Virus record (IMG/VR): IMGVR_UViG_3300033180_000002 | Span: 1 to 57,126 of that record | DNA from: a virus | Reading direction: 5' to 3' (one strand) | Length of the DNA stretch: 57,126 nt | Part shown: one piece after another, positions 1-57,126 of the stretch | Layout of the letters: the number at the start of each line of letters is the position of its first letter | How positions within the stretch are numbered: the stretch's first letter is position 1 | Notes under the pieces: generated by a model | Told to the model about the DNA's origin: nothing | Seen by the model: the letters and a program-made list of their open reading frames with translations, nothing else | Databases searched by the model: none | Position numbers and translations under genes: made by a program

Positions 1-127
1 GGGCTTCGCCTTGATCTCCGTCAGCAGGCGGCGGGGGATGGGTTTGCCCTGGGAGCGCAAGTCGGCGATGCGCTTCACGCGCCGGGCGTTGGCCTTCTCG
101 ACCCGGGCCTCTTCGATCTGCTTGTAC
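1..127. repeat. Exact terminal direct repeat, copy 1 (identical to 57000..57126)
   Basis: Bases 1-127 (gggcttcgccttgatctccg...cttcgatctgcttgtac) recur verbatim as the last 127 bases. This implies a circular or terminally redundant unit of about 56,999 bp. Confidence 0.9.
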
Positions 128-378
128 GTACCGGGGGAGACGGCGTGCAGGGTGCCTTTCCAGCCCTTGCAGGGGCCGGGGTGCAGCGGGTGACGGCAGG
201 CGGTCAGGGAGCACGGCTCGTGGGCGTCTTCGTCCTGGGCGATCCACGCCTGGACGCTGGCAACGATGTGCGACAGGTCGCCAAGGCTCGGGGCATGGGC
301 GCTGGCCAGCAGGGCAACCGAGGCGATGGCGCTGGCCAGGTCGGGGACGGGCTTAACCAGGCTCCCGAGCGTCGTCAT
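1..378 (-). CDS. 5' end (N-terminal 126 codons) of the giant repeat/Nudix/ADP-ribosyltransferase protein; continues at 52275..57077 across the window junction
   Basis: Hand translation of the minus strand from ATG 378..376 gives MTTLGSLVKPVPDLASAIASVALLASAHAPSLGDLSHIVASVQAWIAQDEDAHEPCSLTACRHPLHPGPCKGWKGTLHAVSPGTYKQIEEARVEKANARR then VKRIADLRSQ. GC3 is very high, there is no stop, and it is in frame with the GTG (78..76) that the ORF track uses as the start in the second repeat copy. Confidence 0.8.
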   Translation of the reverse strand, partial: MTTLGSLVKPVPDLASAIASVALLASAHAPSLGDLSHIVASVQAWIAQDEDAHEPCSLTACRHPLHPGPCKGWKGTLHAVSPGTYKQIEEARVEKANARRVKRIADLRSQGKPIPRRLLTEIKAKP

Positions 379-385
379 GCCTCGA

Positions 386-568
386 TCATACGGGTTGTTT
401 TTGATCTTGATTGCGCGGCTCGGCGGGCCACGTGAGCCCGGTGTTCTCATCCTCGTGCACGTCGTGCTGGCCGAGGAGCGTGCACCTGATCCAGTACGGA
501 TCAAGCTGCTCGGGGGTGAAATGCCACCACGAGTGGGTCTCTTCCGCGCACTCGTGGTCGCCGTCCAT
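386..568 (-). CDS. hypothetical acidic protein (60 aa)
   Basis: ORF track entry. The sequence looks protein-like (MDGDHECAEETHSWWHFTPEQLDPYW...). It is tightly packed between neighbouring minus-strand genes. Confidence 0.55.
   Translation of the reverse strand: MDGDHECAEETHSWWHFTPEQLDPYWIRCTLLGQHDVHEDENTGLTWPAEPRNQDQKQPV
397..406 (-). repeat. AT-rich motif copy (GATCAAAAAC)
   Basis: Context CAAGATCAAAAACAA; within CDS 386..568. Confidence 0.8.
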
Positions 569-572
569 CCGC

Positions 573-728
573 TTACGTGCCCCGATTCCAGGGCGTCTCG
601 GGTACGCCGGTAGCCGCCTTGCTGACCGCCTTGCGCCGGGCCTTGACGACCTCCCGCAGCGTCAGCCGCTTCCGCTGCGTCTGCGGGGTGGTGCTGGGCG
701 CCCAGCCGGAGCCGTCGGTGTTGGTCAT
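573..728 (-). CDS. hypothetical small protein (51 aa, below the ORF-track cutoff)
   Basis: Hand translation gives MTNTDGSGWAPSTTPQTQRKRLTLREVVKARRKAVSKAATGVPETPWNRGT*, which is GC3-rich. It starts 11 nt after the MuF stop, and its TAA lies 4 nt before the next ATG. Confidence 0.45.
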   Translation of the reverse strand: MTNTDGSGWAPSTTPQTQRKRLTLREVVKARRKAVSKAATGVPETPWNRGT

Positions 729-739
729 GTCGGCGAGCT

Positions 740-2176
740 TCATGCCCTGCCCGCCTGCTTCAGGGTCTTGTTCTGCTGGGCGGTGCGCTGCGCGGCAGCC
801 TTGGCCGCCCTCTGCTTGCGGTAGGCGGCGGCGTCCTTCTTCGACATCTTCGCCACTTTGGCCTGTTCGCGGCGGCGGGCAAGGATGGCGTCGGCGCGCT
901 TGCCGAGGGAGTCCTTCTTCCGCTGCTCCGCCTTGGCGTGCCGCTCGGCGCGGCGGTCCAGCACGTCCTGCTGCTTGACGTCCTGAACGCCGGTTGCCTT
1001 GGCTTTGGCGTTGGTCCCGGCGGCCTGCTTCAGGGTTTGCTGGTGTGGGGCGAGGGCCTTCTTGTACCCGGCGATGGCGCGGCGGGCCATGGCGGCAAGC
1101 TTCGGGTTGGTGGCGTTCTGCGCGGCGACGGCCTGGGCTTGGGCGATGGCCTGGGACAGGCCGTTGACGGCGGTCTGCGCCACCTGGACGGGGTTGGCCT
1201 TGGTGGCGTCCTGCTGGCCAGGTTCAGTGTCGCCGCGCTTCTGGCCTTTGCACAGGCCCGGCTTGTGGGTCTGCATGCAGAACTGGCCGTCGGTGCAGGC
1301 GGACTGCATGAGGCTCATCCCGGCGGCGCGCAGAGCCAGGATCCCCCGGTCTTTGTACTGGCGGTTGCCCATCTTGGTGGGCTCGTTTTTGATCTCCAGC
1401 AGCTCGACGCACCGGCAGTTGATCACCTCGTGCGGCGGCCCGTCCGGGTCGTGCGGGTGCATCATCTGGAAGCCGCCGACGACGAAGGGCTGCGCGAACG
1501 GGACGGTCTGGCCGTCGGCTTCGACATGGTCCGGCCGGGTGCGGGAGTCTTCGGTGGCGAGCCAGCGTTTCACCCACTCGGTGCCGGGATCGTTCTCGAC
1601 GATCATGGCGAAGGCGTCATGTAGCCCACCGTTGTAGGCGCCGACGACTTCGGTGCGGGCGACGGTGCGGGCGCGGTTCTTCCAGGTGGGGATGCTGGTG
1701 TCGCCGAACATCTGTTCGACTTGGGCAGTCACGTCGGGGATAGTTGCGCCGTTGACTGTTGCTGAGTCAATGATCTGCGAGACGAGGCCGTACACCTCGG
1801 TCGGGACGGCTGACAGCCGGTTCTCCCGCTGAGCAATCCAGTTCCGCACGAACGGCCGGGACTCGAATACCGTGCCGTCGGCAAACAGGTCCCGGTACGG
1901 GGCGGCCAGCACCTCGCGGGCCACCTGCGCGGTGTACTGCGCGGTCAGTGCCGTCCACTTCGGAGTCTGCGAGAAGACCGTCAGCGGATCGGGCACCAGG
2001 CCGAGCCGGGCTACACCTCCGGCGAACATGGCCGTCTTCACGGCGGCCATCCACTCCAGCATCATCTCCAGGTAAGCCTCATACAGGGACGGCTCGTACT
2101 GGGCGAACACCTCGGCGGCGGCCTGCTTCTGCGCGGTCGCGCTAGGCAGGGTTGTCGGCTGAGTCACGCTCGACAC
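740..2176 (-). CDS. MuF-like (SPP1 gp7 family) minor capsid / head morphogenesis protein
   Basis: Carries Mu F-domain style motifs TVARTEVVGAYNGG, WLATEDSRTRPDHVEADGQ and VINCRCV. It follows the portal gene after three small ORFs. The GTG at 2167, with GAGGAG 8 nt upstream, may be the real start. Confidence 0.8.
   Translation of the reverse strand: MSSVTQPTTLPSATAQKQAAAEVFAQYEPSLYEAYLEMMLEWMAAVKTAMFAGGVARLGLVPDPLTVFSQTPKWTALTAQYTAQVAREVLAAPYRDLFADGTVFESRPFVRNWIAQRENRLSAVPTEVYGLVSQIIDSATVNGATIPDVTAQVEQMFGDTSIPTWKNRARTVARTEVVGAYNGGLHDAFAMIVENDPGTEWVKRWLATEDSRTRPDHVEADGQTVPFAQPFVVGGFQMMHPHDPDGPPHEVINCRCVELLEIKNEPTKMGNRQYKDRGILALRAAGMSLMQSACTDGQFCMQTHKPGLCKGQKRGDTEPGQQDATKANPVQVAQTAVNGLSQAIAQAQAVAAQNATNPKLAAMARRAIAGYKKALAPHQQTLKQAAGTNAKAKATGVQDVKQQDVLDRRAERHAKAEQRKKDSLGKRADAILARRREQAKVAKMSKKDAAAYRKQRAAKAAAQRTAQQNKTLKQAGRA
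1385..1394 (-). repeat. AT-rich motif copy (GATCAAAAAC)
   Basis: Context GAGATCAAAAACGA; within MuF in sense, read E-I-K-N. Confidence 0.8.
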
Positions 2177-2321
2177 CTCCTCGCAGATTCTTGATGCCCC
2201 AGATCAGTCCGGCGACCTCGTCCGGGGTCAGCGTGCATCCTTGGCCCAGCTCTTCCTTGGCCTTCAGCGCACCGAGGGCGGTTGCGAAGCCGGTCACCTT
2301 GCGCATCTGCTCGGGCGTCAC
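2142..2321 (-). CDS. hypothetical protein (59 aa)
   Basis: Only the C-terminal part of ORF 2142..2474 looks protein-like (VTPEQMRKVTGFATALGALKAKEELGQG...). The GTG at 2321 overlaps the preceding stop as GTGA. Confidence 0.4.
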   Translation of the reverse strand: MTPEQMRKVTGFATALGALKAKEELGQGCTLTPDEVAGLIWGIKNLRGGVERDSADNPA

Positions 2322-2557
2322 CTCGACCACCACGCGATGAGCATCAGCAATCCGCCATCGGCGGCGAGGGTGAGGGCCAGGGCGGTGATGACGGCGGGGA
2401 TTCCGTGGGTGTCCAGGCGGGCTTTTGTTACGCGCCGTGACCGGCGATGGGTGCCAGCCCGGGGATCCGGGCACCTGTACTGGCGAGTAACATCCTTTTG
2501 CCCGTTTCCGGTCACGCTGCGTGCAGGATAGCCGGGCACGTACGGCACCCTGGTCAT
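2318..2557 (-). CDS. small protein (79 aa) with a C-terminal hydrophobic helix
   Basis: In-frame ATG at 2557 inside ORF 2318..2683 gives MTRVPYVPGY...IPAVITALALTLAADGGLLMLIAWWSR. The region upstream of that ATG is Arg-rich junk. Confidence 0.35.
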   Translation of the reverse strand: MTRVPYVPGYPARSVTGNGQKDVTRQYRCPDPRAGTHRRSRRVTKARLDTHGIPAVITALALTLAADGGLLMLIAWWSR

Positions 2558-2564
2558 CGTCCCA

Positions 2565-2837
2565 TCACAGCTTCTTGTCGACTTCCGACTTCGGCACCAG
2601 GTCATGCGCGCCGACCTTCGACTTCGTTTTCCCATGCCCCCGGTCACGCCACTCGACAGTCGCCGACACCTTGCCGCCCTCATGGTGGATCGCCGTGACC
2701 TTGCCGACTGCCGGGCGGGCGGAGGGCGACCCGTCCGGAGCGTGCGCCACCTCGGCGCCTACATGCAGCCACTTCCCGAACGGGTCACGGGCCTGGCCCG
2801 GGTTGAAGCTGAAGGCGGCTTCGCGCAGCGTGGGCAT
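2565..2837 (-). CDS. hypothetical protein (90 aa)
   Basis: ORF track entry. It begins just downstream of the portal stop, and the composition is protein-like. Confidence 0.6.
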   Translation of the reverse strand: MPTLREAAFSFNPGQARDPFGKWLHVGAEVAHAPDGSPSARPAVGKVTAIHHEGGKVSATVEWRDRGHGKTKSKVGAHDLVPKSEVDKKL

Positions 2838-2857
2838 CTACATCTCCTCGTTTCTGA

Positions 2858-4822
2858 TCATGGCGCGAGGTCCCCTCGGGTGACGTGCAGGGTGGACTTC
2901 AGCAGCTCCGGGTCGTGCGCGACGCCCCGGGTCATCAGCTCTGTGCAGTAGCCGCCCAGCAGCTCCTCTAAGGCGTCGGCGTCCACACCCAGTGCGGGGG
3001 CCTGCTCGCGGACGTGCGACCACGCACCGGCCAGCAGGGCGGGCACGCGGGAGCGGTCTGGGATGACCTGGGTATGCAGCTCATGCTTCGGTACCGCATA
3101 CCGGGCACGGGCCGGACCGGCGACGAGGCGGCCACCGGCCAGCTCCAGGGCGCGGCGCACGGCGCTGTCGGCGGCGTAGAACAGGGCGGAGCCGTCCAGG
3201 GTGCCGATGGACGCGGCGAGCTGCCCCAGCTTCTGCTTCTTCGGTGCCCCGACGTTGCCCTGCTCGGCGTCGGCGACGGACGGGAACTGCGGCAGGCCGC
3301 GCTGCCCGGCGTCGGCCGGTTCCGTACCAGCCGAGTCGTATCCGGGGTCGCCGGGCATCAGGTCACCCTGGCCAGGGAGCTGCGGCGGCGTGGGCGGGGC
3401 GGGCATGGAGATGTGCGGCAGCCCGAGGATCTTCTGTACCTCGGGGTCGCCCGCGTAGGCGGGCTGGGCCAGTACGAGGGCCTTGACCAGGCTGTACCGC
3501 AGCTCCTTGTCGTCGGGGGCGTCGTCGTCGGTGAAGGCGGCGTTGTCGCGGGCTGCCTTCGCGCTGATCAGCTCCTTCTCGGCGAACTGGAGTGCCTGGT
3601 CGGAGCGGTTGGGGCGGACGGTGAGGGCGGCGATGTCGAACCAGAGGGTCTTCTTCTCCGGGTTCTGGACGCCTGCGGCTTTGAGGGCGGGCTGGAAGTA
3701 GCCGAGGTTGAGGGCGTCGGCGAGCTGGATGAGTAGCGGCTCGATGTGGATCTTGATCGAGGACTCTTCGATCTGCCACGACGACCAGTGATTGCTGCCG
3801 CCCATGCCGGTCAGCACCTCGGGCGGGATGTCCAGCGACATCGCCATGCGCTCGACGGCGTCCTTACGCATCTGGGAGATGTGCTCCGAGATGGTCGAAT
3901 CGAACGTCAAGTGTTTGATCTTGTCCAGGGCCTCAGTGGCTACCTGGAGGATGATCGGCACCACGGCGGCGGCGTTGTCTCGCTGCTGCATCGACGTGGC
4001 CATGGTCCGCTGCAACAGCTCCGCGAAGCCCTCCACGCCCGTGCGCTGCGGCACCCCCGGCGTCTCCTGTGGCGGGCGCGGAAAGTCGATGTTGTCGGGC
4101 AGCAGCAGGATCCCGGCACCGGCAAGGCGGGAATCCAGCTCGGCGAACACCCGCTTTGTGCACTGCTCCAGCTCGCGCAGCACCGGCAGGATGGCCCGCA
4201 CGGTGGAGTCGGCCGCGTCGTGGCGGCGGGGGTGCGGGTTCCACACCCGGATCAGCAGATCCTTCTGCGGGTCCAGCTTGTAATTGCCCCCGCCGTGGGT
4301 GATGGACCGGCGGACCATGATGTCGTCGCCGCGCCGGAACACCTCCGACGACGAGCAGACATACCACTTGTCCTGGTCCGGGGTGCCGTCCTGACCGGTG
4401 TTCCGATACCCCTCGGCGACGATGAAGACATCCCCGGCGGTCATCATGTTGATGCCCATCAGGCGCTGGGCCTGGGCTTTCGCGGCGGGAGTGCCGAACA
4501 TGGTCTCGGCGATCATCTTCGCCTGGGCGTCGGCGGTCTCGTCGCCCACAGTGCCGTCGTCGGCGATGTCGGCCGCGTACATGCGGCAGCGGGAGATGGC
4601 GTTACCGATCCAGTTGACGACGAAGCGCATCTCCCCGCAGATGTCGTAGTGGCGCCACGCCTCCCACTGCCAGCGGTGGTCGCCCAGCTTGAACATCTGC
4701 CAGCTCGCGGCATCGCCGAGGTTGATGGGTACGGCGGCGGCGGTGAGGGCTGAAGGCCGCGTGCCGGGGCCGTCCAGCCCCCCGGCGGGGACCAGCTTCG
4801 GCTTCTTGGTCAACAGCCCCAC
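2858..4822 (-). CDS. portal protein
   Basis: 654 aa. The N-terminal pattern WQWEAWRHYDICGEMRFVVNWIGNAISRCRMY is typical of actinophage portals. It lies between the terminase region and MuF. Confidence 0.85.
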   Translation of the reverse strand: MGLLTKKPKLVPAGGLDGPGTRPSALTAAAVPINLGDAASWQMFKLGDHRWQWEAWRHYDICGEMRFVVNWIGNAISRCRMYAADIADDGTVGDETADAQAKMIAETMFGTPAAKAQAQRLMGINMMTAGDVFIVAEGYRNTGQDGTPDQDKWYVCSSSEVFRRGDDIMVRRSITHGGGNYKLDPQKDLLIRVWNPHPRRHDAADSTVRAILPVLRELEQCTKRVFAELDSRLAGAGILLLPDNIDFPRPPQETPGVPQRTGVEGFAELLQRTMATSMQQRDNAAAVVPIILQVATEALDKIKHLTFDSTISEHISQMRKDAVERMAMSLDIPPEVLTGMGGSNHWSSWQIEESSIKIHIEPLLIQLADALNLGYFQPALKAAGVQNPEKKTLWFDIAALTVRPNRSDQALQFAEKELISAKAARDNAAFTDDDAPDDKELRYSLVKALVLAQPAYAGDPEVQKILGLPHISMPAPPTPPQLPGQGDLMPGDPGYDSAGTEPADAGQRGLPQFPSVADAEQGNVGAPKKQKLGQLAASIGTLDGSALFYAADSAVRRALELAGGRLVAGPARARYAVPKHELHTQVIPDRSRVPALLAGAWSHVREQAPALGVDADALEELLGGYCTELMTRGVAHDPELLKSTLHVTRGDLAP

Positions 4823-4826
4823 TCAG

Positions 4827-5135
4827 TCACCCCTTCACGCGAGCCAGCGCACCGGCAGCGCCAGACAGGGCCAGCCCGAGGGCGGGCACGAACAGCCACG
4901 GCGAATCGCCGTAAGCGTAGATGATGGGGGCGGCGGGGACGGCCAGCCAGATGGACACGCACCAGGGACACAAGAGCAGGTAGGCGAGCATGTCGTGACC
5001 GCGTTCCTTGAGCGCGGTCACGGTGGCGTCGCGGGGGCGGGCCGTGATCATGTCCATCGTGATGAGCACGGTGAGGCGGGCGAACGCGAACAGGTAGACC
5101 GCGTATAAAACAGAGAAGCCGGGCATGGCCACCAT
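4827..5135 (-). CDS. DUF1360-like integral membrane protein
   Basis: 102 aa with three hydrophobic segments. It carries the LLLCPWCVSIW motif characteristic of DUF1360. Confidence 0.55.
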   Translation of the reverse strand: MVAMPGFSVLYAVYLFAFARLTVLITMDMITARPRDATVTALKERGHDMLAYLLLCPWCVSIWLAVPAAPIIYAYGDSPWLFVPALGLALSGAAGALARVKG

Positions 5136-5173
5136 CGTAGGTGGTCAGCCCGGCTTCGCCGGTAAGCGGTGGG

Positions 5174-5734
5174 TCAGCCCAGCAACTCTTCGATTGCTGC
5201 CGCGTACGTCTCCTGGTCGAAGATGACCAGGCGGACGACCTCCACGTCCGTGCTCGCGGAGCGCAGCGCCGTCAGGGCCTGCTTGACCGCGTCACCCTTG
5301 GGCCAGCCGTAGACACCGGCCGAGATGAGCGGGAAGGCGACCGTGCGCGCACCTACGACGTCGGCGGCGGACAGCGACCTGACGTAGCAGCTACGTAGCA
5401 CAGCCGAGCGGTCCTCGCGCGGGTTGAACATGGGGCCGACGGTGTGGACCACCCATCGTGCGGGGAGGGCGCCTGCGGTGGTGATCACGGCGTACCCGGC
5501 GGGGAGGCCGTTGGGCAGGTCGCGGCGCAGCTCCTTGCATTCCCGCAGGATGGCCGGGCCGCCCGCGTGGTGGATCGCCCCGTCCACTCCGCCGCCGCCG
5601 AGCAGGCTGGACTTAGCGGCGTTGACGATGACGTCGACCTTCTCGGTGGTGATGTCGCCCTGCACCAGCTCTATCCGCAGGGCCGGGCGGCGCCAGTTGC
5701 GCAGGCGTCGGGCAATCTTGCCGAATCCGAACAT
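5174..5734 (-). CDS. macrodomain protein (MacroD/YmdB-like ADP-ribose binding or hydrolase)
   Basis: Contains LVQGDITTEKVDVIVNAAKSSLLGGGGVDGAIHHAGGPAILRECK, the classic macro-domain signature. The ATG at 5734 overlaps the upstream stop (TGATG), whereas the ORF track start is 5752. Confidence 0.8.
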   Translation of the reverse strand: MFGFGKIARRLRNWRRPALRIELVQGDITTEKVDVIVNAAKSSLLGGGGVDGAIHHAGGPAILRECKELRRDLPNGLPAGYAVITTAGALPARWVVHTVGPMFNPREDRSAVLRSCYVRSLSAADVVGARTVAFPLISAGVYGWPKGDAVKQALTALRSASTDVEVVRLVIFDQETYAAAIEELLG

Positions 5735-5982
5735 CAGAACTTCACGGTCCATTCGCTGTCGGGGATGCTGGTGTCGGCGGCCATGATCTGAGCCAGCATG
5801 AGGGCAATTTCGCCGACCGGACGGCCGCTCATTATGGGGCCGAATGTGCGGGCCATTCCGACGGCGTCTCTACGGCTGAAGCCGTGCCAGCCGATCCGGC
5901 CGGTCGGGTCCTCAACGATGACGGAGTAAGTGGGCCGCCCGTACCAGGTGCGGCCTCGGCGGATGACGGTGATGGTCGGCAT
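5734..5982 (-). CDS. hypothetical protein (82 aa)
   Basis: The real part of the 403-aa ORF 5734..6945 is MPTITVIRRGRTWYGRPTYSVIVEDPTGRIGWHGF.... GAGGGAGG lies 6 nt upstream of the ATG at 5982. Confidence 0.6.
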   Translation of the reverse strand: MPTITVIRRGRTWYGRPTYSVIVEDPTGRIGWHGFSRRDAVGMARTFGPIMSGRPVGEIALMLAQIMAADTSIPDSEWTVKF

Positions 5983-5993
5983 CAGGGCCTCCC

Positions 5994-6140
5994 TCACTTG
6001 CTGAAGTTGTCGAGGCGGCGGGTGACGGCTGCCTTCGCGGTCTTGCTCTGCTCGGAGGCGTTCAGCCTGTTCAGATCCTGATACTTGCGGGTGAGGCGGC
6101 GGACTTTCAGGGCTTGCGCGGCGGCGGTGATGGGGTTCAT
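5994..6140 (-). CDS. hypothetical small protein (48 aa)
   Basis: Hand translation gives MNPITAAAQALKVRRLTRKYQDLNRLNASEQSKTAKAAVTRRLDNFSK*. GAGGAGG lies upstream of the ATG at 6140. Confidence 0.5.
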   Translation of the reverse strand: MNPITAAAQALKVRRLTRKYQDLNRLNASEQSKTAKAAVTRRLDNFSK

Positions 6141-6157
6141 GGCGTCCTCCTCGGTTG

Positions 6158-6199
6158 CTGTCTACGCACAGCCTACAGCCCCCCTGCCCATCAGGGCAA
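6158..6199 (-). promoter_or_regulatory. putative promoter (TTGCCC-N18-TAGGCT) with the conserved GTGCGTAGACAG leader box
   Basis: The minus strand reads TTGCCCtgatgggcaggggggctgTAGGCTGTGCGTAGACAGc. The 3' part matches the 22-mer shared by the plus-strand promoters at 19011 and 47467. Confidence 0.4.
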
Positions 6200-6248
6200 G
6201 AGGGCTGTAGCTTCCGGCGAACCGCCGGATCTGAGGGGATCACCCCGT

Positions 6249-6980
6249 CTAGTTGGCCACGGCCACATTGTCGGCGGCAGTGACCGTGGCCTCGTCGATG
6301 GGATCGGCGTTGGCGAGCTCGTACCCGGTGCGGCCGTTGTCCCAACGCCAGCCCGCCACGCGCTGCGCCGACATCTCGTCGAACGCCTCCACGGTCGTGC
6401 GCATGTCGGCCGCCACGGGGCGCGTGATCACGAACCTCTTGAGCGGCGGGATGGGGGCGAGCCCGTACGAGGCGAGCACCCGGTTGGCGCCCTGCTCGCA
6501 GTACTTGGGTCCGGCGATGTGCCCGAGCAGGATGATCTCGCGGAGCATGTCCAGGGTGGCCTGCATGGTGGCCGGGGCGTCCAGGTCGATCACGTTCGGG
6601 TCGGGGTCTTCCGGTCCGGCCGTGAACTTCGGGTCGTTCAAGGTGGCCTGCACGGACACCATCGTCTGCACGCCAGTGCTCACGCGGTCCTCGAACAGGG
6701 TCAGGGCCTCGGCGCGGGTTGCGGCCTGGATCCCGACCGACACCGTGCCGGAGACGGTGGCCTCCACGACGTACGTGCTGGTGAAGCCGATCAGGTTGGT
6801 GATGCCCAGCACGGTGAGTTTCTTGTTCGCCCACTCGGCGGTGATCTCCCCCGCGTTGCGCCAGTCCCGGGCCGTTGCGGCGATGTACTCGCGCAGGGCC
6901 AGCAGCTTGGTCGCCTCGTCCCGGTCCGCGTTGTTGGCCTCCCACTCGGTCCAGACAAGGGCCGGGTCTGCGTACTGCAT
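6249..6980 (-). CDS. hypothetical protein (243 aa)
   Basis: The ATG at 6980 (MQYADPALVWTEW...) is preceded by GGAGGAG. The upstream part of ORF 6249..7106 runs into a tRNA-like gene. Confidence 0.6.
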   Translation of the reverse strand: MQYADPALVWTEWEANNADRDEATKLLALREYIAATARDWRNAGEITAEWANKKLTVLGITNLIGFTSTYVVEATVSGTVSVGIQAATRAEALTLFEDRVSTGVQTMVSVQATLNDPKFTAGPEDPDPNVIDLDAPATMQATLDMLREIILLGHIAGPKYCEQGANRVLASYGLAPIPPLKRFVITRPVAADMRTTVEAFDEMSAQRVAGWRWDNGRTGYELANADPIDEATVTAADNVAVAN

Positions 6981-7058
6981 GTGATCTCCTCCAACGTGGT
7001 ATCTGTCGGCCCTCAGCTTACACGGTGCGCCGGGGGGCCGTCCAGCCGGAACGGACGG

Positions 7059-7146
7059 TGGCGAGGGCAGGATTTGAACCTGCGTCCCAGACCCCGATAG
7101 CCGCACTATCCGGGGTCCGTGCTCTAGGCCGCTGAGCTATCTCGCC
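7059..7146 (-). ncRNA. tRNA-like RNA (88 nt) with a 12-bp anticodon stem; apical loop GUGCGGC (would read anticodon GCG)
   Basis: Hand fold: GGCGAGA TA GCTC AGCGGCCTA GAGC A CGGACCCCGGATA GTGCGGC TATCGGGGTCTG GGAC GCAGG TTCAAAT CCTGC CCTCGCC A. The acceptor, D and T arms are canonical. The anticodon stem is about 7 bp too long and has one bulged G. Confidence 0.65.
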
Positions 7147-7279
7147 TGGAACCCTGCCGTGGAGGTACGCATTCGGACACCACCACAACGCCCGTGAGCC
7201 ACGATGGACCGCGTTCTGCGCCCAGCGCACGACAGGGTCAACAACATCCCCGGGGCGTAAGCCAGGGCGCCGGGGATCG

Positions 7280-7323
7280 TGGACCGGCGGGGAGTCGAAC
7301 CCCGTGATACCCAACTCCGGCCC
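7280..7323 (-). ncRNA. acceptor/T-arm minihelix (tRNA 3'-fragment-like) with a G3:U70 wobble
   Basis: Hand fold: GGGCCGG AGTTGGGTATCA CGGGG TTCGACT CCCCG CCGGTCC A. No D or anticodon arm could be found. It shares the 3' end CCGGTCCA with the element at 9138..9203. Confidence 0.3.
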
Positions 7324-7332
7324 GACCTTCAT

Positions 7333-7342
7333 GATCGAAAAC
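7333..7342 (+). repeat. AT-rich motif copy (GATCGAAAAC)
   Basis: Context CATGATCGAAAACGC; non-coding, 10 nt from the minihelix at 7280..7323. Confidence 0.8.
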
Positions 7343-7351
7343 GCCACGCTG

Positions 7352-7696
7352 TTATGTGCTGGCCTGCGGCCCCTGGACCTCGTCGACCAGCGGGGTGCCC
7401 GTGTCGGCGTGCTCCCGGTAGTTGTCGAGCAGATCGTCGAGGGCATACCAGACGCCCGTACGGCTGCCGTCGGACTCGCGGAACGAATCACGCCACCGCT
7501 TGATCCAGACGTCGATATCGCTGCCGCGCATTGGCCTGTGGGGCTCCACCAACGGCTGCGGCAGGGCGGGCGGGCGCCACCCCATGGTGAGAAGCGCCCG
7601 AATCGCAGCAAGAGCCTGAGAGTCGTCGAGTCCGGGGCGGATGGCCCGGACCTTCGTCGCGGCGATGCGTAGGGCTAAGTCGTCCATACCCCGCAC
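7352..7696 (-). CDS. hypothetical protein (114 aa) embedded in the tRNA-like array
   Basis: ORF track entry. The sequence looks protein-like (...VWYALDDLLDNYREHADTGTPLVDE...). An alternative ATG lies at 7687. Confidence 0.55.
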   Translation of the reverse strand: MRGMDDLALRIAATKVRAIRPGLDDSQALAAIRALLTMGWRPPALPQPLVEPHRPMRGSDIDVWIKRWRDSFRESDGSRTGVWYALDDLLDNYREHADTGTPLVDEVQGPQAST

Positions 7697-7700
7697 CCTT

Positions 7701-7841
7701 TCACTTGCTCTTCTTCGGGTTCTTCGCCTTGACCATCTTCTTGTCGCCGTACTTCGGTTTCTGCGCCTGCATGGGCGGGGTGGTCGCCCTGCTCGCCTTC
7801 TCCCCGGTGATGACGTTGCGGACGCTCTTGAAGAATCCCAC
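7701..7841 (-). CDS. hypothetical basic small protein (46 aa)
   Basis: Hand translation gives VGFFKSVRNVITGEKASRATTPPMQAQKPKYGDKKMVKAKNPKKSK*. AAGGGGG lies 7 nt upstream of the GTG. Confidence 0.4.
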   Translation of the reverse strand: MGFFKSVRNVITGEKASRATTPPMQAQKPKYGDKKMVKAKNPKKSK

Positions 7842-7843
7842 CG

Positions 7844-7966
7844 CTATGCCCCCTTCGGACCCCGTACGCGGTTGAGCCGGGCGGCGATGCTGTTGACCTG
7901 CTTGGTGCTGGCGTTGTTGCGAATGGCCTTGCCGAGTGCGGCCCAGATCTTGTCGACGTCGTTCAT
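7844..7966 (-). CDS. hypothetical small protein (40 aa)
   Basis: Hand translation gives MNDVDKIWAALGKAIRNNASTKQVNSIAARLNRVRGPKGA*. It has a strong GAGGAGGAG ribosome-binding site. Confidence 0.5.
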   Translation of the reverse strand: MNDVDKIWAALGKAIRNNASTKQVNSIAARLNRVRGPKGA

Positions 7967-8002
7967 GCCGTTCTCCTCCTCGTTTGGGGGGTTACGTGGT
8001 AG

Positions 8003-8064
8003 GTCGCCGGGACGCGAATCCACGCCGTGGCCACGGGGGATTCCCTCGGTGCATCCCGGCGACC
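8003..8064. other. hairpin closed by a perfect 11-bp stem
   Basis: GGTCGCCGGGA (8003-8013) pairs with TCCCGGCGACC (8054-8064). It lies between the 194-nt tRNA-like RNA and the next small gene. On the minus strand it is followed by TACCA. Confidence 0.55.
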
Positions 8065-8154
8065 CGCCGCCCAGCGTCCGGTAAGAGCCTTCGTCTGGGC
8101 GACAGCGGAGGGCTGAGGTCGGGGCGGGCCCGCTTTGCTCTCCTCCGCATCCGT

Positions 8155-8348
8155 GGTGACGGGTGGGCTCGAACCACCGGGGTCCTTCCGGCCTGGTCCC
8201 TGTCGGCCCGGATGATCTTCCGAGTTTTCAGGGGGGCCTTGGGGCCGCTCCTCCCCCTTCGCACCGGCTGAATCAGGCCGGGGGTCGCCGTTAGCCGTGC
8301 GCACGGCGCGGTCCGGCCGGGGGTGCTCTTCCTCTGAGCTACGTCACC
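8155..8348 (-). ncRNA. 194-nt tRNA-like RNA: canonical acceptor, D and T arms with about 144 nt in place of the anticodon/variable region
   Basis: The 5' part is GGTGACG TA GCTC AGAGGAA GAGC A, and the 3' part is GGTGG TTCGAGC CCACC CGTCACC A, giving a 7/7-bp acceptor. The insert holds several hairpins, a duplicated ACCCCCGGCC and a GGGGGAGGAG tract. Confidence 0.6.
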
Positions 8349-8466
8349 TTGTTCAGTTGTCGTGCCCACCTCGCCCGCCGGGCCGTCGCCATGACGGGCG
8401 AGGTGGTGCCATTTCTCGCTTGGGTCAGACACCGTCGTGAGTGAACAGCTAGGCATGGCTGCCTCC

Positions 8467-8536
8467 GTGCCGTGCGGGGAGTTGAACCCCGTCTTCCCCG
8501 GGTTAGGGGGCGCTCCACCTCCAGAGCTTCACGGCG
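8467..8536 (-). tRNA. tRNA-like gene (70 nt), C1:A72 mismatch, 4-bp anticodon stem, loop CUAACCC
   Basis: Hand fold: CGCCGTG AA GCTC TGGAGGTG GAGC G CCCC CTAACCC GGGG AAGA CGGGG TTCAACT CCCCG CACGGCA C. It is a paralogue of 8790..8861, and both are preceded by GTAC. Confidence 0.6.
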
Positions 8537-8789
8537 GTACTGAGCCAGCCCGGGTCTCCAGGGCATGTCCCCGGCTCACCGATTCTCCCGTGTCCGGGCG
8601 GTGGGTCCTTGCTGGCCTTTCCTGTTACCAGGCGCAACCTGTGCGCCACTACCCCCTGCGGGGCCTCCCGCTCTGCGGGCGTCACGGCCGTGTCAGGCCG
8701 TCCTCGGCGGCTTCCTGCGCGTCACAGCTGCTCACCCGGGAGGGTGGACTGTGTACGACCTGCGTGCAAGCCACGAAGCACTTTCGGTC

Positions 8790-8861
8790 GTGCCACGGGA
8801 GGACTCGAACCTCCGACTCAGGGCTTTGGGCCCCAGCTCTGGCCATCTGAGCTACGCGGCG
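8790..8861 (-). tRNA. tRNA-like gene (72 nt) with an initiator-like body (C1:A72, three G:C pairs in the anticodon stem) but loop CCCAAAG
   Basis: Hand fold: CGCCGCG TA GCTC AGATGGCCA GAGC TGGGG CCCAAAG CCCTG AGTC GGAGG TTCGAGT CCTCC CGTGGCA C. Position 33 is C rather than U, and there is no N26. Confidence 0.65.
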
Positions 8862-8954
8862 GTACTAGGCTTTCTTCCGCTTCGCGTGTCGACCCACTAG
8901 GCGGCGCCTGGCCTTTCCTTTTACCACCCCAGGTTGGCTATCTCCCGGGGGCCG

Positions 8955-9026
8955 TGACGTTGGACGGATTCGCACCGCCGACCTCCTGCCGTGAGGCAGG
9001 TGCTCTATCTGCTGAGCTACAACGTC
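8955..9026 (-). tRNA. tRNA-like gene (72 nt), Val(CAC)-like, with a 6-nt anticodon loop
   Basis: Hand fold: GACGTTG TA GCTC AGCAGATA GAGC A CCTGC CUCACG GCAGG AGGTC GGCGG TGCGAAT CCGTC CAACGTC A. The loop is one nt short, and the T-loop is TGC instead of TTC. Confidence 0.7.
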
Positions 9027-9137
9027 GGCCGCTTACTCAAGGCGACCACTCGGGTTGACGCCAGGGTGAGTGTCGGCAGTTTCCCGCATTGGGCCAATGG
9101 CCTTCCAGGTAGTGCCGTCCTCCAGCGTTCCTTCGCG

Positions 9138-9203
9138 TGGACCGGTGGCATCGAAGCCAGCAGGCGTGCGGGCCGCACATCTTCAAAACACCCTGCCCGG
9201 TCC
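9138..9203 (-). ncRNA. 66-nt tRNA-like element (7-bp acceptor, T-like arm with a 6-nt loop, no clear D or anticodon arm)
   Basis: Sequence: GGACCGGGCAGGGTGTTTTGAAGATGTGCGGCCCGCACGCCTGCTGGCTTCGATGCCACCGGTCCA. The ends GGACCGG/CCGGTCC pair perfectly. Confidence 0.3.
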
Positions 9204-9344
9204 CGGCCGCCCGCATATGTTCGGGTCATCTGTCGGCCGTCGTGCTGGTCGTGGCCTCATCCCCCGAGGCGTGGGGGCATCGTCCAGCACTTGCACCTGT
9301 GGTCGTCTTGGGGTGTCGCACCCGGTGCCCCGGTGCGTCTTCCG

Positions 9345-9412
9345 TGGGAAGAGCAGGAGTCGAACCTGCGTCTCTGTGCCGAAGCGTGGCTCTACCGTTG
9401 AGCTATCTCCCC
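9345..9412 (-). ncRNA. tRNA-like RNA (68 nt) with a truncated anticodon arm
   Basis: Hand fold: GGGGAGA TA GCTC AACGGTA GAGC [CACGCTTCGGCACAGAGAC] GCAGG TTCGACT CCTGC TCTTCCC A. Only 19 nt sit where about 22 are expected, and no 5-bp/7-nt anticodon hairpin can form. Confidence 0.55.
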
Positions 9413-9455
9413 GGGGCGCGGCATCCGAGCTCCTATCAGATGCCGCGCGGCCTGG

Positions 9456-9638
9456 TTACTTCTTGGGCTTGTCGCCGCCCTTGAAGACCACGACGATCTT
9501 GCCGAGCAGGGACTTGTCGGAGGTGCGGCCGTCACCAGCCGAGGCGCCGTGGCCACGGGGGTGACCTGTGCCGCGACCGAACCAGCGGTTGCTGGACTTG
9601 CCGGATTCGTTGCCGAGGTGCCGGGTCTTGTTGGTCAT
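9456..9638 (-). CDS. hypothetical basic protein (60 aa)
   Basis: ORF track entry. GGAGGAG lies upstream of the ATG. Confidence 0.55.
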   Translation of the reverse strand: MTNKTRHLGNESGKSSNRWFGRGTGHPRGHGASAGDGRTSDKSLLGKIVVVFKGGDKPKK

Positions 9639-9673
9639 CGGGTCTCCTCCGTTGCGGGCGGGCGGGGGGCCGG

Positions 9674-9877
9674 TCAGTAGGTGGGGTGCTGCTCCGTCTC
9701 GACCGTGAAGTCGACGCTGGTGCGCTTGACGGCGGTGGTGGCGACCTTCACCGGGTCGAGGTGGATGCTGCCGTCGTCGTCCTTCTCGGCGGTGTAGAAC
9801 TCGATGCCCTTGTCCACGATGCCGTCCAGGTTGACGCGGCCACGGGCATCGACGCGGTACAGGGTCAATTCGGGCAT
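9674..9877 (-). CDS. SpoVT/AbrB-like (swapped-hairpin) small DNA-binding protein, putative
   Basis: VDARGRVNLDGIVDKGIEFYTAEKDDDGSIHLDPVKV resembles the AbrB-fold pattern. GGAGGAA lies upstream of the ATG. Confidence 0.4.
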   Translation of the reverse strand: MPELTLYRVDARGRVNLDGIVDKGIEFYTAEKDDDGSIHLDPVKVATTAVKRTSVDFTVETEQHPTY

Positions 9878-10006
9878 GAGGGTGTTCCTCCAGGATGTGT
9901 GCCGGGGTGGAGGGGACCGGGTGGCCCTACCTCCCGAGCGGGACGGGGGGCCGACCGCTCGGGTTGACAGACCGGGGAGGCGTGAGCCAGTCCCGATCCC
10001 CTCCGT

Positions 10007-10372
10007 CTACTGAGACCCTACACCATCCCGCACGGGGGACTCTGCCACGCGTACGGAAGGGGTTTTCGGGTCACGGCGAGCCAGGATCTCGGCCCGGAAG
10101 TGGCTGAACAGGTTCTCCCAGTCGCAGTCGGCTGGGTGACCGTCGAAGTCGACGCCGGGCGTGCGGGCGGCCAGCATGCCGAACAGCCAGGCCCGATCCC
10201 CATCGGAGACGCTGTCGTTCTCGCCCATGAACGATCCCGCCATGTGGCAGAACTGCCAGCGCCTATCGGGCTCAATGTCCATGCCGCTATCGATCTGGTC
10301 GAGGCGCCGCGTGATGAGCTGCACGACGTGGCGGTTGAGCGTGTCGGCGATTCCTGCGTCCATGTGGAACAT
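10007..10372 (-). CDS. hypothetical protein (about 118-121 aa)
   Basis: ORF track entry. GGGAGG abuts the first ATG, so the ATG at 10363 is the more likely start. Confidence 0.6.
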   Translation of the reverse strand: MFHMDAGIADTLNRHVVQLITRRLDQIDSGMDIEPDRRWQFCHMAGSFMGENDSVSDGDRAWLFGMLAARTPGVDFDGHPADCDWENLFSHFRAEILARRDPKTPSVRVAESPVRDGVGSQ

Positions 10373-10398
10373 CCTCCCTGGTCGGTCTGTCGTCTCTC

Positions 10399-10427
10399 AG
10401 CTTAGTTGCGGCCATGGCGAGTGTCAA
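10399..10427 (-). promoter_or_regulatory. putative sigma-70-type promoter TTGACA-N17-TAAGCT
   Basis: The minus strand reads TTGACActcgccatggccgcaacTAAGCT, about 25 nt upstream of the 10372 gene, in a divergent intergenic region. Confidence 0.45.
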
Positions 10428-10517
10428 CCCCGGATAGACGATTAGCCCAGATTCCTGCTTGAACATCGGTCGATCTTCAGTCACCCTGGAACGTGAAGGA
10501 GGACAAGCCCGACGGAG

Positions 10518-10787
10518 GTGGCGGACGTGATGAGCGCGCAGGAGCTGGAGAAGGACGCATTCGAGCTGCCCACGGTCAACCCGTGGCGCCGGGCGCCGAG
10601 CCGGGAGCAGGCCCGCTTCGCCATGGACCTGTGCCGCACCGAGCTGCCCTACGCGGAGCGCACCGCCACCATCGCCACCTTCGACGCGCTGGACAGCCGC
10701 GCCATGTCCGAGCTGATCGACGAGCTGAAGGACTTGCGGGCGAAGCGCCTGGCGCGGCTGCGGCGCGCACGGCGACCGCGCCGGTAG
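10518..10787 (+). CDS. hypothetical protein (89 aa), plus-strand insert
   Basis: ORF track entry. GGAGGTGG lies upstream of the GTG, and an alternative ATG lies at 10530. Confidence 0.5.
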   Translation: MADVMSAQELEKDAFELPTVNPWRRAPSREQARFAMDLCRTELPYAERTATIATFDALDSRAMSELIDELKDLRAKRLARLRRARRPRR

Positions 10788-10796
10788 CATCGGCGC

Positions 10797-10842
10797 AGAG
10801 AGGCCCCCAATCCCACCCCCCGTGGGGATAGGGGGCCTCTCT
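10797..10842. terminator. stem-loop terminator (12-bp stem AGAGAGGCCCCC/GGGGGCCTCTCT)
   Basis: A perfect inverted repeat at 10797-10808 and 10831-10842, directly after the 10787 stop. Confidence 0.55.
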
Positions 10843-10885
10843 TCATGCCCGGACAGTTCAGCCTGGTGCGACGTCTGTAACGGGC

Positions 10886-11140
10886 GTGGAGACTCAGCGG
10901 TTCTACGTGATCATGGCGACTGACGGGGACGTGGCGGAGCGGGAGATCGGCGAGGCGCTAAACGCGCTCGGCTATCACGGCCTGCTCGTGCTGGATGCGG
11001 GGAAGGCGGACCCGCACGAATGCCCGTGCCCGTCACGGCGGTGCATCGAGCAGCTGCGGCGCGAGGGGCACGTCATCCCGGACGGTACGTCCTGCTGCAT
11101 CTGCTGGGCCAGGAACGCCCCGAGCCCCGGAGCGGGGTAG
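10886..11140 (+). CDS. hypothetical Cys-rich protein (84 aa)
   Basis: ORF track entry (GTG start). It contains CPCPSRRC...CCICW. Confidence 0.45.
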   Translation: METQRFYVIMATDGDVAEREIGEALNALGYHGLLVLDAGKADPHECPCPSRRCIEQLRREGHVIPDGTSCCICWARNAPSPGAG

Positions 11141-11235
11141 TCGGGGCGTCTTGAGTGTCGCGGCACTGCCGCGCTTCATCCCGGTGCCGATCCGTCAGGC
11201 CAGAGGCCGAACCGGACCCACTTTCCTCGAACAGC

Positions 11236-12714
11236 CTATCCGTACGCCGAGCTGGAGGGCATCCAGTCGTTGACGGACGGGGCGGCGATGCGGACCAGCC
11301 CCTTCTCTTTGCCCATCAGGAACAGTCCGGCCTGCACGAGGGCGTCGATGCGGTCGGGGCTCTTCGCATCCTCGGGGACCCACGTACAGCATTGGTCCTC
11401 CAGCTCGACGAAGGTGCCGACGTGGTGCCAGCGGTTCTGCTCGTAGCGGGAGGCGACCGGTTCGGCGCGCAGCTTCTTCCCGGCTAGGGAGGTGACTTCC
11501 TTGACCGGCGGCGGACCAGGGGGGAACAGGCAGCCTTGGCACCCCTCGTCCGGGTCGTCCTTGTCCGGGCCGGGGCAGCCCGGCTCGTGCTCCTTCTGCA
11601 TCTCCGCGTAGGCGTCGGTGACGACCTGCATGAGCCACTTCTTGCCCATGTTCGTTTCGATGATCAGCCAGGTGGCGTCGTAGCGCAGGAACATCTCCCA
11701 GGCGCGGCGGGCGGCGGCGTGCCCGACAATCTTCATCGTCCAGTCGGCTAGGACGTAGTCGTCGCCGTTGTAGCCGCGCCCGGCTGCGATCAGGCCGGTC
11801 TCGTCGCCCGCGCCAGTGGCGCCGGGGTCCATGGAGATGACGCGCATCTTCAGTTCGGGCAGGTCGGCAGCCTTGATGCGGTTGTTTTCGATCATGGTGC
11901 GGTTCCACAGTGCACCCTCGATCTCTTCGAGGAGGTGCCCGTACAACTCCTGCAACCCGGCGCGGGTGCCCTCGTAGATCTTCTTGAGCTGGTCGACGAC
12001 CTTCCGCGACAGGTTCATGATGTTGTCGAAGATCGAGCCGGTGGTGATGACGACCGTGCCGTCCGTCTCGTGCTGCCACTCGATCAGCAGCTTGATCGGC
12101 TTCGGGGTGGTGGTGACCACGGCGCGGGGGTGGTCGTCGATGAGCGGGGCGCGCAGCGACGGCAGGATGCCCTCGTACCAGGCGCTGTACGTGTAGCGCC
12201 ACTTGGCCAGCTCGTCGGCCCACAGCCCGGCCAGGTTGAAGCCTCGGCCGACGTCGGCGTTGTCGGCGCCCTCGAAGTAGATGACCTGACCGGACGTGAA
12301 TTCGATCATGAGCTTGGGCGACTTCCAGTACCGGAAGTCCTTGCCCTTCACGAGGCCCATGCGGTGCAGGATCGACAGGATGCCGGAGTTGCCCTCAAGG
12401 CAGGCGGTGCGGCAGTCGTTCAGCGTCTCGGCGATCACCAGCCACTCGGTGCGCTGGCCGAAGGCATCCACGGGATGGCGGAACACCCGGTCGAGGAGGT
12501 CTTCGGCGCCGGTGCGCGTTTTGCCCCAGCCGCGACCGGAGCGGATCAGCCAGACCAGCCAGTCCCCGGGCGGCTTGAACTGCTCGGGCCGCCCGACCCA
12601 CCACCAAGCGCCCTTCTGGATCTCCTCCAGCGTCTCGCGGTTCTGGGCCTGGAGCCATTGACGGCGCAGCGCGGGCGGCAGCAGGGCCAGCTTCTGGGCG
12701 GCGGACAGACTCAT
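11236..12714 (-). CDS. terminase large subunit
   Basis: 492 aa. It has the Walker A-like motif IRSGRGWGKTRTGAED, a C-terminal nuclease-like region, and the expected size and position. Confidence 0.85.
   Translation of the reverse strand: MSLSAAQKLALLPPALRRQWLQAQNRETLEEIQKGAWWWVGRPEQFKPPGDWLVWLIRSGRGWGKTRTGAEDLLDRVFRHPVDAFGQRTEWLVIAETLNDCRTACLEGNSGILSILHRMGLVKGKDFRYWKSPKLMIEFTSGQVIYFEGADNADVGRGFNLAGLWADELAKWRYTYSAWYEGILPSLRAPLIDDHPRAVVTTTPKPIKLLIEWQHETDGTVVITTGSIFDNIMNLSRKVVDQLKKIYEGTRAGLQELYGHLLEEIEGALWNRTMIENNRIKAADLPELKMRVISMDPGATGAGDETGLIAAGRGYNGDDYVLADWTMKIVGHAAARRAWEMFLRYDATWLIIETNMGKKWLMQVVTDAYAEMQKEHEPGCPGPDKDDPDEGCQGCLFPPGPPPVKEVTSLAGKKLRAEPVASRYEQNRWHHVGTFVELEDQCCTWVPEDAKSPDRIDALVQAGLFLMGKEKGLVRIAAPSVNDWMPSSSAYG
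11884..11893 (-). repeat. AT-rich motif copy (GATCGAAAAC)
   Basis: Context CATGATCGAAAACAA; within the large terminase in sense, read M-I-E-N. Confidence 0.8.
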
Positions 12715-12724
12715 GATCGAAAAC
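12715..12724 (+). repeat. AT-rich motif copy (GATCGAAAAC)
   Basis: Context CATGATCGAAAACTA; intergenic, abutting the large-terminase start codon. Confidence 0.8.
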
Positions 12725-12782
12725 TACGCGGGGATGGTGCGTGACCTGCGGGCTGAAGGCACGGGTCGTACATGCGCGGTGC

Positions 12783-12820
12783 CCGGAGGTCGCCCGTTTG
12801 CCCGGCGGGGCGACCTCCGG
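12783..12820. other. 13-bp perfect inverted repeat between the terminase genes
   Basis: CCGGAGGTCGCCC ... GGGCGACCTCCGG lies in the 118-nt gap between the small and large terminase genes. Confidence 0.5.
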
Positions 12821-12832
12821 CCGCGCTCGCCC

Positions 12833-13570
12833 TCACTGCGGAGGAGGTGCAGGAAGAGCGGCGTCCAGTTCGCGAGTCGCCTCCTCGGCGCTCGCGGTCA
12901 GCTCCTGGTACCCGGCAGTGATCTGCTCCGGGCTCATGCGCTGCACCATCGCGTCCAGGGTCTTCATGATGTTGTCGTGCTGCACACCGACCTCCACGCG
13001 CATCTCCGGCTTCCCGGCGGCGTCGGTCTTCGTGGTGGCGGCCACGGTGACGGAGGTCTGCGAGCTGGCGCCCTTGTTCAGCACTTCCAGGCCCAGTGCG
13101 GCGCGCTCGATGCGGGCGGCGGTGTCGAGCATCAACACCAGGGCGTGCGGGCTGATGGAGTCGACGTCGAGGGTCTTCAGCCGCTCTAGGGCCTTGTCCA
13201 TCAGCTTGCGGGCGGCGGCCTGGTGCTTGCGGGCCATTTCTTCGCGGGCGTCCTGGAGGCGGATTCCGGCGATGCGATCCTGTTCGGCGTCATACAGCCC
13301 GGCCCGCGCCGTCCACTTGTTGAAGCGGGCGATGCGGGCCGTAGCCGAGAACGAGAGCGGGGACAGGGCGGCGAGCTGCGCAACGGTACGGATCCGGCCC
13401 ATGTCCCGGTACATCAGGAACAGGCCGTAGTTGCGGGGCAGTTCGCCCGGCTGCCGCGCCCAGGCGTCGATTGTCGGGTCCAGCTCGATCTCTCGGCGGG
13501 ACAGGGCGTCGAGCACGTCGGGGGCGCGGGTGTGGTCGTTGCTGGTCTTGCGGTCCGGGCGGCGGGTCAT
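12833..13570 (-). CDS. terminase small subunit (putative)
   Basis: 245 aa, immediately upstream of the large subunit. The N-terminus is HTH-like (NYGLFLMYRDMGRIRTVAQLA) and a coiled-coil region follows. Confidence 0.6.
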   Translation of the reverse strand: MTRRPDRKTSNDHTRAPDVLDALSRREIELDPTIDAWARQPGELPRNYGLFLMYRDMGRIRTVAQLAALSPLSFSATARIARFNKWTARAGLYDAEQDRIAGIRLQDAREEMARKHQAAARKLMDKALERLKTLDVDSISPHALVLMLDTAARIERAALGLEVLNKGASSQTSVTVAATTKTDAAGKPEMRVEVGVQHDNIMKTLDAMVQRMSPEQITAGYQELTASAEEATRELDAALPAPPPQ

Positions 13571-13618
13571 GGTCTCCTCCTACGAGGGCCAGCCTACGGG
13601 ACGCCCGGAGACCTCTTC

Positions 13619-13807
13619 CTACTTGTCGTCGTCGCCGAACAGCATCCGCCAGATGCGGCGGGCCGCAAGATTCTCGGCGCCCGTGCCGATCCGCATCTGC
13701 CGGGACGGCACCTTGCCGGTCGCTTTGTACGCCTTGGCTCCGGACTGCGCGGCCTTGCCGCCGAAGAGGCCGCCGTCGGACCGCCTCTTATTGTCGGGGT
13801 TGCCCAT
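13619..13807 (-). CDS. hypothetical protein (62 aa)
   Basis: ORF track entry with protein-like composition. Confidence 0.5.
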   Translation of the reverse strand: MGNPDNKRRSDGGLFGGKAAQSGAKAYKATGKVPSRQMRIGTGAENLAARRIWRMLFGDDDK

Positions 13808-13880
13808 GCCATGTCTCCATTCAGTGAACTTCCAGCGGACGTACGTAAAGGTCGGGGAAACCCTCGTCGGGCCCAGACCT

Positions 13881-14249
13881 TCACAGGCCGGGCCAGAGCA
13901 GGGCGCCGTGCTTGATGAGCGACGTCAGACGCAGCAGCAGATCGGCGCCGTCGGCCCACGTCTCGGTGTCTTCGGCGATCAGCGGCGGGATCTCCTCGGG
14001 ACCGAGGCGGCGGCCGGTGGCCAGGTAGACCAGGGCGTCGGTGCGCCCCCGGTCCATGGTCACCTGACCGTGCCACTCGTACAGCCAGGCGGTGAAGCCC
14101 TGCGGGGACCAGCCGGACCACACGATCTGCGCGGGGGCGGCCAGGTTCGGCGGCAGGAAGGCCACCTCCTCGCCGTCGAACGGGCCACCGTACAGCCGCA
14201 GGCGGGCGTAGTTGCTGGCCGGAGTGTGCGGCCATGCCCAGTTAGCCAC
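13881..14249 (-). CDS. hypothetical protein (122 aa)
   Basis: ORF track entry with protein-like sequence. Confidence 0.55.
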   Translation of the reverse strand: MANWAWPHTPASNYARLRLYGGPFDGEEVAFLPPNLAAPAQIVWSGWSPQGFTAWLYEWHGQVTMDRGRTDALVYLATGRRLGPEEIPPLIAEDTETWADGADLLLRLTSLIKHGALLWPGL

Positions 14250-14430
14250 GTCGCAGCCCCGCGCGACGTGTCAACTCGCGGGAGACCACCCACCCCCAGT
14301 GCTCCAAGATATTCGAGAGGCTGACCACCTCGTCGTCCGTCAGCTTTTGGACATCCTCGCCCAGGGCATGGCCGCCGGTCCGGTCATCATCGCTGAGCAG
14401 CTTCGCCAGCCTGTCGGGGTGGATGGTCAT
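14242..14430 (-). CDS. hypothetical protein (62 aa)
   Basis: ORF track entry. It overlaps both neighbours by a few nt. Confidence 0.5.
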   Translation of the reverse strand: MTIHPDRLAKLLSDDDRTGGHALGEDVQKLTDDEVVSLSNILEHWGWVVSRELTRRAGLRRG

Positions 14431-14819
14431 CCTCGGCTCAGCTTCCTATCGTTTTGGATCATGTACTCGGGGCATCGGCTCCACCGGCACGGGTTTTCAC
14501 GGAACACATGCTCGTACATGTCGGCGTAGCGCTCCTCGTAGAACGCCCACTGCCGCACCCCGCCCTGATGGCCGCAGTGCGAGCGCACCCACCAGCTGAA
14601 CGAGTCGTCACGGGGTAGGCGCTGGTCGGCAGGCCACTGCCCGTCTGGCATGGGGCGTTTCAGCCAGACCACGCCGGGGCGCCCGACGGGGGCATCCCGA
14701 ATGATCCAGCGCTCGGTGTAGCGGGGGGCGGCCGGAGCCCGGCCCTCCGTGGGGAGAGCCGGGTTCTGGCGTTCCTGATTGCGCTCGTGGCGCTTGCGGC
14801 CCTCTGCGGTCACGACCAC
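14427..14819 (-). CDS. hypothetical protein (130 aa)
   Basis: ORF track entry. It is Trp/Cys-rich (WWVRSHCGHQGG...CRWSRCPEY). Confidence 0.5.
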   Translation of the reverse strand: MVVTAEGRKRHERNQERQNPALPTEGRAPAAPRYTERWIIRDAPVGRPGVVWLKRPMPDGQWPADQRLPRDDSFSWWVRSHCGHQGGVRQWAFYEERYADMYEHVFRENPCRWSRCPEYMIQNDRKLSRG

Positions 14820-15598
14820 TCGGGCAGCGCGGTGGTGCGACGGCGCTGGTTGTACAGGTTGGTGATGACCCGGGCGACCTGCTTGGACAGGTTGCCGGTA
14901 CGGGTGAGCTGCTGACCTCGGGCGTTGCCGACCAGTCCATCCGGGCCGCCGGGGACGCTGGCCAGCCGCTTCGCCAGGTCGTCCAGGTCAACATCGCGAC
15001 CGTACCTGGCGAGCATCCGGCCCAGGCCCTCCACCAGGGAACCCTGCACAGCGGCGGCGCGGTGGCCGAACGCGACGGTGAGCACGGCCAGGGTTCCGTC
15101 TGCTGCTTCGGGCGCCAAGGCGTAGACGCGTTCCAGGCTGCCGATGGCGGACAGCCGGGCCTCAACGGCTCCGCTGCCGACCGTCCAGCCGTGGTCGGCC
15201 AGGAACCCGGCCAGGCGCGTAGCGTCGGGGTTCTGCTCAACGCAGGCGATGAGGAACTGGTCGATGCGGGAGACCTTCTCGGTGGCATTGAGCAGCCGGA
15301 ACAGTGCGGCCTCTTCGGGGATGGCCAGCCCGTGGTACTCCATCGTCTGGATGGTGCCGGTGTGCGCGGCGGCCTCGGCGGCACGGTAGCGGTGCTGCCC
15401 GTCGATGACGTGGATCCGCTTCGGGGAGCGGTAGGAGGTGGTCAGCACGCCGAGCGCGTCGGGCCGGAAGTTGCCCGCCATGGCGTTGACGCGGGACTTC
15501 TTCAGGCTGCGCTGGACGTTGGGGTCGACCCACAGGTCCCCCACCTTGCGTTCGACCATCTCGTACGTGACGCGGTCGGTCGGCCTCGGGTTGCTCAT
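14810..15598 (-). CDS. ParB/Srx-like nuclease-domain protein
   Basis: Contains the VIDGQHRYRAAE motif preceded by VDPNVQRSL, which is typical of the ParB-like N-terminal domain. Confidence 0.65.
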   Translation of the reverse strand: MSNPRPTDRVTYEMVERKVGDLWVDPNVQRSLKKSRVNAMAGNFRPDALGVLTTSYRSPKRIHVIDGQHRYRAAEAAAHTGTIQTMEYHGLAIPEEAALFRLLNATEKVSRIDQFLIACVEQNPDATRLAGFLADHGWTVGSGAVEARLSAIGSLERVYALAPEAADGTLAVLTVAFGHRAAAVQGSLVEGLGRMLARYGRDVDLDDLAKRLASVPGGPDGLVGNARGQQLTRTGNLSKQVARVITNLYNQRRRTTALPEWS

Positions 15599-16482
15599 GA
15601 CGGGTTGCTCTCTTTCATCTGCTTGATGATCTTCTCCAGCTCACGGCGTACGGCCATGAGGCGGGTGTGTACCGGCCCGACCTGCTCCCAGGTCAGCTCG
15701 GCGTTGGGCGGGCCCAACTCGACGAGCCCGGCCACCAGCCCCTCCATCTGAGGCAGGGACCTGTGCCATGCGGTCCGCTGACGGGCGGCGGGGGCTGCTT
15801 CGGCAGTCTCGACCGGCCGTGGCCGCGTCACGGTGGTGCGGACACCCCTCAGCCGCTGATAGTTGGCCCAGACGTTGCCGCTCTCGTCGATGCCGCGCAT
15901 GACCTCACGGGCCAGCTCGCGCTTATCGTCCGGCACATCCGTGGCGCCGTAGCCGGTGTGGTAGACGACTTCGATGCGCCGGGCGGTGGCGGCGGAGATG
16001 TCGAACGGCTCGCAGATGACGCCAAGCACGTAGTCGTCGGTGCGGCTGCTCGACCGGCCCGGCTTGCGCTTGCCGGTCTGCGTCTGCTTGCGCAGCTCCA
16101 CACCCCGGCGCCGGGACGCATCAGCGCGCTTGGCGGCGGCGGGGGCGTCCAGGCGGCGCAGAACCTCCCACAGGCGGCAAACCTCGCTCCACTTCAGTGG
16201 CACGGAGAGGTGGTCGTCCTCGCCGTCGGCGAGCAACTGCTTCGCGGCATCTTCGATGTTGTCCACGAAGACGGCCTGGATCCGGGGCCTCTCCAGCAGC
16301 AGGTGCGCGAACAGCCGTCGGCTGCCGGAGATGAGGGTTCCGTCTCGCCAGAGGGTGATCGGGCGGCGCAGTCCGTCGTCGCGGATGCTGGCGAGCAGGG
16401 CGGCGCAACTGCCGTAGCTCTCGCGCGTGCGCGGAATGCGTATCGCCTCGGTCCGCACCGTGCGCTCGGACGGCTCCGTCAT
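15595..16482 (-). CDS. second ParB-like domain protein (295 aa)
   Basis: The real part of ORF 15595..16887 starts at ATG 16482 (MTEPSERTV...). It contains LASIRDDGLRRPITLWRDGTLISGSRRLFAHL, a ParB N-domain pattern. It has an ATGA overlap with the upstream gene. Confidence 0.6.
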   Translation of the reverse strand: MTEPSERTVRTEAIRIPRTRESYGSCAALLASIRDDGLRRPITLWRDGTLISGSRRLFAHLLLERPRIQAVFVDNIEDAAKQLLADGEDDHLSVPLKWSEVCRLWEVLRRLDAPAAAKRADASRRRGVELRKQTQTGKRKPGRSSSRTDDYVLGVICEPFDISAATARRIEVVYHTGYGATDVPDDKRELAREVMRGIDESGNVWANYQRLRGVRTTVTRPRPVETAEAAPAARQRTAWHRSLPQMEGLVAGLVELGPPNAELTWEQVGPVHTRLMAVRRELEKIIKQMKESNPS

Positions 16483-16868
16483 CGGATCGCGGCCATCTCG
16501 CGGGTATCCGGCTCCAGCACGCCGATGCGCTGCTCGAATTCTGTCAACGGCTGATGCCAGCTGGGTGCGATGAAGGCGGGCTGGGCGGCAACGAGGGCGG
16601 CGTAATCCCGGGTGAGCCGTTCGGCGGTGGCGGCTGCCCAGTCGTACCGGTACGGCTCGGCGACGAGGCCGAGACGGTGACGGCCGGGCGCCTTGGCGGG
16701 AGCCACAGCCCAGAGACTCGGGGCGTCGGTGTGCAGGAAGCGGTCGACGGCGTACAGGAAGACGGCCAGGGCGACCATGAAGGCCAGGGCCAGGGGCAGT
16801 GGAAGTACAACCGGGTCGAGCATCTTCGGTTCCTCCTCGGTGGTCTTGAACGGCTCCATCATGCACAC
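16479..16868 (-). CDS. membrane protein (first gene of the minus-strand series)
   Basis: Contains a hydrophobic helix (PVVLPLPLALAFMVALAVFLYAV). The start may instead be the internal MLDPVV. Confidence 0.5.
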   Translation of the reverse strand: MCMMEPFKTTEEEPKMLDPVVLPLPLALAFMVALAVFLYAVDRFLHTDAPSLWAVAPAKAPGRHRLGLVAEPYRYDWAAATAERLTRDYAALVAAQPAFIAPSWHQPLTEFEQRIGVLEPDTREMAAIR

Positions 16869-16877
16869 GCCCGGCGC

Positions 16878-16960
16878 CCGCTGTCAACCAAGACTCTACA
16901 GAGCACGTCAGGCCGGGTGTTGACCATGGCTGGCGGGAGATCGGTACTGTATGCTGCTAA
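16878..16960. promoter_or_regulatory. divergent promoter region between the minus-strand and plus-strand blocks
   Basis: The inverted -35-like hexamers GTCAAC (reading TTGACA on the minus strand) and TTGACC are about 30 nt apart. A TATGCT box at 16950 resembles the -10 of the conserved promoters. Confidence 0.4.
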
Positions 16961-16995
16961 CTGACGGACACCCGGCACAGAGGTGAGGAACAGAT

Positions 16996-17337
16996 ATGCC
17001 CAGTTATAAAACGATGTGGCAGGAGGCGAGCCAGGAGATCGACCGGCTGACAGCCGAGATCAGGAGGTTGAAGAACGCCATCCTGACCGGACCCGACGAC
17101 ACCCTGCGCGAGCTGGAGCGGACCCGGCAGATCGTGGACCTGGCCGGTATCGCCCGGCACATGCGCGTCGAGCGGTTCACCCCGCAGCAGTGGAAGCAGC
17201 GCGACCACCTGCCCCCGGTGGACTTCCCCGAGATCAAGGAACCGCTCTGGTACGCCTCCACGATCCGGGAGCAGTTCGCCAAGCGGACGCAGCGGGTCTG
17301 GTACGACCACCCCGAGGAGCTGTCACCCGCAGCCTGA
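16996..17337 (+). CDS. HTH DNA-binding protein (excisionase/MerR-like), first early gene
   Basis: An N-terminal coiled coil is followed by VDLAGIARHMRVERFTPQQWKQR...PLWYASTI, which resembles an Xis/AlpA-type HTH. The ribosome-binding site is GAGGTGAGGA. Confidence 0.45.
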   Translation: MPSYKTMWQEASQEIDRLTAEIRRLKNAILTGPDDTLRELERTRQIVDLAGIARHMRVERFTPQQWKQRDHLPPVDFPEIKEPLWYASTIREQFAKRTQRVWYDHPEELSPAA

Positions 17338-17485
17338 CGGGGTGTAGAAATAGAGCAACGCCCCGGGCTGGCTGGCCCGAGGCGTTGAAATGCTCTCAAC
17401 TCGTACTCGTCGTCACCCCGGAGTCTACCGACGCCATACAGGCGCGGCAACTCCCGAGGGTGCCCTATCTGAAAAGGGTCACCTT

Positions 17486-18271
17486 TTGACAATCACCATC
17501 AGGCGCGGTCCGCTGCCGACCGACCACTTCACGATCATCTCTAACGCCTGGGTGCGGGACGACTCGCTGTCCTGGGCGGCGCGCGGCTTGCTGGCTTGGA
17601 TGCAGAGCCACGCCGACGGCTACCCGATCACCGAAGAGGGGATCATCGCGGCGGGGCCCGGAGAACGCGCGGCCGTACGGACCATGACCCGCGCCCTTGA
17701 AGAGGCCGGGTATCTGCGCCGCGAACGGACCCCCATCGTCACTGGCGGATCGAGCGTCAGCTACGTACTGACTGACCCCCGAGAGGGCGAAAACAGCCCC
17801 CTCGGGAACGGCGGAAAAACGCCCCCTCGGTCTGACCAGGGAGAACAGGACGTTTCCGCAGGTAAACCGAACGGCGGAAAAACGCCCCCTCGTTCCTCTC
17901 TAGAAGACCAGAAGAAAACTAAGACTCCTTCGGAGTCTTCACGCGCGACGAGAGTCCCCCCGAACTTCATGCCCGACGAGCAGATGCGGACCTGGTTCGC
18001 CGGTGAGCAGTTGGCGGCAGTGATCGACGGGAAGCGCGAGCACGAGAAGTTCATGGACTACTGGTTGGGCTGCCCCGGCGTGAAGGCCCGCAAGGTGGAC
18101 TGGCCTGCCACGTGGCGCAACTGGATGCGCACGGCGGCCGAGAGGGCTCCCCGGCGGCCCGGCAACGGCCTGGTCCCGACGTCCGGTGCGCCGTACCGGC
18201 CGAGCACGACTGATCAGCGAGTCGGGCAAGCGCTCGACATCGCCCGCAAGTACGAGGAGCAGGGACTGTGA
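17486..18271 (+). CDS. putative replication initiator / replisome organiser (winged-helix N-domain)
   Basis: Contains FTIISNAWVRDDSLSWAARGLLAWMQSH...ALEEAGYLRRE. The region upstream of the TTG at 17486 has poor codon bias, so I prefer that start over the ORF-track start at 17390. The gene contains direct DNA repeats. Confidence 0.45.
   Translation: MTITIRRGPLPTDHFTIISNAWVRDDSLSWAARGLLAWMQSHADGYPITEEGIIAAGPGERAAVRTMTRALEEAGYLRRERTPIVTGGSSVSYVLTDPREGENSPLGNGGKTPPRSDQGEQDVSAGKPNGGKTPPRSSLEDQKKTKTPSESSRATRVPPNFMPDEQMRTWFAGEQLAAVIDGKREHEKFMDYWLGCPGVKARKVDWPATWRNWMRTAAERAPRRPGNGLVPTSGAPYRPSTTDQRVGQALDIARKYEEQGL
17787..17895 (+). repeat. three direct repeats GCG(G)AAAAC(A/G)(G)CCCCCTCG (iteron-like) inside the initiator-like gene
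   Basis: The copies are at 17787-17806, 17807-17832 and 17870-17895. The last two share 24 of 26 nt (aacggcggaaaaacgccccctcg) and are 63 bp apart. Confidence 0.7.
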
Positions 18272-18813
18272 ACCTTTCCGAGACTGCACGCCTTCTGGGC
18301 GCCATGGCAGCGTTTGACCGCCGGACCGTCGGCGACGGTGACGTGATCGCCTGGCAGGCCGTCCTTCCCGATGCGGCTTTTGAGGATTGCCTGGAGGCCG
18401 TCAAGGACCACTACGCCGAGCAGACCGACTGGATGATGCCCGCGCATGTCCGGCGCGCAGTCCGGGACATCGTGGCGGCGCGCAATGTCTCCCCGTGGGC
18501 GCCCGGCCAGTACGGCACGCCTCGGGATGAAGCGGAGCCGGAGGTGACCACCGGCGGGCGGCTGGCTTTGAGCGATCTTCCGGCGGCCGTGGCCGAGCTG
18601 GTGGCCCGCGTACGGGCCGACCTGCCGGAGGGCTCCAGGGAGGCGCTGATGCCCCGCACGGTGGCTTGGGAGCGGGAGCACGCCGCGTTCCGGCGGCAGC
18701 AGGACGCCGAGCCGAACCCGCGCTACCAGCCGAGGGTGGTCGAGTGCGCCGACCCGGAGAACTGCTACGCGGTGAATCACGCGCACAACTACCCGGAGGA
18801 GGACGCCAGGTGA
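18268..18813 (+). CDS. hypothetical protein (181 aa)
   Basis: ORF track entry. It overlaps the upstream stop. Confidence 0.6.
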   Translation: MNLSETARLLGAMAAFDRRTVGDGDVIAWQAVLPDAAFEDCLEAVKDHYAEQTDWMMPAHVRRAVRDIVAARNVSPWAPGQYGTPRDEAEPEVTTGGRLALSDLPAAVAELVARVRADLPEGSREALMPRTVAWEREHAAFRRQQDAEPNPRYQPRVVECADPENCYAVNHAHNYPEEDAR

Positions 18814-18989
18814 AGGTCACCGTCTATTACCTGATCGATGGCCTCGTCCAGCGGCAGTCCCACCGGGGTAGGAAGATTCGCGTGCACATCCACGACGACG
18901 CCGGGGCGCACAAGCGCGGCTATGTCCGCGTAGGCAGCGTCGAACACCTCTACGGCAGCGTCATCAAGATCAGAAGGAACAGGAAGTGA
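18810..18989 (+). CDS. hypothetical protein (59 aa)
   Basis: The GTG overlaps the previous stop as GTGA. Translation gives VKVTVYYLIDGLVQRQSHRGRKIRVHIHDD..., which is mostly GC3-rich. Confidence 0.4.
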   Translation: MKVTVYYLIDGLVQRQSHRGRKIRVHIHDDAGAHKRGYVRVGSVEHLYGSVIKIRRNRK

Positions 18990-18992
18990 TGG

Positions 18993-19032
18993 TTGACGGG
19001 TGGCGCCCCTCGTGTATGCTGTGCGTAGACAG
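18993..19032 (+). promoter_or_regulatory. promoter TTGACG-N16-TATGCT plus the conserved leader box GTGCGTAGACAG
   Basis: The 22-mer cgtgtatgctgtgcgtagacag (19011-19032) is identical to 47467-47488. It lies about 20 nt upstream of the ERF gene's ribosome-binding site. Confidence 0.55.
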
Positions 19033-19052
19033 TCCACCAGGAAGGTACGCAC

Positions 19053-20012
19053 ATGACAGAGACCGCAACCCCGAAGGTCTGGGACAACGGAACCGCCCCG
19101 CACATCAGCCTCGCCGAGGCGCTGGCCGCATTCCAATCCGAGCTGCCCAAGCTGCTCAAGGACGAGAAGGCCAAGGTCAAGGGTGAGACGAAGGACGGAC
19201 GCAGTTACGACCGCTCCTACGGCTACGCCGACCTGGCCCAGGTTGTCGAGACGGTGCTACCGGCACTCGGCAAACACGGCCTGTCCGTGACCTCGAAGAG
19301 CGTCCTTGACCCGACCGGCGGCTTCATCCTGGAGGTGTCGCTGCTGCACGAGGCCGGGGAGCGGGAGACCGGCTTCTGGCCGCTGCCCGACCCGCGCCGG
19401 TCCGGCCCGCAGGACATCGGATCGGCGATGACGTACGGCCGCCGCTACCTGACCCTGGCCCTGTCCGGCACCTACCCCGGCGGCGAGGACGACGACGGAC
19501 AGAAGGCGCAGGCGTCGGCGCGGGAGAGCTGGGACGACGCCCGGCCCCGGACGGAGCAGGCGTTCGACCAGCACCGCCGGGGCGTCAACGCTGATGGGCC
19601 GCAGGAGCCGCCGAAGCCGCCGAAGACCTCCTGGACCGACACCGAGGTCCGCACCCAGCATGACAAGCTGGCGACCCTGGAGCTGGACAAGACGGTCAAG
19701 CTGTACGACTGGATGGCCGGGAAGAGCCTGCACAACCGCAAGGTCTCCGACCCGGGCGCCGACCCCGCCCTGCCGCCGCGTAGCGCGACGGATGTTCTGG
19801 CCGGACGGCTGGGAGACGAGGCCCTGGCCCCCGACAACTCCGTCAGCGGCATCGAGGGCCTGAAGGTCATAGCCGAGGCCCGGGGTCTCCTGAAGATTCA
19901 GGTGTCCGACACGGAAACCCTGGACCAGGTGCTGTACGAGGCCCGAGAGCTGGCCGTGCACGCGGCGACCGAGCAGGCCAAGCGCACCACCCCGGACCCG
20001 CAGGCGCAGTGA
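19053..20012 (+). CDS. ERF-family single-strand annealing recombinase
   Basis: Contains YGYADLAQVVETVLPALGKHGLSV and IGSAMTYGRRYLTLALSG, which are typical ERF motifs. Confidence 0.7.
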   Translation: MTETATPKVWDNGTAPHISLAEALAAFQSELPKLLKDEKAKVKGETKDGRSYDRSYGYADLAQVVETVLPALGKHGLSVTSKSVLDPTGGFILEVSLLHEAGERETGFWPLPDPRRSGPQDIGSAMTYGRRYLTLALSGTYPGGEDDDGQKAQASARESWDDARPRTEQAFDQHRRGVNADGPQEPPKPPKTSWTDTEVRTQHDKLATLELDKTVKLYDWMAGKSLHNRKVSDPGADPALPPRSATDVLAGRLGDEALAPDNSVSGIEGLKVIAEARGLLKIQVSDTETLDQVLYEARELAVHAATEQAKRTTPDPQAQ

Positions 20013-20224
20013 TGAAGGCCAGCTCGGCGCTGTGCCGGACGTTCGAGCGGGCCGGGTTCACCCTGGTCCGCTCGAACAAGCACCAGATCTGGCGCTGCCC
20101 CTGCGGGCACACCCAGGTCACATCCCCCGCCACGCCCGGCAAGGGCCGGTCGGTGGAGAACATGCGAGCCGAGATCACCCGCACACTGCGCATCTGCAAC
20201 CAACCGATGGAGGAGTGCGCGTGA
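20009..20224 (+). CDS. HicA-like small protein
   Basis: The pattern L..FERAGFTLVRSNKHQIW....G...VTSP is HicA-fold-like. Confidence 0.4.
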   Translation: MMKASSALCRTFERAGFTLVRSNKHQIWRCPCGHTQVTSPATPGKGRSVENMRAEITRTLRICNQPMEECA

Positions 20225-20400
20225 CGTCCGAGAAGGAAGGTCCGCTGAAGCGCCTTGCCAAGGCGCTAGGTCTGGGCAAGGCCACCGGCGGCAGTCGCAT
20301 CCCCTACGAGGGCTGCTGGGCGTGCTCGCTGGGCAAGCACGGACAGATGTTCGACAACGCCTGCACCTGTTGCAGGAACAACCACACCGGATTGCGCTGA
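20221..20400 (+). CDS. Cys-rich small protein (59 aa)
   Basis: It has a GTGA overlap with the previous stop. Translation gives ...YEGCWACSLGKHGQMFDNACTCCRNNH. Confidence 0.4.
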   Translation: MTSEKEGPLKRLAKALGLGKATGGSRIPYEGCWACSLGKHGQMFDNACTCCRNNHTGLR

Positions 20401-20409
20401 GGAGCAGGC

Positions 20410-20940
20410 ATGACAGACGACATCCCCGAGGCCGCCGTGATCGGCAACTCGCCGGGACTGACGGACGCGGAGAAGCTGGCCGCACTGGAGACATACCTGA
20501 AGGTGCTGGACCCGCTGGCCAAGGCGCTGCGGGTGAAGGTGACCGAGGACATGGGGGTGCGGCGCGTGGAGCGCGTCGGTGCCTACCTGCCCGACGGCAC
20601 CAAGCTGGCCTCAGTGGGCTACTCGGGCGGCCGGACCACCGCGAAGGTGACCGACCCGGAGGCGGCCCTGAAGTGGTGCCTCAAGCAGTACCCCGACGAG
20701 ATCGTGAAGGCGATCAACCCCGCCTTCCTGAAGGCGCTCACGGACTACGCGAAGAAGGTCGGGAACGTCGGGGAGCCCGGCGTGGACCCGCGCACCGGCG
20801 AGGTGCTGGACTTCATCGAGGTCGTCCAGGGCAGCCCGTACGTCACCGTCACCACCACAGAGCCGGGCGTCGACCGCATGGCTGGCCTCGCTGGCGGCTT
20901 CGTGGCAATGCTGGAGGGGGCGCCAGAGGATCGGATCTAG
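20410..20940 (+). CDS. hypothetical protein (176 aa)
   Basis: ORF track entry with clean protein-like sequence. Confidence 0.6.
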   Translation: MTDDIPEAAVIGNSPGLTDAEKLAALETYLKVLDPLAKALRVKVTEDMGVRRVERVGAYLPDGTKLASVGYSGGRTTAKVTDPEAALKWCLKQYPDEIVKAINPAFLKALTDYAKKVGNVGEPGVDPRTGEVLDFIEVVQGSPYVTVTTTEPGVDRMAGLAGGFVAMLEGAPEDRI

Positions 20941-21020
20941 CGGAGTCCGGGCGGGCCGCTCCAACTGCGGCGGCCCCCCGGTCTGCGGCCCGGCCCGGCG
21001 GGTTCCGCGCACCGGGGTTC

Positions 21021-21112
21021 GGGCCTGTAGCTCAACGGCAGAGCGCGTCATCCCACCGGGCATCACCCGGGTTCGGCAAGACGAGGCGCGGGTTCGACTC
21101 CCGCCAGGACCA
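21021..21112 (+). ncRNA. tRNA-like RNA (92 nt) with an expanded, irregular anticodon arm
   Basis: Hand fold: GGGCCTG TA GCTC AACGGCA GAGC G [42 nt: CGTC A TCCCA CCGGG CATCA CCCGG GTTCGGCAA GACG AGGC] GCGGG TTCGACT CCCGC CAGGACC A. It has a G3:A70 mismatch. Confidence 0.55.
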
Positions 21113-21236
21113 CGCACAGACCCCCGACCTATCCAGGCCGGATGACCCGGGGGTTTCTCAGCCGACGCCGGTTCGGGTGCACACCGGCACGGGCGGCCTG
21201 GAAGGCGACATCCAGGCCGCCCGCCATCCCGAAGTC

Positions 21237-21246
21237 GTTTTTGATC
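21237..21246 (-). repeat. AT-rich motif copy (GATCAAAAAC)
   Basis: Context CATGATCAAAAACGA; intergenic, overlapping the ribosome-binding region of the Ltp-like gene. Confidence 0.8.
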
Positions 21247-21260
21247 ATGGAGGAGAAGAT

Positions 21261-21749
21261 ATGAGCAAGATCCGCACCCTGGCCGTGGTCGGCGCGGCAG
21301 TACTCGCCCTGGCTGCCGGGGTTGCCTGCGGCGGCGGCGCCACCCCGACGCCCGGCCCCACCAGCATCCCGACTCAGCCCACCACCACCCGGCCCACTAC
21401 CGCACCGACGAGCCGCCCGCCGGTCTCCTCCGCCCCGCCGGTCAGCGTGGAGCAGCGCAACGCCGCACGGGACGCACAGAGCTACCTGAACATGGAGGGC
21501 TTCTCCCGTAAGGGCCTGATCCACCAGCTCTCCTCGGATTCGGGGGACGGCTACACGGTCAAGGCCGCAACGGCAGCCGTCGACTCGCTGCACATCGACT
21601 ACAACGAGCAGGCCGCCCGTGCGGCCAAGGGCTACCTGGAGATGCAGCCGTTCTCCCGCAGCGGGCTCATCCACCAGCTGGAGGCCAGCGCGGGCGACGG
21701 GTTCACGCACTCCCAGGCCGTCTACGGCGTCACCAAGGCCGGACTCTGA
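21261..21749 (+). CDS. Ltp-like surface lipoprotein (superinfection-exclusion type), two Ltp repeats
   Basis: The signal peptide plus lipobox is LALAAGVAC. The two repeats are AQSYLNMEGFSRKGLIHQLSS and AKGYLEMQPFSRSGLIHQLEA. The ribosome-binding site is GGAGGAG. Confidence 0.65.
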   Translation: MSKIRTLAVVGAAVLALAAGVACGGGATPTPGPTSIPTQPTTTRPTTAPTSRPPVSSAPPVSVEQRNAARDAQSYLNMEGFSRKGLIHQLSSDSGDGYTVKAATAAVDSLHIDYNEQAARAAKGYLEMQPFSRSGLIHQLEASAGDGFTHSQAVYGVTKAGL

Positions 21750-21919
21750 TGGCCGTCGAGGACAAGCTGCGCCCCGCTGAACGTCTCAGGCTCGAAGCGC
21801 TCGCGCAGGCGATCGTGGCGAGCGGCGCCGCAGCCGGTCGGGTCTCGGCTAGCGGAGACATCCTCCGACGCGCCAAGGCGTTCGAGGAGTACATCGTCTC
21901 GGGCGAAGTTTCCCGTTGA
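21749..21919 (+). CDS. hypothetical small protein (56 aa)
   Basis: Hand translation gives MAVEDKLRPAERLRLEALAQAIVASGAAAGRVSASGDILRRAKAFEEYIVSGEVSR*. The ATG overlaps the upstream TGA. Confidence 0.4.
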   Translation: MAVEDKLRPAERLRLEALAQAIVASGAAAGRVSASGDILRRAKAFEEYIVSGEVSR

Positions 21920-22011
21920 GCGGCGCGGCCCTGCTGGTGATGGTCGTCTGCATTCCGGGCATCGTTGCGGCGGTCGGGCGGGTCGGGCGGTACTGGCCGT
22001 AGCCTGATCGC

Positions 22012-22302
22012 ATGCAGCTTGCGCAGCTCGCCCGCGACCTCGGGTACGCCATCCGCTCCTCCTTCGCCGTCACCCCGAAAGGTGCGGCGGGGGAGGCGCG
22101 GCTGGACGCTTACTGGACCTCCGGGGAGGGCGCGGCGAAGATTCGATGGGCCGAGCCGTGCGCGTTCTGCCGCTGCCTGGACCATCTGGGCAAGTACGTC
22201 AACCCGAAGCAGGTCAAGGGGCACTGCGCGAACCTGGAGAAGCGGGCCACCGGCCACTTCCCGAACCCTCAGCACAGCAAGACCAAGCACTGCCCCTGCT
22301 GA
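22012..22302 (+). CDS. hypothetical Cys/His-rich protein (96 aa)
   Basis: ORF track entry. It contains GEGAAKIRWAEPCAFCRCLDHLGKYVNPKQVKGHCANLEKRATG. Confidence 0.5.
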   Translation: MQLAQLARDLGYAIRSSFAVTPKGAAGEARLDAYWTSGEGAAKIRWAEPCAFCRCLDHLGKYVNPKQVKGHCANLEKRATGHFPNPQHSKTKHCPC

Positions 22303-22338
22303 CATCCCTGGGTGTACGCTGGTGGCATACAGGAGGAG

Positions 22339-22548
22339 ATGGACAGGATGGACACCACCAGGCGCATCCAGATCTACGGGCGGAAGATCACCAGCCGCCA
22401 GCGCCGCAGGCTGATCAAGAAGGCCGGACGTGACCCGCACGCCATCGTCACCCGCGATGACGGCATGGGCTACCCGCCCGCCATGCAGGGATACAAAGAG
22501 CTGATCAGCTTCCGGCGCCCCGAGCCCGGCGCACCCGAGCCGTCCTGA
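22339..22548 (+). CDS. hypothetical basic protein (69 aa)
   Basis: The ATG at 22339 is preceded by AGGAGGAG (MDRMDTTRRIQIYGRK...). Confidence 0.5.
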   Translation: MDRMDTTRRIQIYGRKITSRQRRRLIKKAGRDPHAIVTRDDGMGYPPAMQGYKELISFRRPEPGAPEPS

Positions 22549-22549
22549 C

Positions 22550-23014
22550 ATGACGTTCGAGGCGGCTAAAGCCCTCGCGCAGGCCCGCTCATACGGGGCC
22601 TGCGAGGGCTGCCGCGCGTTCACGGCCCTCGACCCGCACCACCGGATGACACGCGGCTCTGGGGGCGTACACAGGGCCGCGTCGGACGTGTCGAACGATC
22701 CCCGCAACCTGCTGATGTTGTGCCGGTCCTGCCATGATCGGACGCTGAACGATGCGGGCCCGTGTATCGAGATCGGCTGGGTGATCGAACGCCGCGCCGG
22801 GGTCGACCCGCGCGAGGTCCCGGCGAAGATCCACACCGTGAACGGGTACGGCTGGTGGTATCTGACCGAGGAGGGCGGCTATCGATGGGCCGACGCCCTG
22901 AATCTGGATCTCAACTACAAGATCGAAAACAACTCGACCGAGTGCTGCTCGGATGCGACCTGCCGGTGTGAGCCCGGCGAATGCTACTGCGAGGAGAAGG
23001 AAGAAACCGCATGA
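22550..23014 (+). CDS. HNH endonuclease
   Basis: Contains CEGCRAF...LDPHHRMTRGSGG...NLLMLCRSCHDR, the HNH/zinc-finger core. The C-terminal tail is Cys-rich. Confidence 0.7.
   Translation: MTFEAAKALAQARSYGACEGCRAFTALDPHHRMTRGSGGVHRAASDVSNDPRNLLMLCRSCHDRTLNDAGPCIEIGWVIERRAGVDPREVPAKIHTVNGYGWWYLTEEGGYRWADALNLDLNYKIENNSTECCSDATCRCEPGECYCEEKEETA
22921..22930 (+). repeat. AT-rich motif copy (GATCGAAAAC)
   Basis: Context CAAGATCGAAAACAA; within the HNH gene in sense, read K-I-E-N. Confidence 0.8.
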
Positions 23015-23397
23015 CGAATCCCGCCTACGGCACTGCCGACCACGCCCGCATGATCACCTTCGGACGCGACCCCGGCGTCCAGACCGCGATGGCCTGGCTG
23101 GCGTTCTCCCACCTGCCCGAGAAGCTTCAGAGCCTGTCCCGGCCCACCTACGAGGTCGCCGCCGACCTTCTGCGCCGCATCCCGAACGACTCGGCCGAGC
23201 TGACCACCGCGCTCAACAGGCTCGTCGAAGCGAAGGACTGGTTCATGCGTGCGGGCATCCGCAGCGACCAGGGTATGCCCGGCCCGGTGCCGCGCCCGGC
23301 CACCGTCGTGGACCCTCCCGCAGTGCCCCAGGTGCGGACCACCCGGGATCTCCCGACGTTCGGGGCACGCCCGATCCAGGATCGGCCTCAGGCGTGA
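23011..23397 (+). CDS. hypothetical protein (128 aa)
   Basis: The ATG at 23011 overlaps the HNH stop as ATGA (MTNPAYGTADHARMITFG...). Confidence 0.5.
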   Translation: MTNPAYGTADHARMITFGRDPGVQTAMAWLAFSHLPEKLQSLSRPTYEVAADLLRRIPNDSAELTTALNRLVEAKDWFMRAGIRSDQGMPGPVPRPATVVDPPAVPQVRTTRDLPTFGARPIQDRPQA

Positions 23398-23399
23398 GC

Positions 23400-23885
23400 A
23401 TGCCCATCGTTCACCAGCACGGTCAGCACGACTGGCACACGCACACAGGCGACGACTACCGGACGCACCAGGAGCCCCTGGACGACGAGCGGGGGCCGAT
23501 GCCTGTCGTCAAGGGCCACCCGGCGCAGCTCACCGACGGCTTCCACACGATGGAGGAGCTGTACGACCATCGTCGCGCGCTCACGGCGACGCTGGCCGCT
23601 GAGCGCGCCGACATCTCCTGGCGGTCCAAGGCGCACCACCCCAACGACGGCCCCATGTTCGAGGGCGGCTACTTCATCGTGGGGATCGACACGCCCCACG
23701 GCACGATCACCTACCACTACAAGCTGTCGCACTGGGACGACTTCGCCGAAGTGCCCGAGGTGGAGCACGCGCCCAAGTGGGACGGTGCGACGGCGGGCGA
23801 CACCGTGACCCGGCTTCTGGACTGGGCGCGCGGCGCCGGGGTGGTGCCACTGAGCATGACGGCCGACACGCCCCGGACGCGGTGA
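23400..23885 (+). CDS. hypothetical protein (161 aa)
   Basis: The ATG at 23400 lies inside ORF 22953..23885 (MPIVHQHGQHDWHTH...GTITYHYKLSHWDDF). Confidence 0.5.
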   Translation: MPIVHQHGQHDWHTHTGDDYRTHQEPLDDERGPMPVVKGHPAQLTDGFHTMEELYDHRRALTATLAAERADISWRSKAHHPNDGPMFEGGYFIVGIDTPHGTITYHYKLSHWDDFAEVPEVEHAPKWDGATAGDTVTRLLDWARGAGVVPLSMTADTPRTR

Positions 23886-24022
23886 ACAGTCGGGGCCGAC
23901 GGACGCAGCGCCGGGCGGAGGAGCGGCACGCCGCTACCGCCCGGCGTCTGGAACTGCTGCCGCTCCAGCGGTCCTACCGGCCCAAGCGCCGCAAGGGCAA
24001 GATCAAAAACGACAGGGGGTAG
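23882..24022 (+). CDS. small basic protein (46 aa), tentative
   Basis: It has a GTGA overlap with the previous stop and is very Arg/Lys-rich. Confidence 0.3.
   Translation: MNSRGRRTQRRAEERHAATARRLELLPLQRSYRPKRRKGKIKNDRG
24001..24010 (+). repeat. AT-rich motif copy (GATCAAAAAC)
   Basis: Context CAAGATCAAAAACGA; at the end of the plus-strand block. Confidence 0.8.
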
Positions 24023-24170
24023 GCCGGTGGCCAGAATGCTGGGCAAGTCGTACGCCGTCTGGGCCCGCATCAAACTCCCGGACGGCGGCGCCGTCTACGG
24101 TGCCCGGATCGGACAGCGGCGGAGCCGCCGGATCAAGCGAGCGCGAGAGGCGGCCGAGCTGCGGCGCGGC

Positions 24171-24524
24171 CTACGGGCCGAGCAGTGAATACGGGGCAAC
24201 CTTGAGCTGCGTGGAGTCAACATTCCACAGGAGCTGCGATCCGTAGAACTGGATCGGGAACGGGCCGACAAGCTGCGTGCCGCTAGCCGACGTCGGGATC
24301 GTGTACGAACGCGGCCCCGCCGTCAGCCCGTCCACACCGGACACCACCGTCACGGTCAGGCCGTGCGTGGAGCCCGCATCGGAGTTGAGCACAGCGAGCA
24401 TGGTCGCCCCGTCGTTCGGGCTGACGTTGCCGTTGGTCACATCCCCGGCCACCGAAGGCGCCGGGAAGGCCGTCAGCGCGGTGCGGGTCACGCTGGTCAC
24501 GCTTGTCGGGGTACGCCCGGCCAT
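24171..24524 (-). CDS. hypothetical protein (117 aa), last gene of the minus-strand late series
   Basis: The ATG at 24524 (MAGRTPTSVTSVTRTALTAF...) is preceded by GAGGGG. The upstream part of ORF 24171..24671 is junk. Confidence 0.5.
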   Translation of the reverse strand: MAGRTPTSVTSVTRTALTAFPAPSVAGDVTNGNVSPNDGATMLAVLNSDAGSTHGLTVTVVSGVDGLTAGPRSYTIPTSASGTQLVGPFPIQFYGSQLLWNVDSTQLKVAPYSLLGP

Positions 24525-24591
24525 GGCCCCTCGTTTCGGATAGTCGCTGCGGTCCGCCCCCGGCCAGGTTCTGGCCAGGGGCGGCCTCAGT

Positions 24592-24879
24592 CTAGAAGGA
24601 GTTCGGCGGCGGCTTCGTGATGCCATGGCCCGGCACAAGGTGCTCCGGCACAAGCTTGCGGCCGAGGTCATCCTTCGGGTTCGCCACCGGGGTCGTGTGC
24701 TGCCGTGCGTACGCGGTCAGCACCACCTGGAGCACCCCGGCGGCAACGTCCGCCCAGTGCGCCACGGTGCCCGTGAGCACGCCGCTGGACTGGAGCACCA
24801 CCAGGACCGCAAGGACCGTGGTGGCCCACACGACCAGCGTGGCGATCGGCGCCTTCTTGAACGGGTTCACCCCTGCCAC
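24592..24879 (-). CDS. membrane protein, holin-like (two hydrophobic helices)
   Basis: Translation gives KAPIATLVVWATTVLAVLVVLQSSGVLTGTVAHWADVAAGVLQVVLTAYA. It lies directly after the endolysin. Confidence 0.5.
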   Translation of the reverse strand: MAGVNPFKKAPIATLVVWATTVLAVLVVLQSSGVLTGTVAHWADVAAGVLQVVLTAYARQHTTPVANPKDDLGRKLVPEHLVPGHGITKPPPNSF

Positions 24880-25736
24880 CTCACGCCCATCTGACCCCAG
24901 GTCACCCTGCCGACCTCACCGTCGACCTTGACGCTGCGCATGTCCTGGTACCACCGGACACCCGCCGCCGTCTTGGCGCCGTACTTACCGTCGGCCGGAC
25001 CGCAGTGCTTCGAGCCGATGAAGCGCTGGACGAACGTCACGTCCGGCCCGACCATGTCCGGGTTGGCGGACTTGAGCGTGCGCGTGCCGGGGGCGTGGGT
25101 GCCCGGCTTGACCGGCGGCTTCGGCGCGGGCGGCTTCGGCGCCGGGCACGGGTTGAAGACCGGCGTGCCGCCCTGCGCGGACAGGTCATAGCCGGTACAG
25201 GTCGCGCTGTTGCTGTGCGAACTGCCATGCTTGCCGGAGATGTGCACGTGGCTGGTGTGCGGGTCGGAGCCGAGGTACGTACGGGCCGCCCAGCCGACCG
25301 TGACCGACCAGATCACCCTGTTGTGGATCACGTACTGAAGGTCGCCCGGGTGCCCCAAGCACTCATCCACGATGGCCTGCGCGCGAGTGCCCGTCACCAT
25401 CGGGTCGATGGCGTGCACCACCCCGGACGAGTCCTTGTTGTGGTCAGAGCATTCGGCCTGGTGTGCGGCGTCGCCGATCCAGCCGATGACGATGCCGGTA
25501 CCCCAGCACGCCCAGATCTTCTGCCGCCGCACGTCGAGGTTGTGCGCAAGCGTCGCCGTGGCGGCCATCGGGACGGCGAAAATGCTCAGGTCGAACGTGT
25601 CGACCACGGCCGGGTATTCACCGAACGGGTCGTGGGCGGGGGCATCCGGACCGATGTACTGCTCGTAGCCGCCGCCGCCCTGGTCCGTGGTCGGGCCGGT
25701 GAAGTCGGCCAGCGTGATCGTGTCGTCAGGCTGCAT
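24867..25736 (-). CDS. endolysin: putative zinc-peptidase-like catalytic domain plus a C-terminal peptidoglycan-binding domain
   Basis: The ATG at 25736 has a GAGGAGGAG ribosome-binding site. The catalytic region has HQAECSDH...SHVHISG, and the C-terminus GPDVTFVQRFIG...DGKYGAKTAAGVRWYQ...VDGEVGRVTW is PG_binding_1-like. Confidence 0.65.
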   Translation of the reverse strand: MQPDDTITLADFTGPTTDQGGGGYEQYIGPDAPAHDPFGEYPAVVDTFDLSIFAVPMAATATLAHNLDVRRQKIWACWGTGIVIGWIGDAAHQAECSDHNKDSSGVVHAIDPMVTGTRAQAIVDECLGHPGDLQYVIHNRVIWSVTVGWAARTYLGSDPHTSHVHISGKHGSSHSNSATCTGYDLSAQGGTPVFNPCPAPKPPAPKPPVKPGTHAPGTRTLKSANPDMVGPDVTFVQRFIGSKHCGPADGKYGAKTAAGVRWYQDMRSVKVDGEVGRVTWGQMGVRWQG

Positions 25737-26094
25737 GTGTCTGCGTCTCCTCCTCGTCAGCCGGTCGGCTGTCTGCCTCACCGTACGCCCCGGCCTGTCG
25801 GTACCGGCGGAGAAGCTGAAGATCGAAAATGATCCAGGCACGCCACGCGAGCACCACCGGCATCCCCACGGTGAGCGAGCCCGCGCGCAGCCAGGCGAAC
25901 CAGGGTGCGTCGCCGAACAGGACGCGGACCACGGCGAGGTCGAGCACCCACGTGAGCACCAGCATGTACCAGAAGACATGCCAGCCGCCCCGGGAGCGCC
26001 AGAAGCGGGCCAGGGTCGTGAAGCCGATGAGGCCGACGGTGGAGAAGGCGGCCGAGATGTAGACGCCTACAGTGCCGAGCTGTTCGGGGGTCAC
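25726..26094 (-). CDS. multi-pass membrane protein (holin candidate)
   Basis: 122 aa with about four hydrophobic segments. It lies immediately upstream of the endolysin. Confidence 0.5.
   Translation of the reverse strand: MTPEQLGTVGVYISAAFSTVGLIGFTTLARFWRSRGGWHVFWYMLVLTWVLDLAVVRVLFGDAPWFAWLRAGSLTVGMPVVLAWRAWIIFDLQLLRRYRQAGAYGEADSRPADEEETQTHAA
25821..25830 (+). repeat. AT-rich motif near-copy (GATCGAAAAT)
   Basis: Context GAAGATCGAAAATGA; antisense to the holin-like gene. Confidence 0.7.
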
Positions 26095-26300
26095 TCGCCA
26101 CCTCGCAAAACTGCATCGATCAGTGGGCCGAGATGGTTCTCCGCGCGCAGCCTTTGCAGGGAGGCGGTCACGGCATCCACGCGCGGGGCGATCCTCTCGA
26201 CCTGGCGCTGCTGCTCCTCGGCGTCATCGCGCAGGCGTTCAGCCTGGCGCACCGCCTCCTCGGCCTGCTCCAGCTTCCTACGCCACCGACGCCACGTCAC
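26091..26300 (-). CDS. coiled-coil small protein (69 aa)
   Basis: ORF track entry. It is charged and helical, and has 4-nt overlaps with both neighbours. Confidence 0.5.
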   Translation of the reverse strand: MTWRRWRRKLEQAEEAVRQAERLRDDAEEQQRQVERIAPRVDAVTASLQRLRAENHLGPLIDAVLRGGE

Positions 26301-26611
26301 GAGGTACCACCTCGGCCTCTAGTGTCCCCCCGGGCGGCACGCTGGTGCAGGGCCTTAAGGACTTTGTCCTGATTCTCCGCAAGCACCATCAGCTTCCCCA
26401 CCGAGTCCACGAGTGATTCGACGCTCTTAGTATTGGCGGCCACTCCGGTTTCGGCGATCTCGGCCCGCTTTTCGGCACCCTCCCGCAGCAGATCGGCCAC
26501 ACGGCTGGAAAGAATCTTCCCCCTAAGCAGGGAATAGAACACCGTGAGCAGTGCCGAAACCAGGACTCCGATCAGATACCAGGGCAGATTCTGCGCGTTC
26601 ACCAAGGTCAT
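26297..26611 (-). CDS. N-terminally anchored membrane protein (104 aa)
   Basis: LPWYLIGVLVSALLTVFYSLL is followed by a helical region. Confidence 0.5.
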   Translation of the reverse strand: MTLVNAQNLPWYLIGVLVSALLTVFYSLLRGKILSSRVADLLREGAEKRAEIAETGVAANTKSVESLVDSVGKLMVLAENQDKVLKALHQRAARGDTRGRGGTS

Positions 26612-26665
26612 GATGCCCCGTTCCCCTAATCCAGATAGATCATCCTTTCATAAAGGTCTGATGAA

Positions 26666-27292
26666 TCAGCCGACGGTGGGCAGCCCGACCATCAACAGGC
26701 TGAGGGTAGGCGGGATCACATTGTCCGTATTGAACGGCCCCGCCGGGGTACCCGTCCAGAACATCTTCAGCTCCAGGAAGTCGCCCGCCGCAAGCTTCCA
26801 CATCGAGATAGCCGATGCCCACTGCTGGCCCGTCACCGTGCTGATCGGGCCCCACTTCGTCCCCTGCACGTTGGGGGCGCCCGTAGCGCCGTTCAAGGCG
26901 ATCGTGGCCTGGATGCACCCGGCCGTGCCCAGCGCGGAGCCCAGGTTGATACCGGCGAAGGCGGTAGCCAGCACCACACACGGGGCGGGCGCGGTCAGCC
27001 TGGTCGGCGCCGCCGCGTTATACCAGGATCCATTGGCCAGCGGACTATTCGCCCCGTTGTTCAGCCCAACCGTGTCGAAGGTGATCGTGGTCAAGGTGCC
27101 CTTCGTGATGCTCTGCACCGCGCCACGCGAAACCGAGACCGATGAGAGCCGCGTGAAGTTGGCGGCCAGCGTCGCAGTCGCGACCAGCCCCTGATCGATG
27201 TCCTGCGCCATCGACTGCACATCCGTGGCGGAGACGACATCATCCGTCCAGGGGTAACGCAGCCGCAGATACGGGGTCCTACGCATCGTCAT
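26666..27292 (-). CDS. minor tail protein (fibre/receptor-binding type)
   Basis: The N-terminus LRLRYPWTDDVVSATDVQSMAQDIDQGL parallels the N-terminus of the upstream gene. The body is beta-rich and Gly/Thr/Ala-rich. Confidence 0.55.
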   Translation of the reverse strand: MTMRRTPYLRLRYPWTDDVVSATDVQSMAQDIDQGLVATATLAANFTRLSSVSVSRGAVQSITKGTLTTITFDTVGLNNGANSPLANGSWYNAAAPTRLTAPAPCVVLATAFAGINLGSALGTAGCIQATIALNGATGAPNVQGTKWGPISTVTGQQWASAISMWKLAAGDFLELKMFWTGTPAGPFNTDNVIPPTLSLLMVGLPTVG

Positions 27293-27293
27293 A

Positions 27294-27890
27294 TCAGGTC
27301 ACCGGCCCCAGATACATGCCCCAGAAACGCGAGCCACTTTGGACCGCCTTCTGAGTGCTTCCGTTGAGCAGGAGCGTCGCATCGGCCGACCCCTGATAGA
27401 TGGGCGCCATGGCGAACAGATTGATCCACTCACCGTTGGTGTTGGTCTCGTCGTTCCGCTGGTAGAAGTTGGTCGTAGAAACGACCGTTGTCACCTGGTC
27501 GGTCGTGTTGACAGCAATCTTCCCCATGCACATATCGCCGACCACCGGCGTGCCCGAGACGATATTGACCAGGATCGTGGCACCGAACATCCACCACGAA
27601 GGCTGCTCACTGAACGGCTGATTCCACGTGGAGTCGCCGACCGTGAGCCCCCCCGTGTTGTCCCACTCGACGGCACCGACAACCAGATTCTGCGAGCCCG
27701 CGATGAACCCGCTTCCCGTGGCCGTCTGCCGTCCGATGAACGACGGGCGGCCCAGGAACGCCCGGAAGGGCGCCTGCTCGGCGCGCAAGTCAGCATCGAT
27801 CGCCATCGCCAGCCGGAAGGAGTCCTGCACGTCCGCGAAGTCGGTCGTGAAGGGATACGGGTAGCCCTCAGTGGGGGTGGTTCCGCTCAT
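27294..27890 (-). CDS. minor tail protein (198 aa)
   Basis: The ATG at 27890 overlaps the upstream stop as ATGA. Translation gives GYPYPFTTDFADVQDSFRLAMAIDADL. Confidence 0.55.
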   Translation of the reverse strand: MSGTTPTEGYPYPFTTDFADVQDSFRLAMAIDADLRAEQAPFRAFLGRPSFIGRQTATGSGFIAGSQNLVVGAVEWDNTGGLTVGDSTWNQPFSEQPSWWMFGATILVNIVSGTPVVGDMCMGKIAVNTTDQVTTVVSTTNFYQRNDETNTNGEWINLFAMAPIYQGSADATLLLNGSTQKAVQSGSRFWGMYLGPVT

Positions 27891-29116
27891 ATGAAGTAGT
27901 CCGAGACCTTGATGGCGGACAGGGCCATGTATTCGATGACGTATGTCGTCGCGAGGTTGTTCGGAAAGAACGACAGGCCGCATCGGATCGGCGCCGTCGG
28001 ATCAGAGGAGTAGGTCAGAGCGGACGCATGCCCGCACCCGCCGACGCCCTCATCGTTTGACTGCACCGCATTGGACCGCATGTCGAATGCGACCTTCCCA
28101 AAGGTCGGGCCTCCGAAGAAGAATACGGAGAAGTAGTTGCTCGCGGCCTCAACAAGCCTAATCTCGAAGGTCGTAAGCCAGATGCCGACCGGCAGATAAA
28201 GCGCCCTGTTGTCGTACCCGAGATTGGTATTCGAGCCGATGTTGAACTCGGTCGTATTGAACGTGAGGCCACTGAACGTAGACGTATCGATGGTGACATT
28301 GCTGTTGCTGATACGCACGCGCGGGAACAACCCGGCAAGCGAGGTCAGCGGGTCAATGGTCGCCACTGCCGTGTCGGCCGCGCTGGCAAGCGACTGGAGG
28401 GCCGCCTGCTTCGGATACGTCACGGCCGGGTCGAAGCACATCGGGTCCGAGGTGGCAGGCATCGGCAGGCTGTACGAGTTGACCAGGACACTGCGGTACT
28501 TGGTGGTGATCGTCCCCACCACTGTGGACTCATCGCGGCCCATGATTCCGACCGATGTGCCCGAGCTGTAATCGGTGAGCGCCGCGTCGGTGCTGGACGC
28601 CATCCAGCCGCCCGGCTGCGTCGTGCCGACCGCCCACAGCTTCATCAACATGACGTTCGTCTGGAGGGGTCGGCTCCAGCGGATCGAGTACCGCAGGTTG
28701 TAGAAGGTGTTCGCGACATATGTCAGCCCGGTCACCAGGGTTGTCGAGATGGTGGAGAGACCTCCGCCGATGCGCTTGGAGAAGCGCAGCGAGACGGCAC
28801 CACCGGCGGCGACCATCATGGTTGCGACGTAGTAGTTGGAGGTGCTGGACAGCTTCGCGATGAAACCGGCGGTGGCCAGGTTGGTAATCGGGATCGCGGA
28901 CAGGGCCACCTGCGCGGTGATGTCGACGTCCTGCGTCAGGAGGTCGACATAGCCGAGGTTGTCCCCGGCTGCGGAGATCGCGATGTTGGCCGTGTTCGGC
29001 GCCACGCTGAACTGGGTAGCGACACCAGCCAGCGTGTACACCTGCCCCGAGGTGGCCGAGCCGAGGCCATTGGAGACGGTTCGGCCGAAGGTGTCGCTAT
29101 ATCCAGTGGTGACCAT
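27887..29116 (-). CDS. minor tail protein (409 aa)
   Basis: It lies in the tail-tip gene block and has a Ser/Thr/Gly/Ala-rich, beta-type composition. Confidence 0.55.
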   Translation of the reverse strand: MVTTGYSDTFGRTVSNGLGSATSGQVYTLAGVATQFSVAPNTANIAISAAGDNLGYVDLLTQDVDITAQVALSAIPITNLATAGFIAKLSSTSNYYVATMMVAAGGAVSLRFSKRIGGGLSTISTTLVTGLTYVANTFYNLRYSIRWSRPLQTNVMLMKLWAVGTTQPGGWMASSTDAALTDYSSGTSVGIMGRDESTVVGTITTKYRSVLVNSYSLPMPATSDPMCFDPAVTYPKQAALQSLASAADTAVATIDPLTSLAGLFPRVRISNSNVTIDTSTFSGLTFNTTEFNIGSNTNLGYDNRALYLPVGIWLTTFEIRLVEAASNYFSVFFFGGPTFGKVAFDMRSNAVQSNDEGVGGCGHASALTYSSDPTAPIRCGLSFFPNNLATTYVIEYMALSAIKVSDYFI

Positions 29117-29133
29117 TACTGCCTCAGGCCCCC

Positions 29134-29706
29134 TTATCCGATCAGGTTGTCGAGGAAGTATGAACCAGCGAACTGGAGGATGCCGGTAACCGAGTTGTCA
29201 TAGAGCCGCAGATTGCCCGACGCGTCTACGTGCAAGCTTGGCCGGGTGGTGCCCTGCGCACAGATGATGCCGCCCATCTCGCCGGGCGGCACCGGCAACC
29301 CGCTCACGATGATGAGGGAGCTCGCCGGGGCGACCGCAACGGTGATTTGCCCGACCATCTGGACCTCGGTGGCGGTAACCCGGTACTGGCCCGGCGGGTA
29401 GACGGTGCCCCGGTCTGACCATCCGTTCTGGTAGCCGCCGGGGAGGCTGGAGAATCGCACCCAGTTGCCCGCCGGGGAGGCTGCCGTGGGGCCGAGGATC
29501 AGCCAGGAGGAGTCCTGCCGGAACACGGCGACCACATCGCCCACCACCGGCGCGTACGAGGTGAGCACCCCGACCCCGGCCGTGAACTCCCCACCGGACA
29601 CGGAGATCGTGACGGAAGTGCCGGAGACGGCGGTGATGGTGGCCGTGCGCATCCCGTTGGGGATGCCAGCGGTCTTCTGTGTCTGGTGCGCCAGCCTGGT
29701 CGTCAC
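29134..29706 (-). CDS. minor tail protein (190 aa)
   Basis: Called from its position and composition. Confidence 0.5.
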   Translation of the reverse strand: MTTRLAHQTQKTAGIPNGMRTATITAVSGTSVTISVSGGEFTAGVGVLTSYAPVVGDVVAVFRQDSSWLILGPTAASPAGNWVRFSSLPGGYQNGWSDRGTVYPPGQYRVTATEVQMVGQITVAVAPASSLIIVSGLPVPPGEMGGIICAQGTTRPSLHVDASGNLRLYDNSVTGILQFAGSYFLDNLIG

Positions 29707-30845
29707 GATGTCACCGGGGCGTACGCGCGCAGGCTCAAGGACATCTCTCCGGTCTCGCGCAACGGCAACGTGAACCCGACGATCACCTGCGTGCTCGCGG
29801 CGCCCTCGGCGTTCATGGCGATCAGGTCGCCCAGCTCCAAGGACGCGTCAGGAACGATCGACACCGGATCCCAGGTCTGGGTGATGGCGGTCGCGGCTTT
29901 CAGGGCGCTCTGGGCGGCTTGCAGGCACTGCGACTGCGTCAGCGCCGACTGGTTCTGGATCAGGAGCGGCTTGCGGCCGAAGTTGCCCAGGTAGTTGGTG
30001 GGGCTCCCCGCCGTGACGTCGCGGACCGTGGCGAAGACCGGCGCCGTACCGTCCTGCCGCTCCGAGGCGAAGACCACCGAGTTGTAGACGCCCGTCCGGG
30101 ACACGGTGATCGTCCAGTCCGCGACGGCGTTATTCACTCCCGGCGCCGCGTTGGTGCCGTCCGCCAGCGTCACCTGCGCGACCTGGCCCGGCTTCGTCCA
30201 CGGCACGAACCGCTGCACGAACGATCCGTCGGCCAGCGGATACCACAGCATCGCGACGGTCGCGCTCATGTCGTCCAGGGCCTGCGCCCGGTCACTCTGC
30301 CACGCCAGCGGCGGGATCAGCACGCCCGTCAGGTCGCTGGTGCCGAACGTGGCGTCGGACAGCGCGCCGCTCACGAGCCTGCGGAACTCGGTGCTGATCG
30401 TGTTGGCAGGAATCGACGACTGCGGAGTCTCGAACTGTGCGTCCACCACGTCGGCGGCGAGGTCGTTGGCGCTCACACTGACTTGCCCGTTGCGGCCCAT
30501 CTGAACCTGCTCGATGCGCCCGTAAAACACCGGGAAGGACGCCTGAGAGCCGTCCCCGTAGAGGATCCCCCGGGAGGCGCGCAGCCGATTCCCGAACGGG
30601 GTCAGCAGGCCGCCTGTATCGATGCTCCCGTTGCTCGCGAGCGGGAACCAGGACCGGGCTACCGACAAGCCCAGAACGCGCGCTACGCGGCTGTTCAGGG
30701 TGGCGCGCACACTGCCGTCGATGATCGGCAGGTTGGACAGCAGGACGTTGCCCTGCCGGTCGAGTACGTCGATCTGGTTGAAGACCGTGTGCGGGCGCGT
30801 CAGTGCGTCCCGGTACTGCGCGTCTAGACCCCCGGCCCACACCAT
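29703..30845 (-). CDS. minor tail protein (tail-tip/Tal-like N-domain)
   Basis: 380 aa, the second gene after the tape measure. Confidence 0.55.
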   Translation of the reverse strand: MVWAGGLDAQYRDALTRPHTVFNQIDVLDRQGNVLLSNLPIIDGSVRATLNSRVARVLGLSVARSWFPLASNGSIDTGGLLTPFGNRLRASRGILYGDGSQASFPVFYGRIEQVQMGRNGQVSVSANDLAADVVDAQFETPQSSIPANTISTEFRRLVSGALSDATFGTSDLTGVLIPPLAWQSDRAQALDDMSATVAMLWYPLADGSFVQRFVPWTKPGQVAQVTLADGTNAAPGVNNAVADWTITVSRTGVYNSVVFASERQDGTAPVFATVRDVTAGSPTNYLGNFGRKPLLIQNQSALTQSQCLQAAQSALKAATAITQTWDPVSIVPDASLELGDLIAMNAEGAASTQVIVGFTLPLRETGEMSLSLRAYAPVTS

Positions 30846-32137
30846 CAGCCCGCCAGCCCGTCCAGAACCTGAGTCCAGGTCAGCCCGGCGGCGTTGACGG
30901 CCGCCCAGGTCGCGTACCGGTTGCAGGTGTCCTGCCAGCGGACCCCCACAGTGCCCTGCATGGGGCCGCCCGGGGAGCTGACGACCGCGTGCGGCAGCGA
31001 GAACACCCGGATGGGGAACCTGTGGTCAGGCAGCACCCGACTCTTCGTCACGGCCCCCACGGACACGTACCGGTCCGGCAGGCCGTATTCGTCGGGGGCC
31101 TGGAACAGCAGCGGCGACCCCGGCGCCAACAGTGCGTCCAGCCGGTCACGATCGGGGAAGGTGCGGCTGACCAGCGTCAGGGTCGACGTGACCGAGCTGC
31201 GCTGCTTCGAGACGACAACCGGATTCGGCTGGTTGTTGATGTTGAACGTCGCCGCGTTGGCAGCCTGGTCCTCGGTGTCCAGGCTCTGCCAGAAGACACC
31301 CTCCGCCGGGATGCACAGCGGGTTCGGGTCGAACGCGAAGTCGACCCGCACGTTGTTGCCGGGCCGTAGCGGATCCTTGAACCGGCAGGCGCCCAGCGAC
31401 GGCAGGAGCACCCCGCCCGAGGTCGCCGAGCCCGCATTGTTCGCGAGGATGATCGAGCTGACGCTGACCACGACCGTGGCGGCCGGAGTGCCGACCATCT
31501 GAATGAACATCCGAACCGCCACCGTGTTGGCCGGGGCGGCGGCGGTGGCGGTGATGGTGGTCGCGGCGAGCACGGTAGCGGTGCTGGATCCCCCGCCGAG
31601 GACGGCGCCCGTGGCGTCGAGGAAGTCGAAGCCCACCGTGACGGACTGCGAAACGTTGGCCGAGACGATGGCCGTCACGGTGAAGGTGGCGCCCGGGGTG
31701 GCCGCGACATCCTCCGCGCGGATCGTCGGAGTGCCCACGGTGCCGTCAGTGAAGAAGGCCATGAAGTCGGCCCCGGACTGCGAGGAGGTGGGCCGGATGG
31801 TGGCGGCCGTGTTGGTCGGAACCCACGGATCGGTGTAGCCGCCCGAGAACGTCGGGTTGGCGTTCAGGGTCGCCACGGGGGCGGTGACGGTGTAGTAGAC
31901 CGCGCCGTCCAGCGGCGCCTCCGTGTCGTACAGGACCGCCTTGTACCCGGCCTGCATGGGCGCGTACGCCACACCGGCGATGGTCGTCGAGGAGCCGTGG
32001 CCGCGCACCTGCGTGGCCGCCCCAGTGACCGGATCGACCCGGTTCACGAGGGCATACGGGGCGTCGATGTCGCTGAAATCCAGGTCGAGCCGGACTTGCG
32101 CCTTCGCTACATCGACGGTCGCGACGATCGTGGACAC
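30845..32137 (-). CDS. minor tail protein (distal-tail-protein position)
   Basis: 430 aa, immediately after the tape measure. Confidence 0.55.
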   Translation of the reverse strand: MSTIVATVDVAKAQVRLDLDFSDIDAPYALVNRVDPVTGAATQVRGHGSSTTIAGVAYAPMQAGYKAVLYDTEAPLDGAVYYTVTAPVATLNANPTFSGGYTDPWVPTNTAATIRPTSSQSGADFMAFFTDGTVGTPTIRAEDVAATPGATFTVTAIVSANVSQSVTVGFDFLDATGAVLGGGSSTATVLAATTITATAAAPANTVAVRMFIQMVGTPAATVVVSVSSIILANNAGSATSGGVLLPSLGACRFKDPLRPGNNVRVDFAFDPNPLCIPAEGVFWQSLDTEDQAANAATFNINNQPNPVVVSKQRSSVTSTLTLVSRTFPDRDRLDALLAPGSPLLFQAPDEYGLPDRYVSVGAVTKSRVLPDHRFPIRVFSLPHAVVSSPGGPMQGTVGVRWQDTCNRYATWAAVNAAGLTWTQVLDGLAG

Positions 32138-32141
32138 CCGC

Positions 32142-34544
32142 TCACCTCGTCCCGTATGCCAGCTCGTTGGCCTGGTCGTTCATCTTCTTGTCAATGCGCA
32201 CGTCGAGGATATCGGTGATCTCCCTGGTGCCGAGGTAGACCTTGATCAGCGTGGTGCCGACGTTGCCCATCTTGCTGCCGAGGATGTCGAGCAGGCCCGT
32301 GCTCTTGGCGACCGCAGCCGCCCTGGCCGGATCGCTCATCGGGATGACCGCCTCCGGTCCGGCCTCGCCGACGACCGCCAGGGTGGGAGCGTTGACCAGG
32401 CCGCCGGATGCCAGCATCGGAATGTGCGGCAGTCCGATGTGGATGAGGCTGCCCACCCGGTCGATGCCGGAGTTGAATCCGCTGATTACGGAGTTGATCC
32501 CGGACTTGAGCCCGGACAGGATGTCGTGCCCGACGTTGCTCATGAAGCCGGAGACCCGGCCGGGCAGCTTCCTCACGAAGTCGACTACGGCGTCAGCACC
32601 GTCGCGCACCTCACGCTTCGCCCAGTCCCACGCACTGCGGAACGCGCCGCCGATGATGCCCGGGAGGCGGTTCATGAACCCGGCGATCTTGCCGGGCAGC
32701 TTGGTGAAGACGAAGACTATGGCGTCGACCTCGGTATTGAGGATCACCTTGCCGAGCGAGAAGGCCAGATTCCACAGGTCGACGAACAGGTGCCCGATGG
32801 CCTTGACCGCGCCCCAGACCAGGCCCGGCATCTCGATGAAGTACGCGATGATCAAGCCGACCCCGATACCGATCGCCATACCGGCCGCATGCAGGGCGTC
32901 GAGGAAGAGCTGCGCGAGCAGCGCGGGGAGCGCGCTCAGGGCAGCCCAGATCCGGCCGGGGATGCTGGCGAAGAAGGCAGGCAGGGTGACCGTGAACCAG
33001 TTGCCGATGTCCTTGCCGACCGAGACGATCCAATGCCAGATCCCCTCGAAGAACCCGGCGATTGCGCCCCCGGCGGACTTCAGTGCGTTGGTGACCGCAC
33101 TCCAGTTCTTGTAGATCAGGTATGCACCTGCGGCGATGGCGGCCACGGCGAGAATGATCCAGCCGACCGGGTTGAGTGCGTCCACGATCGCCTCATATAC
33201 GGCGACTGCGATCAGGGCGCCCCGGTACACCATCCATGCGGCTGCGGCTGCCGCCAGCAGGTCAGGGTGCCTGGCGAGCACGTCGGCGACACTCACCAGG
33301 AACGGCGTGATCTTGATGAGGGCGTCGGCGAGCTGCCCGGCGAATACCCCCGCCAGCTGAACGACCATCGGCAGCAGGGGTGTCAGCACCTGCTCCATGG
33401 TGCTCAGCGCGGTGTTCAACAGCAGGAAGAGATTCGCCAGCACCTCCTTGCCCTGCGCGGTGGCGAAGAAGGCGGCGAGCTGACCGACCAGATCGGACAG
33501 GAACCCGAGGGCCTGCGCGCCGTCTGCCTGGAGGGCCGAGATGATTGCCGTGACAAGATCAAAAACGTTGCCCAGGAAGCCACCGACCTGCTTCAGGATC
33601 ACCAGGGCATCACTGAAGAACTGCGCTAGCGCGCCCGAACTACGCGCCTGCTCGATGAACTGCGAGAACATCAACAGCAGGTTCGCGAAGCCGCCGGAAA
33701 GGCTGGCGAACAGCGGACCACCCACGGCGGCAAGGGAGATGAACGCGCCAGCGACCGCAGCCAGCGCCGGAATGAACGGCTTGATCGCCTGGTGTGCGGC
33801 GGTGAAGATCGAGGCGATGTCGGCCTTGCGGTTGCCGAAGGCGCGCAGGAAGTTGTCAGCGATCTTGCCCAGGTCCACCGAGATCCCGATGAAGCCCGTG
33901 TGCAGGGTTGGCAGGAGCTGGCGGGAGACCCGGGACAGCGTTCCTTCGAGCTGGTTGAAGAAGACCTGTTGCACGTCCTGCTGCAACTGGTGAAACGCCG
34001 GGTGCAGCGCCTGGATCTCCTTCACGAACGCCCGCGCGGACGGCGAAAGCTTCTTCATGGCCGCGTCGAACTGCGCGGCCCGCGCCGGGTCGAAGGCGTT
34101 CTTGAGGGCGTCGCCGACGCCAGAGAAGGCCAGCTTGAGCGTGACCGCCGCGCCGATGGCGGTCAGCATGGCGGCGGGCAGCGTCGCGGCCAGCGCGGTG
34201 ACGGCCGGGGCGAGGGCGGCGACCAGCTCGACGGCGAGGGCGATCAGGGTTGGCAGGAAGAGGCCGACGGCGGCCGAGAGCCCAGAGGAGAGACCCTTCC
34301 AGAGCGAGGATCCGCCCTTCCTGCCCTCCTTCTTCATGTTGTTTTCGATCTTGGAGTCGACGCCCTTGGCCAGCTCGTCGGCAGCCTGCTCGCCAGCCTT
34401 GGTCGCCGACTTGTCCAGCTCCTCGAACCGCAAACCCTTGGTCTGCTCGTCGAGCGCCTTCTTGATGTTCTGCCTCAGGCCGGGCGTGAACTTCGACAGG
34501 TCGGCGAACACCTGCACGAACGCCCGCCCCAGAACTCCAGCCAT
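32142..34544 (-). CDS. tape measure protein
   Basis: 800 aa with long Ala/Gly/Leu-rich helical and hydrophobic tracts. It sits in the classic position after the chaperone. Confidence 0.85.
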   Translation of the reverse strand: MAGVLGRAFVQVFADLSKFTPGLRQNIKKALDEQTKGLRFEELDKSATKAGEQAADELAKGVDSKIENNMKKEGRKGGSSLWKGLSSGLSAAVGLFLPTLIALAVELVAALAPAVTALAATLPAAMLTAIGAAVTLKLAFSGVGDALKNAFDPARAAQFDAAMKKLSPSARAFVKEIQALHPAFHQLQQDVQQVFFNQLEGTLSRVSRQLLPTLHTGFIGISVDLGKIADNFLRAFGNRKADIASIFTAAHQAIKPFIPALAAVAGAFISLAAVGGPLFASLSGGFANLLLMFSQFIEQARSSGALAQFFSDALVILKQVGGFLGNVFDLVTAIISALQADGAQALGFLSDLVGQLAAFFATAQGKEVLANLFLLLNTALSTMEQVLTPLLPMVVQLAGVFAGQLADALIKITPFLVSVADVLARHPDLLAAAAAAWMVYRGALIAVAVYEAIVDALNPVGWIILAVAAIAAGAYLIYKNWSAVTNALKSAGGAIAGFFEGIWHWIVSVGKDIGNWFTVTLPAFFASIPGRIWAALSALPALLAQLFLDALHAAGMAIGIGVGLIIAYFIEMPGLVWGAVKAIGHLFVDLWNLAFSLGKVILNTEVDAIVFVFTKLPGKIAGFMNRLPGIIGGAFRSAWDWAKREVRDGADAVVDFVRKLPGRVSGFMSNVGHDILSGLKSGINSVISGFNSGIDRVGSLIHIGLPHIPMLASGGLVNAPTLAVVGEAGPEAVIPMSDPARAAAVAKSTGLLDILGSKMGNVGTTLIKVYLGTREITDILDVRIDKKMNDQANELAYGTR
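33557..33566 (+). repeat. AT-rich motif copy (GATCAAAAAC)
   Basis: Context CAAGATCAAAAACGT; antisense to the tape measure. Confidence 0.8.
34341..34350 (-). repeat. AT-rich motif copy (GATCGAAAAC)
   Basis: Context CAAGATCGAAAACAA; within the tape measure in sense, read K-I-E-N. Confidence 0.8.
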
Positions 34545-34547
34545 AAG

Positions 34548-35117
34548 TCAGGATCCTACGGGGGCAGGCGGCTGAGCCTGTCCCATCAGGGCCGCAAACG
34601 CCGACTCGGCCGCGCGCTGGTCGTACATCTCCTCCGGCTTCACACCTTCCACGCCGATCGGCGGGAGCCTCAGGTCGATGTCGAACTTGTTGCGCTCCTT
34701 CTCGTCCATCGTGCGCACACAGATCACGTAGATGGCGTTCAGGGCCGCCGCGAGACTCACCGTGCCCAGGTCTACCCCGAGCCGGGTCAGCTCCCCGCCG
34801 ATGATGTGCCAGCTCGCGCCCGACGAACGGATCAGCCGGTCAGCCTCCCACCACGGCCGCCCCGCCGCAGCGGTCAGCAGCTCACGGGAGCGCACGGCGA
34901 TCTCCTCGGCGGTCAGCTCACCGTCAAGGAGCAGGTCGGCCACACGCTCCTCTGCGTCGCCGCCCATCAGGCCCGGGATCAAGGGCAGCGGCACATCCTC
35001 TTCGAGGATGGCCAGGAACCATTCGACCGCTGGCCGAGGAGGAACCACGAAGGTCTCCCCGGCCAGCTCTACCTCAAGCGCCCAGATCCGCAGCGCGGCA
35101 AGGGCGTCAGCGGCCAT
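34548..35117 (-). CDS. tail assembly chaperone
   Basis: 189 aa, directly upstream of the tape measure. It contains the pattern ...AAGRPWWEADRLIRSS..WHIIGGEL..LGVD..., which is seen in actinophage chaperones. Confidence 0.6.
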   Translation of the reverse strand: MAADALAALRIWALEVELAGETFVVPPRPAVEWFLAILEEDVPLPLIPGLMGGDAEERVADLLLDGELTAEEIAVRSRELLTAAAGRPWWEADRLIRSSGASWHIIGGELTRLGVDLGTVSLAAALNAIYVICVRTMDEKERNKFDIDLRLPPIGVEGVKPEEMYDQRAAESAFAALMGQAQPPAPVGS

Positions 35118-35544
35118 CGACCATGCTGTCGTTGATGCAACTCACCCACTGAGCCGCCTTGGCGAGACCGGGCCGGAGATCCGAGACCGCACTGCCAGCG
35201 GCCTGCTCGCGCAGCATTGCTGCCGCCTCTTCGACGGTCGCCCTCCGTCCGGCGCTATAGCCATTCGCGTGGCCCTCTCCGCGCCCGAGCGTCCGGCCCG
35301 TCTCGAATGCGATCTTGCGCAGATGGTCGTGCCGCCAGAAGTGGAACGGCAGCCACGTCGCGAGCACCACATACGCGAGGAGCTGGACCGGCCACGGCAC
35401 GTACCGGGCGATGTACTCCGTCCAAGGGATCGTCCAGCCGGTCGGATGCCACAACCCCGCGACCAGCTCCATAACGATCCCTATCAGGGTGACCCCGAGG
35501 AACACTATCGACCAGATCAGTCGCGCCCGCTTCAGGCCCGTCAC
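35107..35544 (-). CDS. membrane protein (145 aa) within the tail-chaperone region
   Basis: Has three hydrophobic segments (LIWSIVFLGVTLIGIVMELVAGLW..., PVQLLAYVVLATWLPFHFW). Confidence 0.5.
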   Translation of the reverse strand: MTGLKRARLIWSIVFLGVTLIGIVMELVAGLWHPTGWTIPWTEYIARYVPWPVQLLAYVVLATWLPFHFWRHDHLRKIAFETGRTLGRGEGHANGYSAGRRATVEEAAAMLREQAAGSAVSDLRPGLAKAAQWVSCINDSMVDGR

Positions 35545-35897
35545 CGGAGACGCCGGACCGGAGTCGCCCTCTTGGCGGGTGCCGTCTGGCCGTTGAACTT
35601 CTCGCCCGCCAAGCGGATCACGCCGAACACGTCCTCGGCCTTCACATCCCCGGCGATCATCGCGTCGTCGAGCCAGTCCTTGTCGTCGTCCTTGACGATC
35701 ATGCCCTCGACGACCTTGCCGAGAGTGCCGAGGTTGCGGATCAGGCGATCCCGCATCTCATCCGACAACTCCGCAGCGTTTTCGATCTTGGGCAGTCCCC
35801 GGCTCACCCGGGCCAGGACGACCAGCGCGCCTTCCGTCGGCTTGCGCATCTCGACCTGCCGACCGCCCAACTCGACCATCACCGTCAGCTCGCTCAT
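35541..35897 (-). CDS. hypothetical protein (118 aa), possible second chaperone-like protein
   Basis: The ATG at 35897 (MSELTVMVELGGRQVEMRKPTEG...) lies inside ORF 35541..35999. Confidence 0.45.
   Translation of the reverse strand: MSELTVMVELGGRQVEMRKPTEGALVVLARVSRGLPKIENAAELSDEMRDRLIRNLGTLGKVVEGMIVKDDDKDWLDDAMIAGDVKAEDVFGVIRLAGEKFNGQTAPAKRATPVRRLR
35778..35787 (-). repeat. AT-rich motif copy (GATCGAAAAC)
   Basis: Context CAAGATCGAAAACGC; within CDS 35541..35897 in sense. Confidence 0.8.
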
Positions 35898-36793
35898 GAG
35901 AGGCCCATCTCGGCGCCCCAGGCATTCAGCGCCCTGGCGGCCTGCACGATGTGCGGCACCACGTGATGGTCGTGCCGGAACGGCGCGGTGTCCGCCCACA
36001 TCTCGGCGTCGGCCATGCTCGGCGACGGGTCGGACGGGTCCGGAACGGGGGTCGGGCCAGGCTGAGACTTCGCCGTCCAGAAATAGACGTCACCGTCCCG
36101 CTTGCGCAGCTCCCACCAGTCCGATGCCCGCAGGTACCAGCGGCCCTGCGCACCCCACGCCGAGCCCCACGAGTTGTTGCCGCCGACCAGCAGCACGCCG
36201 GTGCCGTTGCCTGGCGCGTTGGCGGCCACGATCTCGTCCACGACCAGCTCATGGCCGCCCGCGAGACCCGACGGCACGCTGACCTCGATCAGGCCCGACG
36301 ACGGCGCGTCGAACATGCTGTTGAACCAGGGCAGGCCAGTGACCCCCGGGCGGTCCATCAGGGCCTGCAACGACGAGTCGAGGTCGAGGGCCGCCTGATA
36401 GCCGGACGCGATGCCCGCCTGGACGGCCATCTTCGACGAGGTGAGCCCGTCGGAGCCGGTGTCGTCCGGGACGTACGTGCCGGGGAAGCCGTCATTGGCG
36501 GTGTTGTCGTGGTACCAGGCGACCGCGCCCGCCTCGTCCGGCGCGTACCGCCAGGGCTGGCCGCCGGGCGCATAGAACGGCTCGTGATAGGCGCACGAGG
36601 TCGCGGCGTTGCCGGTGCACGAGCCGATCTGGCCCTGGTCGAGGACCGCGATGTGCTGGGCGTGCCGGACCGACGTGAGGATCCCCGTCGGCGGCTGAAG
36701 GGCGTACGCCTTCGACCGGCTGTCGAGGTTGACGTTGCGGCCCAGCAGCGGGTGCATGGGCAGCCGCTCCCGGTAGATGCTGACGACGCTCAC
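35894..36793 (-). CDS. papain-family (C1) cysteine peptidase
   Basis: Contains LDQGQIGSCTGNA (Gln/Cys), GGHELVV (His) and NNSWGSAWGAQGRWYL (Asn-Ser-Trp-Gly). The GTG at 36793 overlaps the upstream stop as GTGA. The N-terminal 170 aa of ORF 35894..37312 are an artefact. Confidence 0.7.
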   Translation of the reverse strand: MSVVSIYRERLPMHPLLGRNVNLDSRSKAYALQPPTGILTSVRHAQHIAVLDQGQIGSCTGNAATSCAYHEPFYAPGGQPWRYAPDEAGAVAWYHDNTANDGFPGTYVPDDTGSDGLTSSKMAVQAGIASGYQAALDLDSSLQALMDRPGVTGLPWFNSMFDAPSSGLIEVSVPSGLAGGHELVVDEIVAANAPGNGTGVLLVGGNNSWGSAWGAQGRWYLRASDWWELRKRDGDVYFWTAKSQPGPTPVPDPSDPSPSMADAEMWADTAPFRHDHHVVPHIVQAARALNAWGAEMGLS

Positions 36794-36987
36794 GCCTGCA
36801 CCTCGATCTCGACGGCCGAGATCAGCCGCTGCTCGGGGATGACCAGGCAGATCCCGGATCCCGTCTTGAAGATGAGCGTGTCGCCGACCGCGCCGATCTG
36901 CGCGGCTGCCGGGATATCGGCCGTGGCCGTCGGCGAGTCGTCGGTGTTCCAGGACCCGGACAGCCAGGTCACCTTGAGCTTCCTCAC
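36790..36987 (-). CDS. hypothetical protein (65 aa)
   Basis: The GTG at 36987 is preceded by AGGAGGAG. Translation gives VRKLKVTWLSGSWNTDDSPTATADIPAAAQ.... Confidence 0.45.
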   Translation of the reverse strand: MRKLKVTWLSGSWNTDDSPTATADIPAAAQIGAVGDTLIFKTGSGICLVIPEQRLISAVEIEVQA

Positions 36988-36998
36988 TGCTTCTCCTC

Positions 36999-37454
36999 CT
37001 ACGTGTCGCCGCCGCCGCTGGCGTCTGCTGCGGCGGCGCTTTGCATCTTCCAGCCCTCGCTTGTCGCGACCTCGCGCAGTGCGTCCCGCAGCCATGGCTT
37101 ACCGCGCCGGGCAGGCTGGTGGACCCATCTACGCACCATCGGCTGGCCGTGCCAGACGAATGCGAGGGCCTTCTTCTTCTTCGGGTAGATGACGAGGGCG
37201 CGGCGTCCCTCGTGCACGGCGAGCGCGTATTTGACCTTGGTGAACACCTCACCCGAGATCTTGTTGGCGCCGTTCGTGATCTTGAACTGGTGACTAGACC
37301 GCAGATTGCCATGGTCCACGGGCACCAACACCCGGGAACGGTTGAGCACCTTCAGCGTCGTCTTCACGACCTCGCGGCCCACATCGTCCTGCAAGATCCC
37401 CTGAATGACCGGCTGGAACAGGTCAACCCTGACCGACTTCACCCCGCCCGGCAT
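36999..37454 (-). CDS. HK97 gp10-like head-tail joining / tail completion protein
   Basis: VLVPVDHGNLRSSHQFKI...VKYALAVHEG matches the gp10-family pattern. Confidence 0.6.
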   Translation of the reverse strand: MPGGVKSVRVDLFQPVIQGILQDDVGREVVKTTLKVLNRSRVLVPVDHGNLRSSHQFKITNGANKISGEVFTKVKYALAVHEGRRALVIYPKKKKALAFVWHGQPMVRRWVHQPARRGKPWLRDALREVATSEGWKMQSAAAADASGGGDT

Positions 37455-37620
37455 CCGGAACCTCCTCCGTCACATCCCGAAGATAGCCGGTCTCGACATG
37501 CTGCGTGGCCCAGCCCAGGTCGTCCGCGTCCTGCTTGAACCGGTCGCCGACGTCGAGGGCGCTGAAACTCACCAGCACCTCGAACGTGCGCGGCGTGGCC
37601 TTACGGCTCGTACCGGACAT
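37423..37620 (-). CDS. hypothetical protein (65 aa), connector region
   Basis: ORF track entry in the connector region. Confidence 0.45.
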   Translation of the reverse strand: MSGTSRKATPRTFEVLVSFSALDVGDRFKQDADDLGWATQHVETGYLRDVTEEVPDAGRGEVGQG

Positions 37621-37630
37621 GGGGTCCTCC

Positions 37631-38956
37631 TCAACAGTCTGCGCACGGCGCCATCACCGACACGGTGACCAGCAGCTTACCGCCGGTGCAGCCGCCTTCG
37701 ACCGGCAGCGGCGTCCACTCCCCGACCGCCCGACGCTGCGTCGGCCGGAAGCAGCACGCCGCCGTACGCCGCATCAACGTCTGATGCACCATCTGCGTGT
37801 TGAACGCCGACGCCCAGTCGGCCGAGCTCGGCGGGTCGATGTTGTCGAACGAGTCACCCGAGTCCGACCAGGGCATACAGAACGAGACGCCCATCTCCAG
37901 CACCACGGCGTACGCCAGCGGGCCGCACGGCAGCCAGGTGTTGTCCGGCGCCGGGAAGCTGTCCCAGCTCGGATAGATGTTGGCGATGCGGATCCAGGCC
38001 AGCCCGGCGCAGCACTCGTCGACGTTCGCGCCGATCAGCGGCCCGGTCTCCTGGCCCACCCGCAATTGGATGTACCTGGGCGGCACCGGCAGGGTCGAGA
38101 GCTGATCCACGAAGCACGCCATCAGCTCCTCGGCGACCGGCGTGCCGATCGGATCGGTCGGACCGATAGTGGGCAAGCTGAACACGGCCGACATCCCCCC
38201 GGTGGCAGTCAGATTTGCGGACAGGAACACCGTATCCGGACCCAACACCGCGTCCATGCTGCCCGTGGCGGTCAGGTCCGCAGCCAGGTCGACTACGGCG
38301 GAGGTGGCCGCCTTGATCTCCACCCCGGAGATCGTCCAGTTCAACGATCCGGCGGGCACGGTCAAATCGATGGTGGTCGCACCGGCGGTCGGCTCTGGCG
38401 CGTACGCGAAATACTGCACGGTGTTCGACCCGATATGTCCGTCGAACAACCCATCTTCCACCGTGGTGATCGGCGCATACGTGTGCCCGGCGGGGTCGCG
38501 GCTGTTCTCCTCCGTCAACGCGAACGAGATCACCGAGTTGGCGGCCGTCGTGGTGAACGGGGCGGACATGGTGGCCGTGGTGCCGTGGGTGGCGGTGAAC
38601 ACGGCCGGTGTAGCGGCGAGGAGCGCGCTACCCCAACGCTCGACGACCATCGAATGCCGGGACGCCGCCGAAGGGGTGCTGGTGATCGAAAACGATGCGG
38701 GAGATCCCGCCACGGTGCACACCCACGTCCCGGACCAGCCAGCGAATCCGCCCGGCGCGACGAGCTGAACGGCCTGATACGTCTGGCCGCCGCCCGACGG
38801 CGTGCCCATCGACGTGCCGGTATCCCAGGTGCACGCCTTGACCACGATCACGTCCCCGTTGGAAGGGGAGACGGTGGCCGCCGAAGAGGTCAGCGTGGAT
38901 GCGTCGGCGCCGGGCGAGTACTGGGCGTCGGAGGCGATCAGAGATGGGCCCGGCAT
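37631..38956 (-). CDS. structural protein (441 aa): Thr/Ser/Ala-rich N-domain plus a Cys-rich C-domain
   Basis: ORF track entry. The C-terminal half contains DECCAGLAWIRIANIYPSW...CGPLAYAVVLEMGVSFC. Confidence 0.5.
   Translation of the reverse strand: MPGPSLIASDAQYSPGADASTLTSSAATVSPSNGDVIVVKACTWDTGTSMGTPSGGGQTYQAVQLVAPGGFAGWSGTWVCTVAGSPASFSITSTPSAASRHSMVVERWGSALLAATPAVFTATHGTTATMSAPFTTTAANSVISFALTEENSRDPAGHTYAPITTVEDGLFDGHIGSNTVQYFAYAPEPTAGATTIDLTVPAGSLNWTISGVEIKAATSAVVDLAADLTATGSMDAVLGPDTVFLSANLTATGGMSAVFSLPTIGPTDPIGTPVAEELMACFVDQLSTLPVPPRYIQLRVGQETGPLIGANVDECCAGLAWIRIANIYPSWDSFPAPDNTWLPCGPLAYAVVLEMGVSFCMPWSDSGDSFDNIDPPSSADWASAFNTQMVHQTLMRRTAACCFRPTQRRAVGEWTPLPVEGGCTGGKLLVTVSVMAPCADC
38684..38693 (+). 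repeat. AT-rich motif copy (GATCGAAAAC)
   Basis: Context GGTGATCGAAAACGA; antisense to CDS 37631..38956. Confidence 0.8.
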
Positions 38957-38966
38957 GGCCGCCGCC

Positions 38967-39365
38967 TCACTGCATTGTCAGGGTGAGCTGTCCCGCAAGG
39001 ATGCGAAGCGTGTCGCCCAGGTTGGTCGTCTTCGGCAGGACCGACGGACCCCACCACCAGCGGAACGGGGTTCCCGCGCTGTCCCAGATCTCCAGGCCGA
39101 CAATCGTGGCGGCAGGCATGTTGGTGAACACCACGTCGGCACTGTTCACCGTCGAGGTGGTGCCCGTGGCCGCCGGGAAGGTAACCGTCTGCGCCGCGTA
39201 CGTCGAGCCACCCGCGTTGACGACCTCAGTACCAGCAGCCGAGTCGGACCCGTTGACTGTCATCAGCCGCACCTTCAGCGGCGCCGTGGGTGCCGTCGCG
39301 GGGGCGTTGCCGGTCAGGAAGTTGAGGATCCGGGCCTCGGCGCCGTCTGTCAGGTTGTCGGACAT
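38967..39365 (-). CDS. virion structural protein (132 aa)
   Basis: Contains ARILNFLTGNAPATAP...VNAGGSTYAAQTVTFPAA...IVGLEIWDSAGTP, a pattern common in small phage structural proteins. Confidence 0.45.
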   Translation of the reverse strand: MSDNLTDGAEARILNFLTGNAPATAPTAPLKVRLMTVNGSDSAAGTEVVNAGGSTYAAQTVTFPAATGTTSTVNSADVVFTNMPAATIVGLEIWDSAGTPFRWWWGPSVLPKTTNLGDTLRILAGQLTLTMQ

Positions 39366-39373
39366 CTGCTACC

Positions 39374-40186
39374 TCACGGCCAGGTGGTGATGCGGTTCGG
39401 GGACTGGTCCATCGAGAACACCTTCGGCGACTGCGTCAGACGTCCCGGGTTGAACTGCACCACAAGCTGGTCAACCTCGTTGAGGCCGGTCAACCCCCGA
39501 TCAAGGTAGGTGTTGACACCGGGGAACTGGACGGAAACGCCCGCCCGGGTCAGCGACTGCATCCGCTGCGGCAGGCGGCACGGCTGGCCCGCGATAGACT
39601 TGCCGATCTCGCACGCCAGGATGCTGGCCGCGTCCAGGGCCTCCTGCGGCACTACGCGGCCGAACATGCCGGTCACGCTCCAGGTACTGGCCGCGCCCGC
39701 GTTCTTGTTCAAGTCCTGGCACTGCGGCCAGCAGGCGCCGTCAGTGCGGACCAGTAGAAACCCGTTGTCGATCCGGTAGGCGCTCGGGTCCACGGTGGCG
39801 CCGTCAACGATGACGGAGGTGATGGAGACGGTCTTAGGCAACTCCACCTCGCAGGAGGCGCCGCAGCAGTTGATCCCCGCGCATCCCGCGTTGTGCCACA
39901 CGCCGTTCTGGATGTAGAGCGGGTAATAGCTGTTGCCCTCGTCGGTACCCCACGGGTTGATCAGGTTCACCGGGTAGACCTGGTACAGCGGCGGCAGGCC
40001 GGGGGCATTGCACGGCCTGAGCGTGAGCGTGGCGGTCCCGAACTGCCGACCCGTCAGTGTGTACACGGTGAACGCTGCCAGGCGTAGAGCGAAGGTCTGC
40101 TGGTCGGCGGACAGGCTCGCCCACGTCGCCGAGCAGGCCGGGAAGTTCGTGACGGTCCAGCCGTCCGGTACCGCGCTGACCATCAC
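39374..40186 (-). CDS. head-to-tail adaptor-like structural protein (270 aa)
   Basis: Called from position. It is Cys-rich, with ACWPQCQD...LACEIGKSIAGQPCRLPQR. Confidence 0.35.
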   Translation of the reverse strand: MMVSAVPDGWTVTNFPACSATWASLSADQQTFALRLAAFTVYTLTGRQFGTATLTLRPCNAPGLPPLYQVYPVNLINPWGTDEGNSYYPLYIQNGVWHNAGCAGINCCGASCEVELPKTVSITSVIVDGATVDPSAYRIDNGFLLVRTDGACWPQCQDLNKNAGAASTWSVTGMFGRVVPQEALDAASILACEIGKSIAGQPCRLPQRMQSLTRAGVSVQFPGVNTYLDRGLTGLNEVDQLVVQFNPGRLTQSPKVFSMDQSPNRITTWP

Positions 40187-40244
40187 CCCTCCTCGTGGAG
40201 CGGGAGCCGCCGAACCAGCGACTCCCGCTTTACCCGATCGTTGC

Positions 40245-40937
40245 TCAGGCCGCGCAGCCGCAGGATGCGGTGGGCGGTGCGAGGTACGTCCACTGAAGGT
40301 GCCGATGCGTGTCGTTCGGCAGGGCGATCAGCAGCTTCTCCGCCGCCCCGGTCGTCATGTTGGCGAGGGCGTTCTTGGGGCCGGTGCCCCAGTTGGTGCC
40401 CTGCTTGGTGCGGCCCGCCACCGTGAACGAGATCGCACCGTTTTCGATCTTGAGGTCGCCGACGGTCCCCTCGATCACGTTCGGGAGCAGGAAATACCCG
40501 TACGGCACCAGCGAGAACGTGCCGAGCGTGACGCACTGAGGCTGCGACATGTTCGACCACACCTCCAGGCCGAACGCGCCCGCCGCGTAGTTGCTCGTCC
40601 GCGTCTGGAAGCCCACGGCCGACGGGGAGGCGGCGTCGTTCAGCACCAGCGTGGAGCCGGTGATCAGCCCGAACAGCTCCGGGTCGACGTTGCAGAAGGT
40701 GATCGTGACATCGATCCACTTGAGCTGCTTCGGCGACTTCTCGTTGACGCACATCACGCCAGCCGCGTTCAGGACCACGATTTCCTGACCCGATTCGACC
40801 TGGTCTTGCATCTCCACCGAGACGAAGCCGGTCGAGACGGCCGACACGCAGGAGCCCACCTTGGGCGTACCGCACGCGTCGATCGACTGGACCCGCATGG
40901 TGGTGCCCTGAATAGGGGCCTGACATACGGCCGTCAT
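40245..40937 (-). CDS. putative major tail protein (230 aa)
   Basis: The size and beta-rich composition fit, but the assignment is tentative because of its early position. Confidence 0.3.
   Translation of the reverse strand: MTAVCQAPIQGTTMRVQSIDACGTPKVGSCVSAVSTGFVSVEMQDQVESGQEIVVLNAAGVMCVNEKSPKQLKWIDVTITFCNVDPELFGLITGSTLVLNDAASPSAVGFQTRTSNYAAGAFGLEVWSNMSQPQCVTLGTFSLVPYGYFLLPNVIEGTVGDLKIENGAISFTVAGRTKQGTNWGTGPKNALANMTTGAAEKLLIALPNDTHRHLQWTYLAPPTASCGCAA
40440..40449 (-). repeat. AT-rich motif copy (GATCGAAAAC)
   Basis: Context CAAGATCGAAAACGG; within CDS 40245..40937 in sense. Confidence 0.8.
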
Positions 40938-40940
40938 CTG

Positions 40941-41222
40941 CTACTCCCTGGCCTTGCCCGGCCGCGACTTGCGGACCGGAGGGGTGTTCGGGTCTCCATC
41001 GTCGTCCATCACGTCCTCGGGGACCGGCCAGCGTTCGACACGCTCCGCGTCGAACGCCTCGGCCACATCCTCCGGCACGCTGAAGGACAGCGCGGCGTCG
41101 TGCTCGCCGCGCTGCGCCACGACGGTCCGGGCGCTGTGGCCCTTCTCGGCGGCCAGCTCCAGTAGGCGCCCCGCCACCTCGCCGTGCGGCTCGTGCTCGT
41201 TGACGATCACGATTCCAGTCAT
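40941..41222 (-). CDS. hypothetical acidic protein (93 aa)
   Basis: ORF track entry. Confidence 0.5.
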   Translation of the reverse strand: MTGIVIVNEHEPHGEVAGRLLELAAEKGHSARTVVAQRGEHDAALSFSVPEDVAEAFDAERVERWPVPEDVMDDDGDPNTPPVRKSRPGKARE

Positions 41223-41232
41223 GGTCAGCTCC

Positions 41233-42162
41233 TCAGTACAGCGTCGCGGCAGTCGTGGTACCGGTGCCCCGTGTCATGCTGTCCAACTCGACCAGCACGA
41301 AGAAGGCTACGCAGTCGACCGTGGTGGCGTACGCCTGCTGAGCGGTCGCCTGCCAAGCGTTACCTGACCGATCGAACTCCCGCTCCGGAGGAGTCACGAA
41401 CACATGACCATCACGCCAGACAGTCACCGAGCCGGTGGCCACGATGTACGTGGTACCGGCGGCGGGGGCCGACGCGTCGTTGTTCGGCTTGTTGCCGCTG
41501 TAGCCCCGCCCGAAGGACCAGACGTTACCCATCGGGGTGTACTGCACGCCGGTGAGGCCCTTGGCCATCCGCTGCGGGAGCGGCATCATCTGCCGCTCGA
41601 CGAGGTACGGCGTCACGACCGGGCGGCAATGAAGGACGCCCGGGTAGCTGTACGCCGACAGGGCATCTTCGAGCAGCCCCACGCCGTATTCGATCGTGAC
41701 GGCGGTGCCCGGCGTCGGGGTGACGTCCAGGATGCCGGTGCCGCCGTTCAGCTCGGCCCGCACGAGGGCGGCCTGGACGTCCGCGTTGCCGCCCCAGAAC
41801 GCCGTCTCCGCCACGTACTGCGCGTTGTCGTTGAGCCGGATGCGTAGGCGCCGCTCAACCTCGGTCGAGTCGTACGGGAACGCGCCCGCCTTCAGGGTGG
41901 CCCCGACCTGGTACGGCAACCCGATCGCCGTGCCGTCGCAGCCGTCAAGGGTGGCGAGGGTGACGGTCGGGTTGGAGCAGGAGGCTGCCGCGATCAGGTG
42001 GGCCTGGCCGCAGTGCTCCTCCAGGTACTGCACGCCGCCGACGTCACCGTGGTCCGGCATCGGGAACGGGCCGTTGGCGGCCGAGAAGAGGCCGTATCGG
42101 ATGTTGCCGACCGCAGGCTGATCTACGTAGACCGGCCCGGTCATCGGCGTAAGGGCTACCAC
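41233..42162 (-). CDS. capsid-associated protein, possibly a second HK97-fold protein (309 aa)
   Basis: It follows the capsid gene. AQYVAETAFWGGNADV resembles capsid-family motifs. The C-terminus is Thr-rich (TRGTGTTTAATLY). Confidence 0.4.
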   Translation of the reverse strand: MVALTPMTGPVYVDQPAVGNIRYGLFSAANGPFPMPDHGDVGGVQYLEEHCGQAHLIAAASCSNPTVTLATLDGCDGTAIGLPYQVGATLKAGAFPYDSTEVERRLRIRLNDNAQYVAETAFWGGNADVQAALVRAELNGGTGILDVTPTPGTAVTIEYGVGLLEDALSAYSYPGVLHCRPVVTPYLVERQMMPLPQRMAKGLTGVQYTPMGNVWSFGRGYSGNKPNNDASAPAAGTTYIVATGSVTVWRDGHVFVTPPEREFDRSGNAWQATAQQAYATTVDCVAFFVLVELDSMTRGTGTTTAATLY

Positions 42163-42228
42163 CGGGTTGTCCCTCCTTCCCGTAGGTGGGTTCCCGGGGG
42201 CCGCCGAAGCGACCCCCGGGAGTCTCGG

Positions 42229-44112
42229 TTACGGGTTGGTCGGGAAGGTGCCGGAGGTGGTGGAGGTCGCCGCCGCCTGTGCGTTCAGGGCGAACGAGTT
42301 GGCGCCGTCCGGGATCAGGCCGCCCACGGTGTTGCCGATGGTGTAGACCCGGCTGTCGAAGCAGGTCTTCGCCGCCAGGATGCCCTGCTCGGTGAAGAGC
42401 TGGGTCGTCTTGTTCTGCGCCAGCAGCGTCGAGTCGTACACGGTGTCCAGGGTGATGATGTCGGCGTTGCCGCGCACCCAGGTCCCGGCCGCGTAGACCA
42501 GCACCTGAAGCGTGTGCGGCCAGTCCTGCACGAAGTCCGTAGAGGTCGGGCTCGCGCCGAACTGCTGCCACGCGGACGGCGCGCCGGTCGGGTAGGCCGC
42601 CCAGTAGAAGGCGTCCTGCCAGTCGTACACCCACTGGACGCGGGCGCCGCGAACGGCCAGCCAGTCCTGCATCTTCTGCATGGTGACCGCGAACTGGTCG
42701 ATGCCGTTGTCGCCGTCGTAGAACGACCGGCGGGTGACGTCCGCACGGATCCACGACTGCACCCAGTACGGCATGACCACTTCGAGGGTCGAAGCGAGCT
42801 GCATCCGCTGCCGGTACTTGTAGTCGACGATCGCCATTTCGAGGGCGCCCAGCAGCGTGGCCACCACAGAGTGGTCGGTGTACCAGGTGGTGCCCAGGCC
42901 CGGGGTGTGGCTGGTGACGTTGGACGGCAGCGCGAGCGCGGTCGAGCCGGTCACCAAGGCGTTGATCATGAACTGGTTGATCTTGTGCGTGTGCGCGACC
43001 ATCGCGCCCCGCACGAACCGGGCGATCAGCTCCGGATAGCCGCGAAGCTGGAGCAGGTCCGCCTGGATGGCCAGACCGTCCGCCTCCAACCGGGTGTCCG
43101 TGAACGACGGGCACGGCACGGCCATGGTCGGCTTCGTGACACCCGAGATGATCTGCGCCTCGGTGTAGTGGAAGAACCCCGCACCCGAGTAGATCGACGA
43201 GAAGTCCGGACCGGTCGTGTACTTGATGCCGCCCCGGGAGACGTTGATCTCCGGGATGTCCAGCAGGCCGTCAGACGACTCCAGCTCGCACAGGTCGTAG
43301 ATGACCTCGGACGGGGCACACCAACCGGCACCGGCGGCCGTCAGGCTGTTCGGCGCGCTGTTCGTCTTCGCCTTGCGGGCGATGTCGAGCGATGCGAGCA
43401 GGGAGCCGCCCGGGAGGCGCTTCTCGCTGGCCGCGTAGTCGATGACCCGCGTCGCGTCCTCGGCGAGACCACCCGAGGCGGTCAGCTCGGCCGGATACTC
43501 CAGCTTGAACTGAGCGATCGGGTCACGCCGCGAACCGCCAGCGCCGCCGAAGGCGGAATACTGGAGGAACCGCTTCTCGACTGCCGCGCCGACCCGGTCC
43601 CAGGACAGCTCTTCGCCGACCTGGAAGTCGGAGTTGTTGGCCCCGGCGAGGATGACGGCCGGGGTCCGATTCGACACCTGGTCGGCCGGGACGGCGGGGG
43701 TGGTCCGGGAGGCCACAGCAGCAACACTCGGGGCGGTCGGCTTGGCCGCCGCCGCCGTGGTGGTCACTACGGGGGTCTCCGGGGTGCCGGTCCCCTCGGC
43801 GCCCGCGCCGGAGGTGTCCGTGTCGTCGTCCGTGTCGTCGTCCTCGCCGAGGGCGTCAGAGAGGGCAGCGAAGGAGCCAGCGGCGCCGCTGCGGCGCCCG
43901 CGCTCCTTGTCGACACCCTGGACGATCTTGGTCAGCTCGCGCATCGTCTCGATGTCGTCGCCCGACACATCGGAGACGTCCATCTCCGCGTACGTGGCTG
44001 CGGCATCACGCGCCTGCGAGCGAATCGAAGTCAAGTCCTCGGTCGACATCCCCGCGAAGGCGTACGAGCCATCGTCGGCAGTCGGAACCGTGAACGGCAG
44101 GTTCACTGTCAC
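42229..44112 (-). CDS. major capsid protein with an N-terminal scaffold-like extension
   Basis: 627 aa. The N-terminal part is acidic and helical, and AAGAGWCAPSEVIYDL is typical of actinophage HK97-fold capsid proteins. The C-terminal tail is AQAAATSTTSGTFPTNP. Confidence 0.7.
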   Translation of the reverse strand: MTVNLPFTVPTADDGSYAFAGMSTEDLTSIRSQARDAAATYAEMDVSDVSGDDIETMRELTKIVQGVDKERGRRSGAAGSFAALSDALGEDDDTDDDTDTSGAGAEGTGTPETPVVTTTAAAAKPTAPSVAAVASRTTPAVPADQVSNRTPAVILAGANNSDFQVGEELSWDRVGAAVEKRFLQYSAFGGAGGSRRDPIAQFKLEYPAELTASGGLAEDATRVIDYAASEKRLPGGSLLASLDIARKAKTNSAPNSLTAAGAGWCAPSEVIYDLCELESSDGLLDIPEINVSRGGIKYTTGPDFSSIYSGAGFFHYTEAQIISGVTKPTMAVPCPSFTDTRLEADGLAIQADLLQLRGYPELIARFVRGAMVAHTHKINQFMINALVTGSTALALPSNVTSHTPGLGTTWYTDHSVVATLLGALEMAIVDYKYRQRMQLASTLEVVMPYWVQSWIRADVTRRSFYDGDNGIDQFAVTMQKMQDWLAVRGARVQWVYDWQDAFYWAAYPTGAPSAWQQFGASPTSTDFVQDWPHTLQVLVYAAGTWVRGNADIITLDTVYDSTLLAQNKTTQLFTEQGILAAKTCFDSRVYTIGNTVGGLIPDGANSFALNAQAAATSTTSGTFPTNP

Positions 44113-44217
44113 TGCGGTCTCTCTTCAACTTCGAGCGCTCGGCCGGACCGTGGCAGCACCGATACACCTGGTGGGGATCATAGCGGTAGTCTGCGGGTTC
44201 ACGGAGGAGGAGGCCGT

Positions 44218-45897
44218 ATGGAGTCGAACGACGCCAACTTTCTGATCGGTACGCCCGGGGCTTACCAGGCCCGCCAGGAGCTGGAGAAGGCCATCAACCC
44301 ACGCGCGGGGGAGAAGGTCTGCATCGGGGTGCCGCACCTGAACGATGCCGGATGGAACTTCACCGAGTCGGTCCTGCGGATGGTCGCCTACGACAAGGCC
44401 CACGGTGATCACCTACTGCACAATTCGGGCCTCATGAACAATGGCGCCCTGGCCCCGGTGTGGGGCCGCTCGATGGAGCTCTCCCACGCGCGCAACACCG
44501 CGACTGCCGCATTCCTGGCCAGCGACTCAGACTGGCTGCTCTGGTGGGACACCGACATCGGAGCCGAGCCGGACGCCCTGGAGAGGCTGCTCGAAGTCGC
44601 CGACCCGGTGACCGCGCCCATCGTCGGCGGCCTGTGCTTCATCGAGGGCGACTTCGCCCACGACTTCCGGGGCGGCCTGCGCTCCAGCCTGGCCCCCACG
44701 CTGTACGACTGGGCGTGGATCGAACCGAAGTCGGGGATGCCCGGCACGTACAAGATGCTGGCCCGGCAGGAGTGGAACGGCGAGATGACCCGGGTCGGCG
44801 CGACCGGATGCGGCTTCCTGCTGGTGCACCGCTCAGTGTTCGAGAAGATCGCCGAATGGCTCCGGGACCACGGCGCCCCGCCGCACATCTGGTTTGAGCG
44901 CATCCCCGGAGCCGACGGAGAGCTGTGCGGGGAGGACATCTCGTTCTGCCTGCGGGCGCACCAGGTCGGGCTGCCCGTCATGGTGCACACCGGCGTCGTC
45001 ACCACGCACCAGAAGACCGTCTGGTACGGCAGTGAGGACTACCGGATGAAGCCGTTCACGCCGCCCGCCGCGAACATGCGACTGCTGCCGCCGGACCAGT
45101 GGCCAAAGCTGGAGATCAACCGGAACGCCGCCGAGCAGGCCGCGCGCACCTCGCCGATACGCAACAAGCAGGTCCCGGAGGCGACCGAAGAGGTCGCCAT
45201 CGTCGTGCCCGTGGCGCACCGGGACAACGCTTTCACGTTCATGGACTCGCTGATGGCCAGCCTGACCCCCGGGCAGCGCGAGCGGGTGTGGGTGCACGTG
45301 ATGACGGACACCAACGACGCGGCCACGAAGGCGAGCTGGGACGCTCAGGCGCTGCACTACGACAACGTCATAGTCGACCAGCACCGCTACCTGCGGGAGA
45401 TGGGCAGCTTCGCGGAGAAGGTCAACCGGGCCTTCGAGGTATCCGACGAGCCTTGGCTGTTCATCGTCGGGGACGACGTGCGGTTCCATCCGGGCTGGCT
45501 GGACCAGGCGATGGAGGTCAGCCACGGCCCCAACGTGCACGTGGTCGGAACCAACGATCTTGGCAACGCGGCGGTGATGGCTGGCGAGCACGCAACGCAC
45601 CTGTTCATCAGCCGCGCGTATGTCGAACACCTCGGGGCGAGCCTGGACGGGCCGGGCATCGTCTGCCACGAGGGCTACCGGCACTGGTACGTCGACAACG
45701 AGATCGTCGAGCTGGCGAAGAAGCGCAAGGTGTGGGCGCCGTGCCTGGCGTCGCACGTCGAACATCTGCACCCGCTGTTCCGCAAGGGTGCGATGGATGC
45801 GGTGTATGCGATCGGGCAGGCGGCGGCCGAGACGGACCGGGCGTTGTGGCAGCAGCGACACCGGACCATGATCGAAAACGAGGGCGTAGATGCATGA
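44218..45897 (+). CDS. two-domain GT-A fold glycosyltransferase (559 aa)
   Basis: The ATG at 44218 follows GGAGGAGGAGG. Domain 1 has LWWDTDIGAEPD, GCGFLLVHRSVFEKI and GEDISFCLRA. Domain 2 has VAIVVPVAHRD and FIVGDDVRFHPGW. The remaining upstream part of ORF 41998..45897 is antisense artefact. Confidence 0.7.
   Translation: MESNDANFLIGTPGAYQARQELEKAINPRAGEKVCIGVPHLNDAGWNFTESVLRMVAYDKAHGDHLLHNSGLMNNGALAPVWGRSMELSHARNTATAAFLASDSDWLLWWDTDIGAEPDALERLLEVADPVTAPIVGGLCFIEGDFAHDFRGGLRSSLAPTLYDWAWIEPKSGMPGTYKMLARQEWNGEMTRVGATGCGFLLVHRSVFEKIAEWLRDHGAPPHIWFERIPGADGELCGEDISFCLRAHQVGLPVMVHTGVVTTHQKTVWYGSEDYRMKPFTPPAANMRLLPPDQWPKLEINRNAAEQAARTSPIRNKQVPEATEEVAIVVPVAHRDNAFTFMDSLMASLTPGQRERVWVHVMTDTNDAATKASWDAQALHYDNVIVDQHRYLREMGSFAEKVNRAFEVSDEPWLFIVGDDVRFHPGWLDQAMEVSHGPNVHVVGTNDLGNAAVMAGEHATHLFISRAYVEHLGASLDGPGIVCHEGYRHWYVDNEIVELAKKRKVWAPCLASHVEHLHPLFRKGAMDAVYAIGQAAAETDRALWQQRHRTMIENEGVDA
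45870..45879 (+). repeat. AT-rich motif copy (GATCGAAAAC)
   Basis: Context CATGATCGAAAACGA; within the glycosyltransferase in sense, read M-I-E-N. Confidence 0.8.
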
Positions 45898-46447
45898 GCA
45901 GGCGTTGAGCTGGGTCGGCCAGTTCCGGACCACCGACGACCTGGCCGTCCTCGACATCGGCGGGCGCGACCTCAACGGCAACACGCGCGGCCTCTTCCCG
46001 AACGCCAACCCGTACCACGTGATCGACATCCGCCCCGGCAAGGGCGTCGACATCGTGGCAGACGCCGCCGACTGGCGGTCGGAACGCGCCTACGATCTGG
46101 TGGTCACCACCGAGACCTTCGAGCACGCCGAGAAGTGGCGGGAGATCATCCTGACCGCCTGGGAGTCACTACGGCCGGGCGGCTGGCTGATCTTCACCTG
46201 CGCCGGACCGGGGCGCCCGCCCCACTCCGGCGTCGAAGCGGTGTGGGGTCTGATCGGCGACGAGTGGTACGCCAACGTGTCGCCACAGGAGATCGCCGAC
46301 GAGCTGACAGACCAGGGCTGGACGGAGATCGAGGCGCACCAGCTCGGCCTGGACACGCGGGGCAAGGCCGTCAAGCCGCTGGCCCCGCGTGAGGTACTTC
46401 TCGGGGCCACGCTGTCCCGGACAGCGGCAGGCGACCCGAACGCCTGA
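45890..46447 (+). CDS. class I SAM-dependent methyltransferase
   Basis: Contains VLDIGGRDLNGN (motif I-like), VVTTETFEHAEKW and LRPGGWLIFTCAG. Confidence 0.6.
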   Translation: MHEQALSWVGQFRTTDDLAVLDIGGRDLNGNTRGLFPNANPYHVIDIRPGKGVDIVADAADWRSERAYDLVVTTETFEHAEKWREIILTAWESLRPGGWLIFTCAGPGRPPHSGVEAVWGLIGDEWYANVSPQEIADELTDQGWTEIEAHQLGLDTRGKAVKPLAPREVLLGATLSRTAAGDPNA

Positions 46448-46499
46448 CCGCAGCAAAGAGGCCCCCACCGAGCCGGTGGGGGCCTCTTTGCTGCGGTCA
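46443..46499. terminator. bidirectional terminator: 25-bp perfect stem with a 7-nt loop
   Basis: CTGACCGCAGCAAAGAGGCCCCCAC cgagccg GTGGGGGCCTCTTTGCTGCGGTCAG lies between convergent genes. Confidence 0.7.
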
Positions 46500-46607
46500 G
46501 GAGCCGTAGGACCACCAGAAGGCGAGGGCCACGAACAGCAGCGCGGGCAGTATGAGCGTTGGCAGATCGGCTGGCCTCAGGTCCAGCCAACCGGCAGGGT
46601 CCTTCAT
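46497..46607 (-). CDS. small membrane peptide (36 aa)
   Basis: Hand translation gives MKDPAGWLDLRPADLPTLILPALLFVALAFWWSYGS*. It has an ATGA overlap with the upstream gene. Confidence 0.4.
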   Translation of the reverse strand: MKDPAGWLDLRPADLPTLILPALLFVALAFWWSYGS

Positions 46608-46789
46608 CCGGACTCGACCGCCGTCCGGATGGTCCTGCGCTTACGGGCATTGTGGGGGGCGGCCAGCACGGTGCGCACCCCGTCCGTCTGGCCGTTGACC
46701 ACGGTACCGCTCAGGGAGAAGCACGGCTCGCCCATCTCGGCGCGGCACACCTGCGAGCATTTGCGGTACTCCGACCAGTCGACGCTCAT
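46604..46789 (-). CDS. hypothetical protein (61 aa)
   Basis: The ATG at 46789 overlaps the upstream stop as ATGA (MSVDWSEYRKCSQVCRAEMGEPC...). Confidence 0.45.
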   Translation of the reverse strand: MSVDWSEYRKCSQVCRAEMGEPCFSLSGTVVNGQTDGVRTVLAAPHNARKRRTIRTAVESG

Positions 46790-46989
46790 CGGCGTAGTCC
46801 TTTCCGTTGGCACGCCGGGCAGATCCTGACGTGTAGTTCCTTGCCGGTCAGAGAGGTCCCGTCAAAGGCGATCCAGCCGCGCACCCGGAGCCTGTCGTTG
46901 GACGCCCACGCCCCGATAAGGCACCGATCGCACGCCTGGTGCTCGCGGCCCGGGTCGTCCTGCTCCACCTCGAACAGGGGCTCGGTCAT
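46786..46989 (-). CDS. zinc-ribbon-like small protein (67 aa)
   Basis: Translation gives MTEPLFEVEQDDPGREHQACDRCLIG...VRICPACQRK. It has an ATGA overlap. Confidence 0.45.
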   Translation of the reverse strand: MTEPLFEVEQDDPGREHQACDRCLIGAWASNDRLRVRGWIAFDGTSLTGKELHVRICPACQRKGLRR

Positions 46990-47222
46990 CCGTCGTACCA
47001 GACGGAGTCGGCGTGCGACTCCCATCCGGCGTCCCGGGCGTGCTGCTGGTCGGCGCACCACTCGTCCACAATCTGCCGGACGGCCGCCGCGCTCAACCCG
47101 AACCCCTTGATGAACGATTCCAGCTCGGCGCGCGACCGGGGGCCGGTCCGCTCTGGCCGTTGGCCGACGCTGGCCACGGCGTCCCGGGCGTGCTGGATGG
47201 TCTTCTCGTACGACCTGCTCAT
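46986..47222 (-). CDS. hypothetical protein (78 aa) sharing a C-terminal module with the DUF1810 gene
   Basis: FGLSAAAVRQIVDEWCADQQHARDAGWESHADSVWYDG parallels CGLSGAALRLMVGAWMADQDRSYDAGWNAHADANAYNG at 48250-48366 on the plus strand. Confidence 0.5.
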   Translation of the reverse strand: MSRSYEKTIQHARDAVASVGQRPERTGPRSRAELESFIKGFGLSAAAVRQIVDEWCADQQHARDAGWESHADSVWYDG

Positions 47223-47404
47223 CGCTTTCCTCCCCTGCGTACGAAGTCGGCATTTCCGCTGACCACACACATCACGACTACGGCTGCGTAGACCGCCAGG
47301 ATCAGCAGGGCTGCGGCCAGCAGGTACGGGCCGAAGACCAGCAAGGTCAGGAAGGTCACCACGGGGTGGCGCCTGGTCTGGTACTGGGTCATTCCGCTGC
47401 GCAT
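47219..47404 (-). CDS. membrane protein (61 aa)
   Basis: The ATG at 47404 follows GGAGGAG. It has a hydrophobic core VVTFLTLLVFGPYLLAAALLILAVYAAVVVMCVV. Confidence 0.45.
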   Translation of the reverse strand: MRSGMTQYQTRRHPVVTFLTLLVFGPYLLAAALLILAVYAAVVVMCVVSGNADFVRRGGKR

Positions 47405-47446
47405 CTCACTCCTCCGGGGTTCCTGTCTGCCATCAGAGTACACCTG

Positions 47447-47488
47447 TTGCGCTGGCCTGCATAGACCGTGTATGCTGTGCGTAGACAG
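47447..47488 (+). promoter_or_regulatory. promoter TTGCGC-N18-TATGCT plus the conserved leader box
   Basis: It contains the same 22-mer as 19011-19032, about 15 nt upstream of the GGAGGAGGG ribosome-binding site of the 47504 gene. Confidence 0.55.
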
Positions 47489-47503
47489 ACGGAGGAGGGC
47501 ACG

Positions 47504-47665
47504 ATGTCGACCGAAGAGCGCATCAAAGAGCTGCTGGAGCGGTACGCCTACATCGAGAACGGCGAGCAGATGCAGTGCATGAACATCAACGAGGTCGACG
47601 GCCTCATCGCGGAACTCGCCGAGCTGGTCAACGAGCCCAGCAGGGGGAAAAGGCGGCGGCCGTGA
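47504..47665 (+). CDS. hypothetical small protein (53 aa)
   Basis: Translation gives MSTEERIKELLERYAYIENGEQMQCMNINEVDGLIAELAELV.... It has a strong ribosome-binding site. Confidence 0.55.
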   Translation: MSTEERIKELLERYAYIENGEQMQCMNINEVDGLIAELAELVNEPSRGKRRRP

Positions 47666-48366
47666 GCATCCTGGCGGAACGCGCGCAGGCCCTGGAGCGG
47701 TTCCATGTCGCCCACGCCCACAAGGGCATCTTCCGGCAGGCGCTCCTGGAGATTCGGGCGGGAGAGAAGCGCAGCCACTGGATGTGGTTCGTCTTCCCGC
47801 AGATGATCACCAGCGAGAGCGCCAGCAGTATGAGCCGCCAGTACGCCATCGCGAACCGGGCCGAGGCCGCTGCATACCTCGCCGATCCGATCCTGCGGCT
47901 GCGGCTGTACAACTGCACGGTCGGAGTACTCCAGCACAACCGGCTGATGTTCCAGCACCCCGACAACCGCAAGCTGCGGTCCTCTATGACCCTGTTCGCG
48001 CAGGTCGCCGAGGACCCGGCGATGCTGAATGCGGTGCTGGGCAAGTTCTTCGACGGCCCTGACCAGCACACCCTGGACCTGCTACAAGCGCAGCAAGAGG
48101 GCACCGAGGACGCGTACTGGGAGAAGGTTCGCCAGGCGCGGCCGAAGCCGAAGCCGCACCTTGAGGCGCTTTTCCCGGAACCGGACCGGGAAACTCAGGA
48201 GGAATTCGATCCGTGGACTGAGGCGCGGGTGCGGGAGTTTGTCAGGAGATGCGGGCTCAGTGGGGCGGCCCTACGCCTGATGGTGGGCGCGTGGATGGCA
48301 GATCAGGATCGTTCGTACGACGCGGGCTGGAATGCCCACGCCGACGCGAACGCATACAACGGATAG
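47662..48366 (+). CDS. DUF1810-family protein fused to a C-terminal module shared with 46986..47222
   Basis: Contains EKRSHWMWFVFPQ, YAIANRAEAAAYLADPIL and DNRKLRSSMTLFAQ, which are DUF1810 hallmarks as I recall them. The GTG at 47662 overlaps the upstream stop. Confidence 0.6.
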   Translation: MSILAERAQALERFHVAHAHKGIFRQALLEIRAGEKRSHWMWFVFPQMITSESASSMSRQYAIANRAEAAAYLADPILRLRLYNCTVGVLQHNRLMFQHPDNRKLRSSMTLFAQVAEDPAMLNAVLGKFFDGPDQHTLDLLQAQQEGTEDAYWEKVRQARPKPKPHLEALFPEPDRETQEEFDPWTEARVREFVRRCGLSGAALRLMVGAWMADQDRSYDAGWNAHADANAYNG

Positions 48367-48377
48367 GAGGGAGAGGT

Positions 48378-48593
48378 ATGGCGAGGAGGAACGAGCCTGG
48401 CCCGTTCGGGGCGGGCAGGCGCCCGCCTCGGGTGCGCCGCGCATCCGAGGTCGGCGGCAGCGCCACCCCGACGGGCTGCCAGTGCCCGATGGGGGCGGCC
48501 GTCCGCTCGGCCCGAAGAGGCAGGTTCCGGCTGGCACGGCGCTACGCGGCGATGTCGGTCCGGTTGATCGCAGCGAGGCTCGCATGGGCGTAG
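48378..48593 (+). CDS. Arg-rich small protein (71 aa), tentative
   Basis: The ATG follows GGAGGGAGAGG. The composition is unusual. Confidence 0.3.
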   Translation: MARRNEPGPFGAGRRPPRVRRASEVGGSATPTGCQCPMGAAVRSARRGRFRLARRYAAMSVRLIAARLAWA

Positions 48594-48793
48594 AGAAGAC
48601 CGTACGGATCTGGCACGGCTGCAAGGTCGTGCTGTTGCTGAGCGTGGACGAGTCCGGCGGTTATTCGACGATGGGCGCGGCGGGCGGAGCGGCCAACTCG
48701 ACTCAGGTCGACATCGAGATCGATCCGTGGGCTGGACTTCTCGTCGAGAACGGCACAGGAAACAGCCCGGTCGTGTACCGCGACGTCGTCTAA
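48584..48793 (+). CDS. hypothetical protein (69 aa)
   Basis: Translation gives MGVEKTVRIWHGCKVVLLLSVDESGGYSTMGAAGG...PVVYRDVV. This is the protein-like tail of ORF 48332..48793. Confidence 0.4.
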   Translation: MGVEKTVRIWHGCKVVLLLSVDESGGYSTMGAAGGAANSTQVDIEIDPWAGLLVENGTGNSPVVYRDVV

Positions 48794-48959
48794 GGTCGTG
48801 TATGCTTAGGGCCGACAGACATTGGGTTGCCGGTGAACAACGTCTTTAAAGGTGGAAACCGGTCGGGTGCGGGGTGCGGTGGTGCCGGGTGAGCCGGTGA
48901 ACGAGGCAGTCTATGACCCGCCCACCCCGCACATTCCTATCGAGGAGCGAGGGCAAAGA

Positions 48960-49406
48960 ATGAAGCGCAAGATCACCATCGGATTGGTCGCCCTGGCGGC
49001 GATGCTCGGCCTGTTCGTCATCCAGCCCGGGTCGGCGTCGGTGGCCGAGAAGCCGAGCGGCAACCCGGTGGTCCAGGTCATCCACCTGATCACCCCGCAG
49101 CGAGCCGAGGCGGTGGCCTGCGCGTCGGGCTACATCTGCGGCTTCCCCTGCTCGGCGTCGGCATCCTGCGGCTTCTACTACCAGGTGTCGCAGACGGTGA
49201 CCCTGAACCAGTACATCAGCCTGCACCTGAACTCCGGCGATGACATCTACTCCATCCACAACAACACCGGACACCAGTGGAGGGTCTACCACTACGACCT
49301 GTTCCACGGCGGCTGCGGGAGCGCCAGTGCGCTGGTCTACGCCAACACCAAGGGCAACATGAGCTCGGAGTGGCAGCTCCAGCATTGCATCAAGCGCATC
49401 TCGTAG
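48960..49406 (+). CDS. secreted Cys-rich protein (148 aa) with a signal peptide
   Basis: Translation gives MKRKITIGLVALAAMLGLFVIQPGSASVAEKP.... It has six or more Cys residues. The region upstream of the ATG at 48960 is poor coding sequence. Confidence 0.55.
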   Translation: MKRKITIGLVALAAMLGLFVIQPGSASVAEKPSGNPVVQVIHLITPQRAEAVACASGYICGFPCSASASCGFYYQVSQTVTLNQYISLHLNSGDDIYSIHNNTGHQWRVYHYDLFHGGCGSASALVYANTKGNMSSEWQLQHCIKRIS

Positions 49407-49412
49407 CGGACA

Positions 49413-49457
49413 ACACGAAGGCCCGGCCCCTCTTCCCTGAGGGCCGGGCCTTCGTGT
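49413..49457. terminator. bidirectional terminator (17-bp stem)
   Basis: ACACGAAGGCCCGGCCC ctcttccctga GGGCCGGGCCTTCGTGT lies between convergent genes. Confidence 0.65.
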
Positions 49458-49460
49458 GTT

Positions 49461-49619
49461 TCAGGACGTCTTGCGCCAGGTGGCGCCGGGCGTCTTCGCC
49501 GCGAACACCTTGGCCTCAGTCTCCCGCACCGCAGTGAAGCGCTTGAGCGTGTTACCGCTGGCGTCCTTCACCTCGTAGTTGCCGAGACCGGACCCGCCGC
49601 CCCCGCAGTTGCATCCCAT
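49461..49619 (-). CDS. hypothetical small protein (52 aa)
   Basis: The ATG at 49619 follows AGGAGGAGG. Translation gives MGCNCGGGGSGLGNYEVKDASGNTLKRF.... Confidence 0.5.
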   Translation of the reverse strand: MGCNCGGGGSGLGNYEVKDASGNTLKRFTAVRETEAKVFAAKTPGATWRKTS

Positions 49620-49638
49620 CGGTGGACCTCCTCCTACC

Positions 49639-51681
49639 TCACTCCTGGACCAGGGCGACGAGAAGATCACCCATGGCGTCATCGTAATCGGCGCTGCGGT
49701 CCACCGTCGTGGCCGCAGCAACCAGCTCGCCCCATTCGGCCGCCCGCGCGTCCCGGGCCTTCGCCTCCTGCTGCTCGGCGAGCATCCCCCGGGCGATGGC
49801 CCGGCCGAGGGCGTCGGTGTCGAGCGGCGCCGCCCCGGCCATCACCGTCTCGTCCTCGTCACCGACGAGCGGCAGGGCCCCGGCGGCAACGAGGCTGATC
49901 ACCTGCTCCTCCTCGTCGAAGGGAGCGGAGCCGTCCAGCGCTGACGCCGTCATGGCGCGGGGGATCGGGAACCCCGGCGTGATGACGTGCAGGGCGGCCA
50001 TCATCTCCAGGTTTCCGCCGATGCGCCGCCAGTCGCCGGACAGCGGGGTGGCCCGCATGGTGCGCACCGCCGCATCGTCAGCCTCGGGGACGAGGGCACC
50101 GGCCACCCAGATGCCGAACTGGTCTTCGCCCGCGCGCACGAGGGCGCCCAGGCTGGTGGTGCTGTCGTAGTGCTCGGCCGCCGCCCGGTAGCCCAGGTTC
50201 GGCCCGGCATGGCCACCCTTGCCGTACGACAGGCGGCCCACGGGGATGCGGGCGCCGTCGGCAGTGGCCACCTCGCCGGTGTGGAAGTAGGCGTAGTCGG
50301 TGCGCGACTTCGGGGCAACCGTGCAGGAGTCGCCGATACCGACGTGGCAGGTGTCCCAGGCGGCAAGGTGGCCGTACACGCGGCCGTCGTCGGCGATGTG
50401 CAGCGGTGTCGGGCCGGACAGTTTCGGGTCGTCGAACCATTCCTTCGGCGGGGCGTCCGGGGCGGCCCCGGCCAGGAGTGCGGCCATCTTCGCTCCGGCC
50501 TTCCAGTTGTCGGGCAGGCTACCTTCGCAGCCCTTGCGTTTGGCGATGGCGGTCAGCCGGGCCTTGAACTTCGCGTAGGGAATCTGCGGCTTGGCGCGGC
50601 CGTAGGAGCTGACGGCGTCGGGGATGTCGGCGCAGGTGGCGATCGGGAACCGGCGGCCGTCCGGGTCGACGAAATCGGCGTCGTCGAGCTCGCTGCGGAC
50701 GCCCGCCTTGGTGACGTCCGGCGCGGCGTAGGTGCCGCCGCCCATGCCGCCGCCGCCCTGACCCTGCTCGCCGTCGCCACCGGGCGTCTCCGCCCCGCCG
50801 GACTTCTGCTTGGTCTGGGAGGGGAGGCGCCGCTTGGCGAACTCCTCATCGGACAGCTCGATGCCGGATCCCTCGTCGGCCATCTCCTGCGTGTCCTGGG
50901 AGCCGTCCACGTTGGGCTTCTTCTTGGTCTTGCGATTGGGAATGGGGCTGACTGCCTTGCCAGGGGCGACCGCGCCGTCCGACAGCACGTTCCCGGCCAT
51001 CTCGGCGTCGTTTTCGATCTTGGCGTCCCAGACCACATCAGCCCAGTCGAGCTCGACGAGGGCGCCAGCGACCATCGCGGACGAGGTCGTGCCGTCCACA
51101 TTCGGGTCGGACGAGTCGATCGGGATCAGCTTCGCGTGGCCGGACAGCTCGGCGAACGCGGGGATGTGCACGAGGGTGGCGGAGGCGACCCGGCCGGAAC
51201 GGACCATCTTCAGGTGCGGCCCGTCGTAGCCCTCAGCGGCCATGACGGGGCCGCCGCAGCCGCAGTCGCCACCGTGGGCCATCTTCGCGGCCTTCAGCTT
51301 GCCCGCCTGCGCCTTCTTCCAGACGGCGTACGCCTTCGGCTCGGGCACCCGCTCCATCTCGGCGGTGTCGAGGTCGACGGACGGACCGATCACCTTGTTC
51401 TGGGTGAACTTCATCGCGGCCGTGGCGGCGTTGCGCACATCCTCCGGCCACGACTCGTCGTCGTAGAACTCGCCCTTGGCCGGAAGCATCCCGGCCTTCT
51501 CCTTGCCGATGCTGGCGATGTGCCCGACGATCACGGCGTTGGCGTGCCCGCCGGAGTCGCTGGCCACGTACCGCAGGGGCAGCGGCAGGTCGCGGTGGGA
51601 CAGGGCGCCAGCGTCGAACTGGCGGCCGTCACCGGTCGGCTTACCGATGACGGCGATTGGCATCTGCCAGGCGGTTCCCAT
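49639..51681 (-). CDS. capsid maturation protease (680 aa)
   Basis: The N-terminus PIAVIGKPTGDGRQFDAGALSHRDLPLPLRYV and the later YGHLAAWDTCHVGIGDSC resemble actinophage prohead proteases. It sits upstream of the capsid region. Confidence 0.6.
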   Translation of the reverse strand: MGTAWQMPIAVIGKPTGDGRQFDAGALSHRDLPLPLRYVASDSGGHANAVIVGHIASIGKEKAGMLPAKGEFYDDESWPEDVRNAATAAMKFTQNKVIGPSVDLDTAEMERVPEPKAYAVWKKAQAGKLKAAKMAHGGDCGCGGPVMAAEGYDGPHLKMVRSGRVASATLVHIPAFAELSGHAKLIPIDSSDPNVDGTTSSAMVAGALVELDWADVVWDAKIENDAEMAGNVLSDGAVAPGKAVSPIPNRKTKKKPNVDGSQDTQEMADEGSGIELSDEEFAKRRLPSQTKQKSGGAETPGGDGEQGQGGGGMGGGTYAAPDVTKAGVRSELDDADFVDPDGRRFPIATCADIPDAVSSYGRAKPQIPYAKFKARLTAIAKRKGCEGSLPDNWKAGAKMAALLAGAAPDAPPKEWFDDPKLSGPTPLHIADDGRVYGHLAAWDTCHVGIGDSCTVAPKSRTDYAYFHTGEVATADGARIPVGRLSYGKGGHAGPNLGYRAAAEHYDSTTSLGALVRAGEDQFGIWVAGALVPEADDAAVRTMRATPLSGDWRRIGGNLEMMAALHVITPGFPIPRAMTASALDGSAPFDEEEQVISLVAAGALPLVGDEDETVMAGAAPLDTDALGRAIARGMLAEQQEAKARDARAAEWGELVAAATTVDRSADYDDAMGDLLVALVQE
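51010..51019 (-). repeat. AT-rich motif copy (GATCGAAAAC)
   Basis: Context CAAGATCGAAAACGA; within the protease in sense, read K-I-E-N. Confidence 0.8.
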
Positions 51682-51709
51682 GCGCTACCCCTTTTCGTTG
51701 CTGCTCAGG

Positions 51710-51826
51710 TTACAGCCAGAGCGCGCCACTCTGGCCACCGACGATCAGGGCCAGTCCGGCGATGATGACCAGGGCGCCGGGGGCGAGGTCCACGGCCAGC
51801 CCGATTGCGTTGGCGATCCGCTTCAC
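51710..51826 (-). CDS. small membrane peptide (38 aa)
   Basis: Hand translation gives VKRIANAIGLAVDLAPGALVIIAGLALIVGGQSGALWL*. It has a GTGA overlap. Confidence 0.35.
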   Translation of the reverse strand: MKRIANAIGLAVDLAPGALVIIAGLALIVGGQSGALWL

Positions 51827-52002
51827 TTCGACCACACGCCGTTCTTGTCGCAGGTCAGGTGCAGGGTGCGGTGGGCGTAGACGCTACCGGGGGTAGGGCA
51901 GGGCTGCCCGGCGGCCGGGCCGTTGTCGCATCCGGCCAGGATGACCAGCAGCAGCGCGAACAGTCCGGTGCTCGTGGGCCACGGCCGAGGGTTGGGGTTC
52001 AT
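51823..52002 (-). CDS. small lipoprotein (59 aa)
   Basis: Hand translation gives MNPNPRPWPTSTGLFALLLVILAGCDNGPAAGQPCPTPGS.... It has the lipobox LAGC and a GAAGGAGG ribosome-binding site. Confidence 0.5.
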   Translation of the reverse strand: MNPNPRPWPTSTGLFALLLVILAGCDNGPAAGQPCPTPGSVYAHRTLHLTCDKNGVWSK

Positions 52003-52041
52003 GACGTCCTCCTTCTGTCAGCTCACACCATACGGCCGCTG

Positions 52042-52278
52042 TCAAATGCCCTGCTGGTCGGGCAGGTCGGCTGGATCATCCCAGGACTGACGGGGACGCT
52101 GCTCGATCTGTGTGACGAGGTGCTGCACGCCGAGCGGCAGCTTCTCCCACGTGGCCGCATCCTGGCCGCCCGCAGCGGTCCACGCCGCGATGATCTGCGC
52201 GCGCTCGTCAGGGTGCACGTCGGTGCTCCCCAGGGCCTCGCCGAGACGGAGGAACAGCTTGCCTACGGAACTACTCAT
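52042..52278 (-). CDS. hypothetical protein (78 aa)
   Basis: ORF track entry. It has an ATGA overlap with the giant gene's stop. Confidence 0.55.
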   Translation of the reverse strand: MSSSVGKLFLRLGEALGSTDVHPDERAQIIAAWTAAGGQDAATWEKLPLGVQHLVTQIEQRPRQSWDDPADLPDQQGI

Positions 52279-55200
52279 CCCGGCTCCTTCTGGAGAATCA
52301 ACACAGAACGGTTCAGCCAGTTGAAGGCGGGCTTGCCGGGCTGGGCAACGTGGCGGGCGCCGCCGCCAGGGGACATGTGGTGCGTTTCGATCTCGATACC
52401 GTCGATACCCTTCGCTGCGGCGTAGCGGCCCGGGTCGTAGAAAGTGGAGTCCTCGTAGCCGCCACCCTTGGCTTTCGACGCGCGAGGGTTGGCGTGCGAC
52501 TTCTTCGCCACCTTGTCGTACTTCTCGGTGACCGCACTCTTCGGGATGAGCAGGCGCACGATGGATCCCTTGGTGCTGTCCGCGTACTGGGTGGCCACCG
52601 ACTTTTGCGTTGCCAGGTAGTAGCCGTTCCCGAAGATGCCCTTGCCGTAGTAGGCGGGGCCGGAGCGCATCTCCTCGTTGATCTCCTCGGCGGTCTTGCC
52701 GTTCGACCGACCGCTACGCCAGTTGCGTCCACCGGCGCCGGACGTGCCGCGCCACGCCTCGATGTAGTCGCCAGTCGCGAGCAGCCGGTCGATCTCCTTC
52801 TTGTCGAGCACGGTCGGGGTGTCGTCGAAGCCCTGCTGGGCGCCGATCGCGGCCAACCGGCCGTCGGCGGTCTTGCCGTCGTACAGCTTGCGGTCGTTCT
52901 TGATCGTCTGCCGCTGGGCGTCGAACGTGGCCTTGTCGGGGATCAGATCCTTCCCCTTCGACTGCTTGTGGGCGTGCGGCCAGGCGTTGAACGTGGCGGG
53001 TGCCTGACGGCCGCCGGACGGCATGCGGAGCCGCCCCAGCCGCTTGGTGACCGGGCCGGGCCGGGCGATCTGGCCCAGCGTCGTGCCCGTGGCGCCCTGC
53101 GGGAACAGGGAGATGACGTTCGTTTCCAGCTTGCCGCCCGCGATGGGGTGATGCAGCTTGCCGCTGGCGTCGAGAGCCTTGATCTCGGCCTCGGTCATCC
53201 ACTTCGCGTCGGAGGTCTCCGCGCGGGCGTGGGCCGTCGACAGGTCCGGCTTGATCATCGTCGGGACCGAGGCGGCCACCGTCGTGTACTTCCACGGGTG
53301 GCCCGGGACCGAGAACGTGTGGTCGCCGTGCACGAGGGCGTCCTTGAACACGTCGTCCTTGAGGCCCAGCTCCTCGATCGTCTCGCGGGTGGCGCCCTGG
53401 TGCGGGGTTTCCTTCGAGTCGCTGGCGCCGCCGGGGAACGTCCACTTGCCGGGGTCGCTGATGGCGGGGCCGCGCTGGACCATCAGGTAGCGCTTCTCGC
53501 CGGTCTGCGGGTCGGTGTGCTGGAGGAGCAGCCCGGCCGCGCCGTGCGCCCCCCAGACCCGGCCGCCGCCGGGGAGGCTGATCCACCTGTCGCCGGACTG
53601 GCCGCTGTCCTTGGCCTTCTCTAGGCCCTTGAGCGGGGTGGCGTAGCGGACCTGGCCGGGGACCGCATTGGCCGGGGGGATGATCGCGCCGGTCGGGACC
53701 TGGCCGGACGGGGTACCGGCCGGGGTGAACCGGTCGATCAGCTTGCGGGCCTTGTCGGCGGAAGGCCCCTTCGCCGTGGTCGCGATGAACGACAGGTCGC
53801 CGAGGAGGTGGCCCTGCTCCTGGCCGTTGAGCGCGCTGAAGTCGGAGCCGCGCAGCGCACCGTACGTGGAGAGCTGGTGGGCCATGGTGTGCGACTTGCC
53901 GGACGCGTGGACGCCGTAGATGGTGTCCAGGGCGGCCTGCACGTGCGGCGGCACGTTCGCCTGCACGGTCGTCGGCGTGAACCCGGACGGGCTGGCAGCC
54001 GGGGCCGCCGGGTGGAACTTCGCGTTCAGGGCCTGCTGAGATGCGCCGGGGAGCGCTTTGATCCGCTCGTCGATGGCGTCGCGGTACGTCTTGTCCAGGG
54101 AGTCGAAGTCGGCCTTGGGGAGGTCGGTGAGTGTCATCTCCACGGCGAAGTCGCTGAAGGCGCCGCCCGGAGCGGACTGGGAGATGGCGTCGATCTGGTC
54201 GATGTTGAGCTGAGCTGCGGCGTCGCCGAGGTTGAAGTCTTTTGTCCGTAGCGCGTTGTATCGGATCGGGAGGGGAAGGCTCCCGTCGTGTGCGATCTTG
54301 TCCAGGTCGGCGTGAATCAGATCTTGGTCGCCCTGGCTCATGGTGCGGAATTTCGAGATCGGTACGTCGGCGTACACCCGGGTACGGTCGAACGGATTGA
54401 TGATCTTCGTTCCGAAGTTGGCGATGTCCGAAGCGGCCCGCACATCGCGGTCAGCGTAGGAGGTCCGCATCCCCTGGAGGTGGTCAACCAGGGTGGAGGG
54501 CATCACCTTGAACGGGTTGTCCTGCGGCGACCAGGTGAGGACGGGCCCGCCACGCTCGGCGCGGACCTGCGCCTCCTCCAGATGGGAGGTGATGGCGGCC
54601 TGGGTGAACGAGGGTAGCGACTGGTAGTCAGCCGGATCCAGCCTGCGGTAGGTGTCGACAAGCCCCGTGGAAATGAACGGCTTGGCGGCGGCCTGGGCAG
54701 CATCGAGCTGGGCCCCGGTGAACGGGTGCCCCTGCAACTGCCGCAGGGCGATCTGCGTGCCGGTCTTCGCGTGATTGTTGCCCTGCGACAGGATCCGGTC
54801 GGCGAGCGCCCTGCGGACGTTCATCTTCGCGGCGTCGGACAGCGCGTTGAACTCGTCGAGGCGTTCCTGCGGCACTTCGACGTCGCTGCTGGAGATGTGC
54901 AGGAGGTTGTCCACCACGTGGTTGCGGGTGGCCAGCGACCAGGGGCTGCCGGTGGGCACGCCCGGGTCGCCGCGTAGCCCCGTTTCGATGAGGTGCAGGC
55001 GCAGCGCTTTGACGGCTTCGGCGTGGATCGGGTGGGAGGAGGTCAGGTCGGCTTCGGAGGCCCGGAAGATGGCCGTGATGTCGGATGAGGTGAGCCGGGG
55101 GGCGGGCTCGTAGTTGTGCTTGTTTTGCGCCATCTGGATCGAGTTGTACTGCGGGCCGCCGTACGGGCTTTCGATCATGGAGGCGCGCAGCCAGAGCGGC

Positions 55201-57077
55201 AGCGTCGGGTTGTCCTCGGCGACCCGACGCGCTTCCTTCGCCAGGACGGCGCCGGGGGACGTGGGGTCGCCGTACTTCGTCGGGGCCTGGACCCGGGCGT
55301 GCAGGAATTCCGACCACAGCGCGTCGGCATCGACCTTGCCCGCACGGAAGTCCGCCTCGGCCTGCCGCATCCGGTGGACGCCTGGGTGCAGGCCGGTGTA
55401 CTTCGTGATGGCCGCTTCGGCGTCCTTGTCGGCGGGCGCACTGCTGTGCAGCTCCTGTAGCGCGTCGGTGATCTTGCGCTGTTCCTCCGGCTTGGCGGCG
55501 TCAAACTGCGGCTTCGACAGGGCGGAGAGCGCCTTGACTCGGTCGGCGCGCGGAATGGTGAGGAGGTTCGCCGACCGGATGGCGTCGGACAGCGCCGCCG
55601 CGTCCTTGGCGCCCCTGGTCTGCGCCTCGGCGTGCAGCTCGTTCAGCGACGGCTCGTGGTCGCGCTTGGTGCTGTCGGGCTGCGGCCCGGCGTCGATCAT
55701 CTTCTTCAGAGCGGCGGCGCGGAAGGCGGTGTGCGGGGTGGACGACTTGTGGTTCGCGATGAAGTCGAGCCGGGCGGTGATGGTCCGGCGGTCGGCTGCG
55801 TCGAGCCTGCCGATCGAAGTATGGCTGAGCTGCCCGACCCGTTTGATCACATCATCCGAGGGGGCGGCGCTGGCTGCCGCCTTGACGGCTTCGTTCATCG
55901 GGTCGCTGTAGCCCTTGGCGGTGGGAGATGCCGGGCTGACCGGGGCCGGGTGTCTTGATCCAAAACGATCGAGGAGATCCGTCGCGGCCTGCCGCTTCTT
56001 CGGGTCGAGGAACTTCGCCTTGGCGTTGGCGAGGTCGTCGCGGATCGCCTTCTGCTCGGCCGGGGCGAGGCTGTCGAACTCGGCCTTGGACAGCTTGCCG
56101 TACGCGTCGAGGTGGGTCTTGGCCATCTGCGCCTTGGGGGCGCTGCGGTTGGCTACGGCGTTGGCGTGCTGGACGTGCGCGGCGGTGCCCGGCGCGAGGG
56201 GAGCGGACGGGGTGGGGCCGGACGGGGCGCCAGGGGCGGCCGGTGGTGGCGGCGCCGTCGGGGGCAGAGCGTTGCCGCCGTGGGTGTTGGCATGGTCGTG
56301 GGCGTACTTCTCCAGGGCGGCCTGCGTCGAGCTGGTGCGGATCAGCTTCCCGTTGTGCTTGAGGCTGTAGCCCGCGCTGTCGCGGGTGATCCGGTAGCCG
56401 CTGGGCAGGCCCACCGAGGTCGAGGAGACGGAGCCGCCAGGGAGTGGCTTGTTCAGGATGCCGTTTTGATCGCGGGTGCCCCTGCTGGGCGAGGGGGCCG
56501 GAGCGGGCAGTTGCGGCGTCTTGGCGGCCTGGCCGAGGCTGACCTTGCCCGGCGTCGGGACGGGGTGGGAGCCGGGCGCCTTACCGCCGGGCGCGGCGGA
56601 AACGCTCGGGGCGGGCAGCTTGGCCAGCAGGGCTTCGGCCTTGGTCTGCTGCGGGCCGAAGCCGCGCGCCTTGATGGCGGTCAGCTCGTTGCGGATGGTC
56701 GTCTTGTCGGCGTCGGGTAGGCCAGCCCACTCCTGCGGGGTGATCTTGTCGGCCTTGTCCAGCTTGTAGGTGTCGGTGACCTTCGGCTGGGTGATGACGA
56801 ACGCGGGGCCGCGACCGGCGACGGTCGGCTTCTTCTGCTTCGGCCCGAGCGGTAGCGGCGGGGGCGTCTTGACCTGGACGCCTGCCGCCTTGGTGACGGC
56901 CTGCCCGGCGGTGTGTGCCTGCCCTCCGGCGAGGTCAGCCTTCTGGTTGACCTGCCCGAGCGGTACGGCCTGCGCGTTGTGGGCCGGGTGGGTGGGGGCG
57001 GGCTTCGCCTTGATCTCCGTCAGCAGGCGGCGGGGGATGGGTTTGCCCTGGGAGCGCAAGTCGGCGATGCGCTTCAC
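52275..57077 (-). CDS. giant protein, main body (1,600 of about 1,700 aa): degenerate helical repeats + Nudix hydrolase domain + C-terminal ADP-ribosyltransferase domain
   Basis: The Nudix box is GGASDSKETPHQGATRETIEELGL (about 53361-53432). The ART-like R/S-T/ExE elements are YIEAWRGTS, GYYLATQKS and GIDGIEIE (about 52275-52890). The true start is the ATG at 378 in the first repeat copy. Confidence 0.8.
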   Translation of the reverse strand: MKRIADLRSQGKPIPRRLLTEIKAKPAPTHPAHNAQAVPLGQVNQKADLAGGQAHTAGQAVTKAAGVQVKTPPPLPLGPKQKKPTVAGRGPAFVITQPKVTDTYKLDKADKITPQEWAGLPDADKTTIRNELTAIKARGFGPQQTKAEALLAKLPAPSVSAAPGGKAPGSHPVPTPGKVSLGQAAKTPQLPAPAPSPSRGTRDQNGILNKPLPGGSVSSTSVGLPSGYRITRDSAGYSLKHNGKLIRTSSTQAALEKYAHDHANTHGGNALPPTAPPPPAAPGAPSGPTPSAPLAPGTAAHVQHANAVANRSAPKAQMAKTHLDAYGKLSKAEFDSLAPAEQKAIRDDLANAKAKFLDPKKRQAATDLLDRFGSRHPAPVSPASPTAKGYSDPMNEAVKAAASAAPSDDVIKRVGQLSHTSIGRLDAADRRTITARLDFIANHKSSTPHTAFRAAALKKMIDAGPQPDSTKRDHEPSLNELHAEAQTRGAKDAAALSDAIRSANLLTIPRADRVKALSALSKPQFDAAKPEEQRKITDALQELHSSAPADKDAEAAITKYTGLHPGVHRMRQAEADFRAGKVDADALWSEFLHARVQAPTKYGDPTSPGAVLAKEARRVAEDNPTLPLWLRASMIESPYGGPQYNSIQMAQNKHNYEPAPRLTSSDITAIFRASEADLTSSHPIHAEAVKALRLHLIETGLRGDPGVPTGSPWSLATRNHVVDNLLHISSSDVEVPQERLDEFNALSDAAKMNVRRALADRILSQGNNHAKTGTQIALRQLQGHPFTGAQLDAAQAAAKPFISTGLVDTYRRLDPADYQSLPSFTQAAITSHLEEAQVRAERGGPVLTWSPQDNPFKVMPSTLVDHLQGMRTSYADRDVRAASDIANFGTKIINPFDRTRVYADVPISKFRTMSQGDQDLIHADLDKIAHDGSLPLPIRYNALRTKDFNLGDAAAQLNIDQIDAISQSAPGGAFSDFAVEMTLTDLPKADFDSLDKTYRDAIDERIKALPGASQQALNAKFHPAAPAASPSGFTPTTVQANVPPHVQAALDTIYGVHASGKSHTMAHQLSTYGALRGSDFSALNGQEQGHLLGDLSFIATTAKGPSADKARKLIDRFTPAGTPSGQVPTGAIIPPANAVPGQVRYATPLKGLEKAKDSGQSGDRWISLPGGGRVWGAHGAAGLLLQHTDPQTGEKRYLMVQRGPAISDPGKWTFPGGASDSKETPHQGATRETIEELGLKDDVFKDALVHGDHTFSVPGHPWKYTTVAASVPTMIKPDLSTAHARAETSDAKWMTEAEIKALDASGKLHHPIAGGKLETNVISLFPQGATGTTLGQIARPGPVTKRLGRLRMPSGGRQAPATFNAWPHAHKQSKGKDLIPDKATFDAQRQTIKNDRKLYDGKTADGRLAAIGAQQGFDDTPTVLDKKEIDRLLATGDYIEAWRGTSGAGGRNWRSGRSNGKTAEEINEEMRSGPAYYGKGIFGNGYYLATQKSVATQYADSTKGSIVRLLIPKSAVTEKYDKVAKKSHANPRASKAKGGGYEDSTFYDPGRYAAAKGIDGIEIETHHMSPGGGARHVAQPGKPAFNWLNRSVLILQKEPG

Positions 57078-57126
57078 GCGCCGGGCGTTGGCCTTCTCGA
57101 CCCGGGCCTCTTCGATCTGCTTGTAC
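57000..57126. repeat. Exact terminal direct repeat, copy 2
   Basis: Identical to 1..127. The offset of 56,999 is derived from the ORF-track end 57077 versus the GTG at 78..76. Confidence 0.9.

What the first reader, a model, noticed from the sequence alone, without database searches (positions are those of the whole stretch)
7059..7146. tRNA-like RNA with the anticodon stem extended from 5 to 12 bp
The stem CGGACCCC(G)GATA / TATCGGGGTCTG is fully paired apart from one bulged G. It carries a 7-nt loop GUGCGGC that keeps U33 and a purine at position 37, so the anticodon would be GCG (Arg). Relative to a normal tRNA, the extra 15 nt form a helix inserted precisely between the canonical stem and loop. 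This would place the anticodon about 7 bp further from the elbow, which is hard to reconcile with ribosomal decoding. The plus-strand element at 21021-21112 is built along the same lines.
Basis: seen in the sequence. Interest (0 to 1): 0.7.

Follow-up and report, generated by a model that had tools for sequence, protein, structure and literature searches.

The report
Non-decoding tRNA-like phage RNA
This phage gene folds like a perfect tRNA except that its anticodon arm is a long rigid hairpin, and it belongs to a whole array of such tRNA look-alikes, found across a clade of uncultured phages, that keep the tRNA "top half" but have lost the part that reads codons.

Summary
Window 7059-7146 (minus strand) is an 88-nt tRNA-like gene (Rfam tRNA, 46.7 bits). 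Its acceptor, D and T arms are textbook, but its anticodon arm is a 32-nt hairpin of 12-14 bp (z = -4.3 against shuffles).

It is not a one-off. In 54 related uncultured phages, a covariance model finds 181 tRNA-like genes, 180 of them on the portal strand, all upstream of the portal gene.
- The bodies are strongly maintained: 94% of cells are paired and 17 of 18 pairs show compensatory changes.
- The anticodon-arm region ranges from 9 to 87 nt among the 144 best hits, and exceeds 100 nt in long-insert members.
- Only 1 of 122 distinct arms obeys decoding-tRNA rules.
- Among positional homologues of the finding, arm identity is 0.19, against 0.61-0.78 for the body.
- The arms still fold better than shuffles (mean z = -2.1).

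I found no intron signature, no splicing enzymes and no cellular counterpart.

My best reading is a non-decoding tRNA-derived RNA that acts through its tRNA top half. Most likely that half serves as an RNase P/Z processing and stability handle, comparable to mitochondrial t-elements or engineered tRNA scaffolds. The function is inferred, not shown.

The second element, 21021-21112, is tRNA-like but is built differently and has no orthologues.

The parts
7059..7146 (-). The finding: an 88-nt tRNA-like gene. Layout in window coordinates: acceptor 5' strand 7140-7146, D arm 7121-7137, anticodon arm 7088-7119, variable loop 7084-7087, T arm 7067-7083, acceptor 3' strand 7060-7066, discriminator A at 7059, followed by CC at 7058-7057.
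   Evidence: Rfam tRNA 46.7 bits; ARAGORN; clade model R1 55 bits; cloverleaf MFE, z = -3.7.
7088..7119 (-). Extended anticodon arm, CGGACCCCGGAUAGUGCGGCUAUCGGGGUCUG. The apical GUGCGGC lies at 7100-7106. The 22 nt inside the canonical 5-bp stem lie at 7093-7114.
   Evidence: Arm MFE -20.1 against -9.7 +/- 2.4 kcal/mol for shuffles, z = -4.3. The 7-nt-loop alternative scores -15.9. L013/L052 carry the same arm with one uncompensated G-to-A change. L030 shares only the basal 7 bp.
7039..7057 (-). Hairpin CGUCCGUUCCGGCUGGACG, starting 2 nt after the discriminator. It is conserved in L013, L016, L011 and L044. It could be a 3' terminator for the element, or a 5' stabilising hairpin on the downstream mRNA after 3' cleavage of the element.
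   Evidence: Alignment A5. The function is inferred.
7015..7044 (-). Promoter-like stretch read by eye: TGGACG (7039-7044), an 18-nt spacer, then TAAGCT (7015-7020). The TANNNT hexamer is conserved as TAAGCT, TATGCT or TATACT in relatives.
   Evidence: Alignment A5. The consensus scan found no sigma-70-type site here, so this evidence is weak.
6249..6992 (-). Downstream gene: RBS GGAGGAG at 6986-6992, ATG at 6978-6980, 243 aa. A tRNA-like element of this lineage lies immediately upstream of this gene's homologue in the relatives aligned in A5.
   Evidence: GC3 gene call; 58 homologues, all in this clade and all annotated hypothetical; no Pfam match; AF2 pLDDT 91 with no PDB fold match, best E = 1.2.
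7147..7247 (-). Conserved ~100-nt spacer or leader upstream of the element, with invariant blocks GCAGAACGC, GCUCACGGGCG and CGGCAGGG.
   Evidence: Mean pairwise identity 0.63 across nine phages. No covariation support for an RNA structure, term -0.01.
7248..7267 (-). Terminator-like hairpin followed by AUGUUGUUG. It separates the upstream unit from the spacer.
   Evidence: conserved in alignment A5.
7277..7323 (-). Acceptor plus T-arm minihelix with no D or anticodon arm. It has a 7-bp acceptor stem with G3.U70 and A73, and lies 29 nt after the stop codon of the 114-aa ORF.
   Evidence: Seen in sequence. Sub-threshold matches to the terminal parts of the tmRNA model (26.5 bits) and to mascRNA (28 bits). 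Fold.
8153..8348 (-). tRNA-like gene whose anticodon loop is replaced by a structured insert of more than 100 nt. A three-way junction forms its first module.
   Evidence: ARAGORN with introns allowed. Six-phage alignment with 11 of 36 pairs compensated, covariation term -2.95. No Rfam match at E <= 5.
8467..8536 (-). tRNA-like gene, 70 nt. The arm has a 4-5 bp stem with loop CUAACCC, which has a pyrimidine at position 37.
8790..8861 (-). tRNA-like gene, 72 nt. The arm is 5 bp with a 5-nt loop.
8955..9026 (-). tRNA-like gene, 72 nt. The arm is a 6-bp stem with a UCAC tetraloop, as if derived from a Val-CAC arm that lost one loop nucleotide. It is the most widely conserved member (~25 loci by blastn).
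   Evidence: This arm is absent from 185,579 species genomes.
9345..9412 (-). tRNA-like gene, 68 nt, with a truncated and barely paired anticodon region. It lies 44 nt after the stop codon of a 60-aa ORF.
21021..21112 (+). It has no orthologues.

Best explanation
The element is a functional, tRNA-derived but non-decoding RNA gene. It is one member of an array of such genes that a whole clade of uncultured high-GC tailed phages carries between the terminase and portal genes.

Selection acts on the tRNA 'top half': the acceptor stem, the T arm and the D arm or elbow. These are the parts that RNase P, RNase Z (or 3' exonucleases) and the CCA-adding enzyme recognise. The anticodon arm only has to be a self-contained stable hairpin, so it is free to shrink, grow or be replaced. 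The 12-14 bp rod in this phage is one such outcome, not an adaptation for decoding.

The mechanism I consider most likely (inferred, about 40-45% on its own) runs as follows. The element is transcribed with its neighbours and excised by the host tRNA-processing enzymes. It thereby acts in cis as a processing and stability module, like plant-mitochondrial t-elements. [quoted passage not shown] The excised tRNA-shaped RNA would accumulate as a stable by-product.

Shown: the tRNA-like fold, selection on the body, hypervariability of the arm with retained hairpin character, failure of the decoding rules, and the conserved position upstream of the 243-aa gene.

Inferred: transcription, cleavage by RNase P/Z, and any effect on neighbouring mRNAs.
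For: - Body: Rfam tRNA 46.7 bits, cloverleaf MFE with z = -3.7, and all elbow nucleotides present.
- Clade-wide array: 181 model hits in 825 kb, 180 of them on the portal strand and all upstream of the portal gene. Phages with 10 kb of upstream sequence carry 2-7 each.
- Negative control: no hit below E = 0.17 in 59.6 kb of Actinoplanes phage phiAsp2.
- Selection on the body: 94.1% of cells paired, against 66% in shuffles and 39-50% in slid controls; 17 of 18 pairs have compensatory changes. The T stem is intact in 137 of 144, T loops are UUCRANY, and GG occurs in the D loop in 119 of 144.
- Arm unconstrained in sequence and length: the central region runs from 9 to 87 nt. Only 1 of 122 distinct arms is canonical, and 5 of 122 have a 7-nt loop with U33 and R37.
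- Positional homologues: arm identity 0.19, against 0.61-0.78 for the body and 0.63 for the adjacent non-coding spacer.
- Arms are nevertheless selected to fold: mean z = -2.1, and 85% of 111 arms have z < -1.
- Position: the element sits 78 nt upstream of the 243-aa gene, and a tRNA-like element of the same lineage sits just upstream of that gene's homologue in the eight relatives aligned. Other members sit just after ORF stop codons.
- Precedents: t-elements are non-canonical cloverleaves cleaved by RNase P/Z to make mRNA ends (PMC1920247). Engineered tRNA scaffolds show that bacteria process and stabilise tRNA bodies whose anticodon arm is replaced by any hairpin (PMC3753655).
Against: - There are no expression or end-mapping data, so transcription and cleavage are assumed.
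- Five elements stand in tandem at 8153-9412 with no convincing ORF between them. A pure mRNA-punctuation role does not explain this.
- A promoter-like stretch lies between the element and the 243-aa gene. If real, it would make processing unnecessary for that mRNA.
- The D arm and every elbow nucleotide are conserved more strictly than a minimal RNase P/Z substrate needs.
- Some sister families carry payloads that are conserved with covariation. In those, the arm is clearly not just a spacer.
- The alignment used for pair counts was fitted to the model, which inflates the pairing percentages somewhat.
Confidence: 0.55

Rival explanations
1. Trans-acting decoy or sponge. The excised tRNA-shaped RNAs titrate host proteins that recognise tRNAs by the elbow and acceptor end. 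Candidates are tRNA-targeting defence toxins that act on acceptor ends, or processing and modification enzymes. Because the RNAs cannot enter translation, they do not disturb decoding.
For: - Only the top half is conserved.
- Each phage carries several distinct body lineages, as expected if different host tRNAs are mimicked.
- Elements stand in tandem with no ORFs between them.
- The aberrant arms are absent from cellular genomes.
- Phage tRNAs are established counter-measures to tRNA-cleaving defences (PMC11555353; PMC10264068).
- A small family keeps a GUGCAAA loop on stems of 6-8 bp. That pattern fits recognition by a protein rather than by the ribosome.
Against: - No known anti-defence protein or toxin partner was identified in the window.
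- The documented cases use decoding-competent tRNAs, not tRNA mimics.
- The host is unknown.
- The hypothesis is untestable with the data in hand.
Confidence: 0.2
2. Natural tRNA scaffold. The tRNA body is only a chassis for processing and stability, and the extended arm is the functional payload, acting as a protein-binding hairpin, aptamer or antisense RNA that is specific to this phage or its host.
For: - The architecture is identical to engineered tRNA scaffolds (PMC3753655).
- Sister elements carry payloads conserved with covarying stems: the insert of more than 100 nt in 8153-8348 (11 of 36 pairs compensated), and a hairpin with an invariant apical AAG(G)UUACGAC loop in five phages.
- The arm evolves far faster than neighbouring non-coding DNA, as expected for a specificity module.
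Against: - This particular arm has no conserved loop or motif outside the near-identical L013/L052.
- L030 keeps only the basal 7 bp.
- Positional homologues carry unrelated hairpins of 14-49 nt.
- The arm has no complementarity to the phage genome beyond chance: an 11-nt match, equalled or beaten in 141 of 200 shuffles.
- Most long payloads are singletons.
Confidence: 0.15
3. Decaying tRNA pseudogene. On this view the element is a former tRNA gene drifting after loss of function.
For: The anticodon region is disrupted, and most members could not decode. There is an A7.C66 mismatch in the acceptor stem.
Against: - Body helices are kept by compensatory change in 17 of 18 pairs, with 94% of cells paired.
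- T-loop and D-loop invariants are retained.
- The arms fold significantly better than shuffles.
- The array is retained, on one strand, in every relative with enough upstream sequence.
- Body identity (0.61-0.78) is as high as or higher than that of the flanking non-coding DNA.
Confidence: 0.04
4. Intron-containing tRNA. Some 13-15 nt of the arm would be spliced out to give a working tRNA, for example Arg or the 'Asp-AUC' suggested by ARAGORN's intron mode.
For: ARAGORN with introns allowed proposes a 13-nt intron. The insert lies in the anticodon arm, where tRNA introns are found.
Against: - There is no bulge-helix-bulge motif. The helix is continuous apart from one bulged G.
- 15 nt is far too short for a group I intron, and no intron family is hit in Rfam.
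- No splicing endonuclease, RNA ligase, RtcB or Tpt1 was found among 49 window proteins.
- Bacteria are not known to splice such introns (my own knowledge).
- Sister elements have arms that are too short, or have inserts in the D loop. No excision could repair these.
- ARAGORN's proposed product has an implausible A34 anticodon.
Confidence: 0.03
5. A working decoder with an extra-long anticodon arm, reading codons with the GCG triplet.
For: If the 7-nt-loop structure is assumed, the loop has U at the second position and G at the sixth.
Against: - Seven or more extra base pairs add about 20 A and most of a helical turn between the elbow and the anticodon. That is incompatible with the fixed geometry of tRNA on the ribosome (established structural knowledge).
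- Known tRNAs have 5-6 bp stems (PMC7609411).
- The loop is predicted to close to 3 nt.
- Homologues do not keep the loop.
Confidence: 0.01

Closest known systems
Plant-mitochondrial t-elements (tRNA-like processing signals)
   Same: Both are non-canonical cloverleaves that keep a conserved T arm (GGTTCRANYCC) and acceptor stem but do not decode. T-elements lie next to coding regions and are cleaved by RNase P and RNase Z to create mRNA 5' and 3' ends. The excised element can persist and receive non-templated C or CC (PMC1920247).
   Different: T-elements are dispersed single copies in organelle genomes, are usually degenerate all over, and have experimentally mapped ends. Here the elements form arrays of 2-7 in a phage. 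Their D arm and elbow are essentially perfect, and only the anticodon arm is aberrant. Their processing has not been tested.
Engineered 'tRNA scaffold' RNAs (Ponchon and Dardel)
   Same: The architecture is the same: acceptor stem, T arm and D arm are kept, and the anticodon stem-loop is replaced by an arbitrary hairpin-closed insert. Such chimeras are processed and stabilised by bacterial tRNA enzymes (PMC3753655).
   Different: The scaffold is man-made. No natural phage counterpart turned up in my literature searches. For the finding's own arm there is no evidence of a payload function.
Phage T4 RNAC and RNAD (small stable RNAs)
   Same: They are phage-encoded small stable RNAs that are not tRNAs, and their function is still unknown (PMC9697503). 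That they lie in or beside the T4 tRNA region and are matured with the tRNAs is from my own knowledge.
   Different: There are two RNAs in one phage, with no sequence relationship to these elements. They are not described as a family with conserved tRNA bodies and hypervariable anticodon arms.
Bacterial and mycobacteriophage YrlA Y RNAs, and the tRNA-like domain of tmRNA
   Same: Both are tRNA mimics in which the T arm, D arm and an acceptor-like stem are kept and the anticodon side is replaced. They are substrates for tRNA-modifying and tRNA-processing enzymes, and some are phage-encoded (PMC4201824).
   Different: In YrlA the RNA ends lie in the long helix that replaces the anticodon stem, the RNA binds Ro60, and it is encoded next to Ro60. 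No TROVE/Ro60 protein is present here, no Rfam YrlA or tmRNA match reaches threshold, and the ends of these elements are at the acceptor stem.
[quoted passage not shown]
   Same: They have a cloverleaf with an anticodon stem longer than 5 bp.
   Different: Those stems have 6 bp, occasionally with a small break, and keep a 7-nt loop (PMC7609411). Here the stem is 12-14 bp and the loop is not conserved.
Phage-encoded tRNAs that evade or neutralise tRNA-cleaving defences
   Same: They are phage tRNA genes whose anticodon loops deviate from those of the host (PMC10264068; PMC11555353).
   Different: Those tRNAs remain decoding-competent, with point changes in a 7-nt loop. Here the loop and stem geometry are abolished.

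Membership tests
tRNA fold (Rfam RF00005) | Cloverleaf with a 7-bp acceptor stem, D arm, 5-bp T stem, a UUCRANY T loop and the elbow nucleotides, scoring above the gathering threshold. | tested here: met
   46.7 bits against a gathering score of 29. MFE cloverleaf. U8, A14, G18 G19, G53-C61 and U54 U55 C56 A58 read from the sequence.
Functional decoding tRNA | Anticodon stem of 5 bp (at most 6), with a 7-nt loop carrying U33 and purine 37 at a fixed distance from the elbow. | tested here: not met
   The helix is 12-14 bp. The 7-nt-loop structure is 4.2 kcal/mol worse than the 3-nt-loop MFE. Known tRNAs have 5-6 bp (PMC7609411).
Functional decoding tRNA | Aminoacylation by a cognate synthetase and delivery by EF-Tu. 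| not testable with these tools
   Most synthetases read anticodon bases that are displaced here. There is no G3.U70 pair and no long variable arm that would allow anticodon-independent charging (sequence).
Functional decoding tRNA | A 3' CCA end, either encoded or added. | tested here: inconclusive
   The window element encodes A73-C-C-G. Across the family, CCA is encoded in 6 of 130 elements and C74 in 104 of 130. Post-transcriptional addition was not tested.
Intron-containing tRNA (bulge-helix-bulge type) | A bulge-helix-bulge motif at the exon-intron junctions, plus a splicing endonuclease and ligase. | tested here: not met
   The helix is continuous with a single 1-nt bulge. No tRNA endonuclease, RtcB, RNA ligase or Tpt1 was found among 49 window proteins.
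Group I intron in a tRNA anticodon loop | A self-splicing intron of roughly 200 nt or more with the P1-P9 core. | tested here: not met
   The insert is 15 nt. No intron family is matched even at E <= 5.
t-element-like tRNA-shaped processing signal | A non-decoding cloverleaf with a conserved T arm and acceptor stem, located next to coding regions. | tested here: met
   The element lies 78 nt upstream of the 243-aa gene, and this position is conserved in the relatives aligned.
t-element-like tRNA-shaped processing signal | Transcript ends that coincide with the element's 5' and 3' ends, reflecting RNase P and RNase Z cleavage. | not testable with these tools
   No transcript data are available for this uncultured phage.
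YrlA / Y RNA | Encoded next to a Ro60 (TROVE) protein, with RNA termini in the Ro-binding helix. | tested here: not met
   No TROVE domain in the window. The termini are at the acceptor stem. No Rfam hit.
tRNA pseudogene | Loss of constraint across the whole molecule, with uncompensated changes in the stems. | tested here: not met
   94% of cells paired, and 17 of 18 pairs with compensatory changes. Arms fold better than shuffles.

The most novel reading that the evidence does not exclude
These phages use the tRNA body as a natural, modular RNA chassis. Host tRNA enzymes would excise and stabilise whatever hairpin, junction or aptamer is grafted in place of the anticodon or D loop. The hypervariable arms would then be a fast-evolving repertoire of small functional RNAs, such as decoys, protein-binding hairpins or antisense loops, used in the phage-host conflict. 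This would be a natural counterpart of the engineered tRNA scaffold, and the 12-14 bp rod at 7088-7119 would be one such payload.
Probability: 0.2. Interest if true: 0.85.

Novelty: new variant of a known kind. Interest (0 to 1): 0.65.

Why it matters
Phage tRNA genes are normally explained by codon usage or by replacing host tRNAs destroyed by defence nucleases. Here a clade of phages maintains 2-7 tRNA-shaped genes each, under clear purifying selection on the body, yet almost none of them can decode.

That implies a translation-independent use of the tRNA fold by phages. The use could be as a processing or stability handle, as a decoy, or as a carrier for other RNA modules.

It also matters for annotation. 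ARAGORN assigns ordinary amino-acid identities, or '???', to many of these elements, so an automated tRNA count for such phages would overstate their decoding capacity.

If the scaffold reading holds, nature anticipated a widely used RNA-engineering trick. The variable arms would then be a new place to look for phage counter-defence RNAs.

Tried and rejected
- Close or distant DNA relatives among 50,697 cultured phage records: none. The nearest cultured phage, phiAsp2 (38% portal identity), has no tRNA-like genes.
- More orthologues of this specific arm: an exact 29-mer search and a gapped pattern anchored on the basal stem and T arm, run against metagenomes and viral contigs, returned only L013, L052 and L030. 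A strict covariation test of the extension was therefore not possible.
- A looser metagenome pattern returned mostly cellular tRNA-Tyr, Leu and Met.
- Orthologues of 21021-21112: searches through both neighbouring genes gave one locus each, and neither holds the element. A body-pattern scan gave one unrelated 70-nt match. A T-arm/acceptor pattern was too generic, and I take its hits to be tmRNA gene ends.
- Splicing or repair enzymes, Ro60 and a CCA-adding enzyme: not found by Pfam or PHROGs.
- Known ribozymes or introns in the cluster: none at E <= 5.
- The neighbouring 243-aa protein: clade-specific, no Pfam match. A 40-residue match to designer PPR proteins is probably compositional. A confident AF2 model has no PDB fold match.
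- RNA structure in the conserved upstream spacer: no covariation.
- Antisense potential of the arms against the phage genome: none beyond chance.
- Host or prophage relatives in 185,579 species genomes: none. The UCAC-tetraloop arm is absent from them.
- The window-L013 pair is ~96% identical across the whole non-coding interval, so it cannot discriminate between segments.
Full report
**1. The observation**

On the minus strand, window 7146 to 7059 reads GGCGAGA-UA-GCUC-AGCGGCCUA-GAGC-A-[CGGACCCCGGAUAGUGCGGCUAUCGGGGUCUG]-GGAC-GCAGG-UUCAAAU-CCUGC-CCUCGCC-A, which is 88 nt.

Rfam's tRNA model matches end to end at 46.7 bits (gathering score 29, E = 7e-7 for the window), with 21 nt standing where the model has 6. 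ARAGORN calls it a tRNA with an unreadable anticodon.

The minimum-free-energy fold is a cloverleaf at -45.3 kcal/mol, z = -3.7, and none of 200 dinucleotide shuffles folds as well.

The energy model closes the 'GUGCGGC loop' by a G-C and a U.G pair, leaving a 3-nt loop. The 7-nt-loop structure scores -15.9 kcal/mol, which is 4.2 kcal/mol worse.

Every nucleotide that builds the tRNA elbow is present: U8, A14, G18 G19, A21, G15:C48, G53-C61 and U54 U55 C56 A58.

**2. Context**

The window is essentially a complete genome of a high-GC tailed phage.
- Its genes include the large terminase (11236-12714), the portal (2858-4822), a MuF-like protein (740-2176), tail genes, ERF, NUDIX, a methyltransferase and a Macro-domain protein at 5174-5752.
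- The 243-aa protein of the window is recorded on a 57,140-nt contig.
- No cultured phage is close. There is no DNA match, and the best portal match is Actinoplanes phage phiAsp2 at 38% identity.

The finding is the last member of a cluster of tRNA-like genes, all on the minus strand between the terminase and portal genes:
- 9345-9412, 8955-9026, 8790-8861 and 8467-8536.
- 8153-8348, which carries an insert of more than 100 nt.
- An acceptor/T-arm minihelix at 7277-7323.
- The finding itself at 7059-7146.

None of the window's tRNA-like genes has a canonical anticodon arm.

**3. Relatives**

The portal protein retrieved 54 uncultured viral contigs at 69-89% identity. ARAGORN finds tRNA-like genes in most of them. 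The majority have unreadable 2- or 4-nt 'anticodons', and lengths reach 97 nt. With introns allowed it finds more bodies, with 'introns' of 3 to 144 nt.

I built a covariance model from 44 canonical-length members.
- It finds 181 matches (E < 0.1) in 825 kb. Of these, 180 are on the portal strand and all lie upstream of the portal gene.
- Phages with a full 10 kb of upstream sequence carry 2-7 elements each, 4.3 on average.
- The same model finds nothing below E = 0.17 in the 59.6 kb searched from phage phiAsp2, whose record annotates no tRNA genes. This serves both as a negative control and as a limit on the clade.

**4. What is conserved and what is not**

In the 144 best matches, the body looks like a normal tRNA:
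- The acceptor stem has 7 of 7 pairs in 85 elements and 6 of 7 in 51.
- The T stem is intact in 137, and T loops are UUCRANY.
- The D stem is intact in 127. Positions 8-9 are UA in 105, and the D loop holds GG in 119.

Pair counts on the model alignment support selection on the body:
- 94.1% of cells form standard pairs, against 66.0% in column shuffles and 39-50% when partners are slid by 1-3 columns.
- 17 of 18 pairs show changes on both sides.
- The alignment was fitted to the model, so the percentages lean upward. The margin over the slid controls is nevertheless large.

The region between the D stem and the T stem behaves very differently. It is 22-23 nt in a normal tRNA but ranges here from 9 nt (no arm at all) to 87 nt. 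It exceeds 100 nt in the long-insert family that the model misses.
- Of 122 distinct versions, one satisfies the rules for a decoding arm (5-bp stem, 7-nt loop, U33, purine 37). This is L040:1421-1492, a plausible tRNA-Arg(UCU) with encoded CCA.
- Relaxing the stem length, 11 have a 7-nt terminal loop and 5 of those have U33 and R37. Four of the five form a family with the loop GUGCAAA on stems of 6-8 bp.
- The commonest design is a 6-bp stem capped by a tetraloop.
- A few members carry the extra hairpin in the D loop instead.

**5. The finding's own lineage**

Nine phages align across the whole interval, from the upstream minihelix to the start of the downstream gene. Mean pairwise identity by segment:

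| Segment | Identity |
|---|---|
| Upstream spacer | 0.63 |
| 5' body | 0.61 |
| Anticodon-arm block | 0.19 |
| Variable loop, T arm and 3' acceptor | 0.78 |
| Downstream stretch | 0.45 |

In the arm block, lengths run from 14 to 49 nt.
- The same extended arm occurs only in L013 and L052, which are identical to each other. They carry one change, G to A, which creates an uncompensated C.A mismatch.
- L030 keeps the basal 7 bp (CGGACCC/GGGUCUG) but has a different distal helix and loop.
- Gapped pattern scans of the viral and metagenome collections found no further variants.
- The window-L013 pair is ~96% identical throughout the non-coding interval, so it cannot tell the segments apart.

A formal covariation test of the extension is therefore not possible. 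What the homologues show is neither compensated conservation nor decay. They show wholesale replacement.

The arms are not random sequence, though. Across 111 distinct arms the mean folding z-score is -2.1, 85% lie below -1 and only 3% are above 0. The constraint is 'be a stable hairpin', with sequence and length left free.

**6. Explanations excluded or disfavoured**

- Decoding. An arm lengthened by 7-9 bp moves the loop about 20 A from its normal position relative to the elbow. Known tRNAs tolerate 5 bp, rarely 6 (PMC7609411). The loop is predicted to close and is not conserved in homologues.
- Intron. There is no bulge-helix-bulge motif. The insert is far too short for a group I intron, and Rfam gives no intron or ribozyme match even at E <= 5. 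No splicing endonuclease, RNA ligase, RtcB or Tpt1 was found among 49 window proteins. Many sister elements have arms that are too short, or D-loop inserts, which no excision could repair.
- Pseudogene. The body shows compensatory evolution and the arms are selected to fold.
- Y RNA or tmRNA. There is no Ro60 gene, no family match, and the RNA ends are in the wrong place.
- Antisense against the phage itself. The longest complementary matches of all the window's arms are at or below the shuffle expectation.
- Cellular origin. The most conserved aberrant arm, a 6-bp stem with a UCAC tetraloop, occurs in none of 185,579 species genomes. No prophage relative exists in them either.

**7. Most likely mechanism (inferred)**

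What is under selection is what the tRNA-maturation machinery reads: the acceptor stem, the T arm and the elbow.

Bacteria are known to process and stabilise tRNA bodies whose anticodon stem-loop has been replaced by an arbitrary hairpin. This is the basis of the engineered tRNA scaffold (PMC3753655). Plant mitochondria use non-decoding cloverleaves, the t-elements, purely as RNase P/Z cleavage signals that create mRNA ends (PMC1920247).

The layout here fits a similar cis role.
- The finding sits 78 nt upstream of the 243-aa gene, and a tRNA-like element of the same lineage sits just upstream of that gene's homologue in the eight relatives aligned.
- It is followed within 2 nt by a conserved hairpin (7039-7057). 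After 3' cleavage, that hairpin would cap the downstream mRNA.
- The minihelix lies 29 nt after the stop of the 114-aa ORF, and 9345-9412 lies 44 nt after the stop of a 60-aa ORF.
- 21021-21112 lies at the end of a rightward gene, facing a convergent one.
- CCA is encoded in only 6 of 130 elements, while C74 is present in 104. Any CCA would have to be added after transcription.

Some observations weigh against a purely cis role.
- Five elements stand in tandem without convincing ORFs between them.
- A promoter-like TGGACG-18-TAAGCT lies between the element and the 243-aa gene. I read this by eye from alignment A5, and the consensus scan did not call it.
- The D arm is conserved more strictly than a minimal substrate needs.

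A trans-acting role of the excised RNAs, as decoys for host proteins that grip tRNAs by the elbow and acceptor end, therefore remains a serious rival. For some sister families a payload role is clearly indicated.
- The long insert of 8153-8348 has 11 of 36 pairs compensated across six phages.
- Five phages carry a long arm with covarying stems and an invariant apical AAG(G)UUACGAC loop.

**8. The second element**

21021-21112 is tRNA-like (48 bits in Rfam, 53 bits with the clade model). Its arm has a 4-bp stem, internal loops and a 5-bp hairpin rather than a continuous helix, and the whole-molecule fold is unremarkable (z = -0.36). Acceptor pair 3-70 is a G.A mismatch. The two relatives that share either neighbouring gene both lack it. 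It belongs to the same broad class but is not 'built along the same lines' in any detail.

**9. Novelty**

Full-text searches found no description of phage arrays of tRNA bodies with hypervariable or extended anticodon arms.

The nearest known things are t-elements, the engineered tRNA scaffold, T4 RNAC/RNAD (function unknown; PMC9697503), YrlA and tmRNA. I rate this as a new variant of a known kind, namely non-decoding tRNA-like RNAs. It is firmly supported as a conserved family, but its function is unproven.

Noticed in passing
window 7277-7323 (-): A 47-nt minihelix made only of a 7-bp acceptor stem and a T arm. It has G3.U70 and A73, the alanine identity set that is also used by tmRNA. It gives sub-threshold matches to the terminal parts of the tmRNA model (26.5 bits) and to mascRNA (28 bits). 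A terminator-like hairpin follows at 7248-7267. It could be a substrate for AlaRS or SmpB, or simply an RNase P/Z signal.
   Followed up: partly
window 8153-8348 (-); L008:6349-6543, L010:5082-5285, L019:4508-4702, L021:830-1029, L011:3223-3348: A tRNA body whose anticodon loop is replaced by a conserved structured insert of more than 100 nt. Its first module is a three-way junction with the conserved motifs GUGCGCAC, CUGAUCAG and GCGAAG. 11 of 36 pairs are compensated. It matches no Rfam family at E <= 5, so it is an unknown structured RNA domain carried on a tRNA chassis.
   Followed up: partly
L002:5499-5597, L011:2161-2263, L015:5814-5913, L016:5515-5618, L023:6406-6501: A long anticodon-arm payload with covarying stems and an invariant apical loop, AAG(G)UUACGAC. 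From memory, GUUACGAC is complementary to the universally conserved 16S rRNA stretch GUCGUAAC next to the decoding centre. An 8-nt match may well be chance.
   Followed up: no
L011:4159-4234, L002:5683-5760, L031:1734-1812 (also L021, L022), L028:6057-6135: A family with a conserved 7-nt loop, GUGCAAA (U33, anticodon GCA, A37), on stems of 6, 7 and 8 bp, with U1-A72 and G73. The loop is conserved while its distance from the elbow varies. L011:4159 is the positional homologue of the finding, whose loop GUGCGGC shares the first four bases.
   Followed up: partly
L040:1421-1492: The only element of 122 distinct arms that meets all the rules for a decoding tRNA: Arg-UCU, a 5-bp stem, loop GUUCUAG, and encoded CCA.
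   Followed up: no
L045:7872-7972, L021:586-691, L048:5749-5854, L023:6596-6700, L028:5313-5425: tRNA-like genes that carry the extra hairpin in the D loop (15-43 nt) instead of, or in addition to, the anticodon arm.
   Followed up: no
L048:5438-5510 versus L021:2-118 (also L022, L031): The same body and the same basal stem. The GCAA tetraloop of L048 is replaced in L021 by a 43-nt insert flanked by a direct repeat, GCAAGC. This resembles a target-site duplication or a slippage event and hints at how the arms grow.
   Followed up: no
window 6249-6980 (-): A 243-aa protein encoded directly downstream of the element. It is found only in this phage clade (58 homologues, all hypothetical). The AF2 model is confident (pLDDT 91) and its secondary structure looks internally duplicated (helix-helix-strand-strand-helix-strand-strand, twice). 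No PDB fold match was found (best E = 1.2).
   Followed up: yes
window 7147-7247 (-): A ~100-nt non-coding spacer upstream of the element, as conserved as the tRNA body (0.63 identity across nine phages; blocks GCAGAACGC, GCUCACGGGCG, CGGCAGGG). It has no covariation support for an RNA fold and may be a regulatory DNA site.
   Followed up: partly
window 5174-5752 (-): A Macro-domain protein (Pfam E = 7e-36) encoded between the tRNA-like cluster and the portal gene. A NUDIX protein and a WDGH-domain protein are encoded elsewhere in the window. I found no link to the RNAs.
   Followed up: no
L177:3518-3622 and L180 (105 nt); L179, L190, L215: Metagenome contigs outside the portal-defined set that carry tRNA bodies with the same T arm and acceptor and with long, non-canonical central regions. 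They may be further members of the phenomenon in other phages.
   Followed up: no
L056-L174 (viral contigs matched): The 22-mer GGTTCGACTCCCGCCAGGNCCA hits at least 119 unrelated viral contigs, often near contig ends, and only 1 of 119 matches lies in a full tRNA. I take these to be 3' ends of tmRNA (ssrA) genes, meaning attachment sites of integrated elements. The 3' half of the element at 21021 happens to resemble them.
   Followed up: partly

What the first reader, a model, noticed from the sequence alone, without database searches (positions are those of the whole stretch)
8155..8348. 194-nt RNA with perfect tRNA ends and a structured 144-nt core
The acceptor (GGTGACG/CGTCACC, 7/7 bp), the D arm (GCTC AGAGGAA GAGC) and the T arm (GGTGG TTCGAGC CCACC) are canonical. 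The anticodon/variable region, however, is replaced by about 144 nt. This core contains a duplicated ACCCCCGGCC and the hairpin GCCGT-GCGC-ACGGC. It also has a CCGGC/GCCGG stem with an 8-nt loop CUGAUUCA, a Shine-Dalgarno-like GGGGGAGGAG, and a CGGA-AGAUCA-UCCG hairpin. It is too short for a group I intron. It lacks the G3:U70 pair and the tag reading frame expected of tmRNA. It recalls the unexplained stable RNAs that are co-transcribed with the phage T4 tRNA cluster.
Basis: seen in the sequence. Interest (0 to 1): 0.65.

Follow-up and report, generated by a model that had tools for sequence, protein, structure and literature searches.

The report
Phage tRNA-shaped RNA carrying structured inserts
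An uncultured soil phage encodes a 194-nt RNA that keeps the upper half of a tRNA but has conserved folded inserts in place of the anticodon loop and variable loop, so it probably acts as a stable non-decoding RNA of an undescribed type.

Summary
On the minus strand of 8155-8348 lies a 194-nt RNA with a 7-bp acceptor stem, a D arm and a T arm.

Its core is two inserts in a complete tRNA frame, not one block. The 5-bp anticodon stem is kept. The anticodon loop is replaced by a 61-nt three-way junction: a rod ending in hairpin H1 (loop UGCGCA), plus H2, an anticodon-arm-like hairpin (loop C-UGAUCA). A rod of about 70 nt, ending in hairpin H4 (loop xGAUCA), sits where long variable arms normally emerge.

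Eleven distinct homologues exist, all in one clade of uncultured, high-GC, roughly 57-kb siphophages. They support the fold: 96.7% of cells paired, 12 pairs with compensatory changes.

No Rfam family, ARAGORN call, GenBank phage or bacterial genome matches it.

In related phages the same gene slot holds an apparently normal tRNA-Arg(CCU), a 59-nt element with no anticodon arm, or other inserts. Other tRNA-like genes in the clade behave the same way.

Best reading: a tRNA-derived chassis RNA. Host tRNA enzymes would process it, it cannot decode, and it displays conserved loops. Function is unproven. Phage T4 species 1 RNA is the nearest precedent.

The parts
8155..8348 (-). Whole 194-nt tRNA-like RNA. 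RNA position p corresponds to window coordinate 8349-p.
   Evidence: Eleven distinct homologues. Covariation.
8342..8348 (-). Acceptor stem, 5' strand (GGUGACG, nt 1-7).
   Evidence: 7/7 pairs with 8155-8161. Pair 3:70 covaries as C-G, G-C, A-U and U-A.
8155..8161 (-). Acceptor stem, 3' strand (CGUCACC, nt 188-194). Discriminator A lies at 8154. No CCA is encoded; the trailer is CGGAUGC.
8325..8339 (-). D arm GCUC-AGAGGAA-GAGC (nt 10-24), with A14, G15, G18 and G19. U8 and A9 precede it.
   Evidence: The stem is invariant in 10 sequences.
8319..8323 (-). Anticodon stem, 5' strand CCCCC (nt 26-30).
   Evidence: Pairs with 8253-8257. Two of its five pairs show compensatory changes (helix 3).
8253..8257 (-). 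Anticodon stem, 3' strand GGGGG (nt 92-96).
   Evidence: helix 3.
8283..8318 (-). P2-H1 rod (nt 31-66). Helix P2 (GGCCG/CGACC) continues the anticodon stem and leads to hairpin H1.
   Evidence: helices 4 and 5.
8294..8307 (-). Hairpin H1, GCCGU-GCGC-ACGGC (nt 42-55). The apical hexamer UGCGCA (8298-8303) is invariant and self-complementary.
   Evidence: Three of five pairs are compensatory. G-U pairs in L012, L131 and L003 show selection acts on the RNA of this strand.
8264..8281 (-). Hairpin H2 (nt 68-85). A 5-bp stem CCGGC/GCCGG carries the loop CUGAUUCA (8269-8276). Most homologues have the 7-nt loop C-UGAUCA, which resembles an anticodon loop (C32, U33, GAU, C37, A38).
   Evidence: Four of five pairs are compensatory (helix 6). 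Loop variants are listed.
8258..8263 (-). Junction strand UGCGAA (nt 86-91). GCGAA is conserved in 10 of 11 homologues. It may be a relic of an anticodon loop (U33-GCG-A37-A38).
8179..8252 (-). Expanded variable region (nt 97-170). AGG (positions 44-46) is followed by a long irregular rod (V1, V2, V3, H4) and then ACCCC, ending in C48.
   Evidence: Independent folds of seven homologues; four of the minimum-energy structures are the rod itself. V2 covaries: GGCC/GGCC, GGUUC/GAACC, GCC/GGU. The region is absent in the short forms L003, L025 and L138.
8207..8224 (-). Hairpin H4, CUCGGA-AGAUCA-UCCGGG (nt 125-142), at the apex of the variable-arm rod.
   Evidence: Stem variants: CCCGGA/UCCGGG, CCUGGA/UCCAGG, GCCGGG/CCCGGU, CCCGGC/GCCGGG, ACCGGC/GCCGGU (sequences). 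The loop contains GAUC in 7 of 8 long forms.
8162..8178 (-). T arm GGUGG-UUCGAGC-CCACC (nt 171-187).
   Evidence: helix 7; pair 51:63 covaries A-U and U-A.
8349..8360 (-). Conserved 5' leader ACAACUGAACAA, which follows a strong GC-rich hairpin.
   Evidence: Upstream sequences compared.
7990..8153 (-). Conserved structured RNA directly 3' of the tRNA-like element. It consists of CGGAUGC, a covarying hairpin, UGCUGUC, and a long rod with the palindromic apex GUGGCCAC. It ends about 20 nt before the SD and ATG of the ORF that starts at 7966.
   Evidence: It is linked to this slot in 12 of 15 loci, whatever the payload.

Best explanation
This is a tRNA-derived 'chassis' RNA that no longer decodes.

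Shown: the gene keeps everything that makes the upper half and core of a tRNA.
- A 7-bp acceptor stem and discriminator A73.
- U8, A14, G15, G18-G19, the D stem, A44-G45-G46 and C48.
- A 5-bp T stem with a UUCGAGC loop.
- The 5-bp anticodon stem.

Shown: the two places where a tRNA can tolerate extensions carry conserved, covarying structures. The anticodon loop is replaced by a three-way junction (the P2-H1 rod plus hairpin H2). The variable loop carries a rod of about 20 bp ending in H4.

Inferred mechanism:
1. The RNA is transcribed with the neighbouring tRNA-like genes.
2. Host RNase P cuts at G1.
3. RNase Z or exonucleases trim after A73, and the CCA-adding enzyme completes the end.
4. 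These enzymes read only the acceptor/T-arm/elbow half, so a stable L-shaped particle accumulates.
5. It cannot decode, because no 7-nt anticodon loop sits at the correct distance from the acceptor end.
6. The working parts are the displayed apical loops: UGCGCA on H1, C-UGAUCA on H2 and xGAUCA on H4.

I favour contacts through loop-loop base pairing. These could be self-association through the self-complementary hexamers, or pairing with a host or phage RNA. An alternative is capture of a tRNA-binding host factor by H2 acting as an anticodon-arm mimic.

A second, simpler role probably coexists. The tRNA half would serve as a processing signal that releases the conserved RNA and 5' UTR lying directly downstream.
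For: tRNA frame and inserts:
- Sequence and anatomy.
- Covariation over 10 distinct sequences: 96.7% paired, 12 pairs with compensatory changes, 0/500 shuffles as high, slid controls 35-57%. H1 has 3 of 5 and H2 has 4 of 5 compensatory pairs.
- RNAalifold recovers the same helices independently.
- The variable-arm rod recurs in independent folds, with V2 and H4 stem changes.
- G-U pairs in H1 occur on this strand only.

Non-coding, and not a known family:
-.

The upper half is the constant part and the payload is exchangeable. The same slot is recognised by the scaffold GGNGACG...GGAGG-UUCRAGU-CCUCC-CGUCNCC-A plus the conserved downstream RNA. It holds:
- an ARAGORN-called tRNA-Arg(CCU) in L017;
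- a 59-nt element with no anticodon arm in L021;
- an 82-nt form in L018 and a 103-nt form in L009;
- 123-125-nt forms without the variable rod in L003, L025 and L138;
- 193-202-nt forms elsewhere.

Related observations:
- A payload of the same architecture sits on a different scaffold in L006: a rod with a perfect palindrome, plus a hairpin with a UUGAUCAA loop (model R1, 21.9 bits, E=0.019).
- Loops at the equivalent position differ yet stay self-complementary: UGAUCA in most, GUAC in L004, AGUACU in L018.
- RNase P recognises the acceptor/T-arm/elbow half rather than the anticodon (established knowledge; review PMC4919913).
- Phage RNAs encoded near tRNA islands (ROOL, GOLLD) form homo-oligomers through kissing loops (PMC12286853).
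- T4 rnaC is a stable RNA in a tRNA cluster with a T arm and an acceptor-like helix.
Against: - There are no expression or processing data. The phage is uncultured and known only from metagenomic contigs.
- The window's own H2 loop is UGAUUCA, which breaks the palindrome. The H4 loop of L139 is UUAGCG.
- H2-H4 complementarity is lost in L004 and L139. An intramolecular H2-H4 kiss is therefore not supported, and self-association is only suggested.
- All homologues come from one clade, so conserved loop sequences are not independent observations.
- A slot without any payload (L021) shows the inserts are dispensable for whatever the upper half does.
- Folding energy is not better than shuffles (z = -1.53).
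- No partner protein or RNA has been identified.
Confidence: 0.55

Rival explanations
1. Processing punctuation only. The conserved tRNA half exists so that RNase P and RNase Z cut the polycistronic transcript and free the flanking conserved RNAs and the 5' UTR of the next gene. On this view the inserts are tolerated baggage in a decaying tRNA gene.
For: - The slot keeps its upper half when the anticodon arm is deleted (L021, 59 nt) or replaced by unrelated hairpins (L018, L009).
- The leader ACAACUGAACA and the trailer CGGAUGC-hairpin-UGCUGUC are conserved around the slot whatever the payload.
- Many other tRNA-like genes in the clade have 4-6-nt loops, very long stems or no arm at all.
Against: - Baggage would not keep 12 compensatory pairs, an invariant UGCGCA and a near-invariant UGAUCA across phages whose terminases are only 74-87% identical.
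- The payload architecture recurs on a second scaffold.
- The payload is not a dispersed repeat. The model finds it only in tRNA slots within 540 kb of related phage DNA.
Confidence: 0.2
2. Decoy or inhibitor for a host factor that handles tRNA. Candidates are an anticodon nuclease, or a toxin or enzyme acting on the acceptor end. H2, and possibly H4, would present an anticodon-arm mimic on a genuine tRNA body. This is a specific version of the chassis idea.
For: - H2 has a 5-bp stem and, in most homologues, a 7-nt loop with C32, U33 and A38 but C37.
- The upper half is intact.
- Anticodon domains are hypervariable between related phages on conserved scaffolds, as expected in an arms race.
- Actinophage tRNAs have been proposed to evolve under pressure from host tRNA nucleases (PMC10264068).
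Against: - No target is known and the host is unknown.
- The loop sequence GAU-C-A is conserved, not diversified, within this family.
- A stoichiometric decoy for an enzyme must bind without being turned over, and nothing here shows that.
- The paper cited does not discuss decoys.
Confidence: 0.15
3. An intron-containing tRNA. The insert in the anticodon domain, and perhaps the variable rod, would be removed to give a decoding tRNA, most simply tRNA-Arg with the loop xU-GCG-AA.
For: - The 7 nt before the 3' anticodon stem read GUGCGAA (window, L012, L020, L131), UUGCGAA (L139) or AUGCGAA (L138). That is U33, GCG, A37 and A38.
- GCGAA is conserved in 10 of 11 homologues.
- The same slot in L017 is called tRNA-Arg(CCU).
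- A 10-nt direct repeat flanks part of the insert in the window.
Against: - Position 33 is G in L003 and L025, and A in L013.
- At 61 nt the insert is far too small for a group I intron, and no Rfam intron or ribozyme model matches.
- The covariation-supported structure runs from the anticodon stem straight into P2 with no bulge. A bulge-helix-bulge splice motif is therefore absent.
- The host appears bacterial: Shine-Dalgarno sites, a peptidoglycan-binding domain, and distant terminase relatives mainly in actinobacteriophages. Bacteria lack the archaeal/eukaryal splicing endonuclease (established knowledge).
- No RNA ligase or endonuclease domain was seen in 63 phage proteins.
- A second excision would be needed for the variable rod.
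- Introns rarely keep invariant apical loops.
Confidence: 0.1
4. A DNA-level element. The perfect palindromes (GCCGTGCGCACGGC and the TGATCA hairpin) would be binding sites for dimeric DNA-binding proteins, or cruciform, origin or packaging signals, and the tRNA likeness would be incidental.
For: - H1 is a perfect 14-bp DNA palindrome.
- Similar spacer-less palindromes occur in L006 and in the downstream rod (GTGGCCAC).
- The cluster lies between the terminase and portal genes.
Against: - G-U pairs would be A-C mismatches on the other strand.
- A full tRNA frame with its tertiary-contact nucleotides is kept.
- H2 is asymmetric, with an extra C 5' of UGAUCA.
- None of the 24 other TGATCA sites in the window sits in a hairpin.
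- GATC and TGCGCA are not avoided or otherwise special in the genome.
Confidence: 0.03

Closest known systems
Phage T4 species 1 and species 2 stable RNAs (rnaC, rnaD)
   Same: These are phage-encoded stable RNAs of roughly 120-140 nt lying inside a tRNA gene cluster, with no assigned function. rnaC has a canonical T arm (CCGGG-UUCGAAU-CCCGG). Its 5' and 3' ends can form a 7-position acceptor-like helix, with long hairpins in between.
   Different: - There is no sequence similarity; blastn against GenBank phages finds nothing.
- T4 rnaC lacks a recognisable D arm and anticodon stem, and its acceptor helix has two U-U mismatches.
- The RNA here keeps the full tRNA frame and adds inserts at the anticodon-loop and variable-loop positions.
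- Common descent was not tested and is unlikely.
Canonical tRNA (Rfam RF00005), in particular class II tRNAs with long variable arms
   Same: It has the acceptor, D, anticodon-stem and T helices, U8, A14, G18-G19, G15:C48, A44-G45-G46 and a TPsiC-type loop. The second insert emerges exactly where class II variable arms do. An ARAGORN-called tRNA-Arg(CCU) occupies the same slot in L017.
   Different: There is no 7-nt anticodon loop at the end of the anticodon stem. The length is 194 nt and the variable region is about 74 nt. Neither Rfam nor ARAGORN detects it.
Engineered 'tRNA scaffold' for recombinant RNA expression
   Same: The design principle matches. In the engineered system, a tRNA body has its anticodon arm replaced by a structured RNA of interest, so that cellular tRNA enzymes process and stabilise the chimera (PMC3401473 and PMC3753655; details from my own knowledge).
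   Different: That system is man-made. Here the arrangement is natural, has a second insert in the variable loop, and the payload function is unknown.
tmRNA and its tRNA-like domain
   Same: A tRNA-like acceptor/T-arm module is joined to a large non-tRNA body, and phages can encode it.
   Different: There is no G3:U70, no tag reading frame, no pseudoknot series, and no Rfam or ARAGORN hit. The D arm and anticodon stem are tRNA-like here.
ROOL and GOLLD ornate phage RNAs
   Same: They are phage-encoded, found near tRNA islands, have no known protein partner, and self-assemble through kissing loops (PMC12286853).
   Different: Those RNAs are 500-800 nt or longer and unrelated in structure. Neither Rfam family gives a match at 8155-8348. 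Self-assembly of the present RNA is only a hypothesis.

Membership tests
tRNA (RF00005) | 7-bp acceptor stem, D arm, and T arm with a GTPsiC-type loop | tested here: met
tRNA (RF00005) | 5-bp anticodon stem closed by a 7-nt loop with U33 and an anticodon | tested here: not met
   The stem is present, but the loop is replaced by 61 nt forming a three-way junction.
tRNA (RF00005) | Detected by the covariance model or by ARAGORN | tested here: not met
   No hit at 8155-8348 at gathering thresholds or at E<=10. No ARAGORN call.
tRNA (RF00005) | Aminoacylation and use on the ribosome | not testable with these tools
   This needs charging assays and polysome analysis.
tmRNA (RF00023) | G3:U70 alanine identity pair | tested here: not met
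   Pair 3:70 is U-A here and C-G, G-C or A-U in homologues.
tmRNA (RF00023) | Internal tag reading frame with a resume codon, plus pseudoknots; model match | tested here: not met
   ARAGORN finds no tmRNA. Rfam gives no tmRNA hit at this locus. Overlapping ORFs show no coding signal.
Group I intron in a tRNA gene | Catalytic core P3-P9, usually at least about 200 nt, inserted in the anticodon loop | tested here: not met
   The inserts are 61 nt and about 70 nt. No Intron_gpI match at E<=10.
Archaeal/eukaryal protein-spliced tRNA intron | Bulge-helix-bulge motif at the exon-intron borders | tested here: not met
   In the covariation-supported structure the anticodon stem continues into P2 without a bulge.
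Archaeal/eukaryal protein-spliced tRNA intron | Host possesses the splicing endonuclease | tested here: inconclusive
   The host is unknown. SD sites, a peptidoglycan-binding domain and terminase relatives mainly in actinobacteriophages point to a bacterium.
Small self-cleaving ribozymes (hammerhead, twister, pistol, hatchet, HDV-like) | Match to the family covariance model | tested here: not met
   No match in 6800-9700 at E<=10.
T4-type stable RNAs of phage tRNA clusters (rnaC/rnaD) | Encoded within a phage tRNA gene cluster on the same strand | tested here: met
   It is flanked by tRNA-like genes at 8467-8536, 8790-8861, 8955-9026, 9345-9412 and 7059-7146, all on the minus strand.
T4-type stable RNAs of phage tRNA clusters (rnaC/rnaD) | Accumulates as a stable, RNase P-processed RNA | not testable with these tools
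   No transcript data are available.
T4-type stable RNAs of phage tRNA clusters (rnaC/rnaD) | Sequence or structure homology to rnaC/rnaD | tested here: not met
   No blastn match to any GenBank phage. The internal architecture differs.

The most novel reading that the evidence does not exclude
This phage clade may use tRNA upper halves as a natural display-and-processing chassis. Each conserved slot would accept interchangeable structured RNA payloads, which the host tRNA machinery excises and stabilises. The payload of this RNA would work through its self-complementary apical loops, either by assembling into RNA-only dimers or oligomers, or by trapping a host RNA or tRNA-binding defence factor. 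That would make it a new class of phage effector RNA.
Probability: 0.3. Interest if true: 0.85.

Novelty: new variant of a known kind. Interest (0 to 1): 0.66.

Why it matters
Phage tRNA genes are usually read as codon-usage helpers or as replacements for tRNAs destroyed by host defences. In this phage clade most 'tRNA' genes cannot decode. Their upper halves are conserved while the anticodon domain is swapped, extended or deleted.

The 194-nt RNA is the clearest case. It has a complete tRNA frame carrying two conserved, covarying inserts with invariant loops. If such RNAs are processed and stable, they would be a natural counterpart of the engineered tRNA scaffold, and a compact new family of structured phage RNAs.

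They offer a tractable object (under 200 nt) for three questions:
- what non-decoding tRNA mimics do during infection;
- what the T4 species 1 and 2 RNAs, unexplained since the 1970s, might be for;
- whether short phage RNAs self-assemble as ROOL and GOLLD do.

Tried and rejected
Searches that found nothing at this locus:
- Rfam at gathering thresholds and at E<=10.
- ARAGORN.
- Megablast of the 2.9-kb cluster and blastn of the RNA against 50,697 GenBank phages.
- Promoter and terminator consensus scans: no promoter-like site, and terminator-like sites at chance level.
- Four literature searches for a described equivalent.

Searches that added little:
- Payload pattern scan of IMG/VR: about 100 chance hits, with true hits only from the same clade.
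- Metagenome scan: 19 hits, of which 7 are true, all from the same clade.
- Bacterial and archaeal genomes: 14 hits, all chance; the payload model scores at most 15.7 bits. There are therefore no prophage copies and no host assignment.

Ideas tested and dropped:
- Intramolecular H2-H4 kissing. Complementarity is lost in L004 and L139.
- A DNA-level role for GATC or TGATCA. GATC is over-represented rather than avoided, and none of the 24 TGATCA sites elsewhere in the window is in a hairpin.
- The payload as a dispersed mobile palindromic element. The model finds it only in tRNA slots.
- A phage-encoded splicing or repair enzyme. Pfam and PHROG overviews of 63 proteins show head, tail, Macro, NUDIX, DUF1810, WDGH, ERF and methyltransferase domains. 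No ligase, endonuclease, aaRS or CCA enzyme appeared among the families reported.
- Coding potential of overlapping ORFs.

Weak or unresolved:
- MAFFT/RNAalifold on the variable arm alone gave a poor alignment. Individual folds were used instead.
- Complementarity of the UGAUC loop to the 16S rRNA 3' tail (GAUCA) is only 5 nt and cannot be separated from self-complementarity. It remains an idea only.
Full report
**What is there**

Read on the minus strand, window 8348-8155 gives a 194-nt sequence. In RNA numbering it runs as follows:
- Acceptor GGUGACG (nt 1-7), then U8 and A9.
- D arm GCUC-AGAGGAA-GAGC (10-24), then A26.
- CCCCC (26-30).
- A 61-nt segment (31-91).
- GGGGG (92-96).
- AGGAG, about 64 nt, then ACCCC (97-170).
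- T arm GGUGG-UUCGAGC-CCACC (171-187).
- CGUCACC (188-194).
- Discriminator A, then CGGAUGC with no encoded CCA.

ARAGORN does not call it. Rfam 15 has no match at gathering thresholds or at E<=10 over 6800-9700. ORFs overlapping the region lack the third-position GC bias of real genes in this 68% GC genome: 0.62-0.74 against 0.93 for the terminase gene.

**Genomic setting**

The window is a phage genome.
- Large terminase at 11236-12714, portal at 2858-4822, and Mu-F-like head protein at 740-2176, all on the minus strand.
- Major head, tail and tape-measure families also match.
- No GenBank phage is similar at the DNA level. The terminase is at most 36% identical to cultured phage proteins, and the matching records are dominated by phages of Gordonia, Microbacterium and Arthrobacter.
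- SD-preceded starts, a peptidoglycan-binding domain and strong CTAG avoidance fit a high-GC bacterial host. The host itself is unknown.

The RNA lies in a roughly 2.4-kb block between the terminase and portal genes. That block is dense with tRNA-like genes on the same strand.

**Homologues**

A terminase-based search gave 25 related IMG/VR loci. BLAST, a purpose-written tRNA-end scanner and two pattern scans then recovered the family.
- Long forms (193-202 nt): window, L012, L013, L020, L004, L131, L135, L139.
- Short forms (123-125 nt), which lack the variable-region insert: L003, L025, L138.

All come from this one clade of roughly 57-kb contigs. Nothing was found in 185,579 bacterial and archaeal genomes.

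**Structure**

With the variable insert trimmed, 10 distinct sequences align cleanly. I wrote down a structure by inspection, which RNAalifold had largely found on its own. Counting pairs for it gave these results:
- 96.7% of cells paired, against 87.7% in shuffles.
- 12 pairs with changes on both sides.
- 0/500 shuffles as high.
- Slid controls at 35-57% paired.

The helices are:
- Acceptor stem; pair 3:70 shows four pair types.
- D stem, invariant.
- Anticodon stem, 2 compensatory pairs.
- P2, which continues the anticodon stem with no intervening nucleotide.
- H1, 3 of 5 compensatory pairs.
- H2, 4 of 5 compensatory pairs.
- T stem.

The anticodon loop is therefore replaced by a three-way junction with three parts:
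- The P2-H1 rod, whose apex carries the invariant UGCGCA.
- H2, with a 5-bp stem and a loop that is C-UGAUCA in most members. Variants are CUGAUUCA in the window, CCGAUCA in L020 and L131, and CGGUACA in L004.
- A junction strand, xGCGAA.

G-U pairs in H1 (L012, L131, L003) show that selection acts on this RNA strand and not on duplex DNA.

The second insert begins after A44-G45-G46 and ends before C48. That is the natural exit point of class II variable arms. Folded one by one, the seven variants give the same long irregular rod, either as the minimum-energy structure (four of seven) or as a near-optimal one.
- V2 varies as GGCC/GGCC, GGUUC/GAACC and GCC/GGU.
- The apical hairpin H4 varies as CUCGGA/UCCGGG, CCUGGA/UCCAGG, GCCGGG/CCCGGU, CCCGGC/GCCGGG and ACCGGC/GCCGGU.
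- The H4 loop contains GAUC in all but L139.

The comparative structure of the window RNA scores -80.9 kcal/mol against an MFE of -88.7. Energy alone is not distinctive (z = -1.53).

**The slot is constant and the payload varies**

The scaffold GGNGACG-UA-GCUC...GGAGG-UUCRAGU-CCUCC-CGUCNCC-A is followed in most loci by the same conserved downstream RNA, CGGAUGC-hairpin-UGCUGUC...GGCGGGUCGCC...GUGGCCAC...GGCGACCUACCAC. That combination defines an orthologous slot. Its contents differ between phages:
- A tRNA-Arg(CCU) that ARAGORN accepts (L017).
- A 59-nt element with no anticodon arm, apparently a deletion derivative of the short form (L021).
- An 82-nt form with a long stem and a loop containing AGUACU (L018).
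- A 103-nt form with only an H2-like UUGAUCA hairpin (L009).
- The family described here.

The family most likely descends from a real tRNA, perhaps an arginine tRNA. In six of eleven members the junction strand reads U-GCG-A-A.

The same behaviour is seen in the clade's other slots. ARAGORN reports 2- or 4-base 'anticodons' for many of them, and their anticodon domains range from absent to about 90 nt. A payload with the same architecture sits on a different scaffold in L006 (payload model R1, 21.9 bits, E=0.019).

**Interpretation**

Three things are shown: a complete tRNA frame, conserved and covarying inserts at the two tolerant positions, and no usable anticodon loop.

The rest is inferred. 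RNase P, RNase Z and the CCA-adding enzyme read only the acceptor/T-arm/elbow half (established knowledge; PMC4919913). The RNA should therefore be excised and stabilised like a tRNA. It cannot decode, because H2 sits 5-6 bp too far from the elbow and branches off a junction. I take the inserts to be the functional payload and the tRNA part to be the chassis. This is the same logic as the engineered tRNA scaffold (PMC3401473, PMC3753655).

How the payload acts is open. The apical hexamers are self-complementary (UGCGCA, UGAUCA). Where the loop differs it is often still self-complementary: GUAC in L004, AGUACU in L018, and GACGUC and UUGAUCAA in L006. That pattern points to loop-loop pairing between copies, as in ROOL and GOLLD (PMC12286853). 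The evidence is weak, however:
- The window's own H2 loop breaks the palindrome.
- The H4 loop of L139 is not palindromic.
- All members are related, so their loops are not independent observations.
- H2-H4 complementarity is not maintained.

H2 also resembles an anticodon arm. It could serve as bait for a tRNA-binding host factor, which would fit the arms-race view of actinophage tRNAs (PMC10264068). A processing-signal role for the upper half is likely in any case, given the conserved leader, trailer and downstream RNA.

**Rivals**

- Splicing to a tRNA-Arg(GCG) is unlikely. Position 33 is G or A in three members. The inserts are too small for group I introns. No ribozyme model matches. There is no bulge-helix-bulge motif. 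No ligase or endonuclease gene was seen. A second excision would also be required.
- A purely neutral insert is contradicted by the covariation and the invariant loops.
- A DNA-level element is contradicted by the G-U pairs and by the absence of other TGATCA hairpins.

**Comparison with known RNAs**

T4 rnaC (species 1) is the nearest precedent. It lies in the T4 tRNA cluster, has a canonical T arm and an imperfect acceptor-like helix, and carries two long hairpins in between. It shares no sequence with the present RNA and lacks the D arm and anticodon stem.

The RNA here is not a member of the tRNA, tmRNA, group I intron or small-ribozyme families, by the tests listed in the membership table. 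I rate it a new variant of a known kind, namely the tRNA-like stable RNAs of phage tRNA clusters. The modular slot-and-payload pattern is the genuinely new aspect.

Noticed in passing
window 7277-7323 (minus strand): A 47-nt acceptor-plus-T-arm minihelix, GGGCCGG...CCGGUCC-A, has G3:U70 and A73. These are the alanine identity elements. It gives a weak match to the two ends of the tmRNA model with nothing in between (26.5 bits, below the gathering score). It may be a chargeable minihelix-Ala or a tmRNA tRNA-like domain on its own.
   Followed up: partly
L002 13476-13577; L005 13567-13663; L009 12861-12958; L025 2161-2261: A different payload type in the GGGGAGA slot has covarying stems. Its conserved apical loop GUUACGAC is the exact reverse complement of the universal 16S rRNA segment GUCGUAAC (the 1492R primer site, recalled from my own knowledge). 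With this many loops examined, it could be chance.
   Followed up: partly
window 7990-8153 (minus strand) and the equivalent region in 12 of 15 loci: A conserved structured RNA lies directly 3' of the slot. It consists of CGGAUGC, a covarying hairpin, UGCUGUC, and a long rod with the perfect palindromic apex GUGGCCAC. The inner helix covaries: GAAUCC/GGAUUC, AAAACC/GGUUUU, CGCCU/AGGCG. It ends about 20 nt before the SD and ATG of a small ORF (start at 7966), so it may be a 5' UTR regulatory element.
   Followed up: partly
window 8790-8861 and 8467-8536 (minus strand), with upstream 8862-8935 and 8537-8640: Two paralogous units are present. Each has the motif GGUAA(A/C)AGGAAAGGCCAG, then 60-90 nt of structured sequence, then a tRNA-like gene with a C1:A72 mismatch and a non-canonical anticodon arm (a 5-nt loop, or a 4-bp stem with loop CUAACCC). 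The units are conserved in L003 and L007.
   Followed up: no
window 7059-7146 (minus), 8955-9026 (minus), 9345-9412 (minus), 21021-21113 (plus): Four more tRNA-like genes cannot decode normally. One has a 13-bp anticodon stem with loop UGCGG. One has a 5-bp stem with tetraloop UCAC. One is 68 nt with a stub in place of the anticodon arm. One has a 30-nt insert and an encoded CCA. Across the clade, scaffolds are conserved while anticodon domains are hypervariable.
   Followed up: partly
L165 3550-3600; L162 and L169; L166; L167 (unrelated IMG/VR contigs): Unrelated phage contigs, including low-GC ones, carry odd tRNA-like genes with a similar 3' half. Examples are a 51-nt minihelix and 72-82-nt forms with aberrant D or anticodon regions. 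Non-decoding tRNA mimics may therefore be widespread in phages.
   Followed up: no
whole window: CTAG is strongly avoided (20 observed, 170 expected). GATC and TCGA are about 2.3-fold over-represented.
   Followed up: no
window 5174-5752 (minus strand) and elsewhere in the window: The phage encodes a Macro domain protein at 5174-5752. NUDIX, DUF1810 and WDGH domain proteins also match, but which ORFs carry them was not determined. This suggests ADP-ribose or NAD-related counter-defence. No link to the RNA cluster was established.
   Followed up: no
L013 14286-14550; L004 13917-14180: In two phages the RNA is followed directly by an ORF with a signal-peptide-like N terminus (MRTKFTAALLMLAASLGLL...) in place of the conserved downstream RNA.
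   Followed up: no

Follow-up and report, generated by a model that had tools for sequence, protein, structure and literature searches.

The MuF polymorphic toxins of temperate phages, described by Jamet et al. 2017, reportedly consist of a MuF N-terminal domain joined to a variable C-terminal toxin. The polyvalent proteins of phages and conjugative elements are large multidomain products encoded at late head-gene loci and carrying several effector domains (Iyer, Burroughs, Anand, de Souza & Aravind 2017, PMC5512222), and one of these domains, the ADP-ribosyltransferase (ART) known as ART-PolyVal / Tox-ART-HYD2 (PF18760), has an active site composed of a His in strand 1, a Tyr in strand 2, and an Asp in strand 5 (PMC5512222). 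T4 Alt and the MuF-fused Alt/VIP2-type ARTs are of the R-S-E type, with a life cycle of late production, packaging in the head, and injection, after which they ADP-ribosylate host targets (PMC5512222, PMC9503650). Viral Nudix domains are 'typically standalone', and the phage Nudix domains that occur as fusions with a MuF, portal, or head protease protein belong to T4 NudE-like or NadM-like clades (PMC9503650). Mycobacterial RenU, a free-standing 17-kDa housekeeping enzyme that belongs to the PknG-L13-RenU redox system, hydrolyses ADP-ribose, FAD, and NADH but leaves NAD+ intact (PMC4401782).

We describe here a 1,700-aa protein of an uncultured, siphovirus-like actinobacterial phage (an actinophage) that unites, in one polypeptide, a RenU-like Nudix domain with an ART-fold domain at the C-terminus. 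Our reading, to which we assign a probability of roughly 0.6, is that this is a 'polyvalent' virion-delivered Nudix-ART effector directed against host NAD/ADP-ribose chemistry, with its packaging and activities both predicted. It resembles the polyvalent proteins in its size and late head-gene locus, and its Nudix and ART domains supply the combination of two or more effector-type domains within a large phage polypeptide by which such proteins are recognized. Among the domains described in PMC5512222, a paper whose single mention of Nudix concerns InPase, we found neither the Nudix partner nor the eight-copy repeat nor the His/Cys module of the N-terminus. In its predicted life cycle the protein is like T4 Alt and the MuF-fused Alt/VIP2-type ARTs, although packaging has been demonstrated for T4 Alt whereas we infer it for the 1,700-aa protein, and the ART of the sister phages is of the VIP2/Alt type (PF03496) whereas that of the 1,700-aa protein is not. 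As in the MuF polymorphic toxins, there is a conserved head-associated N-terminal module, a swappable C-terminal cargo, and an adjoining portal gene, but MuF is N-terminal within the same polypeptide in those toxins and is a separate 478-aa gene here. The NudE-like head-fused Nudix domains are predicted to be packaged in the head, delivered early, and to act on NAD+/ADPr derivatives (PMC9503650), much as we propose here, but the domain described here is RenU-like rather than NudE-like or NadM-like and is fused to an ART, and it differs from RenU itself in being embedded rather than free-standing.

The initial annotation presented the ART-Nudix combination as previously undescribed, and this was overstated in that head-packaged polyvalent ARTs and head-fused Nudix domains are both already described (PMC5512222, PMC9503650). 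No description of a Nudix-ART tandem was found in those two surveys. Polyvalent ART effectors packaged in the head are an established principle, so the finding extends a known theme and does not open a new one; it is relevant to how phages counter the NAD+/ADPr-based immunity of bacteria in the Actinomycetota.

The gene and its head-gene neighbourhood

The window analysed is the whole of IMG/VR record IMGVR_UViG_3300033180_000002, 57,126 nucleotides long. Its first and last 127 nt are identical (1-127 = 57000-57126), so that it represents a circularly permuted form of a 56,999-bp assembly (ENA contig k141_1519444). All of the features given with coordinates below are encoded on the minus strand. 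The coordinates first assigned to the gene, 52275-57126, correctly place its stop codon (52275-52277), but the frame is open to the window end and the gene continues beyond it; this main body (52275..57126) holds codons 85-1700, and the 5' end, with codons 1-84 and an ATG at 378, lies at 128..378, which joins 57126 across the circular junction since window positions 1-127 duplicate 57000-57126. Gene calling on the source contig gives a total of 5,103 nt and a product of 1,700 aa, in agreement with the original estimate of roughly 1,700 aa, and the motifs quoted with that estimate are all present (EAWRG at aa 1540-1544, YYLATQKS at 1586-1593, GIEIE at 1660-1664, the Nudix box, and seven repeat examples). 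Fifty-nine full-length homologues with 34-76% identity were recovered, mostly on contigs of ~57 kb, and their BLASTP alignment with the 1,700-aa protein begins at residue 1. Among 50,697 GenBank phages, nucleotide and tblastn searches found no relative of the gene, with the sole match being to the Nudix domain only, in two records. A Sec signal peptide, and with it a secreted polymorphic toxin, was considered because of the hydrophobic N-terminus and was rejected as unsupported, residues 1-50 being poorly conserved.

The gene lies in a head-gene module in the order portal, MuF, 1,700-aa gene, head genes. The portal gene (2858..4822; phrog_776, E = 4.6e-159) is upstream of a gene for a 478-aa MuF-like head morphogenesis protein (740..2176; PF04233 on the contig gene call, and phrog_2468), which is immediately upstream of the 1,700-aa gene, as had been stated at the outset; MuF holds this position in 82 of 82 related loci. 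Downstream is a gene for a 680-aa head-module protein (49639..51681; phrog_859 and phrog_18402) that tblastn finds conserved in all related loci, and the major capsid and tape measure proteins were also identified in the genome. From this gene order we infer that the 1,700-aa protein is made alongside the head proteins, and the place directly after MuF is compatible with a virion-delivered effector. Its N-terminal module and the long scaffold of helical repeats would bring the protein into the capsid, from which it would be ejected with the DNA into the host.

A gene within a structural block could instead encode a protein with a chiefly structural role in the head or in ejection, its enzyme-like domains being non-catalytic relics, and approximately 1,200 of the 1,700 residues do form a helical scaffold that is without an enzymatic signature. 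However, the alignment of homologues shows that the Nudix and ART domains are the best-conserved regions of the protein, and the Nudix metal-binding residues together with R1543, Y1587, and D1659 of the ART are all invariant in the 59 homologues. The 1,700-aa gene is also altogether missing from cultured relatives with an equal head-gene order, so that the protein is not a core structural part, and we regard a chiefly structural role as highly improbable.

The Nudix and ART domains

The RenU-like Nudix hydrolase domain spans residues 1263-1401 (53175..53591) and matches Pfam PF00293 (E = 3.7e-12; 46.8 bits, where the cut-off is 21.1); phrog_1198 also matches (E = 4.2e-15). The complete Nudix box noted initially is borne out both by this above-threshold match and by its conservation. 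It occupies residues 1317-1339 (53361-53429) with the form G1317-x5-E1323-x7-R1331 E1332 xx E1335 E1336 x G1338, and none of the seven named residues varies in any of the 59 homologues. The nearest solved relative is mycobacterial RenU (PDB 6uuf; E = 5.5e-17, 37.6% identity over 139 residues), with other PDB Nudix enzymes matching at E values of 1e-5 or worse, and the likeness extends beyond the Nudix box into an N-terminal 'GD.W....G.R.WG.HGAAGLLL' extension. PADLOC reports a generic Nudix match alone (PDC-S07). The 37.6% identity to RenU suggests an ADP-ribose/NADH-type substrate. With its box intact, the domain would cleave the pyrophosphate of ADP-ribose, NADH, and FAD and would spare NAD+, the substrate of the ART; in this way it may clear free ADP-ribose, or host defence signals derived from ADPr, or else act on what the ART produces.

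An RNA-directed role is a different way to read the pair, with the Nudix domain removing NAD or other NDP-X caps or a 5' pyrophosphate from host RNA and the ART modifying RNA or DNA ends rather than proteins. PARP-like and Tpt1-like ARTs are able to ADP-ribosylate nucleic-acid ends, and two distant members of the ART family described below have a match to 2H (2'-5' RNA ligase / cyclic phosphodiesterase) N-terminal to the ART, but these matches are under the Pfam threshold. NCBIfam RppH-type models also match the Nudix domain, but only faintly (E = 0.02-0.08), and the domain is far closer to RenU. A search of the protein gave no RNA-binding domain, and we consider an RNA-directed function quite improbable.

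The C-terminal ART-fold domain (aa 1488-1700; 52278..52916) was delineated from an AF2 model, Foldseek comparison, and conservation. The model has a mean pLDDT of 88.5, and the top 35 Foldseek matches in the PDB are all PARP1/2 catalytic domains (probability up to 0.94, E ~5e-3, TM ~0.35); structural matches in BFVD include PolyVal ARTs, PARP entries, a MuF fusion protein, and entries from Gordonia phage GodonK and Bacillus phage SP-15. Pfam matches are below threshold (ART-PolyVal, 16.8 bits against 31.2; PARP, 17.3 against 26.7; and DUF3990). Taken from the model and these comparisons, an ART/PARP-like fold has moderate support. A PDB-sequence profile search using an alignment of the ART family (A1) returned nothing, the ART domain alone had no match at E <= 0.01 in the 50,697 GenBank phages, and a match of the C-terminus to pyruvate carboxylase in a single-sequence PDB search was spurious.

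The ART appears to be an arginine variant (R-Y-D) of the H-Y-D ART-PolyVal / Tox-ART-HYD2 clade, on the PARP-like H-Y-[ED] side of the superfamily. Its conserved triad is R1543 in strand 1, Y1587 in strand 2, and D1659 at the start of strand 5, and the AF2 model places Y1587 within strand 98-102 of the domain and has D1659 opening strand 173-176. Two of the three ART-PolyVal active-site positions are thus matched (Y1587 and D1659), and R1543 replaces the strand-1 His, a position at which 45 of 46 wider family members have Arg and one has His. Strand 2 is an invariant G-N-G-Y-Y-L-A of the PARP-like GxGxY type, which, like the strand-5 Asp, is common to ART-PolyVal and the R-Y-D family.

The initial annotation's ART domain is thus upheld as to fold, but its assignment to the R-S/T-ExE type is not. 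YYLATQKS, which had been read as the S-T-S element, belongs to the GxGxY strand of PARP-like type, and the ART domain lacks an S-T-S motif. GIEIE, which had been read as ExE, is not conserved in that role: E1662 is Glu in 46 of 59 close homologues but in only four of 46 wider family members, and the E1664 position is variable (N, E, Q or D). With the S-T-S and a conserved [QE]xE both missing, the R-S-ExE (Alt / cholera-toxin) type is not supported. Consistent with this, the 1,700-aa protein has no match to PF03496, and hhalign found no relationship between the R-Y-D ART and the PF03496 ART of the sister phages. The ART would ADP-ribosylate a host macromolecule using NAD+; with Arg replacing the strand-1 His and Asp replacing Glu, it may act as a protein ART, a nucleic-acid ART, or an NADase, or in a phosphotransferase-like manner.

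The ART family and cargo exchange at the locus

The R-Y-D ART family is large, with 1,663 clusters at 50% identity, of which 777 match at E <= 1e-10. All Pfam models score below their gathering thresholds on the family; PF18760 is the commonest match and always sub-threshold, the best of 46 members having E = 5e-4. The analysis thus points to a large ART family that Pfam models do not reach at threshold, apparently of the PolyVal/HYD2 type with Arg for His, and the family is tied overwhelmingly to phage head proteins. Among 51 distant members the fusion partners are Nudix (10), MuF (5), portal (3), and minor capsid protein 2 (2). Some members form multi-copy arrays with a VIP2-type ART and GNAT, and another joins MuF and Zeta toxin. 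The Nudix-ART fusion recurs in two separate clades, always with the Nudix domain upstream of the ART by 90-170 residues, and the second clade has a different Nudix subtype whose box is deviant (E to L, R to K). The second-clade Nudix domains were missed by a clade-specific Nudix HMM, by jackhmmer, and by simple regular expressions; phmmer with an approximate E. coli MutT query recovered 10 members, equal to the Pfam count.

The N-terminal module is common to the 1,700-aa protein and to relatives with a different cargo, and a search with it yielded 80 IMG/VR loci. Alignment of the module across both cargo types (alignment A3) has a mean column identity of 71%. The module begins with an invariant His/Cys motif, H53..C56..C61..H66-P-G-P-C70 (169..222), which occurs once in the window and is possibly a metal-binding knuckle; the remainder, aa 85-256 (56610..57126), is defined by the BLASTP coverage map and alignment A3 and includes repeat copy 1. 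As PF04233 has no match in the 1,700-aa protein, the module is unrelated to MuF, and a portal domain is likewise absent. Relatives that match only residues 1-290 and 400-475 carry PF03496, a VIP2-type ART, at their C-termini.

In the VIP2-type loci a separate gene for an ADP-ribosylglycohydrolase (ARH) also lies 1-2 kb downstream, in the same orientation. This gene is present in none of the 17 complete Nudix-type loci, and it occurs on at least 15 other distinct contigs, comprising nine of the ten with a recognized VIP2 ART and six whose cargo is not recognized by tblastn. Locus comparison thus shows two cargo sets at one locus, Nudix plus ART, or a VIP2-type ART plus an ARH gene, that are interchangeable on the common N-terminal module, although the loci are not independent events since the exclusivity of Nudix and ARH partly tracks phage phylogeny. 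Both versions pair an ADP-ribose writer with an ADP-ribose-processing enzyme, and the locus is in effect a natural experiment that sets the Nudix-R-Y-D ART against the VIP2-type ART with ARH. The pairing suggests that phage ADP-ribose writers are deployed jointly with an ADP-ribose-processing enzyme, an idea that bears on how injected ARTs are controlled or completed.

How the two enzymes might be related in action can be modelled in at least two further ways. In the first, they form a two-step writer, in which the ART adds ADP-ribose, the Nudix domain releases AMP, and the remaining phosphoribosyl mark resists host macrodomain and ARH erasers. Some Nudix enzymes, NUDT16 for example, turn protein-ADPr into protein-phosphoribose. 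The fixed Nudix-then-ART order in two clades and the rank of Nudix as the top fusion partner of the family are in keeping with such a scheme, as is the RenU-type preference for ADPr over NAD+, which would suit action after transfer (PMC4401782). The Nudix-type loci lack ARH, the reversing enzyme that accompanies the VIP2-type cargo, and a two-step writer would explain why phages of the Nudix type do without it. The logic resembles that of the Legionella SidE mART and phosphodiesterase pair, in which the domains are unrelated to those here, and the phage protein would then be a capsid-delivered counterpart of SidE. However, the deviant second-clade Nudix box fits this scheme poorly, RenU-like enzymes are not known to act on protein- or nucleic-acid-linked ADPr, and the tethering of two enzymes is no proof that they act sequentially. 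We consider a two-step writer rather unlikely.

In the second, the processing enzyme is chiefly a safeguard rather than an injected weapon, with the Nudix domain (or ARH in the sister phages) neutralizing ART products or limiting the ART in the producing cell while late genes are expressed, as an immunity protein or antitoxin would. The placement of the ARH gene in the VIP2-type loci and its absence from the Nudix-type loci would fit this arrangement, and toxin-antitoxin-like ART-ARG pairs are known in phages (PMC9503650). However, complete removal of ADPr from a target is beyond a Nudix enzyme, and an antidote covalently fused to the toxin would be delivered together with it and weaken its effect on the next host. 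We consider this role distinctly unlikely. We favor the reading of a virion-delivered effector in which both enzymes act on host NAD/ADP-ribose chemistry.

Helical repeats of the scaffold

The scaffold contains eight copies of a ~30-aa three-helix module, which are supported statistically. A repeat HMM finds eight copies in the 1,700-aa protein, one to five in relatives, and none in shuffled controls, and family sub-profiles show that the modules match one another in register, with P = 1e-9 to 1e-5 for the best pairs and weaker values (to ~0.1) for a few. The initial count of about ten was a slight overestimate: eight are solid, with one or two further, weak copies at ~aa 841-860 and 767-792. 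With leave-one-out HMMs of the seven 26-aa examples first proposed, only two of the seven were clearly recovered, and because these HMMs were too weak, profile-profile comparison across the family was needed. Structural comparison of the scaffold gave no significant match; generic solenoids of the armadillo, PUF, and HEAT types were all that appeared (E > 0.04, TM ~0.2), and we assign the scaffold to no known repeat family.

Copies 1 (aa 209-239; 56661..56753), 4 (aa 616-647; 55437..55532), and 5 (aa 909-940; 54558..54653) are identified by both the family sub-profiles and the repeat HMM. Copies 6 (aa 1001-1032; 54282..54377), 7 (aa 1082-1111; 54045..54134), and 8 (aa 1171-1202; 53772..53867) are identified by these and by the AF2 model. 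Copy 3 (aa 524-542; 55752..55808) is partial, was missing from the earlier list, and scores 14.1 bits with the repeat HMM. Copy 5 is a short-short-long three-helix unit in the AF2 model. Copy 2 (aa 425-455; 56013..56105), found with the family sub-profiles and HMMs, is the best conserved, and it occurs in the VIP2-type relatives too.

A proposed head-packaged effector and its precedents

We propose that the giant protein, in which helical repeats precede a Nudix domain and a C-terminal ADP-ribosyltransferase (ART) domain, is a polyvalent effector that would be packaged in the phage head and then ejected. The ART would modify a host macromolecule at the expense of NAD+, and the Nudix domain would act on ADP-ribose-type dinucleotides. 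This is the best-supported reading, to which we give a probability of about 0.6, and the analysis documents the gene and its family, the head-module position, an intact Nudix box, the ART fold, conserved R-Y-D positions (R1543, Y1587 and D1659), the repeats and a swap of cargo. The initial annotation regarded the combination as previously undescribed, which holds in part: a text search of PMC5512222 and PMC9503650 finds no Nudix-ART tandem, although these sources already describe ART proteins that are polyvalent and head-packaged, fusions of MuF with ART, and head proteins bearing a fused Nudix domain. In the 2022 survey (PMC9503650), viral Nudix domains are said to be 'typically standalone', and ART-ARG pairs are also mentioned. 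Four details are genuinely new, namely the R-Y-D ART family, its RenU-like Nudix partner, the repeat scaffold and the alternation of Nudix with an ADP-ribosylglycohydrolase (ARH).

The gene and its genomic neighborhood

The sole long open reading frame in 52275-57126 lies on the minus strand, with its stop codon at 52275, and remains open where the window ends. The two window ends (1-127 and 57000-57126) are identical over 127 nt, and the source contig (ENA ERZ27251849 k141_1519444; 57,140 nt) was assembled with k = 141; the window therefore represents a circularly closed 56,999-bp assembly in permuted form, and features near its ends wrap around. The gene runs on the minus strand from an ATG at 378 down to 128 and on from 57126 to 52275 (5,103 nt), and is called as 1,700 aa in the source contig, in agreement with the length first reported. 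The position after MuF is likewise correct once the window is read as permuted, and every motif quoted in the initial annotation is found in the protein. Among about 5.8 billion proteins searched there are 136 relatives, approximately 58 of which are full-length and co-linear (34-76% identity, mostly on ~57 kb contigs), all annotated with PF00293 only; about 60 others have only residues 1-290 and 400-475 in common with it and carry PF03496 (ADP-ribosyltransferase exoenzyme) instead. Judged by these comparisons the gene is real and conserved, with conservation peaking at residues 51-250 and 1100-1700 and lowest in the Pro/Ala-rich linkers.

On the same strand the portal gene (phrog_776, E = 4.6e-159) comes first and is separated from MuF (PF04233) by three small ORFs; two tiny ORFs lie between MuF and the giant gene, and three more between the giant gene and the gene for a 680-aa head-module protein. 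The major capsid protein (phrog_777), the tape measure protein (phrog_305) and tail proteins are encoded farther downstream. The capsid-protein relatives all belong to actinobacteriophages (40% identity or less) and G+C ranges over 63-70%, for the most part 67-70%; on these sequence grounds we assign the phage to the uncultured siphovirus-like actinophages. In cultured relatives whose head genes are ordered alike (Actinoplanes phage phiAsp2 and Microbacterium phage Margaery), no giant gene follows MuF; the gene is an accessory insertion and no core structural part, and a mostly structural role for its product is highly improbable.

Between the 680-aa protein and the major capsid protein, the head block also contains opposite-strand genes (44218-46447 and 47662-48366, both plus strand) for a glycosyltransferase-like protein (559 aa, faint GT2 matches), a methyltransferase (185 aa, PF13489) and a DUF1810 protein, and the glycosyltransferase-methyltransferase pair is kept in sister phage L002. 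A 409-aa tail-region protein (27887-29116, minus strand) weakly matches the PHROG 'phosphodiesterase' family phrog_24476 (E = 6e-8).

N-terminal module, cargo exchange and repeats

An invariant H-x2-C-x4-C-x4-H-P-G-P-C-K-G-W-K motif (residues 53-70; window 169-222, minus strand) opens the N-terminal module common to the two cargoes, Nudix plus R-Y-D ART or VIP2-type ART (PF03496). It occurs once in the genome, looks like a small putative metal-binding knuckle, and may be a candidate head-incorporation signal. Alignment A3 of this module retrieved 80 IMG/VR viral loci, and MuF lies directly upstream in all of them. No ARH gene is present in any of the 17 Nudix-type loci with a complete interval, whereas PF03496-type loci carry one (PF03747) 1-2 kb downstream on the same strand, except for three distant loci with ARH on the other strand and one locus too short to judge. 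In VIP2-type sister phages the ARH (388 aa) is encoded within the head block, downstream of the giant gene and a few small ORFs (L002, 14085-15251, and likewise L026-L052). Close and distant loci alike keep the alternation, with L060, L063, L069 and L071 of the distant loci falling to one side and L067 to the other; the loci as a set are phylogenetically non-independent. That Nudix or ARH serves as a safeguard of the producing cell is a reading of this alternation that we consider quite unlikely.

The repeats were examined by comparing a sub-profile of each of the seven modules first quoted (from a 59-sequence alignment) with the whole-protein profile. The modules match one another in register (best pairs P = 1e-9 to 1e-5, with a few weaker, to about 0.1), and there is an additional copy at about residues 511-542, with weak ones at about 841-860 and 767-792. 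A repeat HMM with consensus AYGKLTKADFDALPPADQRAIDDDLAAIAADA finds eight copies in the giant protein, 1-5 (mean 2.3) in PF03496-type relatives and none in shuffled controls; the recurring module is thus upheld, but not the original count of about ten. The AlphaFold2 model of residues 898-1225 is all-helical (pLDDT 87.9), each unit consisting of a short helix, a short helix with an aromatic residue and a long helix. Foldseek matches for this region are limited to generic solenoids (armadillo, PUF and HEAT), none with a significant score, and we treat the repeats as an undescribed helical scaffold with a unit spacing of ~65-100 residues.

A RenU-like Nudix domain and an R-Y-D ART

The complete Nudix box noted initially is borne out by Pfam (46.8 bits against a cut-off of 21.1, E = 3.7e-12), and its seven defining residues are invariant across 59 sequences. 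The nearest solved structure is M. smegmatis RenU (6uuf; E = 5.5e-17, 37.6% identity), with a likeness extending to the distinctive N-terminal extension, whereas all other Nudix enzymes in the PDB have E >= 1e-5. Because of the Pfam match, the invariant box and the relationship to RenU, the domain is very probably active. RenU hydrolyzes ADP-ribose, FAD and NADH but not NAD+ (PMC4401782), and we infer that the Nudix domain would be an ADPr/NADH-type pyrophosphatase that spares the substrate of the ART; that the protein is instead a two-step phosphoribosyl writer seems unlikely.

The C-terminal domain alone gives sub-threshold Pfam matches to PARP (E = 0.0035-0.009) and ART-PolyVal (E = 0.012-0.029). 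Its AlphaFold2 model, computed with family alignment A1, is confident (pLDDT 88.5, pTM 0.85), and all 35 best PDB matches by Foldseek are PARP1/PARP2 catalytic domains (probability up to 0.94, E ~5e-3, TM ~0.35). The top BFVD matches are ten uncharacterized phage proteins (E = 2e-12 to 1e-5), followed by entries named 'PolyVal ADP-ribosyltransferase', 'capsid maturation protease and MuF-like fusion protein' and PARP. The predicted ART fold thus has moderate support, since sequence and structure evidence converge. Close and distant members alike conserve Q-G-F (1515-1517), R1543-G in strand 1, G1578-x-G and then G1583-N-G-x-Y1587 in strand 2, Y1598, R1608, D1648-x-G-R, G1657-x-D1659 at the start of strand 5, and L-N1689-R1690. 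By eye, G-N-G-Y-Y-L-A resembles what we take to be the PARP1 strand G-K-G-I-Y-F-A, and W-R-G presumably its W-H-G.

The fold proposed in the initial annotation is therefore retained, but not its R/S-T/ExE type: the domain has no S-T-S motif, and of the 'ExE' residues E1662 is retained by 46 of 59 close homologues and by only 4 of 46 wider family members, while position 1664 varies freely. The domain is not an Alt or cholera-toxin-type enzyme. Iyer et al. (PMC5512222) assign ART-PolyVal, with a strand-1 H, a strand-2 Y and a strand-5 D, to the Tox-ART-HYD2 clade close to PARPs; the domain of the giant protein has the same Y and D, with R in place of H, and is therefore best described, from its sequence, as an R-Y-D sister or subfamily of ART-PolyVal.

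Searching 1.84 billion representative proteins with HMM A1, built from 33 homologues, gives 1,663 matches at E <= 1e-3, of which 777 reach E <= 1e-10. None of the members scanned scores above the gathering threshold of any Pfam model, and their sub-threshold matches converge on ART-PolyVal (7 of 46), PARP (4) and DUF3990 (2). In 51 distant members (450-1,320 aa) the domains found most often beside the ART are NUDIX (10), MuF (5), portal (3), minor capsid protein 2 (2) and, sub-threshold, 2H (2). The ten with Nudix form a second clade that keeps the Nudix-then-ART order with a different Nudix subtype (box GGGVEPGLTDQQNALKEVWEETG) and an ART 29-36% identical to that of the giant protein, and the pairing is therefore recurrent and no one-off. 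PF03496 and GNAT accompany multi-copy R-Y-D arrays, and MuF and Zeta toxin are present as well in a member with three copies, combinations that are hallmarks of polyvalent proteins (PMC5512222). Some relatives (P0130, P0131 and P0139) have 6-10 tandem copies per protein plus GNAT or VIP2-type ART domains, recalling the 12-copy ART protein of Iyer et al. (2017).

The sub-threshold 2H (2'-5' RNA ligase/cyclic phosphodiesterase) matches lie N-terminal to the ART, at residues 21-143 of P0166 and in one other member of alignment A5, and hint at RNA ends or ADPr cyclic phosphate as possible substrates of some family members; an RNA-directed module as the reading of the giant protein itself is very unlikely. 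ARAGORN reports five tRNA-like genes in the window (7057-9026, minus strand, and 21021-21113, plus strand), which are probably the tRNA-like RNAs mentioned in the initial annotation. Anticodon loops are abnormal in two of the genes ('tRNA-???', with anticodons of 4 nt and 2 nt), and two exceed the usual length, at 90 and 93 nt.
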